Shown here: piece after piece, positions 1 through 64,000 of the stretch
Position numbering within the stretch: position 1 is the first letter of the stretch
Layout: each line of letters begins with the position of its first letter
Assembly: GCF_902713615.1 (NCBI RefSeq)
Contig: NC_052172.1
Location: 13,735,327-13,799,326, forward strand
Length of the DNA stretch: 64,000 bases
Source of the DNA: Scyliorhinus canicula
Lineage: Eukaryota
Direction: 5' to 3'
Made by a program: the position numbers and the translations under genes
The notes under the pieces: generated by a model
Told to the model about the DNA's origin: nothing
Database searches by the model: none
Seen by the model: only the letters and a program-made list of their open reading frames with translations

Positions 1-480
1 TTACACACTGTGTCTGTACTTACTGTATCCTCACTGTGTTACACACTGTGTCTGTACTTACTGTATCCTCACTGTGTTACACACTGTGTCTGTACTTACT
101 GTATCCTCACTGTGTTACACACTGTGTCTGCACTTACTGTATCCTCACTGTGTTACACACTGTGTCTGTACTTACTGTATCCTCACTGTGTTACACACTG
201 TGTCTGTACTTACTGTATCCTCACTGTGTTACACACTGTGTCTGCACTTACTGTATCCTCACTGTGTTACACACTGTGTCTGTACTTACTGTATCCTCAC
301 TGTGTTACACACTGTGTCTGTACTTACTGTATCCTCACTGTGTTACACACTGTGTCTGTACTTACTGTATCCTCACTGTGTTACACACTGTGTCTGTACT
401 TACTGTATCCTCACTGTGTTACACACTGTGTCTGCACTTACTGTATCCTCACTGTGTTACACACTGTGTCTGCATTTACT
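1..480. repeat. 38-bp tandem minisatellite (ttacacactgtgtctgtacttactgtatcctcactgtg)n
   Basis: Near-perfect 38-bp periodicity read directly. It degrades into the related array downstream. Confidence 0.9.
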
Positions 481-3400
481 GTACCTTCACTGTGTGTGCT
501 CAGTGTGTCCGCAGTTACTGTATGCTTATTGTGTGTATGCCCACTTTGTCTGCACTAACTCTATCCACACTGTGTGTACGCTCACTGTATCTGCACATAC
601 TGTACCTGTACTCTGTGTACACTCACTGTTTCTGCATGTACTGTATCCGTACTGTGCATCTGCTCACTATATCTGCACTTACTGTGTCTGCACTATTTGT
701 ACGTTCACTATGTCTGCACTTACTGAATCCGCATTCTGTGTATGCTCAGTGTCTGCATGTACTGTATCCACAGTGTCTGCATTGTATCAAGCACTGACTG
801 CATCTGCATTGTATCCAGTACTGACTGTGTCTAGGCAATATCCAGTGCTGCCTGTGTCTGCATCATATCTAGTACTGACTGTGTCTGCACCATATGCAGT
901 GATGACCTCATCTGCACTGTATCCAGTGCTGACTGGGTGTGTACTGAATCCAGCTGATTGTGTCTGCATTGTATCCAGCACTCTTTATGTCAGCAGTGTA
1001 ACCAGTGCTGATTGCATATTCATTGTATCCTGCAATGACTGTAGCAGCACTGTATCCAGCACTAACTGTGTCTACACTGCATCCAGCACTGACTGTGTGT
1101 GCCCTATATCCATCGCTGACTGTGGCTGCATGGTATACAGTGCTGACTGGATGTGCACTGATTCCACCTCTGACTTTGTTTGCTTTATATCCAGCACTAT
1201 GTCTGCATGGTATCCAGTGTTCACTGTGTCTGCACTTTATCCAGCCCTCACCGCTTCTGCACTGTATGCAGAACTCACTGTATCTGTATTGTGTCGAGCA
1301 CTCATTATGTCTACACTTTATCCAGCACTGTCTTTATCTGCACAGCATCCAGCACTCACTAAGGCTGCACTGTATCCAGTGTTCACTGTGCTTGCACTGT
1401 AACCAGTGATCAGCATGGCTGCATTGTATACAGCGATCACTGTGTCTGCACTGTAACCAGTGCTCATGAAGTCTGCACTGTATCCAGTGTTCACTGTGGC
1501 TGCCCTGTGTCCAATGATCAGTGTCTGCACTGTATCCAGTGTTTACTGTGCCTGCACTGCATCCAGTGATCACTATGTCCGCACTGTATCCAGTGATCAG
1601 TGTCTGCACTGTATCCAGTGTTCACTGTGCCTGCACTGTATCCAGCATTCACTGTGGCTGTACTGTATCCAGTGATCACGGTGCCTGCACTGTATCCAGC
1701 ACTCATTATGTCTGCACTGTATCCAGTGTTCACAGTGCCTGCTGTGTATCCAGTGATCCGTGTCTGCACTGTATCCAGTGCTCACTAAGTCTGCACTGCA
1801 TCCAGTTTTCACTGTGCCTGCAGTGTATCCAGTGATCACTGTGCCTCCACTGCATCCAGTGTTCACGGTGCTTGCATTGTATCCAGTGTTCACGGTGCCT
1901 GCTCTGTATCCAGTGATCCGTGTCTGCACTGTATCCAGTGCTCACTAAGTCTGCACTGCATCCAGTGTTCACTGTGCCTGCAGTGTATCCAGTGATCACT
2001 GTGCCTGCACTGCACCAGTGTTTACGGTGCCTGCACTGTATCCAGTGTTCACGGTGCCTGCACTGTATCCAGCATTCACTATGTCACGGTAGCATGGTGG
2101 TTAGCATCAATGCTTCACAGCTCCAGTGGTCCCAGGTTCGATTCCCGGCTGGGTCACTGTCTGTGTGGAGTCTGCACGTCCTTCCCGTGTGTGCGTGGGT
2201 TTCCTCCGGGTGCTCCGGTTTCCTCCCACAGTCCAAAGATGTGCGGGTTAGGTGGATTGGCCATGCTAAATTGCCCGTAGTGTAAGGTTAATGGGGGGAT
2301 TGTTGGGTTACGGGTATACGGGTTACGTGGGTTTAAGTAGGGTGATCATTGCTCGGCACAACATTGAGGGCCGAAGGGCCTGTTCTGTGCTGTACTGTTC
2401 TATGTTCTAACTCACTATGTCTGCACTGTATCCAGTGTTCACGGTGCCTGTACTGTATCCAGCACTCACTATGTCTTCACTGTATCCAGTGTTCATGGTG
2501 CCTGCACTGTATCCAGCACTCACTATGTCTGCACTGTATCCAGTGTTCATGGTGCCTGCACTGTATCCAGTGATCAGTGTCTGCACTGTACCCAGTGCTC
2601 ACTAAGTCTGCACTGCATCCAGTGTTCACTGTGCCTGCAGTGTATCCAGTGTTCACTGTGCCTCTGCTGCATCCAGTGTTCACGGTGCCAGCACTGTATC
2701 CAGTGTTCACGATGCCTGCATTGTATCGTTTTCACATTGCCTGCACTGTATTCAGTGTTCACGATGTCTGCACTGTATCCAGTGTTCATGGTGCCTGCAC
2801 TGTATCCAGTGATCAGTGTCTGCACTGTATCCAGTGCTCACTAAGTCTGCACTGCATCCAGTGTTCACTGTGCCTGCAGTGTATCCAGTGTTCACTGTGC
2901 CTCTACTGCATCCAGTGTTCACGGAGCCAGCACTGTATCCAGTGTTCACGGTGCCTGCATTGTATCCAGTGCTCACTATGCCTGCACTGTATCGTTTTCA
3001 CATTGCCTGCACTGTATCCAGTGTTCACGGTGCCTGCACTGTATCCAGTGTTCACTGTGTCTGCACTGTATCCAGTCTTCACTGTGCCTGCACTGTATCC
3101 AGTGATGTGTCTGCACTGTATCCAGTGTTCACGGTGTCTGCACTGTTGCGTGTTCATTGTGCCTGCACTGTATCGTGATCAGTGTCTGCACTGTATTCAG
3201 TGCTCACTTATTCTGCACTGCATCCAATGTTCACTGTGCCTGCACTGCATCCAGTGTTTACGGTGCCTGCATTGTATCCAATGTTCACGGTGCCTGCATT
3301 TTATCCAGTGCTCACTGTGCCTGCACTGTATCCAGTGTTCACAGTGCCTGCACTGTATCCAGCACTCACTATGTCTGCACTGTATCCAGTGTTCACGGTG

Positions 3401-4320
3401 CCTGCACTGTATCCAGCACTCACTCTGTCTGCACTGTATCCAGTGTTCACTGTGCCTGAACTGTATCCAGCACTCACTATGTCTGCACTGTATCTAGTGT
3501 TCACTGTGCCTGCACTGTATCCAGCACTCACTATGTCTGCACTGTATCTGGTGTTCACAGTGCCTGCACTGTATCCAGCACTCACTAGGTCTGCACTGTA
3601 TCCAGTGTTCACGGTGCCTGCGCTGTATCCAGCGCTCACTATGTCTGCACTGTATCCAGTGTTCACTGTGCCCGAACTGTATCCAGCACTCACTATGTCT
3701 TCACTGTATCCAGTGTTCACGGTGCCCGCACTGTATCCAGCGCTCACTATGTCTGCACTGTATCCAGTGTTCACGGTACCTGCACTGTATCCAGCGCTCA
3801 CTACGTCTGAACTGTATCCAGTGATCACTGTGCCTGCACTGTATCCAGCACTCACTATGTCTGTACTGTATCCAGTGATCACTGTGCCTGTACTGTATCC
3901 AGCACTCACTATGTCTGTACTGTATCCAGTGATCACTGTGCCTGTACTGTATCCAGCACTCACTATGTCTGCACTGTATCCAGTGATCACTGTGCCTGTA
4001 CTGTATCCAGCACTCACTATGTCTGCACTGTATCCAGTGATCACTGTGCCTGTACTGTATCCAGCACTCATTGGCTCTGTACTGTATCCAGTGATCACGG
4101 TGCCTGTACTGTATCCAGCACTCATTGGCTCTGCACTGTATCCAGTGATCACTGTGCCTGCACTGTATCCAGCACTCATTGGTTCTGTACTGTATCCAGT
4201 GATCACTGTGCCTGTACTGTATCCAGCACTCACTATGTCTGCACTGTATCCAGTGATCACTGTGCCTGTACTGTATCCAGCACTCACTGTGCCTGCACTG
4301 TATCCAGTGATCACTGTATC
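481..4320. repeat. 27-bp tandem satellite (core ctgcactgtatccagtgttcactgtgc) with a 54-bp two-unit higher-order structure toward the 3' end
   Basis: 9-aa periodicity in the translated frames, with ALYPVITVP and VLYPALTMS alternating. The left part is degenerate and the right part homogeneous. A SINE interrupts it at about 2085-2410. Confidence 0.88.
2085..2410 (+). mobile_element. tRNA-derived V-SINE (HE1-like) inserted in the satellite
   Basis: A/B-box-like head (tggtggttagc...ggttcgattccc), V-domain (gtgggtttcctccgggtgctccggtttcctcccacagtccaaaga) and (tgttcta)n tail. The flanking tcactatgt on both sides is a candidate target-site duplication. Confidence 0.88.
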
Positions 4321-4354
4321 CGCCTGGGAGCAGGACAGGCATGAAATTGCGTGG

Positions 4355-4405
4355 TGACGTCAGTGGGTGACGTCTAAAGCCGGAAGTCGGTGAAGACCCG
4401 GAAGT
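4355..4405 (+). promoter_or_regulatory. Housekeeping-type promoter: CRE TGACGTCA (4355-4362), CRE-like TGACGTCT (4368-4375), two ETS/GABP sites CCGGAAGT (4380-4387, 4398-4405)
   Basis: Four consensus motifs within 50 bp, in a short unique CpG-containing island between two repeat arrays and upstream of the novel spliced ORF. Confidence 0.75.
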
Positions 4406-4509
4406 CAGATTTTTTGGTGGCGGTGGGGCAAGAGAGAAACAGCCGGGAGCGGAAAACACAGAGTGGGTGTGTCCGGGAAGGTGGTGGTGGTCGTGGTCCG
4501 GGAAGGGGG

Positions 4510-5424
4510 CGGGTCAGGGTGTCCGGGGGTTTCAGTTCAGAGTGTCCGGGGGTTTCAGTTCAGAGTGTCCGGGGGTTTCAGTTCAGAGTGTCCGGGGGTT
4601 TCAGTTCAGAGTGTCCGGGGGTTTCAGTTCAGGGTGTCCGGGGGTTTCAGTTCAGAGTGTCCGGGGGTTTCAGTTCAGAGTGTCCGGGGGTTTCAGTTCA
4701 GGGTGTCCGGGGGTTTCAGTTCAGGGTGTCCGGGGGTTTCAGTTCAGGGTGTCCGGGGGTTTCAGTTCAGAGTGTCCGGGGGTTTCGGTTCAGAGTGTCC
4801 GGGGGTTTCGGTTCAGAGTGTCCGGGGGTTTCGGTTCAGAGTGTCCGGGGGTTTCGGTTCAGAGTGTCCGGGGGTTTCAGTTCAGAGTGTCCGGGATGGG
4901 GTCAGGGTGTCCGGGATGGGGTCAGGGTGTCCGGGATGGGGTCAGGGTGTCCGGGATGGGGTCAGGGTGTCCGGGATGGGGTCAGGGTGTCCGGGATGGG
5001 GTCAGAGTGTCCGGGATGGGGTCCGAGTGTCCGGGATGGGGTCAGGGTGTCCGGGATGGTGTCCGGGATGGGGTCAGGGTGTCCGGGATGGGGTCAGGGT
5101 GTCCGGGATGGGGTCCGGGTGTCCGGGATGGGGTCCGGGTGTCCGGGGTGGGGTCAGGGTGTCCGGGATGGGGTCAGAGTGTCCGGGATGGGGTCAGAGT
5201 GTCCGGGATGGGGTCAGAGTGTCCGGGATGGGGTCAGAGTGTCCGGGATGGGGTCAGAGTGTCCGGGATGGGGTCAGAGTGTCCGGGATGGGGGTCAGAG
5301 TGTCCGGGATGGGGGTCAGAGTGTCCGGGATGGGGTCAGAGTGTCCGGGATGGGGTCAGAGTGTCCGGGATGGGGTCAGAGTGTCCGGGATGGGGTCAGG
5401 GTGTCCCGGATGGGGTCAGAATGC

Positions 5425-5481
<57 letters not shown>
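4510..5481. repeat. G-rich tandem repeats (23-bp gtccgggggtttcagttcagagt, then 20-bp gtccgggatggggtcagggt) ending in a ~55-nt poly-G run
   Basis: Direct periodicity. Lies in the putative first intron of the novel gene. Confidence 0.9.
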
Positions 5482-5482
<1 letters not shown>

Positions 5483-5577
5483 GCAGTGATTGTTGTCACC
5501 GATTTCTGACTGATTGTTTTCTATGCTGAACGTTCAGATTTGGAGATTATCGAATAATCCTCTAGCCCTGCGGGACC

Positions 5578-5625
5578 ATGGCAGGTGGAGGTGGCGGGCT
5601 TGGCCTGGCAGAGCTGGCACAGCAG
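5578..5625 (+). CDS. Uncharacterised 101-aa protein, coding exon 1 (MAGGGGGLGLAELAQQ)
   Basis: Strong Kozak context gaccATGG. Upstream acceptor ttcag at 5537 with a ctgac branch-like motif. Donor CAG|GTAAAC at 5625/5626, phase 0. Confidence 0.72.
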
Positions 5626-5689
5626 GTAAACCTCCACAAACCATCCAGAGCAAACCTAACCCTGTCCGCCTGCCGGTTCCCCCCTCCCA

Positions 5690-8040
5690 CCCCCATGACC
5701 CTCCTCCCCATTCATTACCCCCCTCCCCATTCATTACCCCCCTCCCCATTCATTACCCCCCTCCCCATTCATTACCCCCCTCCCCATTCATTACCCCCCT
5801 CCCCATTCATTACCCCCCCATGACCCTCCTCCCCATTCATTACCCCCCTCCCCATTCATTACCCCCTCCCCATTCATTACCCCCTCCCCATTCATTACCC
5901 CCTCCCCATTCATTACCCCCCTCCCCATTCATTACCCCCTCCCCATTCATTACCCCCTCCCCATTCATTACCCCCTCCCCATTCATTACCCCCTCCCCAT
6001 TCATTACCCCCTCCCCATTCATTACCCCCTCCCCATTCATTCCCCCTCCCCATTCATTACCCCCTCCCCATTCATTACCCCCTCCCCATTCATTACCCCC
6101 TCCCCATTCATTACCCCCTCCCCATTCATTACCCCCTCCCCATTCATTACCCCCTCCCCATTCATTACCCCCTCCCCATTCATTACCCCCCTCCCCATGA
6201 CCCGACCCCCCCATGACCCGACCCCCCCATGACCCGACCCCCCCATGACCCGACCCCCCCATGACCCGACCCCCCCATGACCCGACCCCCCATGACCCGA
6301 CCCCCCCATGACCCGACCCCCCCATGACCCACCCCCCCATGACCCGACCCCCCCATGACCCGACCCCCCCATGACCCGACCCCCCCATGACCCGATCCCC
6401 CCATGACCCGATCCCCCCATGACCCTCTCTCCTACCCCCATGTCCCCTCCTCCTACCCCATGTCCCCTCCTCCTACCCCATGTCCCCTCCTCCTACCCCC
6501 ATGTCCCCTCTTCCTACCCCCATGTCCCCTCTTCCTACCCCCATGTCCCCTCTTCCTACCCCCATGTCCCCTCTTCCTACCCCCATGTCCCCTCTTCCTA
6601 CCCCCATGTCCCCTCTTCCTACCCCCATGTCCCCTCTTCCTACCCCCATGTCCCCTCTTCCTACCTCCATGTCCCCCCCTTCCTACCCCCATGTCCCCCC
6701 CTCCCTACCCCATGTCCCCCCCTCCCTACCCCCATGTCCCCCCCTCCCTACCCCCATGTCCCCCCCTCCCTACCCCCATGTCCCCCCCTCCCTACCCCCA
6801 TGTCCCCCCCTCCCTACCCCCATGTCCCCCCCTCCCTACCCCCTGTCCCCCCCTCCCTACCCCCATGTCCCCCCTCCCTACCCCCATGTCCCCCCCTCCC
6901 TACCCCCATGTCCCCCCCTCCCTACCCCCATGTCCCCCCCTCCCTACCCCCATGTCCCCCCCTCCCTACCCCCATGTCCCCCCTCCCTACCCCCATGTCC
7001 CCCCCTCCCTACCCCCATGTGCCCCCCTCCCTACCCCCATGTGCCCCCCTCCCTACCCCCATGTGCCCCCCTCCCTACCCCCATGTGCCCCCCCTCCCTA
7101 CCCCCATGTGCCCCCCTCCCTACCCCCATGTGCCCCCCCTCCCTACCCCCATGTGCCCCCCCTCCCTACCCCCATGTGCCCCCCCTCCCTACCCCCATGT
7201 GCCCCCCCTCCCTACCCCCATGTGCCCCCCCTCCCTACCCCCATGTGCCCCCCCTCCCTACCCCCATGTGCCCACCCTCCCTACCCCCAGGTGCCCCCCC
7301 CTCCCTACCCCCATGTGCCCCCCCTCCTACCCCCATGTGCCCCCCCTCCCTACCCCCATGTGCCCCCCCTCCCTACCCCCATGTCCCCCCCTCCCCACCC
7401 CCATGTCCCCCCCTCCCCACCCCATGTCCCCCCCTCCCCCCCCCATGTCCCCCCCCTCCCACCCCCATGTCCCCTCACCCTCCCACCCCATGTCCCCCCC
7501 TCCCCACCCCCCATGTCCCCCCCTCCCCACCCCATGTCCCCCCCTCCCAACCCCATGTCGCCCCCCTCCCCAACACCATAGTCCCCCCCCGCCCCACCCC
7601 CATGTCCCCCCTCTCCCCACCCCCCATGTCCCCCCCCTCCCCACCACCCCCATGTCCCCCCCTCTCCCCACCCCCATGTCCCCCCCTCCCCCACCCCAAT
7701 GTCCCCCCCATGTCCCCACCTCCCACCCCATGGTCCCCCCTCCCGCACCCCCATGTCCCGCCCCTCCCAACCCCCATGTCCCCCCCTCCCCATCCCCTCA
7801 TGTCCCCCCCCTCCCCACCCCAATGTCCCCCCCCCCCCCCCCCCATGTCCCCCCCTCCCCACCCCCATGTCCCCCCCTCCCCACCCCCATGTCCCCCCCT
7901 CCCCACCCCCATGTCCCACCACTCCCCCACCCCCCATGTCCCCCCACCCCACCCGCCCATGTCCCCCCCTCTCCACCCCCATGTCCCCCCCTCTCCACCC
8001 CCATGTCCCCCCCTCTCCACCCCCATGTCCCCCCCTCTCC
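5690..8040. repeat. C-rich minisatellite series (ccccattcattaccccct; ccccatgacccgacccc; cccccatgtcccccctcccta)
   Basis: Units of 18-22 bp that change progressively along the array. Intronic. Confidence 0.9.
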
Positions 8041-8094
8041 CTGCCTGTGACTCCATCACTTGAAGCTGGAACGATGTTCTGATTTTTGTTGCAG

Positions 8095-8226
8095 GTGGCA
8101 CTGTGGAACTGGCTGAATTGTGATGATGAAATGAGCAAACAGCTGCTGAAGGCAGTGACTGGAGTGCGAGTGGCTCACTCACTTTACCAGCACCTAACGG
8201 GGCAGGATCTCATTGACATGTACAAG
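8095..8226 (+). CDS. Uncharacterised 101-aa protein, coding exon 2 (VALWNWLNCDDEMSKQLLKAVTGVRVAHSLYQHLTGQDLIDMYK)
   Basis: Acceptor ttctgatttttgttgcag| and donor AAG|GTAATG. 132 nt, open, phase 0/0, non-repetitive and protein-like in composition. Confidence 0.78.
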
Positions 8227-8269
8227 GTAATGAGAGTGGCAATCACCCCAAGAGTGTTTGCCGGGGAAA

Positions 8270-8540
8270 GTGCTTTTACTCTGTATCTAACCCCGTGCTG
8301 TACCTGCCCTGGGAGTGTTTGATGGGGACAGTGTAGAGGGAGCTTTACTCTGTATCTAACCCCGTGCTGTACCTGTCCTGGGAGTGTTTGATGGGGACAG
8401 TGTAGAGGGAGCTTTACTCTGTATCTAACCACGTGCTGTACCTGTCCTGGGAGTGTTTGATGGGGACAGTGTAGAGGGAGCTTTACTCTGTATCTAACCC
8501 CGTGCTGTTCCTGCCCCCTGTTTGATGGGGACAGTGTGGG
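8270..8540. repeat. 69-bp tandem repeat (ctgtatctaaccccgtgctgtacctgtcctgggagtgtttgatggggacagtgtagagggagctttact)
   Basis: 23-aa periodicity in the ORF track. Same family as 13590-14790 and 15930-16490. Confidence 0.9.
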
Positions 8541-8619
8541 GAGAACCCCTGCAGGAACAGTTTCAAGGTGAAGGGAGTGGACTGATGTGAGGTCATTCAC
8601 TGTTGCGGTGAGAATAGAG

Positions 8620-9180
8620 AGATGAGAATATTTTTGGAAAGGTGTAAAACTACAAAAGGTTGATCGTCCGAGGGACTTGGGCATTCTCCTACAAGGAACA
8701 TGAAGTTAGCATGTAGGTGCAACAAGAAATTAGGAAGGACATCTTGCCTATTAATGCAAGGGTGTTGGAGCAGAAGAATAAAGGTGTAATTATACGGGGC
8801 TTTAGTGGGACTACATTGTGCCCAGTTTTGGTCACCATATTTAAGACACAATAAATGTGTCTTGGAGGTGGTTCAATGAAGGTTCACTCTGTTGGCCCCT
8901 GTGTGAGAGGATTGTCCTATGATGAGAGGCTGGGTCAGTGGTGTCTATATTCTCTGGCATTTGGAAGAATGAGTGGTGATCTCATTGAAGCAAAGGATTC
9001 TGGAGGGGTTTGACGGGGAAGATACTGAGAGGCTCTTCCCGCTGGTTGGGGAATCGTAGAACACAGGTACAGCCTCAGGGTTAGGGGGCCGATCATTTGA
9101 GATTAAGATGAGGAGAAACCTCTTCACTCAGTTGTGAATCTTTGAAATTCTCCACCGCACAGTTACCGCTGAATATATTT
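8620..9180 (+). mobile_element. Degenerate CR1-type LINE 3' fragment
   Basis: Resembles the CR1 ORF2 C-terminus (tgtgcccagttttggtcacc... agaatgagtggtgatctcattgaa) seen in better-preserved copies at 25270-27170 and 52520-53088. Confidence 0.65.
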
Positions 9181-9709
9181 CAGGCCTTCCGCAGGAAATT
9201 AGAGGGTTGGTCATACACTTAATGGCAATAGATAACATCACAGGGCCTGAATGGACGGCAGTCGTGAGAGTTTGACCCTCAACGCCAATTGGGGTCACCC
9301 CAGATTGAGTTCAAGCCCAACCCTGTGTTGCAATGGGAAAGGGAGGTCTAGGAGCTGCTCGCAATCAGCATGGGATTTTGATCTTTGTGGGGAATGAAAG
9401 GATGTGGGGAGTTGGCGGGAAGGCGAGTTCAGGGTCAAAGATCAGCCATGATCGTATTGAATGGTGCAGCAGGCACCAGGGGCTGAATGGTCTAATCCTG
9501 CTCCTATTTTGTGTTGCATGTTTGCCCAGTTTGCCTCTTCCCGACTTCCCTACCCTGTGGTTCCTAAGAGTAGCAGATGGGGGCAGGTTGGAGAGTTGGT
9601 GACTATCTCCCTCCACTGCTTTCCGGGTGCTTTTAAGTCGAGAGGATGTTTCGAAGAAACCCGGCCCTCCCTTTGCCGTGATTAACCGCTTGCTGGCTTT
9701 TGCCCTCAG

Positions 9710-9835
9710 AGACAGTGTATCCTTGGCATCGTGGAGTTTGTGAAGGAGCACCCCCGGGCCTCACCATCACAGCTGAACAAGGAGCTGGAGAAGCAAGTTC
9801 TGCTGTTTGCAGCCAAAGTCCATGCCCTGCACTAA
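9710..9835 (+). CDS. Uncharacterised 101-aa protein, coding exon 3 (RQCILGIVEFVKEHPRASPSQLNKELEKQVLLFAAKVHALH*)
   Basis: Acceptor cttttgccctcag|, in frame with exon 2, GC3-rich codons, TAA at 9833-9835. AATAAA at 10059-10064 and 10140-10145. Confidence 0.75.
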   Translation, partial: RQCILGIVEFVKEHPRASPSQLNKELEKQVLLFAAKVHALH

Positions 9836-10319
9836 CGTAATGGCTGGCGATTACGGGGAGGATCCTGACCAACTCCAAACCGCATCGTTCTTGAACTGAG
9901 CTGCCCCCAGTTGGCGCTTGTTTGTTAAACTCTATCATAATCCTTGTTGCTCTTCACTCTGTCCTCTGTAACATTCCCTGTTTGCTGCTGATCCTGTGAC
10001 CAAGTCGTGCGGTGGCCCCGAAGGTTTGAAGATGTGCACTAGTTGCTGGGGGTGTCCCAATAAACAGGGGCTTTTGACCGCATGTGTCTCAGGTTGGGTC
10101 CTGCAGCGATTATAATACAGCCTTGTACACCTTGTTCTAAATAAAATGAAATCTCTGTGAACGAACCCAGCCCTGAATGTCTCATTTTATTGTTTTGAAA
10201 TCCTCCTTCATCCGGTTTGTTTTACGTTGTTTTACCACACTGAGAGGGTTGGGGTGGAGCATCAATGCCAGATTGGGACAGAATGCACAGGGAATGCTGC
10301 ACAATTGATGCAATTCACC

Positions 10320-12515
10320 TACCGCCCGGGAGGGGGCGCTGTGGGCGGAGGGAGCGCTGTGGACGGAGGGGGTGTGTGGGCGGAGGCCGGGCTGGGCGGA
10401 GGGGGCGCTGTAGGCGGAGGCCGGGCGCTGTGGGCGGAGGGGGCGCTGTGGGCGGAGGCCCGACTGGGTGGAGGGGCGCTGTGGGCGGAGGCCGGGCCGG
10501 GCGGAGGGGTCACTGTGGGAAGGGGCGCTGTGGGCGGAGGCCGGGCCGGGCGGAGGGGGCACTGTGGGAAGGGGCGCTGTGGGCGGAGGCCGGGGAGGGC
10601 GCTGTGGGCGGAGGACAGGCCGGGCGGAGGGGGCATGTGGGTGGAGGCCGGAAGGGGGCGCTGTGGGCGGGGGCCGGGCGGAGGGGGTGCTGTGGGGGGG
10701 GGGCGGGCGGAGGGGGCGCTGTGAGCGGAGGCCGGAGAGGGCGCTGTGGGCGGAGGCTGGGCCGGGCGGAGAGGGCGCTGTGGGCGGAGGCCGGGCCAGT
10801 ATGAGGGGGCGCTGTGGGCGGAGGCCGGGCCAGTATGAGGGGGCGCTGTGGGCGGAGGCCGGGCGGAGAGGGCGCTGTGGGCGGAGGCCGGGCCAGTATG
10901 AGGGGGCGCTGTGGGCGGAGGCCGGGCCGGGCGGAGAGGGCGCTGTGGGCGGAGGCCGGGCCGGGCAGAGGGGGCGCTGTGGGCGGAGGCCGGGCCGGGC
11001 AGAGGGGGCGCTGTGGGCGGAGGCCGGGCCAGTATGAGGGGGCGCTGTGGGCGGAGGCTGGGCCGGTATGAGGGGGCGCTGTGGGCGGAGGCCGGGCCGG
11101 GCGGAGGGGACGCTGTGGGTGGAGGGGACGCTGTGGGCGGAGGCCGGGCCGGGCCAGGCAGAGGGGGCGCTGTGGGCGGAGGCCGGGCCAGGATGAGAGG
11201 GCGCTGTGGGCGGAGGCCGGGCCGGGCAGAGGGGGCGCTGTGGGCGGAGGCCGGGCCTGGAGGAGGGGGCGCTGTGGGCGGAGGCTGGGCCGGGCAGAGG
11301 GGGCGCTGCGGGCGGAGGCTGGGCCGGGATGAGGGGGCGCTATGGGCGGAGGGGGCGCTGTGGGCGGATGCCAGGCGGAGGGGGTGCTGTGGGCGGAGGC
11401 CGGGCCGGGATGAGGGGGCGCTGTGGGCGGAGGGGGCGCTGTGGGCGGAGGTCGGGCCGGGCAGAGGGGGCGCTGTCGGCGGAGGGGGCGCTGTGGGCGG
11501 AGGTCGGGCCGGGCGGAGGGGGATCTGTGGGCGGAGGTCGGGCCGGGCGGAGGGGGCGCTGTGGGCGGAGGTCGGGCCGGGCGGAGGGGGCGCTGTGGGC
11601 GGAGAGTGCGCTGTGGGCGGAGGCCGGGCCGGGATGAGGGGGCGGAGGGGGCGCTGTGGGCGGAGGGGGCGCTGTGGGCGGAGGGGGCGCTGTGGGCGGA
11701 GGCCGGGCCGGGATGAGGGGGCGGAGGGGGTGCTGTGGGCGGAGGGGGCGCTGTGGGCGGAGGGGGCGCTGTGGGCGGAGGTCGGGCTGGGCGGAGGGGG
11801 CGCTGTGGGCGGAGGTTGGGCCGGGCGGAGGGGGCGCTGTGGGCGGAGGCCGGGCCGGGATGAGGGGGCGCTGTGGGCGGAGGCCGGGCCGGACAGAGGG
11901 GGCGCTGTAGGCGGAGGCTGGGCCGGGATGAGGGGCGCTGTGGGCGGAGGCCAGAGGGGGCGCTGTGGGCGGAGGCTGGGCCGGGCGGAGGTGGCGCTGT
12001 GGGCGGAGGCTGGGCGGAGAGGGCGCTGCGGGCGGAGGCTGGGCTGGGATGAGGGGGCGCTATGGGCGGAGGGGGCGCTGTGGGCAGATGCCAGGCGGAG
12101 GGGGCGCTGTGGGTGCAGGCCGGGGGATGAGGGGGCGCTGTGGGCGGAGGGGGCGCTGTGGGCGGAGGTCGGGCCGGGCGGAGGGGGCGCTGTGGGCGGA
12201 GGTCGGGCCGGGCGGAGGGGGCGCTGTGGGCGGAGGTCGGGCCGGGCGGAGGGGGCGCTGTGAGCGGAGGTCGGGCGCTGTGGGCGGAGGGGGCGCTGTG
12301 GGCGGAGGTCGGGCCGGGCGGAGGGGGCGCTGTGGGCGGAGGTCGGGCCGGGCGGAGGGGGCGCTGTGGGCGGAGGGGGCGCTGTGGGCGGAGGGGGCGC
12401 TGTGAGCGGAGGTCGGGCCGGGCGGAGGGGGCGCTGTGGGCGGAGGTCGGGCCGGGCGGGGGGGCGCTGTGGGCAGAGGTCGGGCCGGGCGGAGGGGGCG
12501 CTGTGGGCGGAGGCC
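10320..12515. repeat. GC/CpG-rich tandem repeat (gggcgctgtgggcggaggccgggccgggcggagg variants) abutting the DMWD/WDR20-like start
   Basis: Direct periodicity with many GGGCGG boxes. Ends about 20 bp before the ATG at 12538. Confidence 0.9.
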
Positions 12516-12537
12516 GCAGTTTGGCGGCTCCGGGAAG

Positions 12538-12789
12538 ATGGCGGCGGAGGGCGGCGGGAAGGAGCTGAATGATATCAAGTCTCAGTTCCGGACCCGGGAG
12601 GGAGCCTATCAGCTGCTCAGTCTGTCCGAGTACAGCCGCCCCAACCGGGTGCCGCTCAGCGCCGCCCAGGGCACCAACCCGGTCCGGGTGTCGCTGGTCA
12701 ACGTCCGCGAGCCCAGCGCCGGCGGGCAGCGCATCTGCTTCAATGTGGGCCGCGAGCTTTACCTCTACCTGTACCGGGGGCCGCGCAAG
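12538..12789 (+). CDS. DMWD: WD repeat protein of the WDR20/DMWD family (probable DMWD), exon 1
   Basis: MAAEGGGKELNDIKSQFRTREGAYQLL...CFNVGRELYLYLYRGPRK matches the WDR20/DMWD N-terminus. Donor AAG|GTGAGG. A YY1-type motif AAGATGGCGGC overlaps the ATG. Family assignment is secure; paralogue assignment is about 0.7. Confidence 0.9.
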
Positions 12790-12799
12790 GTGAGGCCGG

Positions 12800-13190
12800 G
12801 GTCAGGGGGCGGGGACAAGGGGCTGAGGGGCGGGGGTCAGGGGGCAGAGCGTCAGGAGGCAGAGGGGTGGTAGTCAGGGGAGCAGGGTCTGCGGGTAGAG
12901 GGGCGGGGTTCAGGGGGCAGAGAGCTGGGGTCAGGGGGTGTGGGGGTCAGGGGAGCGGGGTCTAGGAGCTGGGGTCAGGGGGTGTGGGGGTCAGGGGAGC
13001 GGGGTCTAGGGGCGGGAGTCAGGGGGCAGAGCGGTCAGGGGAGCAGGGTAGAGGGGCAGAGGGGTGGGGGGTCAGGGGAGCGGGGTCTGCGGGCAGAGGG
13101 GTGGGGGGTCAGGGGAGTGGGGTCTGCGGGTAGAGGGGCGGGGGGTCAGGGGGCAGAGAGCCAGGGTCGGGATAGGGCCAGGCGGTAGGG
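12800..13190. repeat. G-rich low-complexity repeat (ggggtcaggggg...) at the start of intron 1
   Basis: Recurrent ggggtcagggg motif. Confidence 0.75.
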
Positions 13191-13589
13191 GACCGGGGTT
13201 AAGAGTTTAGTATGCTTAATGGGGTCACAGGTTGAATTCAGGTTCATGTTGGGGTCAGGAGTTGAAGTCAGGGGATCAAGTTCAGGTGGCTGGTCAAAGG
13301 TTGCGTTCAGGTACAGGGAGGACAAAGGTTGGGTTCAGATACATGGAGGTCAACGGTTGGGTTCAGGTAGCAGGAGGTGAGCGGTTGTTGGGCCTCGGGG
13401 CAGGGCAGACGGTCGAGCTCCAGGGCAAAGAAATTAGTAGATTCTGAATATCAATCTGGGCAGTCAGAGCAGTGAGGTCTGTCTGTATTTGTAAAGTTGT
13501 TTGTGTCTCAAAGCGGAATTACTCTGAGTTATCAAGAGGACTGGCCACTGTATTTACAAATTGAACTCCATGAAAGGCTGCACTGACCC

Positions 13590-14790
13590 CACCAAACACT
13601 CTCAGGACAGGTACAGCACGGAGTTAGATACAGAGTAAAGCTCCACTACACTATCCTGCTATACTATCCCCATTAAACACTCCCAGGATAGATACAGCAC
13701 GGGGTTAGATACAGAGTATCAAACCCCATGCTGTACCTATCCTGGGAGTGTTTGATGGGGACAGTGTAGAGGGAGCTTTACTCTTTATCGAACCGTGTGC
13801 TGTACCTGTCCTGGGAGTGTTTGATGGGGACAGTGTAGAGGGAGCTTTACTCTGTATCTAACCCCGTGCTGTACCTGTCCTGGGAGTGTTTGATGGGGAG
13901 AGGGTAGAGGGAGCTTTACTCTGTATCTAACCCCGTGCTGAACCTGTCCTGGGAGTGTTTGATGGGGACAGTGTAGAGGGAGCTTTTCTCTGTTTCTGAC
14001 CCAGTGCTGTACCTACCTTGGGAGTGTTTGATGGGGACAGTGTCGCGGGAGCTTTACTCTGTTTCTGACCCAGTGCTGTACCTGTCCTGGGAGTGTTTGA
14101 TGGGGACAGTGTAGAGGGAGCTTTACTCTTTATCGAACCCTGTGCTGTACCTGTCCTGGGAGTGTTTGATGGGGACAGTGTAGAGGGAGCTTTACTCTGT
14201 ATCTAACCCCCTGCTCTACCTGTCATGGGAGTGTTTAATGGGGACAGTGTAGAGGGAGCTTTACACTGTATCTATCCCCGTGCTGTACCTGTTCTGGAAG
14301 TGTTTGTTGGAAACAGTATAGAGGGAGCTTTACTCTGTGTCTAACCCTGTGATGTACCTGTCCTGGGAATGTTTGATGGGGACAGTGTAGAGGGAGCTTT
14401 TCTCTGTTTCTGACCCAGTGCTGTACCTGTCCTGGGAGTGTTTGATGGGGACAGTGTAGAGGGAGCTTTACTCTGTATCTAACCCCGTGCTGTACCTACC
14501 TTGGGAGTGTTTGATGGGGACAGTGTCGCGGGAGCTTTACTCTGTTTCTGACCCAGTGCTGTACCTGTCCTGGAGTGTTTGATGGGGACAGTGTAGAGGG
14601 AGCTTTACTCTGTTTCTAACCCCGTGCTCTACCTGTCATGGGAGTCTTTAATGAGGACAGTGTAGAGGGAGCTTTACTCTGTATCTATCCCCGTGCTGTA
14701 CCTGTTCTGGAAGTGTTTGTTGGAAACAGCATAGAGGGAGATTTACTCTGTTATAAACCCCGTGCTGTACCTGTCCTGGGAATGTTTGAT
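13590..14790. repeat. 69-bp tandem repeat array with an orientation switch at ~13714
   Basis: Units read in the reverse orientation before 13712 and in the forward orientation after 13716. Confidence 0.9.
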
Positions 14791-15760
14791 TGATTTTATT
14801 TATTGATTTTATCTATTGTCACGTGCACCGAGGTACAATGAAAATTATTGTTCTGCGTACAGTCTAGACAGATCATTCCATACATAAATACACAATGTAA
14901 ATACATAGACACAGGCAGCGGGTGAAGCATACAGGAGCGTAGTACTACTCAGTAGACAAGATGTGTGAAGAGATCAGTTATTTCACAAGAGAGTAATTTA
15001 GGAGTCTGGTAACTGCAGGGAAAAAGCTGATTTTGAATCTGTTCCTGCATCTTCTCACACTTTTGTATCTCCTGCCCAATGGAAGATATTGGAAGAGAGA
15101 ATAACCCGGGTGGGAGGGCTTTTTGATTATGCTGCCCGCTTTTCCAAGGTAGCGGGAGGTGTAGACAGAGTCAATGGATGGGAGGCAGGTTTGTGTGATG
15201 GACTGGGCTGTGTTCATGACTCTCTGGAGTTTCATGCTGTCCTGGGCTGAGCAGTTGCCATACCAGGCTGTGATGCAGCCAGATAGGATGCTTTTCGATA
15301 GTGCATCTGTAAAAATTGGAAAGTGTCAATGTGGACATGCCGAATTTCCTTAGTTTCCTGAGGAAGTATAGGCACTGTTATGCTTTCTTGACCAGCTCCT
15401 TAGTTTTTCTGACATTGAGGGAGAGATTGTTGTTGTTACACCATGCCACGAGGTTCTCCATCTCCCTTCTGTATTCTGACTCATCGCTGTTCGAGATCCG
15501 ACCGCCTACGGTCGTGTCATCAGTAAACTTGTAGATGGAGTTGGAGCCGAATTTTGCCACACAGGTGTGTGTACAGGAAGAAAAGTAGGGGACTAAGCAC
15601 ACAGTCTTGCGGGGCCCTGATTTTAAGGACTATCATAGAGGAGGCGATGATATTTATCCTTACTGATTGTGGTCTATGGGCCAGGAATTTGAGGAGCCAG
15701 TTGCAGAGGGAGGCGCCAAATCCAATGTTTTTGAATTTGGATATGAGCTTGGCAATGAAA
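14790..15760 (-). mobile_element. Rex1/Babar-type non-LTR retrotransposon, 3' fragment (frameshifted RT)
   Basis: Minus-strand peptides APQDCVLSPLLF and KFTDDTTVGGRISNSDESEYRREMENLVAWCNNNNLSLNVRKTKEL (RT YADD-region variant), followed by a 3' tail. Confidence 0.8.
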
Positions 15761-15929
15761 TGAAAATCGCTTATTGTCACATGTAGGCTTCAAATGAAGT
15801 TACTGTGAAAAGCCCCTAGTTGCCACATTCTGGTGCCTGTTTGGGGAGGCTGGTACGGGAATTGACCCCGCACTGCTGACCTTGTTCTGCTTCATAAGCC
15901 AGCTGTTTAGCGCATTGTGCTAAACTAGC

Positions 15930-16490
15930 CCCATCAAACACTCCCAGGACAGGTACAGCACGGGGTTAGATACAGAGCAAAGCTCCCTCCACGCTGTCCC
16001 CATCAAACACTCCCAGGACAGGTACAGCACAGGGTTAGATACAGAGTAAAGCTCCCTCTCCACTGTCCCCATCAAACACTCCCAGGACAGGTACAGCATG
16101 GGGTTAGATACAGAGTAAAGCTCCCTCTACACTGTCCTCATCAAACACTCCCAGGACAGGTACAGCATGGGGTTAGATACAGAGTAAAGCTCCCTCTACA
16201 ATGTCCCCATCAAACACGCCCAGGACAGGTACAGCATGGGGTTAGATACAGAGTAAAGCTCCCTCTACACAGTCCCCTGTGTAGAGGGAGCTTTACTGTG
16301 TATCTAACCCCATGCTTCACCTGCCCCCTGTTTGATGGGACAGTGTAGAGGGAGCTTTACTCTGTATCTAACCCTGTGCTGTACCTGTCCTGGGAGTGTT
16401 TGATGGGGACAGTGTAGAGGGAGCTTTACTCTGTATCTGACCCGGTACTGTACCTGTCCCGAGACTGTTTGATGGGGACAGTGTAGAGGC
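15930..16490. repeat. 69-bp tandem repeat array with a fold-back junction at 16273-16276
   Basis: Reverse-oriented units up to 16272, forward-oriented units from 16277. Confidence 0.9.
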
Positions 16491-17064
16491 GGCTGACTGG
16501 AGTGACTAAAATAATTCTTCATGAGAGGGAGGGTAATAATCTCTGGAACATTTCGGACAAAAACAAGAACTGTCTCCCCTCTTCAGATAGTGAATCCTTC
16601 GGATCATCTTGAGTACTTGGGAAATCAGGGAATGTGGATTGGGTGGGAATGTGGATTGGGTGGGAATGTGGAGTTGAGGTTCAAGTTGATCCTATTGGTC
16701 CTACTCCCCCTGTTAACTTGTGAGTCTGTGTTACTGGTTTGGTATTGAATTGAAAACTATGGACGGCCTAACTAAGCAATGCCAGCTCTTGCTCCAATAT
16801 CATACGGTGATGAGCCTAGGGCAATGGCCAGCTTCTGTTGTTGTTTCCCTGACATGTTGTGCCAGGATTTTAGAAGGCAAACAAATGTGTTGGGTTACTC
16901 ACGCACACACCGTCTTGTTTGCAGTCACAGTTTTGTCACCATGGTGGGAGTTGGGCTATTGGCCTGACAGGAGTTATAAAATGTTGTTGGTTTTCCTGCC
17001 TGGGGTGCTGACACCCCCAAGCTTGGATCTTGACTAACAATTGCGCCTTTTGTACTCTCCGTAG

Positions 17065-17247
17065 GCGGCAGATTTGAGTAAGCCCATCGACAAGCGTATC
17101 TACAAAGGGACGCAGCCCACCTGCCATGATTTTAACCAGTTCACCGCCACGCCCGACAGTGTCTCGCTCGTGATCGGCTTCTCGGCCGGCCAAGTCCAGT
17201 ATCTGGATCCAATCAAGAAAGAGACCAGCAAACTGTTCAATGAAGAG
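17065..17247 (+). CDS. DMWD: WDR20/DMWD-family gene, exon 2
   Basis: Acceptor ctctccgtag|, peptide AADLSKPIDKRIYKGTQPTCHDFNQFTA...SKLFNEE, donor GAG|GTAACT. 183 nt, phase 0/0. Confidence 0.93.
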
Positions 17248-18605
17248 GTAACTGTGTTCGCCCCCAAGTACGCATCGCACCTTTGAGGCTTGGCTGTGGC
17301 TTCAAGAGTCCCTTTGTAACCCAGAGGGGCAGAGGTTCCCATGGCCCCTCTGAGAATGGCCCAAGTCTGCTACCCCTTGCTCTTGCGGTGTAGCTTAAGA
17401 GTTCATCCATCACCCCGGTCGAAAGTCCCCTCCATTTTATACCCTCGCTTTCAAACCTCCCCGTGGCCTTACACCATCTCTATCATTCTTTAATACACTC
17501 CCAAGATCTCTGCCCTCCTTACACTCTGACCTCCTGTGCAACCCCTATTTGAATCCCTCCGCCATTGGTACCTCTGCTGCAGTCCTAAGCTCTGGAATTA
17601 ATTTCCTGAATCTGTCATTATCTGAGCCATTTCTGGAGGCCTATCCCTTCGAGCGGGCTTTCGGACATCTGCCCCAGCATGCCGTTAGGTGTCTCGGTGT
17701 GACATTGTGTGGCTGACACTCCTGTGAAAGTGCCTTATGGAGCTTTGCTGTGTTAAAGGCACCACCTCCGTACAAGCGGCTTTTGACCTTCCGGATACCC
17801 GAGTCTGCCAGCAAGCGCACTGGTTCAATTCACCTTTCGGCTTTGGGTATTCGCCTCCCGTCATCTTTTCCCTGGGGACGAACGGGAAAGGGGAGCAACT
17901 GGGAGATGGTCAGTGCTCTTTCGTGGGATGTGGGCTGTCTTAACATTGAATTTGTGCCGCAATAGAAGGCAGACTTCAAATTGGTAACTCAGCACAGCCG
18001 TCTCGAGTTGGGGAGGGATTAGGGAAATATTGCACTCGTATATAAAGCAGTTCACTCTGGGTGTCTGGGAGGAACCGGGAGAGTCTGTGACTGTGGATTG
18101 CTGTCTTCGAAATCAACCTGTTTTAAGGTGCAGGATAGCTTCAGATTCATTCTTCCTCAGCATACAATTATTGGAATTAACTAACGTCTCCGGCTAGGCC
18201 AACATTTATTGCCCACCCGAATTGCCTTTTAAAATAACTGACTTCCTACTGAATGCACCCAACAGAATAAGTGGCACTTGGGATCCCAGACGGCTACCCG
18301 GGCCAGCTGTTCACGCATCCCAAACCTAAGTTTTATTTTTTCAATCTTGGAGGTGTGCAGCATGTATTCAAGCCCTCCACACCTATCGCCTCGACCTGGG
18401 TTCGATCCCGGCCCCGGGTCACTGTCTGTCTGGAGTTTGCACATTCTCCCCATGTCTGTATGGGTTTCACCCCCACAAAGGTGTGCAGGCTAGGTGGATT
18501 GGCCACCCCAAATTGCCCCTTAATTAGGAAAAAAAAAATGAAAAATTTATTAAAAATACGATTCTCTGCAGAGGTTTAAAGGTCTTTTGTTCCTCTTTGC
18601 TGCAG

Positions 18606-19883
18606 AGATTTATCGACAAGACCAAGGTGACCTGCTTGAAATGGATGCCAGAGTCCGAGTGCCTCTTCCTTGTCGCCCACACCAGTGGCAACCTCTACCT
18701 CTACAATGTGGAGCACCCATGTGGCACCACCGCCCCCCACTATCAGCCACTGAAACAGGGGCCTGGCTTCGCCGTGTACACCTGCAAAAGCAAGTCGAGC
18801 CGCAATCCGCTACTCAAATGGTCGGTTGGCGAGGGCGCCCTCCACGAGTTCGCCTTCGCCCCTGATGGCAAACACGTGGCGTGTGCCAGTCAAGACGGCA
18901 GCCTGAGGGTCTTCCACTTCGACTCGATGGAGCTGTACGGCGCCATGAAGAGCTACTTTGGGGGCCTCCTGTGCGTGTGCTGGAGCCCGGACGGCAGGTA
19001 CATTGTGACTGGGGGCGAGGACGACCTGGTGACGGTCTGGTCCTTCTGGGACTGCCGGGTCATCGCTCGGGGCCACGGCCACAAGTCCTGGGTCAGCGTG
19101 GTAGCCTTTGACCCTTACACAAGCAGCGTCGATGACGGGGAGCAGCCAGAGTTCAGCGGCAGCGACGAGGACTTTCAGGAGCATGCCCCGTTTGGCCGCA
19201 ATCGAACCAACAGCACTTTATCCAGACTCTCCAAGCACAATTCGACGGACGGCCGGGCAACAAACGTGACTTACCGGTTTGGCTCCGTGGGGCAGGACAC
19301 CCAGTTCTGCCTGTGGGATTTGACGGAAGACATTCTGTTCCCCCATCAGCCCCTCTCACGAGCTCGGACGCACACAAATGTGGTGAACACAGCTGTCCCC
19401 GGCTCCCTGAGCTGTGGAAGCCACTCTGGTGGCCTGGCGCTGGAAGCCAACCTGACCAACTCCATCCCGCACTCGCTGTCCCGGTCAAACAGCCTTCCAC
19501 ACCCGGCCGTTACGAACGCCAACAGCAAGGCCCACGCGACGGACGGGGGCGGATCCTTCAGCATCAGCAAGTTTGCGACACTGACACTCCACGAGCGCAA
19601 AGATAAAAGTGCAGAGAAGGACCACAAACGGAACCACAGCATCGGGCACATCATCAGCAAGAGCAACGACAAGCTCAACCTGGTCACGAGAAACAAACTC
19701 GATTCAGCAAAGACTTTGGGGACCACTTTGTGTCCCCGCATGGACGAGGTGCCCTTGCTGGAGCCTCTGGTCTGTAAAAAGATTGCACACGAGAGACTAA
19801 CGGTGTTGATATTCTTGGAGGACTGCATAGTCACTGCTTGCCAAGAAGGCTTCATTTGCACATGGGCAAGGCCAGGTAAAGTG
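18606..19883 (+). CDS. DMWD: WDR20/DMWD-family gene, exon 3 (WD40 repeats)
   Basis: Acceptor ctttgctgcag|, peptide RFIDKTKVT...MKSYFGGLLCVCWSPDGRYIVTGGEDDLVTVWS...ACQEGFICTWARPGKV, donor GTG|GTGAGT. 1278 nt. Confidence 0.95.
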
Positions 19884-21359
19884 GTGAGTATGGGAGGGAT
19901 GGAGAGGGGCCAGAGTCAGTCTCTCTGTGACCTCCTGCAGCCTCCCAACCCTCCAGAGATCTCTGTGCTCCCCAACTCCTGGCCTCCTGTACAGCCCCCG
20001 GTTTTAATCGCTCCGCCGTTGGCAGCCGTGACTTCAGCCGTGACCCTAAAGTCTGGAATCCCTTCCCTAACCCCGTCTGCCTCTTTACCTCTCATTCCTT
20101 CGAAGACTGCTTTTCAAACCCCACCCCTTCGGCCAACCCATCTAAGTATCTCCTCGTGAAGCTCTGTGTTTGGTGAAATGCCTCGGGACATTATAGAAAT
20201 GAAGTTGTTAGTCGGTTGGCAATGAACCGCTACAAAGTCTTGTTGGCGAAGAGCTGGAGAACATTTTAAATGTACTGGACACCCGCAGAACAAATACCAA
20301 ATGTTCTTGATCTTTGTACCTGTAAAATGCTGATTTCTCCACCCTCCAACAAGTTTTCTGCATCCCGGCCTTTCCAAGCCCCCCCCCCCCCCCAATTTTT
20401 CTTTGCTCCACTGTTGCTAGCCATTCCTTCTCCGGAATTCACTCTTCAACCTCTCCAATCCTTTTTAAAACCATTAAAAGTCACCCCCGTGACCAAGACT
20501 TTGATTCCCTGTCCATTTATCTATTCTGTCAGGTGATCCTCCTGTGAAATACCCCAGGGGCATTTTGCTCCACATGAGGAGCCACCCAAGTGTTGCTGTG
20601 CATCTCTTGAGAACCTACAGCAACAGCTCTGCAGAGTGATGAGGCAACTCTCTCCCCACAGGCCGTGGGGTTTTGAACTTCCAACAACTTGTATTTCCAC
20701 AGCGCCTTTAACATAATAAAGGAGCATCATGTGGCGCAATTTGACATCCAGCCACTTGAGGCGATGTGAGGGCAGGTGGCTGAAAGCTTGGTCAGAGGCG
20801 CAGGTTTTAAGGAGCATCCTGGAGGAAGGAGGAGAGGTTTCCCAGAGCGTAGGGCCCAGGCGGCTGTTGACATGGCCGATTAAAATCGGGGACGCTGAAG
20901 AAACCACAATTAGATGAGCGGAGGCAGGTGGGGCTGGCGGAGATTACAGAAGCGAGGAGAAGCGAGCCAGACAGGGGATTGGAATGCAAGACTGAGAATT
21001 TTAAAATCGAGGCATTTCTTGAACCGGAGCCAACCACCAGGGAATATATATGGATCTTGGCCACTGTGAGGAAGGGGGAGAGGGTAGATGAGGTTATTTT
21101 GCCAGTCTTTATTTGTACTGTTAACTCATGGCTGTGCTGTGTGTCACATTAAATCGATTGTACCCTATTCCTTGCTGCGTGCTTGCTCAGCGATGCTGTT
21201 CTTTGCAACGTTCCCCTCCTTCCCCAGAGGCATTCCCCTTTTCTGGGTATAGTTCGATGATTCCAGTCTGAGGAACAGCCTCTTGAGCCTTCAGGAAGAT
21301 ATGCACCTAACTCCATATGCCTACCTTTCCCCGATATTCCTTAATATCATTGGTTAGCA

Positions 21360-23552
21360 GGGCAGCACAGCGGCGCAGTGGTTAGCATTGCTGCCTCACG
21401 GCGCTGAGGTCCCAGGTTCGATCACGTCTCTGGGTCACTGTCTGTGTGGGTCCTCCCCGTGTTTGCGAGGGTTTCGTCATCACAACCCAAAAATGTTCAG
21501 GATAGGCGGATTGGCCACGCTAAATTGCCCCTTAATTGGAAAAAAATAATTGGGTACTCTAAATTTATTTTTAAAATATCGTTGGTTAGCGAAAACTCTT
21601 ATCAATCTTATTTAAACTTTGCATAAATTACAGTGGTTAGCACTGCTGCCTCACAGCGCCAGGGACCCGGGTTCGATTCTGGGCTTGGGTGACTGTGGAG
21701 TTTGCATGTTCTCCCCGTGTGTGCGTGGGTTTCCTCCGGGTGCTCCGGTTTCCTCCCACAGTCCAAAGAAGTGCAGGTTAGGTGGATTGACCACGCTAAA
21801 TTGCCTCTTAATTGGAATTTGTTTTTTAAAAAAGCAATAAATACTCGCCTGGCCAATGAAGTGACATCACGTGAATAAATTCCAGTCACCCTTGACTCCC
21901 CAACTTGGGGAGTAGTATATCTCGTCTACTTGACCAATTCGTCTTGATAGATTGAAAATTTTTAGCAAATTATTTCTTATTCTTATCAATTCTGGGGAAT
22001 ACCATCCTCTCATGTAATCTGCCTTCATGATTTAACCTTTCGAATCCAGGTATTAGTCTCGTAAATCTAGGCGGCACTCCCTCTAAGGCCAATATATTCT
22101 TTCACAATACTCCATGTGTCTTCCGTCTTAGTGTACTTCAGCTGTGGTCATTTTTCTGAGGGCCATGGTGGGGTTTGAACCTGTGGCTCCAAAGCAGGAG
22201 CCTGGGTCTCTGAATTATTAGTTTGTGCTATTACCACTATAGAATCTTCTGTTCAGTAGCGTGAGGCAGCAGTGCTAACCACTGTGCCACCGTGCTGCCC
22301 TGAGAGTATTTATTGCGATACCTAATTGCCCTTGAGAACAGGGGCTGGTTTAGCACAGGGCTAAATGGCTGGCTTTTAAAGCAGGCCAGCAGCACGGTTC
22401 AATTCCTGTACCAGCCTCCGCGAACAGGCGCCGGAATGTGGCGACTAGGGGCTTTTCACGTTACTTCGTTTGAAGCCTACTTGTGTCAGTATGCGATTTT
22501 CATTTCATTTCAGAATCCCTACAGTACAGAAGGAGGCCATTTGGCCCATCAACAGTACCAAGAGCACCCCACCTAGCCCCAATCCCCACCCCATCCCCAT
22601 AACCCCAACTATCCTGCAGATTCCTGGACACTAAGGGCAATTTATCACGGCCAATCCACTGAATCTGCACATCTTTGGACTGTGGGAGGAAACCGGAGCA
22701 CCCGGACAAACCCATGCAGACATGGGAGAATGTGCAAACTCCACACAGAGAGTGAATTGAACCTGGGTCCCTGGTGCTATGAGGCAGCAGTGCTAACCAC
22801 TGAGCAGCCCTGTGTCTCCCCTTCAATGCAATTGAGTGGTGGTACAGACTTGAGTGACTGAACCAACTTAACTTTCCTTTTGTGATTCCTCGCTTTAATA
22901 GTCCCTGAGGGGTTTCGGTGATTATTGAATCATACAACACAGAAGGTCATTTGTCTCATTCTGTCTGTGCTGGATCTTTTTTTTTAATTTAGAGGATCCA
23001 ATTCTTTTTTGTTTTCCAATTAAGAGGCAATTTTACATGGCCAATCCACCTACCCTGCACAGCTTTTATGGTTTGCAGGGGTGGGACCCACATAGACACG
23101 GGGAGACTGTGCAAACTCCACATGGTCAGTGACCCGTGGCTGGGATCGAATCCGGGCCCTCGGTGCAGTGAGGCAGCTGTGCTAACCATTGTGCCACCGT
23201 GCCGTCCCTGTGCTGCATCTCTGACAAAGCTTTCCTTTGGGCAACACGGCAGCATTGTGGTTAGCACAGTTGCTTCACAGCACCCAGGGTCCCAGGTTCG
23301 ATTCTCTGCTGGGTCACTGTCTGTGCGGAGTCTGCACGTTCTCCGTGTCTGCGTGGGTTTCCTCCGGGTGCTCCGGTTTCCTCCCACAGTCCAAAGACGT
23401 GCAGGTTAGGTGGATTGGCCATGCTAAATTGCCCTTAGTGTCCAAAAATGTTAGGAGGGGTGATTGGGTTATGGGGATAGGGTGGAAGTGAGGGCTTAAG
23501 TGGGTCAGTGCAGACTCGATGGGCCTAATGGCCTCCTTCTGTACTGTATGTT
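21360..23552. mobile_element. Cluster of SINEs in intron 3 (about 21360-21580 +, 21630-21830 +, 22341-22512 + short family, 22515-22815 -, 22985-23205 -, 23238-23552 +)
   Basis: Repeated tRNA-like heads and V-domain sequence in both orientations. Boundaries are approximate. Confidence 0.85.
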
Positions 23553-23677
23553 CTAGCTATCCAATTCATCCGACTCCTCTGCTCTTTCCCAATTACACCC
23601 TGGCTCGGGTGTTACGGCTGTGGCCCCTTTCTTAACCAGTATGTCGTGATAACCTGTTGCGTATTTTCTGTTCACAG

Positions 23678-23731
23678 GGTCTGCTGTCGGCACAGAATCA
23701 AGCAAATTCGCCCAGTGGGACCGTGGTGTAG
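23678..23731 (+). CDS. DMWD: WDR20/DMWD-family gene, last coding exon (GLLSAQNQANSPSGTVV*)
   Basis: Acceptor ttttctgttcacag|. The C-terminal SPSGTVV matches the family terminus. TAG at 23729-23731, AATAAA at 23882 and ATTAAA at 24417. Not in the ORF track. Confidence 0.88.
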   Translation, partial: GLLSAQNQANSPSGTVV

Positions 23732-25269
23732 CTGGCGTCTGAGGCAAAACGTACTTTCTGCTGCCTGGGCACTGCCAGTACCCTGGCACTCGCCCGTTGA
23801 TTGTCGGAGCTGCTGGTGCAATGACGCTCCCAGTTCTGGGACAAGCAATCCCGAAACTGCCACCCATCACTGGTGGAAGAAAATAAACTTCTTTATTTAT
23901 TAATAGTTTGAAACTAAATCCCTCGGTGGAGCCCGAACCTCAAATCACTTCTAATTTATGTAACTGTACAGTCTAAATGTAACCCAGCGAGCAATGTGGG
24001 GAGCTTTATCAGTGTCTTACTCCAGATAGATTATTATATATTGTGTACATAGACAAAGAAACTAATTAAGGGCAGAGCAATCAGTGTAATTCTCATCACA
24101 GTATTGGGTACGAGCAAAGAGCAATATAAATCCCACAAGTGTCAGAGGTAGCATTTGGTCAAGAACCAGGCCCAATTTTTTGGAATTGTTCATCTCCAAA
24201 CTGGAAGAGGAATTTGAGGCCTTGGTGGAACAATATATCTGCTGCTGTTTGCAGAGTGGGCAAGTGGAGGGTTGCCATTGTTTTAATTTGCACTTAATTG
24301 AGTTGTTCTACCGAAAACTGAGCTACGGTGCACTACACTTGGTGGTATTAGCTCTGGCCATAAATATTGTCTATGCTGTGATTTGCAAATGATAACAAAT
24401 GACTGGTTTCCCCTTTATTAAAATATTTAAAATATGTTTCTAACACGGTGGGGGTTGCTTTTCTTGACTTGTTCTATCCTGGCCAAGGGGGGGGGGGGGG
24501 GGAAGCAAGGTTTGAACGTCCGTGAGCTGTAGGAGGCGGTGCACCCTGGAGACAGCGCCACGGTGAGGAGAAAATCTCTTCGCTCGATTAGGCTGTGACT
24601 CTTCGAGATTCTCTACTCCAGACGGCGGTGGATGCTCCTTCGGCAAGGCTGAGATCGCTTGATTTTGGGGGCTGAAGGACTCAAGAGATGGGGCAATGAT
24701 GTGGGAAGAGGAGTTTGAGGCAGAAATTGAGCCACAATCTTATTAAATGGCAGAGGAGGTTTCAGGGGGCCAAATGGTGCCCTCTTACATCTTAATGCCT
24801 CCATTTTAAATGCCTGGCCACCTTATTTATCTGACCCTCTTAGCCTGCAGGGGGTGCCACCAGCCGCATTTTGCCGACTCTACCAATCCATGGGCAATTT
24901 CTACTCCGCCATCTGTCAATTGGTATCCCTGAAAAATGGCTGGAAGGTGACACCTCCCCACATTTTAAGTGGGATTAAAATGCTCCCATTGGTTTGAGGC
25001 CAACATTTCCAGAACCGCCTGTTGATCCCAGCAGATCTAGGTCACGTGTAAACAGACTCCAGGCCCATGAAGCTGCGCATTCACTCTTCGTTCGTGTCCC
25101 CCTGACAACTGGGCAACATGCCCATTGTAGTGTGAATGGATTTGGCCCAATGATGCCCACTTGTGGTTTGAATTTGTATCTGCGCCTACACAGATTCAGT
25201 TCTGTGGTGGTTCGCTGCTCAGTTTGAAACGTGTTACCAATATTGCAATGCTCTTTGACCTCAGCCTTA

Positions 25270-27170
25270 AGATAGAGAAATACAGCACAGAACAGGCCCT
25301 TCGGCCCACGATGTTGTGCCGAACTTTTGCCCTAGGTTAATCATAGAATTTTGGACACTAAGGGCAATTTTTCATGGCCAATCCACCCAACCTCCACATA
25401 TTTGGACTGTGGGAGGAAACCGGAGCACCCGGAGGAAACCCACGCAGACACGGGGAGGATGTGCAGACTCCACACAGACAGTGACCCAAGTCGAAATCGA
25501 ACTTGGGACCCTGGAGCTGTGAAGCAATTGTGCTACCCACAATGCTACCGTGCTGCCCTTAAGAATAAGTTAATCTACACTCCATTATTCTACCCTAATC
25601 CATGTACCAATCCATGTACCTATCCAATAGCCGCTTGATGGTCCCTAACGTTTCTGACTCAACTACTTCCACAGGCAGTGCATTTCATGCCCCCACTACT
25701 CTCTGGATAAAGAACCTACCTCTGACATCCCCTTTATATCTTCCACCATTTATCTTAAATTTATGTCCCCTTGTAATGGTGTGTTCCACCCGGGGAAAAA
25801 GTCTCTGACTGTCTATCTATTCCCCGATCATCTTATAAACCTCTATCAAGTTGCCCCCTCATCCTTTTCCGTTCTAATGAGAAAAGGCTTAGCACCCTCA
25901 ACCTTTCCTCGTATGACCTACTCTCCATTCCAGGCAACATCCTGGTAAATCTCCTTTGCACCTTTTCCAAAGCTTCCACATCCTTCCTAAAATGAGGCAA
26001 CCAACTGAACACAGTACTCCAAATGTGGCCTGACCAAGGTTTTGTACAGCTGCATCATCACCTCACGGCTCTTAAATTCAATCCCTCTGCTAATGAACGC
26101 TAGCACACCATAGGCCTTCTTCACAGCTCTATCCACTTGAGTGGCAACTTTCAAAGATCTCTCTGCTCCTCCACATTGCCAAGATCCCTACCGTTAACCC
26201 TGTATTCCGCATTCATATTTGTCCTTCCAAAATGGACAACCTCACACTTGTCAGGGTTAAACTCCATCTGCCACTTCTCAGCCCAGCTCTGCATCCTATC
26301 TATGTCTCTTTGAAGCCGACAACAGCCCTCCTCACTATCCACAACTCCACCAATCTTCGTATCATCTGCAAATTTACTGACCCACCCTTCAACTCCCTCA
26401 TCCAAGTCGTTAATGAAAATCACAAATAGCAGAGGACCCAGAACTGATCCCTGCGGTACGCCACTGATAACTGGGCTCCAGGCTGAATATTTGCCATCCA
26501 CCACCACTCTCTGTCTTCTATCGGTTAGCCAGTTTGTTATCCAACTGGCCAAATTTTCCACTATCCCATGCCTCCTTACTTTCTGCACAAGCCTACAATG
26601 GGGAACCTTATCAAATGCCTTACTAAAATCCATGTACACTACATCCACTGCTTTACCTTCATCCACATGCTTGGTCACCGCCTCAAAGAAGTGAATAAGA
26701 CTTGTAAGGCAAGACCTACCCCTCACAAATCTGTGCTGACTATCCCTAATCAAGCAGTGTCTTTCCAGATGCTCAGAAATCCTATCCCTCAGTACCCTTT
26801 CCATTACTTTGCCTACCACCGAAGTAAGACTAACTGACCTGTAATTCCCAGGGTTATCCCTATTCCCTTTTTTGAACAGGGGCACGACATTCGCCACTCT
26901 CCAATCCTCTGGTACCACCCCTGTTGACAGCGAGGATGAAAAGATCATTGTCAACGGCTCTGCAATTTCATTTCTTGCTTCCCATATAATCCTTGGATAT
27001 ATCCCGTCAGGCCCGGGGGACTTGTCTATCCTCAAGTTTTTCAAAACGCGCAACACATCTTCCTTCCTGACAAGTATCTCCTCGAGCTTATCAGTCTGTT
27101 TCACACTGTCCTCTCCAACAATATGGCCCCTCTCGTTTGTAAATACTGAAGAAATATACTTGTTCAAGAC
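25270..27170 (-). mobile_element. CR1-type LINE, 5'-truncated, with a 338-aa open RT segment (26151-27167) and a SINE inserted in its 3' end (~25345-25560)
   Basis: KSPGPDGIYPR, YMDFSKAFDKVPH, GVPQGSVLGPLLF and FADDTK motifs. The frame is broken below 26151. Confidence 0.93.
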
Positions 27171-27929
27171 CTCTCTTCCTTCAAGATCCTTAAGTGGAAG
27201 GATTACAGGTTATCCCCCCTCCAGACACCAATTTTGACCACGTCAGTCCAGTTCTTAGCTGGAAGGACCAACAACAAAAAATGTTCCTGTTTACTTACTC
27301 AAGAAGCTCACAGAATAGGCTTTGCTTGTGATAAGGGTAGGGGGCGGTATGAGGCTTTGGGAGAGTCTGCGAGGAGACAGACTGAGAACAGTGAGGGGCG
27401 AAGAAGACTAGGACTTAAAGGAGTGTTTTAACAATAAGGTGGGACTGAAGGGAGACGGGCTGAGAAGAGAAAGGGGGAATCCAGGTCACCAGAGCATTAC
27501 TCTGGGTTACTAGACCAGAGACAATACCATTACACCACTGCCTCCCCCAGGTAGAAGTCTCTGTGACTCAGGGAAATGTCTGAAAAATAAATTTTGAATT
27601 TGTGATGGTGATGCCAGACAAATGGTGATCCCTGTGGAATTACAGTTACACGCTTTAATTATTCCACAGTTAAATCAAGTGTTTAATTAATCAGATCTGG
27701 AGAGATAAAATTAACTAAATAATTACTAACCATGGGAATGAGTACCGAGGCTGTGGAATGGATCACCAGAATGCTAACCATGGCATCTTGGAGGAGGAAA
27801 CAACCAAAAAGAACAATAAACCCAAATTTTAAAACCTGGTCGAAGGAACAAACAATCTTAACTTAAAAATGTCAGTATGGATTTCAAAACGGAGCCAACC
27901 TTATTGCATTCTCTGAACATGTAAAAGAA

Positions 27930-28262
27930 CAGCAGCACAGTAGCATAGTGGTTAGCATCAATGCTTCACAGCTCCAGGGTCCCAGGTTCGATTCCCGGCT
28001 GGGTCACTGTGTGTGGAGTCTGCACGTCCTCCCCGTGTGTGCGTGGGTTTCCTCCGGGTGCTCCGGTTTCCTCCCACAGTCCAAAGATGTGCGGGTTAGG
28101 TGGATTGGCCATGATAAATTGCCCGTAGTGTCCTAATAAAAGTAAGGTTAAGGGGGAGTTGTTGGGTTACGGGTATAGGGTGGATACGTGAGTTTGAGTA
28201 GGGTGATCATTGCTCAGCACAACGCCGAAGGGCCTGTTCTGGGCTGTACTGTTCTAAATTCT
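27930..28262 (+). mobile_element. V-SINE (HE1-like), near full length
   Basis: Nearly the same sequence as the copy at 2085-2410. Confidence 0.88.
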
Positions 28263-28267
28263 AAACA

Positions 28268-28485
28268 GTAAGAAGTCTAACAACACCAGGTTAAGGTCCG
28301 ACAGGTTTGTTTCAAATCGCTAGCTTTCGGAGCACTGCTCCTTAGATGAATGAAGAGGTAGGTTCCAGAAACATATATATAGACACAGTCAAAGATGCCA
28401 GACAATGCTTTGAATGCGAGCATTTGCAGATAATTAAGTCTTTACAGATCCAGAGATAGGGGTAACCCCAGGTTAAAGAGGTGTG
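28268..28485 (-). mobile_element. Penelope-like element terminal fragment
   Basis: The minus strand reads aaggagcagtgctccgaaagctagcgatttgaaacaaacctg..., a hairpin plus GAAA remnant of a hammerhead-like motif typical of Penelope pseudo-LTRs. The CUGANGA box is damaged. Confidence 0.55.
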
Positions 28486-28847
28486 GGTAAAAGAAAGCAT
28501 AGCTAATGGCGGGTGCAATTTAGTTTGATTTTCTAAAGGGCCTTTGATTAGGTAGCCTACTGCCAAAGGTCAGAACATGTGGAAACAGGAGACAGGGAGC
28601 AGAATGGATAGAACGCTGGCTACAATCCAGAGAATGGAGGAGTTAATGCTCTGTCCTCATAGAGGGGCAAAAACGTGTGAAGTGGTTTTCCACCAGCATC
28701 ACACTGTTGTTCGATATTTACGTGAATAGTTGGAATTGAAAATAAGATAAATTCGCCAACCAAATTGGCGGACGTCGTGAATGCGGTGAAACAATAAACT
28801 CTGCGACCTGAATAAATTCACACAACGGGTTTGTAATTGGCAACTGG

Positions 28848-29075
28848 AGGGCAACACGGTGGCATGGTGGTTAGCACTGCTGCCTCACGGCACCAAGGTC
28901 CATGGTTCGATCCCGGATCTGGGTCACTGTCCGTGTGGAGTTTGCACATTCTCCCCGTGTTTGCGTGGGTTTCGCTCTCACAACCCAAAGATGTGCAGGG
29001 TAGGTGGATTGGCCACGCTAAGTTGCCCCTTAATTGGATAAAATGAATTGTGTACTCTAAATTTATTTTTTAAAA
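28848..29075 (+). mobile_element. SINE (short V-SINE subfamily)
   Basis: tRNA-like head and tail aattgtgtactctaaattt, shared with copies at 21360, 45442 and 58633. Confidence 0.85.
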
Positions 29076-29670
29076 GTAATTGGCAACCGGACCGCAAAAT
29101 CACTATGTGCTGAGGTGCACTTTGCTACGAAGGATAAGATGCCACCTGGATGAAAATGAAGCCTGTATTTTCGCAAGAGTCCATATGCAAATCGATCTAT
29201 GTAGAAAACATAAACTTACTGTGTTGGCCATTTTGAAATGCTCTTTCAGATGTTATATAAATAAAGTATATTGTTGCAATGAAGAAATATTAAAAACGAC
29301 AGGTGAGGCCAGATTTCAGAAATCCCGTTCCCCGACACCCCTGATTGTTGCTGGAGTGCATTAAGGTTGCAGGTAGCGAGGCTGCATCTGCACATCTGGT
29401 CTCTAAGGCTGCATTATGGGGACAGGCAGCTCCTAGCCCTCTGCAATTCCCATGATGTCAAGCCAGCTTCTCCGTGACTTGTGGTTTACGGTCCCTTGGA
29501 GGAGTCGTGAGCTGTAGTCTGGATTTGGAAAGTTCTTGCAAATTAAGTTCAAGCGGTCTTAACCATGATCCCCGTGCTCCCCTCCCCCCATTCCAACTCA
29601 GTTTGAATTTGTGGACTACATTACAATTTATGAACCATCCATGCCCATTCACTCAGTATACACTGATTTA

Positions 29671-29856
29671 GCCCTGATTTAGCTCACTGGGCTAAATCGC
29701 TGGCTTTGAAAGCAGACCAAGCAGGCCAGCAGCACGGTTCGATTCCCGTATCAGCCTCCCCGGACAGGCGCCGGAATGTGGCGACTAGGGGCTTTTCACA
29801 GTAACTTCATTGAAGCCTACTCGTGACAATAAGCGATTTTCATTTTTTTCATTTCA
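29671..29856 (+). mobile_element. Short tRNA-derived SINE of a second family (other copies at 22341-22512 +, 56488-56672 +, 15760-15930 -, 51050-51150 -)
   Basis: Shared sequence ggcgccggaatgtggcgactaggggcttttcacagtaacttcattgaagcctactcgtgacaataagcgattttcatt. Confidence 0.8.
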
Positions 29857-31016
29857 TACACTGCAAAACCAATGAGCCATATCGTAACAATAGCTTGGAT
29901 GAAACTGCTCAAAAAGCCATTCACAAATTGGGAAAAAATGCTACAACCCGATATAAATGTCAATCAGACAGACCACTCGAGTATCAATAGCATAGACTTT
30001 CAAACACGTCTCACCTCTGGTCCTGTCCAAATAAGCACTGACACCTTGACAAAAGTGATCACAGAAAGAACCTCTCATAACCACTTAAAAATGTCAAGCA
30101 AGTAGAGTCAAGTGTTGCCCCCTGTTGTCAAAACAGAACCCCCGACTGAGATCATCCTTTTCAGACTCTGGGCTCTAAGTCAAGCCTCATCATGTTTGGT
30201 ACTCAGCATACAATAATGGAATAAATGTGTAAGTGGTGTTAATACTACATGTTGATCTAGAAACCTCACCAGTATAACATTTCAAATACCCGTATGCATA
30301 TCCTATCATATTGATGTGGTGCATCCTGTGTGGCTACAACACAGGTAGCCGCAAGCTAGTCAGATCCCTGCACTAACTGCGGAGAGGCTTTTGACCTGTG
30401 ATCTCAGGGATTAGGAGACCGATGGCTCCACTAAAGACTGCTACAATTAACGATGAGGATTCCTAAGGGAGTCTAACTTCCATGAACCCTCTTATGAGTA
30501 ACATCACTCCTATTATGCTGGAAGCAGCTTCCTGAAGATAGGTGATACACTGTGAGCCCATGGATAAGGCACATATTTCAGTCAGCAGCCATTTCATGCT
30601 CAGCTGTGGATTTGCCCTGCTCGATGGAGTTGGCTACTCCATGACATTCTCACAATTAAGTATGAAAATAATGTGCCCTCTTTTCGAGCTCCACTATTGT
30701 GGAGGGTGTACGTGACATGTCCTTCAATGCCTTACAAAGTCAGTGCTGTCAAAGCCACTACCTCTCCTTCTCGACATTGGCCTCCTGGCTTCGGCCTCTG
30801 TCTTCAGCTGAGCAGAAACAAGATAGGCTTGCGCTCCCTGAAGTGGACTCTCCACAGATGCTCCTCCCACCAGAGCTCCGACTGGACCGATTGAGGCACA
30901 AGTATGTGTGCTGGCTGGACGGTTGTACATCATATGTATTCACAGAAGGAAGGCATTCTGAGGAATTGTCCTCTTTATCTCCACAGATTGATACATGGAG
31001 AGACGAGGACAGACAT

Positions 31017-32423
31017 TGTGCTAGGTTCCTTTTGATTTCCCTTTGTTCCCATTTCTTTTGTTTTATTATTTTTGATCTATGGACCCATAATTGGAATATG
31101 AATCACATAAATAATTGGAAGCAGTGCTTTCGAGATGAAGCAGCCTGCTAGTCAGGACAGTGTGTTCCAGGATTTGTTTTTTTTTGGAGGAGAATATAGA
31201 TTCATCGGCGCCGGGTGAATCTTAAGAACCAGATTTGGAGGAAGTTGATTCGATTGGCTGGCTGGTAGCCTGTGGGCTGGCCAGGGACAGTGTTCTGGCT
31301 GACAACAGTCAGTCATCGATTCCTCTGGGATGCTTCTGAAAAGGGCTGGGCAGAAGGGATTAGACCTTGAATCATAGAATTTACAGTGCAGAAGGTGGCC
31401 ATTCGGCCCATCGAGTCTGCACCGGCTCTTGGAAAGAGCACCCTACCCAAGGTCAACACCTCCACCCTATCCCCATAACCCAGTAACCCCACCCAACACT
31501 AAGGGCATTTTGGACACTAAGGGCAATTTATCATGGCCAATCCACCTAACCTGCACATCTTTGGACTGTGGGAGGAAACCGGAGCACCCGGAGGAAACCC
31601 ACGCACACACGGGGAGGATGTGCAGACTCCGCACAGACAGTGACCCAAGCCGGGAATCGAACCTGGGACCCTGGAGCTGTGAAGCAATTGTGCGAACCAC
31701 AATGCTACCGTGCTGCCCATGAAGGGAGTAGGAACTCTCACTGCTGGTAAATAACTGCTTTACTGTTCTAAAATCAGCAAGTGCCTGGCACATCTTTATA
31801 GTTGAAATGATCCTGAATCTACAAAGCACTCTTTTCCCTTGGTTTCTGTGGCTATGACTCATCTTTCATTCCCTCACCCTATAGTATAAATATCTCCCAC
31901 TTTATGTCTTTTAGCTCTGATAAAGGGTTATCTGAACTCGAAACGTTAGCTCTTTTCTCTCCTTACAAATGCTGCCAGACCTGCTGAGATTTTCCAGCAT
32001 TTTCTCTTTTGGTTGGAAGTAGGTAGACTTGCCAGAGAAAACCCTGTAAAGCTTAGAAGCATTAAATTGAAAGCTTGAACTCCTGAAAGACTTTAATTCC
32101 TATTGGAATTTTATTTTATCATCATTTTTTCTTCCCTCTCCACCCCTCTTTCCACCTATATTGTCTGTGTGGAAAGGGGAGAGGAGGGGTGAGGGGTGAG
32201 GGGTATTAGGTAGTCAGTTACATCTTTTCAGTTAATTATATCACGGTTAAATAATAAAAAGGTTATTTATGCAAAGGTTCCAAACCTGGTGACTGCAGTT
32301 TATTGGGGCCCAGCCAAGGCCTGCGGGTATTTTAAAATAACACCCAATTTCACTTGTGTTGCGACTCTGGGTCAAGTGGGGTTGGAATTGACCGTGCCAC
32401 CACCGGCCCAGGGGGTCGTGACA
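31017..32423 (+). mobile_element. LTR-like element interrupted by a SINE (~31370-31720, -) and a Penelope-like fragment (~31780-32012)
   Basis: Colinear similarity with 48350-49056 (tcttaagaaccag.tttggagg; ggccagggacagtgttctg; taataaaa; actctgggtcaagt; ends in gtgaca). Contains AATAAA and ends in CA. The left boundary is approximate. Confidence 0.62.
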
Positions 32424-32639
32424 ATGGAAAGTGAAAATAGGTGCTGTTGAAACTTGAGCAGGAATGTGATGTGATGGAATAAGCTTGGCAACGCACCGTG
32501 AGGAATGGGGGAGACCAGCTGTTCACCCCAGGGATTCGTCAATCAGCAAATGTACTCATTTACTCTGACCTGGTTAGATTGTGAAACCACGTTCAACGCA
32601 TTTGAGGCACAATGTTGCTCGGATCCTCAATGACCGTCA

Positions 32640-35600
32640 TTTCCCTACCCCCTTCTCCTCACTTCCCCCTACCCCTCCCCTCACTTCCTCCTCCCCCTCC
32701 CCTCACTTCCCCCTCCGCCTCCCCTCAATTCCCCCTCCCCTCACATCCCCCTCCCCTCACTTATCCCTCCCCTCACTTATCCCTCCCCTCACTTATCCCT
32801 CCCCTCACTTATCCCTCCCCTCACTTATCCCTCCCCCTCCCCTCACTTCCCCCTCCCCTCCCCTCCCCTCACTTCCCCCTCCCCTCCCCTCCCCTCCCCT
32901 CACTGTCCCCTCCCCTCACTTCCCCCTCCCCTCACTTCCTCCTCCCCTCCCCTCACTGTCCCCTCCCCTCACTGTCCCCCTCCCCTCCCCTCACTTCCCC
33001 CTCCCCTCACTTCCTCCTCCCCTGCCCTCACTTCCCCTCCCCTCACTTCCCCCTCCCCTCCCCTCACTTCCCCCTCCCCTGCCCTCACTTCCCCCTGCCC
33101 TCCCCTCACTTCCCCCTCCCCTCACTTCCCCCTCCCCTCACTTCCCCCTCCCTCACTTCCCCCATTCCCCTCCCCCCCTCCCTTCCCCCATTCCCCTCCC
33201 CTCACTTCCCCCTCCCCTGCCCTCACTTCCCCCTGCCCTCCCCTCACTTCCCCCTCCCCTCCCTTCCCCCTCCCCTCCCTTCCCCTCCCTTCCCCCATTC
33301 CCCTCCCCCCCTCCCTTCCCCCATTCCCCTCCCCCCCTCCCTTCCCCCATTCCCCTCCCCCCCCCCCCTTCCCCCATTCCCCTCCCCCCCTCCCTTCCCC
33401 TCCCCCCCCCCCTTCCCCTCCCCCCCTCCCTTCCCCCATTCCCCTCCCCCCCTTCCCCCATTCCCCTCCCCCCCTTCCCCCATTCCCCTCCCCCCCTTCC
33501 CCCATTCCCCTCCCCCCCTTCCCCCATTCCCCTCCCCCCCTCCCCTTCCCCTCCCCCCTCCCCTTCCCCTCCCCCCCTCCCCTTCCCCTCCCCTTCCCCT
33601 TCCTCCCCCTTCCCCACCCTCCCCTTCCTCCCCCTTCCCCACCCTCCCCCTTCCCCACCCTCCCCCTTCCTCCCCCTTCCTCCCCCTCCCCCTCCCTCCC
33701 CCTTCCTCCCCCTTCCTCCCCCTCCCCCACCCTCCCCCTTCCCCACCCTCCCCCTTCCTCCCCCTTCCCCATCCTCCCCCCTCCTCCCCCTTCCCCATCC
33801 TCCCCCATCCTCCCCCTTCCCCACCCTCCCCCTTCCTCCCCCCTTCCCCACCCTCCCCCTTCCTCCCCCTTCCCCACCCTCCCCCTTCCTCCCCCTTCCC
33901 CACCCTCCCCCTTCCCCCCCCTCCCCCCCCCTCCCCCCCCTCCCCCTTCCCCCCCCTCCCCCTTCCCCCCCCTCCCCCTTCCCCCCCCTCCCCCCCCCTC
34001 CCCCCCCTCCCCCCCCTCCCCCCCTCCCCCCCCTCCCCTCCCCTCCCCCTTCCCCCCCCTCCCCCCCCTCCCCCTTCCCCCCCCCTCCCCCTTCCCCCCC
34101 CTCCCCCCCCCCCCCCCTCCCCCTTCCCCCCCCTCCCCCCCCCCCCATCCCCTTCCCCCCCCTCCCCCCCCCCCCCCCTCCCCCTTCCCCCCNNNNNNNN
34201 NNNNNNNNNNNNNNNNNNNNNNNNNNNNNNNNNNNNNNNNNNNNNNNNNNNNNNNNNNNNNNNNNNNNNNNNNNNNNNNNNNNNNNNNNNNNNNNNNNNN
34301 NNNNNNNNNNNNNNNNNNNNNNNNNNNNNNNNNNNNNNNNNNNNNNNNNNTTCCCCCCCCTCCCCCTTCCCCCCCCTCCCCCTTCCCCCTTCCCCCCCCT
34401 CCCCCTTCCCCCCCCTCCCCCTCCCCCTTCCCCCCCCTCCCCCTTCCCCCCCCTCCCCTTCCCCCCCCTCCCCCTTCCCCCCCTCCCCCTTCCCCCCCCT
34501 CCCCCTTCCCCCCCCTCCCCCTTCCCCCTTCCCCCCCCCTCCCCCTTCCCCCCCCCTTCCCCCCCCCTTCCCCCCCCCTTCCCCCCCCTCCCCCCCCCCT
34601 TCCCCCCCCTCCCCCCCCCCTTCCCCCCCTCCCCCCCCCTTCCCCCCCCTCCCCCTTCCCCCCCCCTTCCCCTTCCCCCCCCCCCTCCCCCTTCCCCCCC
34701 CCTTCCCCCCCCCCCCTCCCCCCCCCTCCCCCCCCCCCCCCCCCCTCCCTCCCCTCCCCCTTCCCCCCCCCTCCCCCTTCCCCCCCCTCCCCCTTCCCCC
34801 TTCCCCCTCCTCTTCTCCCCTCCCCCATCCCCCTCCGCCCCCTTTCCCCTCCTCGCCCCCTTTCCCCCCCCTCCGACCCCTTTCCCCCCCTCCGACCCCG
34901 CCCCCTTTCCCCCCCTCCGACCCCGCCCCCTTTCCCCCCTCCGCCCCCGCCCCCTTTCCCCCCTCCGCCCCCGCCCCCTTTCCCCCCTCCGCCCCCGCCT
35001 CCGCCCCCGCCCCCTTTCCCCCCTCCGACCCCCCGCCCCCTTTCCCCCCTCCGACCCCGCCCCCTTCCCCCCTCCGACCCCCCCCCCTCCCCCCCCCTCC
35101 GACCCCGCCCCCTTCCCCCCTCCGACCCCCCCCCTTCCCCCTCCGACCCCGCCCCCTTCCCCCCTCCCCCCCCGCCCCCTTCCCCCCCTTTGCCCCCACC
35201 CCCTTCCCCCCCTTTGCCCCCACCCCCTTCCCCCCCTTTGCCCCCACCCCCTTCCCCCCCTTTGCCCCCGCCCCCTTCCCCCCCGCCCCCTTCCCCCCTG
35301 CCCCCTCCGACCCCGCCCCCTTCCCCCTCCGACCCCGCCCCCTTCCCCCCCGACCCCCGCCCCCGCCCCTCCGACCCCGCCCCCTTCCCCCCCTCCGACC
35401 CCGCCCCCTTCCCCCCTCCGACCCCGCCCCCTTCCCCCCCTCCGACCCCGCCCCCCTTCCCCCCCTCCGACCCCGCCCCCTTCCCCCCCTCCGACCCCGC
35501 CCCCTTTCCCCCCCTCCGACCCCGCCCCCTTTCCCCCCCCTCCGACCCCGCCCCCTTTCCCCCCCTCCGACCCCCCCCCTTCCCCCCTCCGACCCCGCCC

Positions 35601-37970
35601 CCTTCCCCCCCTCCGACCCCGCCCCCTTTCCCCCCTCCGACCCCGCCCCCTTTCCCCCCCCGACCCCCCCCCTTTCCCTTTCCCCCCCCGACCCCGCCCC
35701 CTTTCCCCCCCCTCCGACCCCGCCCCCTTTCCCACCCCGACCCCACCCCCTGTCCCCCCCCGACCCCACCCCCTGTCCCCCCCCGACACCCCCTGTCCCC
35801 CCCCGACCCCACCCCCTGTCCACCCCTCCGCCCGCCCCCTTCCCCTCGCTCCGCCCGCCCCCTTCCCCCCCCTCCGCCCGCCCCCTTCCCCCCCTCCGCC
35901 CGCCCCCTTCCCCCCCTCCGCCCGCCCCCTTCCCCGCTCCGACCCCGCCCCCTTCCCCCCTCCGACCCCGCCCCCTTCCGACCCCGCCCCCTTCCGACCC
36001 CACCCCCTTCCCCCCCTCCGACCCCGCCCCTTCCCTCCCCCCCTCCGACCCCGCCCCCTTCCCCCCCCCGACCCCGCCCCCTTCCCCCCTCCGACCCCCC
36101 GCCCCCTTCCGACCCCACCCCCTTCCCCCCCTCCGACCCCGCCCCCTTTCCCCCCTTCCGACCCCGCCCCCTTTCCCCCCTCCGGCCCCGCCCCCTTTCC
36201 CCCCTCCGGCCCCGCCCCCTTTCCCCCTTCCGGCCCCGCCCCCTTTCCCCCCTCCGGCCCCGCCCCCTTTCCCCCCTCCGGCCCCGCCCCCTTTCCCCCC
36301 TCCGGTCCTGCCCCCTTTCCCCCCTCCGGTCCTGCCCCATTTTCCCCCCCCTCCGGCCCCGCCCCCTCTGGCCCCGCCCCCTTTCCCCCCTCCGGTCTTG
36401 CCCCCTTTCCCCCCTCCGGTCCTGCCCCCTTCCCCCCCCCTCCCCCCCCTCCGGCCCCGCCCCCTCCCCCCCTCCGGCCCCGCCCCCTGCCCCCCCTCCG
36501 GCCCTGCCCCTCCGGCCCCGCCCCCTCCCCCCCTCCGGCCCTGCCCCCTCCCCCCCTCCGGCCCCGCCCCTTTCCCCCCCTCCGCCCCCGCCCCTTTCCC
36601 CCCCTCCGGACCCGCCCCCCCCTTCCCCCCCTCCGGCCCCGCCCCTTCCCCCCCCCGCCCCTTTTCCCCGCCCCCTTTCCCCCCCCGCCCCCTTCCCCCC
36701 TCCGACCCCGCCCCCTTTCCCCCCCCCCCGACCCCGCCCCCTTTCCCCCCCCCCCGACCCCGCCCCCTTCCCCCCTCCGACCCCGCCCCCTTCCCCCCCT
36801 CGACCCCCGCCCCCTTCCCCCCCTCCGACCCCCCCCCTTTCCCCCCTCCGACCCCGCCCCCTTTCCCCCCTCCGACCCCGCCCCCTTTCCCCCCTCAGAC
36901 CCCGCCCCCTTTCCCCCCCTCCGACCCCGCCCCCTTTCCCCCTCCGACCCCGCCCCCTTTCCCCCTCCGACCCCCGCCCCCTTTCCCCCCTCCGACCCCG
37001 CCCCTTTCCCCCCTTCCGACCCCGCCCCCTTTCCCCCCTCCGCCCCCCCCCCCTTTTCCCCCCCCCGCCCCCCCCCCTTTCCCCCCCTCCGCCCCCCCGC
37101 CCCCTTTCCCCCCCCCCCCCCCCCCTTTCCCCCCTCCTCCGCCCCCCCCCTTTCCCCCCCTCCGACCCCGCCCCCTTTCCCCCCTCCGACCCCGCCCTTT
37201 CCCCCCCTCCGACCCCGCCCCCTTTCCCCCCCCTCCGACCCCGCCCCCATTCCCCCCCTCCGATCCCGCCCCCTTCCCCCCCTCCGACCCCGACCCCTTC
37301 CCCCCTCCGACCCCGCCCCCTTTCCCCCCCTCCGACCCCGCCCCCTTTCCCCCCCTCCGACCCCGCCCCCTTTCCCCCCCTCCGACCCCGCCCCCTTTCC
37401 CCTCCTCGCCGCCCCCTTTCCCCTCCTCGCCCCCTTTCCCCTCCTCGCCCCCTTTCCCCCCTCCGACCCCGCCCCCTTTCCCCCCCCTCCGACCCCGCCC
37501 CCTTTCCCCCCCTCCGACCCCGCCCCCTTTCCCCCCCTTCCGGACCCCGCCCCCTTTCCCCCCCCTCCGACCCCGCCCCCCTTTCCCCCCCCTCCGGCCC
37601 CGCCCCATTTCCCCCCACCGGCCCCGCCCCCTTCCCCCCCCCTCCGGCCCCGCCCCCCTTTCCCCCCCCTCCGGCCCCGCCCCCTTTCCCCCATCCGGCC
37701 CCGCCCCCTTTCCCCCCTCCGGCCCCTTCCCCCCTCCGGCCCCTTCCCCCCTCCGGCCCCGCCCCCTTTCCCCCCCTCCGGCCCCGCCCCCTTTCCCCCC
37801 CTCCGGCCCCGCCCCCTTTCCCCCTCCGGCCCCGCCCCCTTTCCCCCCCCTTCCGGCCCCGCCCCCTTTCCCCCCCTCCGGCCCCGCCCCCTTTCCCCCT
37901 TCCGGCCCCGCCCCCTTTCCCCCCCTCCGGCCCCGCCGCCTGGCTCCTCCCCCGGCCCCGCCCCCCGTCC
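32640..37970. repeat. ~5.3-kb C-rich low-complexity/tandem block (cccctcactt; cccctccgaccccgccccctt; cctccggccccgccccc) upstream of TBCB
   Basis: Extreme C skew with evolving ~20-22-bp units. Contains the assembly gap. Confidence 0.92.
34193..34350. other. Assembly gap (158 N)
   Basis: Run of n characters inside the polypyrimidine tract. Confidence 0.98.
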
Positions 37971-38018
37971 CCTCATTGAGCCCATCTCTTTCCCCCCTGC
38001 TGACTGGTTGTTGAGTAA

Positions 38019-38044
38019 GGGGCGTGGCCTCCCGTCTATCCAAT
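38019..38044 (+). promoter_or_regulatory. TBCB proximal promoter: GC/KLF box GGGGCGTGGC (38019-38028) and CCAAT box (38040-38044)
   Basis: Consensus motifs about 160 bp upstream of the ATG, in CpG-rich unique sequence. Confidence 0.55.
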
Positions 38045-38197
38045 CATCGTTGGCGCTGAGGCAAGCCGCTGGAAGATTCTGGAAACGGCGCCGCTCGAGA
38101 ACCAAACGGCCCCGTGATTCAAACCGGCAGCCCGGGGACTGAGTCGCTCTTCGGAGGCGGGAGGGCAGTCAGGACCGGGCCGTACACTGTGACCGGG

Positions 38198-38320
38198 ATG
38201 GAGGAGGGCTCATACCGGGTGGTGTCGGCGCCGGCGGTCGAGGTGCGAATCACCAGCTCGCTTTCGTCCTTTGTGTCGGAGAAAAGATTCAACCGAGGCG
38301 TCACCGTGTCCGAGCTGAAA
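38198..38320 (+). CDS. TBCB: Tubulin-folding cofactor B, exon 1
   Basis: MEEGSYRVVSAPAVEVRITSSLSSFVSEKRFNRGVTVSELK (start of the Ubl domain). Kozak gggATGG, donor AAA|GTGAGT. Confidence 0.9.
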
Positions 38321-38389
38321 GTGAGTCACCGACTGGCCCAGGGGAGGGGGATCCGCAGTCCGCCAAATTTAAACCCTCCCAGGCGGCGG

Positions 38390-38875
38390 CTGAGGGGCCG
38401 GGGCCGAGCCTCCGGGGGGAGGGGCCGGGGCCGAGCCTCCGGGGGGAGGGGCCGGGGCCGAGCCTCCGGGGGGAGGGGCCGGGGCCGAGCCTCCGGGGGA
38501 GGGGGGGCGGGGCCGAGCCTCCGGGGGAGGGGGGGCGGGGCCGAGCCTCCGGGGGAGGGGGGGCGGGGCCGAGCCTCCGGGGGGAGGGGGGGCGGGGCCG
38601 AGCCTCCGGGGGGAGGGGGGGCGGGGCCGAGCCTCCGGGGGGAGGGGGGGCGGGGCCGAGCCTCCGGGGGGAGGGGGGGCGGGGCCGAGCCTCCGGGGGG
38701 AGGGGGGGGCGGGGCCGAGCCTCCGGGGGGAGGGGGGGCGGGGCCGAGCCTCCGGGGGGAGGGGGGGCGGGGCCGAGCCTCCGGGGGGAGGGGGGGCGGG
38801 GCCGAGCCTCCGGGGGGGGGGGGGGCGGGGCCGAGCCTCCGGGGGGGAGGGGGGGCGGGGCCGAGCCTCCGGTGG
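38390..38875. repeat. ~30-bp G-rich tandem repeat (ggggccgagcctccgggggagggggggc) in TBCB intron 1
   Basis: Direct periodicity. Confidence 0.9.
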
Positions 38876-39159
38876 GGGGCGAGTCCGGTTAACAGAAGGG
38901 GCGGGACCCTGGAGACGGGGCTGATTGTTTATGGGCGGGGCCCGCGGGGGGCTAAGGGCGGGGCGGGGAACTTCGGGAGTAGGCGGAGTTAACGCATTAA
39001 CACTGCCGTCCGGTCCTGCGCCGACTCGGGTCGGGGCTAATTTATGGTGGGTGGGGTGGGGCTTCGGGATCAGATTCTCGTAGTCGGGTTTTAAAGTCGC
39101 GCATGCGATCCTTGCCTCATTGACATGTGTCAAGTCCCAGTGCCCACAGAATCAAATAA

Positions 39160-40620
39160 TTTATAGTTCAGAAGGAGGCCTTTAGGCCCATCGAGTCTGC
39201 ACCAGCCCTTGGAAAGAGCACTCTACCTAAGCTCATACCTCCACTGTGTCCCAGTAACCCCCCCTAACCTTTTTGGACTCTGAAAGGGCAAGTTAGCATG
39301 GCCAATCCACCTAACTTGGACATATTTGGACTGTGGGAGGAAACCGGAGCACCCGGAGAAAACCCACGCAGACACAGGGAGAACGTGAGGACTCTGCACA
39401 GACAGTGACCCAAGCTTGGAATCGAAGCTGGAGCTTGGAAGCAACAGTGATAACCACTGTGCTGCCATGCCACCCAGCTAGGGGTGTGGTGCCAGCTATC
39501 CAATCACCAAAATCTCACCTTCCCAAGTGTGCTCTCTTCCTCGCAGCTCACGCAGCTTGCCATAGATCAATGGGCGGCCAGGAGAAATGTTTCAAAGATA
39601 CCCTGAAAGCATATTTTTGAATAATAATAACCTTTTATTGTCACAAGTAGGCTTACATTAGTAATCTTTATTGTCACAAGTGGGGTTACATTAACACTGC
39701 AATGAAGTTACTATGAAAAGCCCCTAGTCACCATATTCTGGCGCCTGTTTGGGAGAATTCCGAATGTTCAAATTACCTAATAGCACGTCTTTCGGGACTT
39801 GTGGGAGGAAACTGGGGCACCCAGAGGACACCCATGCAGACACGGGGAGAACATGCAGACTCCACACAGGCAGTGACCCAAGCCGGGAAATGAACTGGGA
39901 CCCTGTGTTGTGAAGTCATAGTGCTAACTACTGTGGGTTTCCTTTGACCTTAGAAGCAGAGAAGAGTGTGCTCTGGGCACATTCAGGAGTAAAAAGAAAC
40001 CTCTAAGGCGTGCAACCCCCCCCCCCATATTGACCACCGATTAACCATAAGACGTAGGAGCAGAGTTTGTCCACTCAGCCATCAAGTCTGCTCCGCCATT
40101 CAATCATGGCTAGTATTTTTCTCATCCCCATTCTCCTGCTTTCTCCCTATAACTCCTGATCCCTTTATACTTTTTAAAATACATTTAGAGTACCCAATTC
40201 ATTTTTTCCAATTAAGGGGCAATTAAACGTGGTCAATCCACCTAACCTGCACATCTTTGGGTTGTGGGGAGCGTAACCCACGCAAACACGGGGAGACTGT
40301 GGAAACTTGACACGGACAGTGACCCAGAGCCGGGATCGAACCTGGGACGTCGGCACCATGAGACAGCAGTGCTAACCACTGTGCCACCACGCTGCCCTTG
40401 ATCCCCTTATTAATCATGAACCTATCTTTGTCTTCAAGACACTCAGTGATTTGGTCTCCACAGCCTTTTGGGGCAAAGACGTCCACAGATTCACCACCCT
40501 CTGGCTGAAGAAATTCCTCCTCATCTCTATTTTAAAGGATGGTGCCTTCAGTCCGAGATTGTGTCCTCTGGTTCTAGTTTTCCTACAAGTGGAAACATCC
40601 TCTGCACGTCCACTCTATCA
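39160..40620 (-). mobile_element. Nested SINE and CR1 3'-end fragments
   Basis: V-SINE copies at about 39165-39470, 39660-39935 and 40175-40400. The last sits inside a CR1 3' fragment (40050-40620). Confidence 0.78.
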
Positions 40621-41095
40621 ACTGACTGAGTGCTTCCCAACATTATTTCTGTAATTAGTCTTGCGCTCTTTATTCACAGCTAAAAGCTAACTAAGCTATC
40701 TCTTTGCTTAAAGGAAAGCTTTTGTATGCATCAGGATGAGGCAAACATTGCGATATGGGACCATTTTTCCACTTTTAAGTATATGATGTCAGCATTGCAA
40801 AGTTCAGATTATGTGCCGATCAATCTACCCTATCTCAACTGGTTTCTCAAAGAAAACGTTACAGACGTGCCATTCTAAATATCTGCCTCAAATCAGTAGA
40901 ACACCAATTTATTTGGGGAAAATTAGGGGGATGAAGCACTGACCTACAGCCACTGTGAAAGCAAGCATACATATTAATGTACAAATCAGGAGCACGGGTA
41001 GGCCACTGACCCCATCAGGCCTGTTCTGCGATTCAATTTGATCATGGCTGATCTGATTTTAACCTCAACGTTACATTCCTGCCTACTCCCTATAA

Positions 41096-41561
41096 CAGGG
41101 GTGGGCAAACTACGGCCCGCGGGCCGCATGCGGCCCGCCAAAGGTCTTTATGCGGCCCACCAAGATCAAGTCATAAAAAAAAAATTTTTTTTTTTTAAAT
41201 GTTTTTTTTATAAGGTTAATGGGGGGGGCTGTTGGGTTACTGGTATAGGGTGGATACGTTGACTTGAGTAGGGTGATCATTGCTCGGCACAACATCGAGG
41301 GCCGGAGGGCCTGTTCTGTGCTGTACTGTTCTATGTTCTGTGTTCTATATGAGGCGCCCAGAATCATAACCGGGTGAAGCGCCATTTTTGAAAAGTAGAC
41401 AAAAAGAGGGCTAAAGGCAGGATGCCCCCGGGGGAAGCGCTGAGGTATATGCCGCACGCTAATTGGTTACAACCGGGACTATTAATTAATATACTATGCA
41501 GCCCTTTAAAATTGTGAATTTCTGAATGTGGCCCTTGCACGGAAAAGTTTGCCCACCCCTG
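41096..41561. mobile_element. Non-autonomous hAT (Charlie-like) DNA transposon / MITE
   Basis: Perfect 16-bp TIRs CAGGGGTGGGCAAACT...AGTTTGCCCACCCCTG and a perfect 8-bp TSD CCCTATAA (41088-41095 and 41562-41569). Confidence 0.92.
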
Positions 41562-43101
41562 CCCTATAACCTTTCACCCCCTTGCTTATTAAGAATCTAT
41601 CTACCTCTGGCTTAACGATATTCAAGGACTCTGCCTCAAACAGCTTTTGAGGAAGAGAATTCCAAGAATCTCTGCCCCTATTTTGAATCAGTGACCCCGA
41701 GTTTTCTATTCTGCCAGAAGAGGAAACATCCTTTCCACCCAACTCCCCTCAGGATCTCAGCTGTGTGCAGTTCTGTGCACTGCAGCACAGGGTTATCCTG
41801 TTCTTGGGTACTGACGAAAGATATGGGCATCTGGTGGGACAGGTCAACATTTTGAAATGGATACTTTCGATAAAGTTAAAGATTGGAGTCGAGAAGGACA
41901 TTTAACCAGGAGAATCGGGCAGAATCAAAGAACTAATTGATCGCTTCCTACATTACAACAGGGGCTCAAAAGTACTTCATTGGATGTGGAGCACTTTGAG
42001 ATGACTCGTAGTCCTGAGAAGTGCAATATAAATGGAAGTCTTTATTTTGCTTCTCCCTCCTTAGCTTTAATGTTGAAGCAAAAATCCTGCTTGATGGATG
42101 TGATTTGGTATTAATTGAGAGCTAAATATACAGAATTAACAATGTGCTGTTGGGATTACTGTCTCCTGTGAAATGCATAGCCACACTGCAGTCTGGAACA
42201 CACTGGACTGCAACAGATTGCACATAACAAAAGTTCTCTCAAATACATAAATTACTCTGGTTTGGGAATAGAACGGGGGTATTGATGATATCTGGATGTT
42301 CTGTCTTTGCACTTTTAAACTATATTTACTCAAGATGTGGAAAAAAAAAAGTTTATTTTAATGTTGGCCTGTAAGCCTAATGTTTTCACAAGTATTTTTC
42401 TGGAAATAAAAGAATGCTTACACAGGTTAGGTGCTAATTTGTGAGCTTTGCTTTCCCAGGATCTGTACGTTTTGAGAGTCTGTCGTAGAACTTGCACATT
42501 CCTTCACACCCATTGTTTTGGAAAGTCGTTGGTTACTCTCTTGCTGTGGAATCCACAACAATTTAAACTTGTGTTCACCCTTAATGTCGTAAAACATCCC
42601 AGGACACTTCACCGGAGCATTATGAAACACCGTATGAGTGAGCCACATGGGGAGACATTGGGTCAGATAACGCAACGCTCAATGAAAGAGATAAAAGTGG
42701 TGGGTGTTGGACAGGCAGTCATATATTTGTAACTCAGAAGGCTGCCAAAAGCATAATCACCTCTGTGGAGTTGGGTCACAGAACAGGCTCGAGGAGCTGG
42801 CTGGGCTATTGCTGTTCTCATGTGCTCTGTGAGGTGTGTGCATGTGCAACATTCCAGAAGGTACCATGCAAGCTGCTCACAAGTTGTTCCATTCAAGATA
42901 ATGCATGTGTGATTCAAAATTGAATAGGTACCATGCAAAAAGGTAACAGGGAAAATTGGCTCGAATGATGCAATGAAGAGAGTAGTTGAGAATTAGTTTT
43001 AAGCCATATGACCCCACTTCTATGGATATCCAGTTTCTGTTAAATCCTCTATGTTGTGAGGAACCTGTTTTTAAAACCTTGCTGTTCTTTGTTTACAACA
43101 G

Positions 43102-43245
43102 TGCAAATTGGAGCTGATTGTGGGCTCTCCAGCCTCCTGCATGGAGCTGCAGCTATTCAGTCCAGATGACAAATTCATTGGCTTGCTGAACCAAGATGAT
43201 GCATTGCTGGGTTCCTATCCAATTGATGACCGCTGCCGAATACAT
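43102..43245 (+). CDS. TBCB: TBCB exon 2
   Basis: Acceptor tttacaacag|, peptide [19 protein letters not shown]...[15 protein letters not shown], donor CAT|GTGAGT. Confidence 0.93.
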
Positions 43246-44149
43246 GTGAGTATAGCACAGTCACAACTATTTTCAGTAAACTCATTGAATGTGAACCTCA
43301 ATCGTTTAGTCCAATAAAAGGACCTTTTTAAAAAAAAGAAAAATCTACTTTTTCATATTCCTTTCGTTCTAATTGCCCTTGATCCCATCAAGTGCCTTTT
43401 CAATCTTCCTTGCCCACATTATCACCTTTTAAAAAAATTCATTTATGGTATGTGGGTGTTGCTGGCCAGGCCAACATTGGTTCGCCATCCCTAATTGCCC
43501 CTTGAGAAGGTGGTGGTGAGGTGGCTTATTGAACTGCTGCAGACCATCTGTAGGTACACCCACAGTGCTGTCAGGAAGGGAATCCAGGATTGTGACCCAG
43601 CGGTAGTGAAGAAAAGGTGATTATAGTTCCAGTGAGTGGCTTGAAGGGGAATTTTCAGGTTGTAGTGTTGCTTTCTCTAATTTCAGCCTTTGAACACCAT
43701 CTAGGCTGGTACGTGAAAGCAGAATTAATCTAATTCTCCACACTTGTGTCTGTTCTTCTTTCAGATGTGATGTTAGATTAATAACGAATTTATGTATTTT
43801 CATATCCCTGGCTCTATTTGAAGTTGTTCAGGAAACTACTGTTATTTGCATCACTATTATCCAACCAAAACCCACTAAATTGTTGTTTGATGTATTGCTG
43901 AGAAGAGACACATCGGAACTTTTAGTCTTGCACTAATCATGACACTTACAAGAAGGGACTTATGGTGACACCATGTAAAGACGACACACAAAGAGTGTCT
44001 TTGTATTTGATGCTTTTTACCCGTTTTTTTTTCCGGGTTTTCGGAGCCCAAGCCCAGTGAGTTGAGGAGGTGAACTCTTTCCTGACAGAGGTATGTCGAA
44101 ATCATGGACAAAGAAGCCCAATGTTAAAAAGGCTCAGGAGGGAAGCCCA

Positions 44150-44700
44150 TCGATGGAAGGTGAAGGAGGGAAGATGGCCGTCACGACACTACATTAAACA
44201 CGTTGGTTGCGGTAATGGTGCAGGAGCTTAAAAGGTCGACAAACGAATGGACAGGCAGCCCGAGGGGCAGGGCCAGCAAATTCAGGAATCTTTTAAAGCC
44301 ACTAGCGAAGCGGCTTTGGGCCTGATCCATGAACAGTTGATACGAACTTCGAAAGTGGTGCAGGCACAAGGCAAGACCTTAAAAGGGGTCAAGGGGGCCT
44401 TGTCAAAGCATGAGGATAGGCTTGCCTCAATGGAGGCAGAGCTGCTAATGGTGGTGGAAAGTAAAAAAGGCTTAAGACTCAAATTGGAGGACCTCGAGAA
44501 AACGTCATGGTGGTTAAACCTTGGGTTGGTGGGGCTGCTAGAGGGAGCGGAGGGCCAAAAGGCGAACCAGTATTTTCCTTGGCAGATGGGGGAAGATGAG
44601 GTGTTCTCCCCTCCAGAATTGGTCAGAGCACGTCGGGCGATCAGGCAAAAGCCAAGACCGAATGAGCCACTGCGGGCGGTGATAATCTCCAATTATCAAA
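44150..44700 (+). mobile_element. Degenerate L1/Tx1-type ORF1 fragment
   Basis: A coiled-coil followed by KLEDLEKTSWWLNLGLVGLLEGAEG and ELVRARRA...PRPNEPLRAVII, a decayed form of the L1 ORF1p motifs LENRSRRxNLRIxGLPE and ERAHR...PRxII. Confidence 0.7.
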
Positions 44701-44954
44701 GAAGGAGAGGGTCTTGGACTGAGTGCCATGATTTCATTGAATGGCGGAGCAGGCTCGAGGGGCCAGATGGCCTACTCCTGCTCCTAGTTCTTATGTTCTT
44801 ATGAGTGAAAAGGATTCAGAATATTGACCGGAACGGGCTTACGATCTGAATATATCAAATTGGAAAAGAAGTGTGCGGCCTTCAATAGGCCGAAGGCGGT
44901 ATTTTATAATGGGGTGAGGTGTGGGGCGGTGTACCCAACGCAACTATGGCAAAT

Positions 44955-45670
44955 GGCAGCACGGTAGCATTGTGGATAGCACAATCGCTTCACAGCTCCA
45001 GGGTCCCAGGTTCGATTCCCCGCTGGGTCACTGTCTGTGCGGAGTCTGCACATCCTCCCCGTGTGTGCGTGGGTTTCCTCCGGGTGCTCCAGTTTCCTCC
45101 CACAGTCAAGATGTGCAGGTTAGGTAGACTGGCCGTAGGTAGGGTGTTCTTTCGGAGAGTCAGTGCAGACTGGAAGGGCCAAATGGCCTCCTTCTGCATT
45201 GTAGGGATTCTATTATCAGAAGCTGCATGTTTCAGCACACATTCCTGCTATTTTGGTGGTCTTACAGAGAAACATATTCAATCATTCCCCATTCAAAGGA
45301 ATTTTGGGTGTCTAAGCTGATTTTGTACACAAATTACTAACTTATTGAACAATTTTGTTTTGTATTTCCAGCTTTTTAATTGAACATCTCATGAAATCAA
45401 TCAAGTTTTATGCACAATTAGCAATAGTAATTAAAGATTATGGGGCAGCACAGTGGCGCAGTGGGTTAGCCCTGCGGCCTCACGGCGCCGAGGTCCCAGG
45501 TTCGATCCCGGCTCTGGGGCACTGTCCGTGTGGAGTTTGCACATTCTCCCCGTGTGTGAGTGGGTTTCGCTCCCACAACCCAAAGATGTGCAGGGTAGGT
45601 GAATTGGCCACGCTAAATTCCCCCTTAATTGGAAAAAATGAATTGGGTACTCTAAATTTATTTTTTAAAA
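44955..45670 (+). mobile_element. Two SINE copies (~44955-45215, ~45442-45670)
   Basis: tRNA-like heads and V-domain. Confidence 0.85.
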
Positions 45671-45915
45671 AGTTTTTAAAATCCTGCATTTGATAAATCG
45701 AAAGGATTCACTAAATGACTGAAATACCAAGTGGTTGCTGGTGAGGTTTGACTAAGTCCAGATAGAAATCCTATTTTGGCGCTGTACAGAAGAACAGTGC
45801 TTGGGAGAATTTGGTTTGAGTTTCTGGGGCAGATTGTCTCCACTCACTGGCATAGTGCAGAATGGTTATTATCATCTTCCTTGCATAGGGTGATTATTTC
45901 ATATTTGTTTTGTAG

Positions 45916-46012
45916 GTAATAGACCAAAGTGGAGTGAAGATTGGAGAGTTTGAGGATGTGTCTAATGTTATAAAATATGAAATGTCCAATGAAGCCTATG
46001 ATAAGAGAACAG
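45916..46012 (+). CDS. TBCB: TBCB exon 3
   Basis: Acceptor ttgttttgtag|, peptide VIDQSGVKIGEFEDVSNVIKYEMSNEAYDKRT, donor CAG|GTAAGA. 97 nt, phase 0/1. Not in the ORF track. Confidence 0.92.
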
Positions 46013-47879
46013 GTAAGATGGCTTTGGGAGCAATGTCTTGTGCTGGCTTTTTTCAAAAACAATACTCTAACCATGGAATGATTCAGTCTTGCATTCTATA
46101 ACGTGTAGAATTGTTTTTGGAAAATGGGCTGAGAGTTTATGGCTCCATTTCTGATTTTCTTATTTAACCACTAGTTAGTTCATGTGGCCAGGTTCTCGCT
46201 GCCAGAATGCTCTTAAACCAGGCACTGTGTATGTAGGAGTCACCTGAGCTGACACATTTTAAGAGAATTGCAGGTGAAGTGAAGGAATTCACATGCAACA
46301 CTAAATCTGGTTTGCCATCGTGATCTTTTTATTGTGTTCAAATATACCTTTGTCACAAGCATTGTCTGTAAGTAGCAGATGTCTGGAAAAATAAGCTACC
46401 CATTCGGGGATCCCTTTGATGCTGACTTTCTGTAAATTGTGAAGGAGAGCCCAAGTACTCCATAGATCTAGATGATTCATTACATCCGGATAGCTTTTGT
46501 GAATAAATCTCGCCCCCACCCCCCCAAACACACACACACACACACAAATGAGGTAGCACTGACAAAGCGACAAAACACCAGATGCCAACCCGTCCATCTG
46601 ACCCATTGTCCCATTCCCTATTCCTGTCTCGGGACTCGTCTCATTTAACAATGTAATGAGATTTTGTCAGGCAGATATGAACTAAGCAAACTGCATTTTC
46701 AGCCAATGTTAAACGGCATAGTCAGCTAAACTGTGTACCCTGCCACGCTAAACCTGAAAGCTGATCCTGAGTATGAGTGACATTTAAGGACATAATTGTT
46801 TCTAGCCGCAATACAAAGTCACCAAATATTGGGCAAAAAAGAAGAAAACAAAAAAACCTTAATTGTCCCAAGATACTCTAACCCTACATATATATGTATA
46901 CATTCTATCTTACAGAGACAAGGCCACAATTTGGGCACCTTCTTAATAGTTGCCCTGGACTTTCTGCAAAAAGCAGATACCTTGGGGAAAATCCACATTT
47001 TCTCAAATAGCGTGGAGCAGTGAATCCTTAAAGCATTGGAGTATGCACCAGAAAAATGGTGTGTAAAAGGTGTATCCTCCTGATCTCTGAGGTAGTGAAA
47101 GCACTCCTGACAAACCATTTTTTGCTAAGGCTAAAAATACTTCTGAAGTTTAGCTATGACTTTAATTTTAACAATACATTTCACTAAACCCGCAAAATAG
47201 TCCTGTACAAAAATTGATATTTACAGTTCTTAGTCATTTTTGCATTGGTAATGAAAAGCTTTGAGAACTGATTCTCATGGCGGCCCTTTCAATCTCCCAG
47301 CCTGGTCAGAGATATGCAAAAACAGGGGATTGAGAGACTGGGCGCCAGCCTGGCTAAATGACTGTCCAAGCAGGCACAGTGGTGAGATGGTAGCATTCCA
47401 TATTGATTTAAAGCAGTGTTGCCTGATCTCTGCTGGGCAAATGGGAATGTGGACAAATGCAGCCTCATCATACTGTTCCCTTAGCCGATTAACTACCAGT
47501 CAACAGACTGGCCTGCTTTCCTCAGTTATTTTACCCAGCTTCTAATTTCCATTTTTAATCATATGATCACACTCTGGTTTAAAAAAAACCTCTCAATTTA
47601 TCAACACCTCTGTAAAGGGGAAATAGTAGTGGTTTCCAACAGAATCAACTTAGATCTATCTATATGGGAAGGGGGAGTTAGAGGGTGCATCTTGAAGAAA
47701 GCACAGAGCTGGTGAGTGAAGTGTGTGGCATTAGTAAGGAAGTTTCATTCCCCTCCCATTTGTTCAGTTAGCTTTTATATTATGTTTTTGAACTATATTC
47801 CAACAAATGTGGTGAGAGAAGTTAGCTGAAACTGCTTCTGGCTGTTTATAACCAAACAATTAACCGGTTTCTATTTTAG

Positions 47880-48071
47880 ATTCGATGCGTTTGTTCCTGA
47901 AACGCAGTAAACTGGGCTTGTATGATGAAGAACAGAAAGCAAAGAATGAGGTTGAACTTGAGCAGAGGGTACAAGAAGAAAAGACTTTGGCTGATGCCAT
48001 TCTAGTTGGTGCAAGATGTGAGGTTGTAATCTCGGGCCAGCCAACTAAACGTGGCACAGTAATGTATGTGG
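47880..48071 (+). CDS. TBCB: TBCB exon 4
   Basis: Acceptor tctattttag|, peptide [13 protein letters not shown]...VGARCEV...KRGTVMYVG, donor G|GTAAGT. 192 nt, phase 1/1. Confidence 0.93.
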
Positions 48072-48349
48072 GTAAGTTGCTGCTGACTTGACAGTAGAGT
48101 CCACAATTTAAAGATCTTCATATGTTTTCAAATGTAACATATCCTTTTGCCAGGCATTCGATATTTCCCTTCCCCCTCATTTTCCTCCCCCCATCCGGCC
48201 ACTTCAGCCCTACATAGATTCCTTTGTGTTGTATGTTTTTGTTGAATGAGATGAAATGTAGAATCTTAGTTGCCCCATTAGAGCGATGTATTTGTGGCCA
48301 TCTAGACTGGGAATACCTTGTTGGTTGGGCTGTTGCCAATAAAGGAATT

Positions 48350-49056
48350 GCTATTTTAAGAGTCCCTGTTTATTTCCAAAGTTGCCTTTTATTTTATTTT
48401 ATTATTTTGGTCTGTAGAGCCACAGTAGGGATGTGCCATTAAGCAGAAGATTCAAATTTAAAACAGCCTGCTTGCCGGGACAATGTGTACCCAGGTTTTG
48501 TATTTTGGAGAGGAAAAACCAGACTACTGAATCAAGTGGATCTTAAGAACCAGCTTTGGAGGGAGTTTGTTTGATTGGTTAACTGGTGGATTGGCCAGGG
48601 ACAGTGTTCTGCCCGACAACGGTCAGTGATTTGCTCCGGTGTGATGCTGACACTTGCTCTCTCTCCTTGAAATGATGCTGGGCCTGCAGAAAAGGTTCAC
48701 ACAACCTTGCCTGAGAAAACCATCTCCAGCCTAGAAGGCAGTAGTATCAAATCGAAGGTCTGAACTTCAGAAAGACATTTACTGGAAGTCAACCCAGTGC
48801 ATCCAAGATCTTTATCCTTTTATATTATTTTCTTTTCCTTTCCACAGCCCTTTCCCCTCTGTGTTGTGTGTGATCTCCTGTTTAATTATAATACTGTACG
48901 TAATAAAAGGTTACTTGTGTTTTAAATGATAAACCTGACGACTGTAGTTGATTGGGATTGAACCAAAGACCTTGATTATTTGAAATAAAATCTAATTTCA
49001 CCTGTGTTGCCACTCTGGGTCAAGTTGACCACGCATCAGCCCAGGGTATTGTGACA
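48350..49056 (+). mobile_element. Solo LTR-like element in TBCB intron 4 (same family as 31017-32423)
   Basis: Colinear similarity to the 31-32 kb copy, AATAAA, terminal ...gtgaca. The left boundary is approximate. Confidence 0.62.
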
Positions 49057-49522
49057 CTTTAAAGTAGCTTTGGTTCCTGTTACATTGCACACTATTGATT
49101 TTGGCTAACCATATTGAGCAACATGACCGCATTTAACTGGGAACATTTGTCTATCAACTATAACACATTATGGTTCTAAACCTGATTGGCCTGTGTATTG
49201 TACCCGTGGGCATTTTCTGGCTTTCTCTAAAGGCCTTGATTGGATACTAACCCCAGTGCCCTTCTTTATTTTGTATTCTGAAAAGTGTTCAAGAAAATGT
49301 GTTCAGATTGTTGATTCCAGTAGAGCAGTTTTGAACATGAGACAGGATCCACGGGCCTATTTGGAGCCCAGCATCTTCACCCAGGAGCCCATTCTGTGCC
49401 TCGTCGTGGGTCTCAGTTGTACGTTTCACTGTCAGCTGAGTGCAGATTCATAATACACATTCACAAGCCCAGCCTGGGTTTACATATTGTCTCAAATGTA
49501 AACAGTAGTTTTTCTTTTTCAG

Positions 49523-49595
49523 GTCAAACAGATTTTAAACCAGGATACTGGATTGGACTGAAATATGATGAACCTTTAGGGAAACATGATGGAAG
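49523..49595 (+). CDS. TBCB: TBCB exon 5 (CAP-Gly)
   Basis: Acceptor tttctttttcag|, peptide [24 protein letters not shown], donor AAG|GTAAAG. 73 nt, phase 1/2. Confidence 0.94.
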
Positions 49596-49742
49596 GTAAA
49601 GCCTGTGATGTGAAATTCAATTGTTGTCACTAATTGGTTATTCACTTGTGCTGAAATAGCATTTTGAATGTAAAATTGTCATAGTCAAATTGCTCTGAGT
49701 TCTTTGCTCATCAGATAACTGCTTTTGTTTTTTCCTCTGCAG

Positions 49743-49860
49743 TGTGAACGGAAAGAAGTATTTTCAGTGTCAGTACAAGTACGGTGCATTTGTGAAGCCA
49801 CAGTCCGTAACAGTGGGAGATTATCCGGAGGAGGACTATGGTCTAAATGATGAAATGTAA
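49743..49860 (+). CDS. TBCB: TBCB exon 6 (last coding exon)
   Basis: Acceptor tttcctctgcag|, peptide [39 protein letters not shown]. The spliced CDS totals 747 nt (248 aa). Confidence 0.93.
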
Positions 49861-51294
49861 ATGCTAATTGTCTACCTCTTGGAAGTGTTGCCACATTATT
49901 TGTGGATTTGTGTCCTGATGATCCTGAATAGAATGATTCCTTCTTGCAGCCACATTCAGGCGATTGGAGTTCCTGAAAATATCAGGACTTTGCTGTTTAT
50001 TTGTTTTGTATGCTCTGCAGATAAGAGTTTGGCCTGTGATATTTGCAAGAGTAATATTCCTAAATTACTAGCTGACACGAGTTGCTTGCAAACCGGCTCA
50101 GAATTTGTAAAGTACAGTGGCTTCAACAACTAGCCACTACCTGAGTCACCGTTGGGATCTCTATGTAAACACTCGAGTAAAAAGTTGCTACACCTAATGT
50201 AAACCATGGAAATTAATATTACATTGCATCAGACCACAGCCATGGCTTAACAATGTCCGTCACTAATTTTATATACATTTATGAAAGAACAGTATTTGTC
50301 CCTTCTGAACCTTGTCTTTTATATTTATGCATTGTGCTCACTAGGGCAGGGGTCTGAGCATTTGACTGCAGTAATCGAACAGCTGCTGATTGTCACAACA
50401 AGAACTTTTAAATAATATCAGCTACCATTTTAACTTGTTTCCTGGGATAGCAGGTCACCACCACGCTTGTTGTTGAATTCTTTTAACTTACTGTGTGATG
50501 CCTGTGGGTGCAATCTCTGTAAGCAAAAAGATTAAAACCTGGCATCCGTCCTGTCTTGATTCTGCTGAGTTATTTATGCAGAGTGCAATGTGACGTCAGC
50601 TGTGTAAAAGGTTAGATGGTAAACATGTCTTATTTTTTACTTGTATTTAAAAGAATGATTTTCTGGTGAGTTTATAACACTTAATTGAGATATAAAGTTT
50701 GCATTATCTTGCCAAACACCCACCTTCATCTACTTGAAAAGAGAGGGCAGTGATTTACTCGTGTGTCATTGAAATGTTGCTTTATTACCAGGGTGTGCAC
50801 GTAACATTTTTGTGTTGAATGAAAAGGACATATTTGTTCCCGCCTTAACTTTATTGTTTCTCGCTGATGATCGCTTAAGTGTAGTGAGGAATTTAACAAT
50901 TAAAATACAGCACTGTTCACTTGTCTCTCTCCACTTTTTTTCTTTCTGGTGCAAATGTTGTAAAAGGAAAAGAAATCTGTTCCAAATCGGTTACTTTATC
51001 AACTAGATGTGTTTGACAATTGGCTGCACTACTAAGATGAAAAAAAAATGAAATGAAAACCACTTATTGTCACGAGTAGGCTTCAATGAAGTTACTGTGA
51101 AAAGCCCCTAGTCACCACATTCTGGCGCCTGTCCGGGGAGGCTGGTACGAGATTGTCCCTGCAGCAAGGTTTAGGCAGACATACACCAATATGTTTTAAT
51201 TTGATGAGATGTAAAAGATAGTGAAGAAATAAAGCATTCTTACCTCATGGAAGCTTTTCATTGCATTCTGATATTAGTTCTTGTGTTGGCCATT

Positions 51295-52035
51295 TGGTTT
51301 GGATTGGATTGGATTTGTTTATTGTCACATGTACTGAGGTACAGTGAGAAGTATTTTTCTGTGAGCACCTCAAACGGATCATTTAGTACATGAAAAGAAA
51401 ATGAAAATAAAATACATAATAGGGCAACACAAGGCACACAATGTAATGTAAATACATAGACATCGGCACCGGGTGAAGCATACAAGAGTGTACTATTAAA
51501 TCAGGTCAGTCCATAAGAGAATCGTTTAGGAGTCTGGTAACAGCAGGGAAGAAGCTGTTTTTGAATCTGTTTGTGCATGTTCTCGGACTTTTGTATCTCC
51601 TGCCCGATGGAAGAAGTTGGAAGAGTGAATAAGCCTTCCACTGCCAGCGCAGAGGCCAGGGAGGGGTCTTTGATTATGCTGCCCGCTTTCCCCAGGCAGC
51701 GGGAGGTGTAGATGGAGTCAATGGGTGGGAGGCAGGTTCGTGTGATGGACTGGGCCGTGTTCACGACTCTGAAGTTTCTTGCGTTCTTGGACCGAGCAGT
51801 TGCCATACCAGGCTGTGGTACAGCCAGATAGGATGCTTTCTATGGTGCATTAGTAAAAGATGGTAAGAGTCAGTGTGGACATGCCGAATTTCCTTAGTTT
51901 CCTGAGGAAATATAGGCGCTATTGTGCTTTCTTGGTGATAGCGTTGACATGGGTGGACCAGGACAGATTTTTGGTGATGTGCACACCTAGGAATTTGAAG
52001 CTGTCGGCCATCTCCACCTCAGCACCATTGATGTG
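51295..52035 (-). mobile_element. Rex1/Babar-type LINE 3' fragment (same family as 14790-15760)
   Basis: Extensive similarity to 14800-15400, with an (atcca)n tail. Confidence 0.8.
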
Positions 52036-52517
52036 TGAACTGTACTTTAGAAGTTTACAATTGATTTTTCTCCACAGTGAAGTACTCATCAGAACTTTCC
52101 TCTAATCAGTTTTTGACATGGGAGAATGGTTCGGGTAGGGTATGAATATACAGAGATCGTTGACTAGAGTAGTACATGGGCAAAATAGAGGTTTCCGTCT
52201 ATAGAGTGTGGTGGCTTGAGAGGAGAGAAAGATCAGCCATTATATTGAGTCTTTTGTAGGCATTGTTATTTTCAGTGGGAGGACCAGAATAGATGATGTG
52301 TGCAGGGAGTGGTCAGCAAGGACTTTTAGAGCAGGCATGTGAGGCTGGCCTCTGCGCTGGCAGTGGAAGGTGACTACAATTTGAGGATAGTGTGTCGCCA
52401 GTGGTAGGGGACTGTTGGGAGGAGTACAGCGGTTGAGGCTGACGGATGTTACTGGGGGTAAGGAGTTCTGGTGAGTTTCACAGCTAGTGCTGTGTTCGGA
52501 GTAGTGAAGGGAAAATT

Positions 52518-53088
52518 AGAACATAGAACATAGAACGATACAGCGCAGTACAGGCCCTTCGGCCCACGATGTTGCACCGACTTGGGAAGTCAAAAACTAA
52601 AGGCCATCTAACCTACGCTATGCCATTATCATCCATATGCTTATCCAATAAACCTTTAAATGCCCTCAATGTTGGCGAGTTCACTACTGTTGCAGGTAGG
52701 GCATTCCACGGCCTCACCACTCTTTGCGTAAAAAACCTACCTCTGACGTCTGTCCTATATCTATTACCCCTCAATTTAAGGCTATGTCCCCTCGTGCTAG
52801 CCACCTCCATCCGCGGGAGAAGGGGACTGTCCACCCTATCTAACCCTCTGATCATTTTGTATGCCTCTATTAAGTCACCTCTTAACCTTCTTCTCTCTAA
52901 CGAAAACAACCTCAAGTCCATCAGCCTTTCCTCATAAGATTTTCCCTCCATACCAGGCAACATCCTGGTAAATCTACTCTGCACCCGTTCCAAAGCTTCC
53001 ACGTCCTTCCTATAATGAGGCGACCAGAACTGTACGCAATACTCCAAATGTGGCCGTACCAGAGTTTTGTACAGCTGCAACATGACCT
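52518..53088 (-). mobile_element. CR1-type LINE 3' end, young copy
   Basis: 156-aa open ORF2 C-terminus LYKTLVRPHLEYCVQFWSPH...RRLRGDLIEAYK, with a (ttctatg)n tail. Confidence 0.92.
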
Positions 53089-54079
53089 AGAAGTAGACTG
53101 TTCAGCCTCCCCTCATAAGGTTCTAGTGACTTAACCATATGGCAAGAAAGAACACTTTAAATGTTGAATTCAGAAAGCCTATTAACCATTGAAAAAGGTA
53201 ACAAGTCAGCCAAGGTGTCAATCAAATGCAATTGGTAAAGCTTAAACTTTTAACAAATGAACAGACATCTCACCACCCTTCTCAGACCAAGTCACAAAGT
53301 AACAACTCTTTAAAAACATCAAAGACTGCTCTCCGCCTCCCCATGAAGACCTCTCTTCTCTGCCTCATAAACATCTCACTCTCCCCCACTACCTACATCT
53401 TTCTCTACATCTTTCTTCACATCCTCTTCTGCCTCTGCCCATCCTTTTTTTAGTAAAATGACTTCTCCAGGTGCTTTTTTTATACCGTAAAACATTGAAA
53501 ACCCACCTTAGCCAGTTTGTTGCAAAAATAGCCAATTGGTCTTTAACTTGTCAATAATAAAATAATAACCCATTGGTTTTTAGCTAATTTACACACACTG
53601 CCTTAGTTTTCTTCTCAAACTACTTCTCTCGAGGTTGGCTTAGATCTCAACCAATAATTGGTCCACATGGCTGTCTGCCACCTGGAATTAAGGGCCTGTT
53701 CCGTTCTCCCCCCAAGTCAAGGTTAACCTTCATATTCTGTCTTTGTGTACTGTGGCCTGAGAAACACATTAATCCTTTCTCTCAAAGCACTTTAAACGTC
53801 TATTAATAATCCAGTGTTAATAAAATGCTTATAATTACAAAAGTCATAAACATTTCTCTTCCAAATTACATTTCCAGCCTTTCTAACATCTATTAACGGA
53901 TTACACAATTAAGGCTGTCTACTTATCTAATCTGGCTGGCTTCCAATCACATTTGTTTCTTTTTTATTAAAATGGCTTCCATCAACTTTAGCAGAAAACG
54001 CTTAAGAACATATTAATTCCAACTACAAAATGATAGTCACACAAAAACTAGTGATTTTCAAACTACCAACAATACTCAA

Positions 54080-55700
54080 TGACAGATTCTTCAGGCCTCT
54101 GGGCTAGAGAATTCCAACGATTAACCCCCCCCCCCCCCCCCCCCCCCCGGTGTAAATATATTTCTCCTCTAATGGAGCCTAAGTAGTTTCCCCCTTAATT
54201 TGAAATTGCACCCCCCTGGTTCGAAACTCCCCAGGCAAGGGAAACAATTTACCTGCATCTACCCTGTCTATTCCTTTTAAGTATTTTGTGGCTTTCGTAG
54301 AGTCTCCAGGACTCGGGGCTCACTACAGTCGTGGGTCTATCAGTAACTGAGGGCAAGTCACCATCCCTAAGGCTGAGGGATGGCCATAGTGTCATACAGC
54401 ACAGAGAGCCCTTTGGCCCATCACGTCTGTGCTGGCTATCAAGCCTATCCAATCCCATTTTCCAGCACTTGGTCTGTAGCCTTGTTCGTTGGGGTGTTTC
54501 AAATGCTCATCTAAATGCTTCTTAAATGTTGTGATGGTTCCCACCTCTACCACCCTTTCAGGCAGAGAGTTCCAGATTCCCACCACCCTCTGGGTGAATA
54601 TGTTTCTCTTCAAATCCCCTCTAAATCTCCTGCCCATTACAGTAATTCTATGCATCCTGGTTATTGACCCCCATCGCTAAGGGGAAAGGTTCCTTCTCAT
54701 CTAGGCAATCTATGTCCTTCATAATTTTGTACACCAGTCAGGTCCCCTCCCAACCTTCTCTGCTCCAAGGAAATCAATTCCAGCCTAACTAGTCTCTCTT
54801 AATGGCCGAAACATTTCAGCCCAAGCAACACCCTTGTGAATCTCCTCTGCATCCTTTCTGGTGCCACCACTTCCTATAGTGTGATGACTAGAATTGTAAC
54901 CATACTCGAGCTGTTGCCTAACCAGTGATTTATACAGCTCCATCATCATAACCCCCCTGCTCTTGTATTCTATGGCTCTGCTAATAAAGATAAGTATCCT
55001 ATATGCCTTCTTGACCACTGTATCCAGCTGTCCTGCTGCCTTCAGGGATCTGTGGACACGCACCCCAATATCATAAGATATCAGAGCAGAATTAGGCCGT
55101 TTGGCCCATTCAGTCTACTATGCCATTCGATCATGGCTGATCTTATCCGGCCTTAATTCCACCATCCTGCCTGTTCTCTGTAGCCCTTCAACCCATTACC
55201 AATTAAAAATCTGTTGAATTCCTCAATTTACTCACTTTCCAAGCATCCACCGCACTTTGGGGTAGCGAATTCTGTGGATTCACAACCCTTTTGGGAGAAG
55301 TAGTTTCTCGTCAACTCTGTTTTTAATTTGGTACCTCTTATCCTCAGGTCCCTCTGATCTTCTTGAACTTCCAGCATCCTACCGTTCATTGTGTGTTTCC
55401 TTGCCTTGTTAGTCTTCCCAAAATGCATCACCCCACACTTTTTGGGGTTAAATTCCATTTTTCTGCCATCCTGTCAATATCGTCCTGTAATCTCAGGCTT
55501 TCCTCCTCGCTTTTTACTGCACTGTATAATTTTGTGAGACATGTTTTGTTTCAGTGAGATCACCTCTCATTTGTCGACAATCTAGAAAACACAGGCTCAG
55601 TTTTCCTGGCCTCTTGATCAGAGCGTCCCGCCATCCCTCGAACAGGTCTGGTGAACCTCCGTTGCACTCCCTGGGCTCTGTGGCAATAAAATTTTTCTGT
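54080..55700 (-). mobile_element. Multiple degenerate CR1 3' fragments
   Basis: Peptides FTQRVVGIWNSLPERVVE, LYKSLVRQQLEY and MEFNPKKCGVMHFGKTN. Confidence 0.75.
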
Positions 55701-56809
55701 TGCAAGGGGACCAAAAGCGAGACACAAAGTGTTCGTTAAGAGCTGTGCCCTCACATACATTACTGTCTTTAATCTGCCCTTTCATTTCCCCTTAGTTTTT
55801 TAAAATATAAATTTAGACTACCCAATTCATTTCCAATTAAGGGGCAATTTAGTGTGGCCAATCCACCTACCCTGCACATCTTTGGGTTGTGGGGATGAAA
55901 CCCACGCAAACGGGGAGAATGTGCAACTCCACACGGACAGTGACGCAGAGCTGGGATCGAACCTGGGATCTCTGCGCCATGAGGCAGTAGTGCTAGCCAC
56001 CGTGCTGCCCTTCATTTCCTCTTAGTTAACCTCTGGCTCATCAGAAAAGATCTTTGGCTTTTGCTGGCTAATAATGTTTTGCTCTCTTTACTTTCCTAAT
56101 TTTAATTTTTTATTTTGCCCTTGCATTTTTTATAATCCTCGATTTTACTGATGATTTCTGGTCGGGAGCATTGCAGTTCAAGGGAAACTGCAGCAACACA
56201 AAGGGCGGCAACTGGTGGAGGTGGGAGGATTGCAACTTGTCGCTGAGCTAGGAGGAACACAATACAATACAATACAATCCTGACAGTGCAGAGGGAGACC
56301 ATTTGGCCCATCGCCTCTACACCAACCCTCTGAAAGAGCACCCTAACTAGGCCTACCCCCCATATCCCTGTAACCCCATAACCCCACCTAACCTTTGGAC
56401 ACTAAGGAGCAATTTATCGTGGCCAATCCGCTTAACATGCACATGTTTGGACTGTGGGAGGAAACCAGAGCACCTGGATGAAACACACTGGTTTAGCACA
56501 GAGCTAAATTGCTGGCTTTGAAAGCAGACCAAGGCAGGCCAGCAGCCCGGTTCGATTCCTGTAACAGCCTCCCTGAACAGGCGCTGGAATGTGGCGACTA
56601 GGAGCTTTTCACAGTAACTTCATTTGAAGCCTACTTGTGACAATAAGCGATTTTCATTTTCATTTCATTTTCACATGCAGACGAGGAGAAAGTGCAAACT
56701 CCACACACTGACCTAAGGCCGGAATTGAATCCAGGTCCCTGCTGCTGTGAGGCAGCAGTGCTAACCACTGTCCCGCCATGCTGCCCCAATGGATCATGGC
56801 GATGGGTGG

Positions 56810-57560
56810 TACTGCGTTCGGAGGACCTGGGTTAATGTAGTGGCGTTAAGAGGACTGGTGTCGGGAGCGGTGATGGGAGGCACTGCACTGGGAGGATCTG
56901 GGTTGATGTAGTGGTGCTGGGAGGACTGGTGTCGCTGGGCTGGCAGGACCTGGGTTAGTATGGTGGGGCTGGGAGGCCTGGCATCGCTGCGGTTGGCGGA
57001 CCTTGGTTGGTGCAGATGTGCTGGAAGGATTGATGTCACTGGGAGGACTGGTGTCGCTGCGCTGGGAGGACCTGGGGTGGTGCTGGGAGGACTGGTGTCG
57101 CTGGGAGGACTGGTGTCGCTGCGCTGGGAGGACCTGGGGTGGTGCTGGGAGGACTGGTGTCGCTGGGAGGACTGGTGTCGCTGTGCTGGGAGGACCTGGG
57201 TTGGTGCAGTGGTGCTGGGAGGACTGGTGTCGCTGCGCTGGGAGGACCTGGGGTGGTGCTGGGAGGACTGGTGTCGTTGGGAGGACTGGTGTCGCTGTGC
57301 TGGGAGGACCTGGGTTGGTGCAGTGGTGCTGGGAGGACTGGTGTCGCTGCGCTGGGAGGACCCGGATTGGTGCAGTGGTGCTGGGAGGACTAGTGTCGCT
57401 GCGCTGGGAGGACCCGGATTGGTGCAGTGGTGCTGGGAGGACTGGTGTCACTGGGAGGACTGGTAACGCTGCGCTGGGAGGACCCGGATTGGTGCAGTGG
57501 TGCTGGGAGGACTGGTGTCACTGGGAGGACTGGTGTCGCTGCGCTGGGAGGACCAGGACT
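56810..57560. repeat. G-rich tandem repeat (ctgggaggactggtgtcgctgcg variants)
   Basis: Direct periodicity with nested higher-order units. Ends just before a strong donor-like GG|GTAAGT at 57566/57567. Confidence 0.88.
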
Positions 57561-57889
57561 TTGAGGGTAAGTCGGAGGTGAATGGACGGGGTATTTGGCC
57601 GCTTCGGGGTGGAATTTGTGGGGTTTAAACATGGGGAAAGGGGAATTTGAAGAGCCGCTGACATTGTGGGCTAAAACTGAGAGGAATTTCCTCCCTGTGG
57701 AAAGGTCGGCGCAAGTTTCTCAACGTCGGGTTACGACGGTTTTGCGCCAAAATGCTCCATGAGCTGAGGGAGGGCGAAGAAATTCGTAAATACAAAATAC
57801 TGTGGATACTGAACAATCTGAAATTCAGACAAAAAGTATCAGCAGGTCCTGTTTTAGGGAGAAAGGCAAAAACGTTTAATATTTATAGA

Positions 57890-60780
57890 GTCATAGAGTT
57901 TTTACAACACAAAGAGGCCCTTCGGCCCATCCTGTCTGTGCCGGCCATCAAGCGCCTATCCTAATCCCATTTTCCGACTCTTGGTCCGTAGCCTATGGCG
58001 TTTCAAGTGCTCATCTAAATACTTCTTAAATGTTGTGAGGGTTCCAGCCTCTACCACCTTGTCAGACAGCGAGTTCCAGATTCCCACCATCCTCTGGGAC
58101 AAAGGGATTTTCCTCAGATCGCTTTGAAATCTCCTTCCCTGACCTTAAATTTATGCCCCCTGGTTATTGGCGCCAATACTAGTTTAAATCCTTCCCATCT
58201 ACCCGATGTGTGTCCTTCAGAATTTGGCACACCTCCATCAGGTAACCCCATCAGCCTTCTCTGCTCTAAGATGAACAACAGCATCCTAACCAGCCTGGCT
58301 TCATAGCTGAAATGCTCCTGCGCAGGCAACATCCTGGTCAATTGCCTCTACCCTCCCTAGTGTAATCACATCCTTCCCATACTGTGGCGACCAGAACTGC
58401 ATACCGTATTCCAGATGTGGCCGAACGAGCATTTTATGCAGCTCCAACATAACCTACCTGCCTTCATAGTCTATGCATTCGCTAATAATTGCCGCCTTAA
58501 CCACCTTATCTACCTGTCCTGCTGCTTTCAGGGAGGGACACACATCACAATTTGCCTCTGTATTTCCTAACGTCCGACAGTTTCTTGTGTTTTCCCTGGC
58601 CTTGTTTGTGAGGTCAGAAATAAGTTTAATAAGGGCAGCACGGTGGCGCAGTGGTTAGCACCGGGACTGCGGCACTGAGGACCCAGGTTCGAATCCTGGC
58701 CCTGGGTCACTGTCTGTATGGAGTTTGCACATTCTCCTTGTGTTTGCGTGGGTTTCACCCCCACAACCCAAAAGATATGCAGGTTAGGTGGATTGGTCAC
58801 GTTAAATTGCCCCTTAATTGGGGAAAAAAAATAATTGGGTACTCAATTTATTTAAAAAAAGAAATAAGTTTAATAATCTTTATTATTGTCACAAGTAGGC
58901 TTACATTAACACTGCAATTAAATTACTGTGAAAAGCCCCTAGTCACCACATTCCGGCGCCTGTTCAGGTACGCAGAGGGAGAATTCAGAATGTCCAATTC
59001 ACCTAACAGCATCTCTTTACGGACTTGTGGGAGGAGACCGGAGCACCCGGAGGAAACCCACGCAGACACGGGGAGAACGTGTTGACTCCGCACAGTCAGT
59101 GACCCAAGCCGGGAATTGACCCCAGGACCCTGGCACTGTGAAGCAACAGTGCTACCCACTGTGTTACCTTGCCGTCCTGTTTAACTGTCTCCTACACATC
59201 CCGAGTATTTTCTGTTCTTCTGCCAAAGAGAAATACATGGGATAAAGTTGAAGGAAAGGGTTCTATCACATTCCTCAGGGCTTGCAACATATTTCACACC
59301 TGCCTCCCCTGTAAAAGCATTTCTACTTCTTTATTGCAGTTTCACAAGCCATCTGTCCCTGAATTTGGACTCACCTTTGTCTGTCTTGGGCAGCCGAACG
59401 GGGGTTCAGTGGGCTGCCTCCTGATGCGCAGGATTGTGGGTTTTGAGTGAAGCCACAGAGATGTGTCTAGGTGGACACGTCTGTACAATATTGTTTCAAC
59501 TGAGGTGATGCCTGTAATCTCGGTTGGAAACATGGAAAGTTTACACAATAGAAGAAGGCCATTCAGACCATTGTGTGCCAGGCAAAGGGCAGCCACTGAG
59601 TATAAGTTCAGTTTGCCAGCTCTTCGTTCGCAGCCCTGTATTTTGCAACATTACACGCATATCTGAATATTTCTTACAGGTACTGAGGATTTATGCCTCA
59701 ACCACCATTTTCAGCCAGTGACTTTCAAATGTCCTCATAGAAGCCCCACAGTGCAGAAGGAGACCATTCAGCCCATCATGTCTGCTCCCACCCTCGGAAA
59801 GAGCACTCGACCTAGGTCTACCCCCCCCACCCACTCCGTCCTTTTTCCATAACCCCGTAAACTAACCTGACCACAATGTGGCAGCTTAGCATGACCAATC
59901 CACCTAAGCTGCACATCTTTGGACTGCAAGAGAAAACCTGAGTACCCGGAGGAAACCCACGCAGACACGGGGAGAATGTGCAGACTCCACACCGGCAGTC
60001 ACCCAAAGCCGGAATTGAACCCCGGTGCCTGGCCATATGAGGCAGCAGTGCTAACCATCGTGCCGCCCATTCTCTGGGTGAAAGAATTTCTCAACTCCCC
60101 TCTAATCTTTCCACGAAATACTCTAAATCTATGTCCCCTGGCTATTCTCTCTGATCTATCCACTCTATCGACGCCATCATCATTTATACACCTCAATTAA
60201 ATCACCCCATAGTCTTGTCTTGTTCCGGAGACAGCAACATCAGCCTATCCGATCACTCCTTTAAAGTGTCCATTCCTGGCAACCTCCTCATAAATCCCTG
60301 CTTTACATTTCCTGATATGAGCACATTCTTCTGGTAATGCAGTGACCAGACCTGCGCGCAGCACTCTAGCAGTGGTTCCATACAGTTGAGCATTGCCTTT
60401 CTGCTCTCGAGGTCAGTGCCAAGGACAATTGTCCATTTGTCCTCTTGATCACCTGATCGATCTGTCCTACTACCTTCAGGGAAATGTGGCCATGCAGCCT
60501 GCTCCTGTACACTTCTCGGTATCCTGATGTCAACTGTGTACTGTATTCCCCTTGGCATCGTTTGTCCTCCCGGAATGGGTTATTCCCGCTTCTCCAGATC
60601 AAATTCTACAAAAGATCCCGTGCTACTATTTGAAGAGTTTTCTCCCCCCTCTCCCGCCACCAGACAATATTTTTTAACCAAAACAGATTATCTGGGAATT
60701 ATCACATTAGCTTTTTCACGCAGTGAGTGGTTAAAGTCTGGAATGCGCTGCCCCAGAGTGTGATGGAGGCAGATTCAATC
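57890..60780. mobile_element. Mosaic of CR1 fragments and SINEs (SINEs at ~58633-58860 +, ~58875-59170 -, ~59740-60070 -)
   Basis: CR1 3'-end motifs and V-SINE sequence. Boundaries are approximate. Confidence 0.72.
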
Positions 60781-61572
60781 AGAGCACTCCCAATGGGATT
60801 GGATTATTAGGTAAGAAGGAGGAACACACAGGGCTACAGGGAGAAGACCAGGGAGGCACGGGTGCATTTGCTCGCCAGGGAGAGTTGGCACAGACGCGAT
60901 GGGCCATTGTAACAATCCTGTGCAGTTCGTGTGACCTTGCTGTGTGCCAATTGGCTACCTTGCTTCCTACACACAACAGTGACTCCGCTTGTTAAATACT
61001 GCATTGGCTGTGAAGCCACCTGGGAGGACCTGTAGCTGTGAAAGGCGCTATATAAATGCAGTCCTTTACTCCTTGAAGGAATTGCAATTTTGACTTGTCA
61101 GCTGAGTTGTATTTTCGATGGCCCCAGTACTTTGTTTCCATCTGCACCCTCGAATTGGTTAAAACTACTTTCGCGAGCCCAGTTCCCTGTCTTGAAAATG
61201 AAAACAAAATATCGCGGATGCTGGCAATCTGAAATAAAGGCAGAAAGTGCTGTGGAAAACTCAGCAGGCCCGGGAGCAGACATGGGGAGAATGTGCAAAC
61301 TGCATATGGACAGTGCCCCAGGGCCGGGATCGAACCCGGGGCCCCAGCACCGTGGGGCAGCGGTGCTAACCACTGCACCACCGTGCCACGTGCCGCCCCC
61401 TGGAACTCTCATATAGGTTTTACATTTCATAGATCCATCGATGTTTACCGCTCAGAAGGAGGCCATTCGGCTCATTGTGCCCATGCTGGCCTACATTTTC
61501 AGTGGGAATTAAACGCAGCGAGTGCCATAACATTATTTGTGTTTTTTGAACAGATTCAGGTAGACCACCACC

Positions 61573-64000: not shown

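Follow-up and report, generated by a model that had tools for sequence, protein, structure and literature searches.

The window, a 64,000-nucleotide stretch of Scyliorhinus canicula contig NC_052172.1, contains a genuine protein-coding gene of four exons, transcribed constitutively, between 4379 and 10162 on the forward strand, an explanation that we hold with considerable confidence. The gene is not new to biology. By homology, it is the shark orthologue in an ancient, uncharacterised animal family, with members of roughly 95-110 aa, that has no name, Pfam entry or structure and is typified by si:ch211-191j22.3 and LOC144678018. That the locus is a gene and belongs to the si:ch211-191j22.3-type family is almost certain, and there is no evidence against the gene's reality. 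An initial annotation, made from the letters alone, had joined three coding pieces (5578-5625, 8095-8226 and 9710-9835) into a protein of 101 residues, and translating them gives exactly those 101 aa followed by a stop. The gene comprises the following features:

4355-4405, + strand: TATA-less core promoter with a full CRE, a half CRE and two ETS sites (motif scan)
4379-4462, + strand: exon 1, non-coding, from a contig of run X8; its 5' end is a minimum, set by the end of the contig
4463-5537, + strand: intron 1, nearly all G-rich minisatellites (units of 23 and 20 bp), with a poly-G run of 55 nt
5538-5625, + strand: exon 2, with 40 nt of 5'UTR, the ATG at 5578 and codons 1-16; contigs of X1, X3, X8 and X10 lie on 5537/5538-5627
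5626-8094, + strand: intron 2, phase 0, nearly all C-rich 16-22-bp minisatellites
8095-8226, + strand: exon 3, codons 17-60; X1-X4 contigs lie on 8091-8224, joined on both sides
8227-9709, + strand: intron 3, phase 0, containing a dispersed high-copy element with a 69-bp unit (8275-8513)
9710-10162, + strand: exon 4, with codons 61-101, the stop TAA (9833-9835), the 3'UTR and poly(A) near 10162

Both coding introns have canonical GT-AG flanks (CAG/gtaaac ... ttgcag/GTG for the first and AAG/gtaatg ... cctcag/AGA for the second). As the initial annotation had described, the exons are unique islands buried among minisatellites: units of 54 nt occupy 3501-4317 and units of 23 and 20 nt occupy 4514-5429, after which come a poly-G run of 55 nt (5427-5481), C-rich units of 16-22 nt (5694-8042) and a unit of 69 nt (8275-8513). 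The start codon at 5578 has the strong Kozak context claimed for it (gggaccATGg) and is the first ATG of the mRNA, as no upstream ATG occurs in the 124-nt 5'UTR. The CRE and ETS motifs of the proposed promoter are likewise present, namely a full CRE (TGACGTCA, 4355-4362), a half CRE (TGACG, 4368-4372) and ETS sites (CCGGAAGT) at 4380-4387 and 4398-4405, and the motif scan found no TATA box. The predicted product measures 101 aa and 11.2 kDa, with a pI of about 7.

Transcript evidence came from Logan contigs of RNA-like runs, among which X1-X4 represent four studies. Because of the minisatellites, the locus was covered in two unique parts. Both coding junctions (5625/8095 and 8226/9710), the ones for which the initial annotation had asked for RNA, were carried by transcript contigs from six studies. 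One contig in each of X1-X4 (4/4 runs) joined 8226 to 9710 with GT..AG, and loose 5' ends of contigs from the same runs match the last part of the first coding exon (5592-5621). Conversely, contigs of X1, X3, X8 and X10 have loose ends at 5627 that read 8097-8126, which was confirmed by string match. The proposed junctions therefore stand, but the first coding exon spans 5538-5625 and not 5578-5625. In run X8, a contig has a further 84 nt joined ahead of 5538; they stop at 4462, where the genome continues with GT at 4463, in agreement with the non-coding first exon that had been anticipated at ~4400-4465. The longest transcript contig, also from X8, extends back to about 4379, within the first ETS site. 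Exon 1 has a minor alternative donor at 4480, as a loose end in X3 corresponds to 4462-4478 and is joined at 5536/5538. At the other end, exon 4 contains the two AATAAA signals that had been noticed (10050 and 10140-10145), and in a contig from X3 a tail of 24 A follows 10162, which is 17 nt beyond the second signal; all other contigs have their 3' ends at 10131-10165. Given the non-coding exon 1 spliced to 5538, the two coding junctions and the poly(A) tail, the gene has four exons. Exon 4 was found without intron flank in 14 RNA-like runs from seven studies (0.61-0.71 of the sampled words matching), while four other runs matched 0.93-0.95 of the sampled words, as expected of unspliced DNA. 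Transcripts in that many runs and studies fit the broad expression proposed earlier.

To place the protein among its relatives, we used an exhaustive HMMER (phmmer) scan of 1.84 billion representatives at E ≤ 1e-3. This returned 87 relatives, nearly all of 90-120 aa, and the 21 at E ≤ 1e-10 (6e-24 for the best, 1e-10 for the last) cover residues ~10-100. The initial annotation's view of the protein as unrecognised, without a homologue in any model organism, does not hold, since si:ch211-191j22.3 in zebrafish and other teleosts, LOC144678018 in the basking shark and LOC142929723 in the sea lamprey (RefSeq) are all annotated, and family members already have AlphaFold DB models. Its suspicion that the gene is ancient was correct, with relatives as far away as Placozoa. 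Vertebrate relatives include the basking shark, teleosts, lamprey, hagfish and the salamander Pleurodeles; those from invertebrates include annelids, a nemertean, a bryozoan, a cephalopod, arthropods, a flatworm and Trichoplax.

The closest named relative is the basking shark orthologue (P0091), a protein of 102 aa and thus of the same size, which is 79% identical over the full length (profile search E-value of 2e-29, 100% coverage) and differs in the N-terminal 10 residues; RefSeq lists it as an 'uncharacterized protein' without functional annotation. Teleost members (medaka, Sphaeramia, P0007 and P0009) share 42-54% identity, with E-values down to about 1e-23, and have the same length and helices, but unlike the shark protein they end in a short extra C-terminal tail (...ALETAPL-). 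Among them, zebrafish si:ch211-191j22.3 (ZDB-GENE-030131-4242) has 99 aa. Identity falls to 25-47% in invertebrate and placozoan members (Lineus LOC135485444, Ornithodoros LOC135396595, Tigriopus LOC131893479, Trichoplax TRIADDRAFT_57026 and others), which keep the HP(R/K)A(S/T) turn, F93 and, where tested, both intron positions, and have variable N-terminal extensions. The gene model of the centipede Strigamia (P0008) has two to three tandem copies within one protein.

An alignment of 40 sequences showed P75 and F93 to be invariant and A77 nearly so. The family signature consists of an LLQQ-x-ALL-x-WL helix, a V-K-x-H-P-R-A-S turn and the invariant Pro and Phe, and the window protein carries it as LAQQVALWNWL, VKEHPRAS, P75, A77 and F93. 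Family genes have two coding introns, both in phase 0, one following the QQ codons and the other preceding the (R/K/A)-(E/Q)-C-I codons. In the shark, these fall between Q16 and V17 and between K60 and R61, identical to their positions in lamprey, Lineus and Trichoplax (L003, L004 and L005), and it is at these two codons that the read-through models from teleosts, Chiloscyllium, Pleurodeles and Paralvinella break. Such agreement indicates that the two coding introns have been in fixed positions since before the bilaterians. Comparison with a transcript of another elasmobranch (L001) gave a dN of 0.149 and a dS of 0.963. The resulting dN/dS of 0.15, a measure for which the initial annotation had asked across sharks, shows purifying selection acting on the family.

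Of the relatives that carry a species name, about 40 in all, not one is an amniote (among 87 matches, many of them from unnamed transcriptome assemblies). As no amniote copy was found, the gene was probably lost on the amniote stem, judging by its absence among the named protein-level matches. The initial annotation had suggested a loss in mammals. The lack of any match from mammals, birds or reptiles fits that idea, but the tetrapod Pleurodeles has kept a copy, so any loss is later than the origin of tetrapods and is not specific to mammals. An amniote orthologue could instead persist but be too divergent or, owing to its tiny exons, unannotated. Consistent with this, annotation mishandles the gene in Chiloscyllium, Pleurodeles and several teleosts, whose models are truncated or run into introns, and many matches lack a species name. 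We nevertheless consider it unlikely, given that the named matches include no amniotes, that the salamander sequence used as a query matched only itself and Pleurodeles, and that Foldseek against all reviewed UniProt AlphaFold models, those of human and mouse included, found nothing better than an E-value of 0.96. Furthermore, the study that screened with DIOPT for orthologues in mouse and human, and then selected the zebrafish gene, recorded matches for it in six fish species only, all of them uncharacterised or hypothetical proteins (PMC7720500). A wider claim, to which we give somewhat less than an even chance, is that the family is pan-metazoan, from Placozoa to amphibians, with a four-helix fold unlike solved or classified structures and no Pfam entry, and that amniotes dropped it on their stem, as some invertebrate lineages apparently did too. 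If so, it would be one of few ancient, broadly expressed animal genes whose role is wholly unknown. The missing amniote copy is in any case a concrete statement that can be tested cheaply.

For the shark protein, AlphaFold2 predicted four helices (residues 10-24, 28-51, 53-73 and 79-100), as befits the all-alpha protein that had been foreseen. The mean pLDDT was 78.7, rising above 90 over residues 61-90, and the low pTM of 0.48 leaves it uncertain how the N-terminal half packs. Foldseek searches of the AlphaFold DB clusters, which had been recommended along with the model, matched three unnamed family members (E-values of 2e-5 to 2e-4; TM 0.82, 0.47 and 0.67). Pfam, PDB sequence and Foldseek searches provided no accepted match of the shark protein to a known fold, solved structure or Pfam family. 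There was no match in a Pfam scan of single exons or in a PDB sequence search with the single shark protein, no candidate when exon 3 by itself was used in a word-indexed protein search and no usable match in ESM Atlas feature searches (exon 3; basking shark protein). Prediction of a homodimer from two copies of the basking shark orthologue without an alignment scored 0.00, with a fold pLDDT of about 50, and counts neither for nor against a dimer. A histone fold of the CENP-X/W type was rejected because the helices of 15, 24, 21 and 22 residues do not conform to its helix-strand-long helix-strand-helix order and no histone-fold match was found.

The protein might also be a very divergent member of a known helical group, either LisH/CTLH, IQUB-like or the helix pair of albumin and vitamin-D-binding protein, and share its function, but we regard this as very improbable. 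The CTLH/CRA domain (PF10607), which is also helical, gave a weak local profile match to shark residues 28-94 (E-value of 0.002). Its 18.6 bits are below the gathering threshold of 26 bits, one of 40 family members matches, and the shark protein has no accompanying LisH or CRA architecture and is not a member. The IQUB-like profile PF25805 matched four of 40 members (E-values of 0.03-0.06), with a register common to the three inspected (profile positions 36-96), yet at 13-14.5 bits these are about half the gathering threshold of 27.8 bits, and IQUB was not listed in the PDB profile search. That search listed only terpene synthases and albumin (E-values of 0.14-1.5), with serum albumin, at 1.5, aligned over the V-K-x-H-P-R-A-S turn; we judged these matches to reflect a shared helix-capping motif. 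Vitamin-D-binding protein recurred among weak Foldseek rows. Both it and serum albumin were rejected, as neither had a significant sequence or whole-domain structural match together with the conserved disulfide cysteines.

The genomic neighbourhood was a further source of alternatives. Judging by a DMWD-like start codon (12538) and a WD40 exon (around 19.0 kb), the gene lies head-to-tail with DMWD on the same strand, about 2.4 kb before the DMWD ATG and thus directly upstream, as had been stated. In the basking shark, too, the orthologue immediately precedes a WD40 (DMWD-like) gene in the same orientation. This proximity and the identical arrangement would suit a single transcription unit, in which DMWD uses the exons as alternative 5' exons. 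Such a unit is highly improbable, because the frame has its own stop codon, the 3'UTR beyond it carries AATAAA, a poly(A) tail starts after 10162, every transcript contig stops at 10131-10165, and basking shark RefSeq has two separate genes. The contig data are compatible with occasional read-through transcripts into DMWD, which may occur. Outside sharks, the gene has other neighbours, which also speaks against a single unit: at the one teleost locus inspected they are a NUDIX gene and an SNF2 helicase, a second teleost gene model (P0034) is fused to SDHAF1, the lamprey gene is head-to-head with FANCM, and the Lineus gene is head-to-head with a PDCD2-like gene. We judged the FANCM and PDCD2-like pairings to be coincidence. 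No neighbour is conserved across teleost, lamprey, nemertean and Trichoplax, all of which differ from the shark, so the context holds no functional hint. One might also take the transcript for a non-coding RNA, or for a by-product of DMWD of the promoter-upstream kind, whose 101-codon frame arose by chance amid short islands between minisatellites. This is already effectively refuted by the 87 protein-level relatives from Trichoplax to salamander, the dN/dS of 0.15 with a dS near 1, the conserved intron positions and phases, and a start at the first ATG of the mRNA in strong context.

Returning to the coding gene and its helical product, we infer that the shark protein has no signal peptide, membrane segment, conserved cysteine or metal-binding pattern, or catalytic-looking motif. 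Conservation appears to fall almost entirely on heptad-spaced hydrophobic positions of the four helices, the apparent exceptions being the N-terminal signature helix and the invariant K-x-H-P-R-A-S turn that links helix 3 to helix 4. Because targeting and catalytic features are absent and conservation follows the helix core, a soluble, non-enzymatic helical module is most likely. Such a module could bind a partner protein or serve as a small subunit of a complex, and the exposed QQ and HPRAS features might make the contact. As a mechanism, a soluble, non-catalytic protein-binding subunit, proposed from the absence of other features, is tentative, and we would put it at little better than one chance in three.

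Searching the literature by the family's locus names produced two papers. In the regenerating zebrafish retina, si:ch211-191j22.3 was 3.56 log2-fold enriched in mpeg1+ microglia, and bioinformatic analysis of it was called 'uninformative' (PMC7720500), while a correction note only lists the gene in a microarray table (PMC3472963). If the amniote loss is real, the enrichment in regeneration-associated microglia and the retention in a salamander would hint at a function that amniotes gave up. With its purifying selection, its fixed intron positions and a conservation that spans Trichoplax and salamanders, the family is a good target for a zebrafish knockout and interactome study. Automatic annotation sometimes fails on this gene in related species, as the truncated Chiloscyllium and Pleurodeles models illustrate, and a four-exon gene with coding islands of 48-132 nt inside kilobases of minisatellite could nonetheless be assembled from the letters alone.

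The initial annotation proposed a small gene encoding a 101-aa protein upstream of DMWD. Its three coding stretches translate to exactly the claimed 16 + 44 + 41 residues followed by a stop codon, with canonical splice flanks at the first (CAG/gtaaac and ttgcag/GTG) and second (AAG/gtaatg and cctcag/AGA) coding introns. Transcript contigs from public RNA-like sequencing runs show that the gene has four exons:

at least 4379-4462, +, exon 1
5538-5625, +, exon 2
8095-8226, +, exon 3
9710-~10162, +, exon 4

We searched public runs with positions 9560-10200, covering exon 4 and its intron flank. The share of sampled words was 0.61-0.71 in 14 RNA-like runs from seven studies, as expected if exon 4 is present without its intron flank, and 0.93-0.95 in four further runs, as for unspliced genomic DNA. 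Contigs from four RNA-like runs (four studies) were then aligned to 8043-10200. Each run yielded one contig of 595-697 nt that contains exon 3, skips 1483 nt bounded by GT..AG and continues into exon 4 with at most one mismatch; the 5' overhang of these contigs corresponds to 5592-5621, in the 3' part of the first coding exon. Reciprocally, contigs of four runs aligned to 5482-5693 end at 5625/5627 and continue with 8097-8126, as confirmed by string search. Both coding junctions (5625/8095 and 8226/9710), for which a check in RNA had been suggested, are therefore present in transcript contigs from six studies in total.

The non-coding first exon, initially a guess, is also real, since a contig from run X8 joins 4462 to 5538. 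This contig carries 84 extra nt 5' of 5538, the final 30 of which are 4433-4462, and the genomic intron has GT after 4462 and AG before 5538. A minor alternative donor at 4480, 18 nt downstream of 4462, was found in run X3. The X8 contig begins near 4379, just downstream of a perfect TGACGTCA and inside a CCGGAAGT ETS motif, the more upstream of two. The predicted CRE+ETS promoter is present, and a motif scan found no TATA box there. The 124-nt leader contains no ATG, making the proposed start codon (gggaccATGg) the first ATG of the mRNA. At the 3' end, an X3 contig has 24 A's after 10162, 17 nt past the distal AATAAA, and the remaining contigs terminate at 10131-10165. These results show that the gene is constitutively transcribed from a TATA-less CRE/ETS promoter.

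As had been described, the exons are unique islands within minisatellite DNA. Tandem Repeats Finder identified the following arrays:

3501-4317, 54-mer array
4514-5429, intron 1, G-rich 23- and 20-mers with a terminal 55-nt poly-G run (to 5481)
5694-8042, intron 2, C-rich 16- to 22-mers
8275-8513, intron 3, 69-bp unit repeated 3.5 times
from 10329 onwards, G-rich 34-mer array

The neighbouring introns have opposite minisatellite strand bias, the coding strand being G-rich in intron 1 and C-rich in intron 2. The 69-bp unit of intron 3 is part of a dispersed, very high-copy element, and repeats that resemble it in translation lie at 13788-14495 and 15929-16582. In the RNA-like runs, contig depth summed over 8275-8513 reached 1e5, and the unrelated contigs that terminate there number in the hundreds. 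The element is probably a SINE-type repeat.

The 101-aa protein had no match over threshold in Pfam and none among PDB sequences. An exhaustive phmmer search of 1.84 billion cluster representatives identified 87 proteins at E <= 1e-3, 21 of them at E <= 1e-10. Almost all of the 87 have 90-120 residues and align over their whole length. Named members include:

Chondrichthyans: basking shark LOC144678018 (102 aa, 79% identical, full coverage); a truncated Chiloscyllium model
Teleosts: entries named si:ch211-191j22.3 (medaka, Sphaeramia); Larimichthys, Denticeps and Ictalurus proteins
Cyclostomes: sea lamprey LOC142929723; one hagfish protein
Tetrapods: a protein of the salamander Pleurodeles
Lophotrochozoans: nemertean Lineus; annelids Paralvinella and Owenia; bryozoan Watersipora; cephalopod Argonauta; flatworm Macrostomum
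Arthropods: tick Ornithodoros; centipede Strigamia; copepods Tigriopus and Lepeophtheirus; ostracod Notodromas
Placozoans: two Trichoplax species

The protein can thus no longer be called unrecognised: annotations of its family exist for zebrafish, lamprey, basking shark and many invertebrates, albeit under the label 'uncharacterized' only, and the window gene is an additional member of this known family rather than a new kind of gene. In an alignment of 40 family sequences, P75 and F93 are invariant and A77 nearly so. An LLQQ-x-ALL-x-WL helix and a V-K-x-H-P-R-A-S turn are conserved, and the remaining conservation falls on heptad-spaced hydrophobic positions. In a 221-aa Strigamia maritima model the domain occurs two to three times in tandem, either because it was truly duplicated within the protein or because tandem genes were merged in the model.

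Comparison with a transcript contig from another elasmobranch (protein 74% identical) gave a Nei-Gojobori dN of 0.149 and dS of 0.963 (dN/dS 0.15), showing conservation under purifying selection. When three distant proteins, from lamprey, Lineus and Trichoplax, were mapped to their own genomic loci, all three had introns at both of the codon boundaries used in the shark gene, the first after the QQ pair and the second before the residue preceding the (E/Q)-C-I motif. Truncated or intron-retaining models (Chiloscyllium, Pleurodeles, several teleosts, Paralvinella) depart from the family consensus exactly at these points, which independently supports the two positions. The gene is an ancient orthologous one rather than a chance ORF.

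The initial annotation further proposed an ancient gene lost in mammals. Its antiquity holds, from Placozoa to salamander, as does absence from mammals as far as tested, but a mammal-specific loss does not: because a urodele retains the gene, the data support loss on the amniote stem. An undetected amniote copy is unlikely, even though many matches are transcriptome assemblies without a species name and amniotes were searched at the protein or model level. No reptile, bird or mammal was among the named matches, a salamander-type query retrieved only itself and Pleurodeles, and no reviewed human or mouse model has the fold. The gene's interest lies in flagging a conserved family without annotation or known function, with a clean, testable loss pattern.

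The helical product foreseen from the sequence agrees with an AlphaFold2 model built with the 40-sequence alignment (mean pLDDT 78.7, above 90 over residues 61-90; pTM 0.48), which predicts four helices (10-24, 28-51, 53-73 and 79-100). Three weak leads were rejected as descriptions of the family, among them CTLH (18.6 bits, with a cut-off of 26; one of 40 members) and an IQUB-like domain (13-14.5 bits, with a cut-off of 27.8; four of 40). Judged from its sequence, the protein lacks a signal peptide, membrane segment, conserved Cys/His pattern and catalytic motif. A basic mitochondrial presequence is likewise absent, N-termini being neutral to acidic throughout the family. What is conserved is mostly the hydrophobic core, together with the QQ pair and the HPRAS turn, both polar. 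Taken together, these features point to a helical module, soluble and non-catalytic, which would bind a partner or serve as a small subunit in a complex, a reading we hold only tentatively because it rests mainly on exclusion.

Published data on the family concern only the zebrafish gene. si:ch211-191j22.3 was enriched 3.56 log2-fold in mpeg1+ microglia of regenerating retina and was among genes chosen following a DIOPT screen for orthologues in mouse and human; domain, GO and structure analyses by the authors were 'largely uninformative' (PMC7720500). It is also listed, without validation, among candidate electrophile-induced genes in a microarray table (PMC3472963).

Other genes in the window are represented by the following features:

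12538 (ATG), +, frame containing KSQFRTREG and ICFNVGRELY, DMWD-like
17065-17283 and ~18936-19121, DMWD-like exons carrying KGTQPTCHDFNQF and GGEDDLVTVWSF; the latter exon matches Pfam WD40 (40 bits)
43075-43314, +, TBCB-like exon, Pfam Ubiquitin_2 (54 bits)
47864-48088, +, TBCB-like exon, by eye the start of a CAP-Gly domain; no Pfam match alone
61564-61851, +, SDHAF1-like single-exon ORF, Pfam Complex1_LYR (LYR family, 45 bits)
52616-53086 and 15381-15789, both -, long ORF fragments, by eye C-terminal parts of retrotransposon reverse-transcriptase ORFs; the former has no Pfam match at E <= 0.01

We take the frame at 12538 and the exons with KGTQPTCHDFNQF and GGEDDLVTVWSF to be DMWD, from their likeness to the human protein. 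On this identification, and with WD40 assigned by Pfam, the small gene lies upstream of DMWD as proposed, 2.4 kb away on the same strand. The G-rich 34-bp minisatellite (10329-12500, ~2.2 kb) occupies nearly the whole gap between the poly(A) site and the DMWD ATG, so the DMWD promoter and 5'UTR must be within or beside it. Basking shark LOC144678018 shares this arrangement, being followed immediately by a WD40 gene in the same orientation. Neighbours differ in each lineage inspected, and gene context therefore yields no functional hint. The family gene is head-to-head with FANCM at the sea lamprey locus (1-8902, -, and 10001, +; ~1.1 kb apart) and with a PDCD2-like gene in Lineus (53 bp apart). 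Family genes may often use bidirectional promoters, the partner not being conserved. In one teleost gene model (P0034), SDHAF1 and a family member are fused, which suggests an old linkage of the two genes. A run of 158 Ns at 34193-34350 is an assembly gap or masked stretch.
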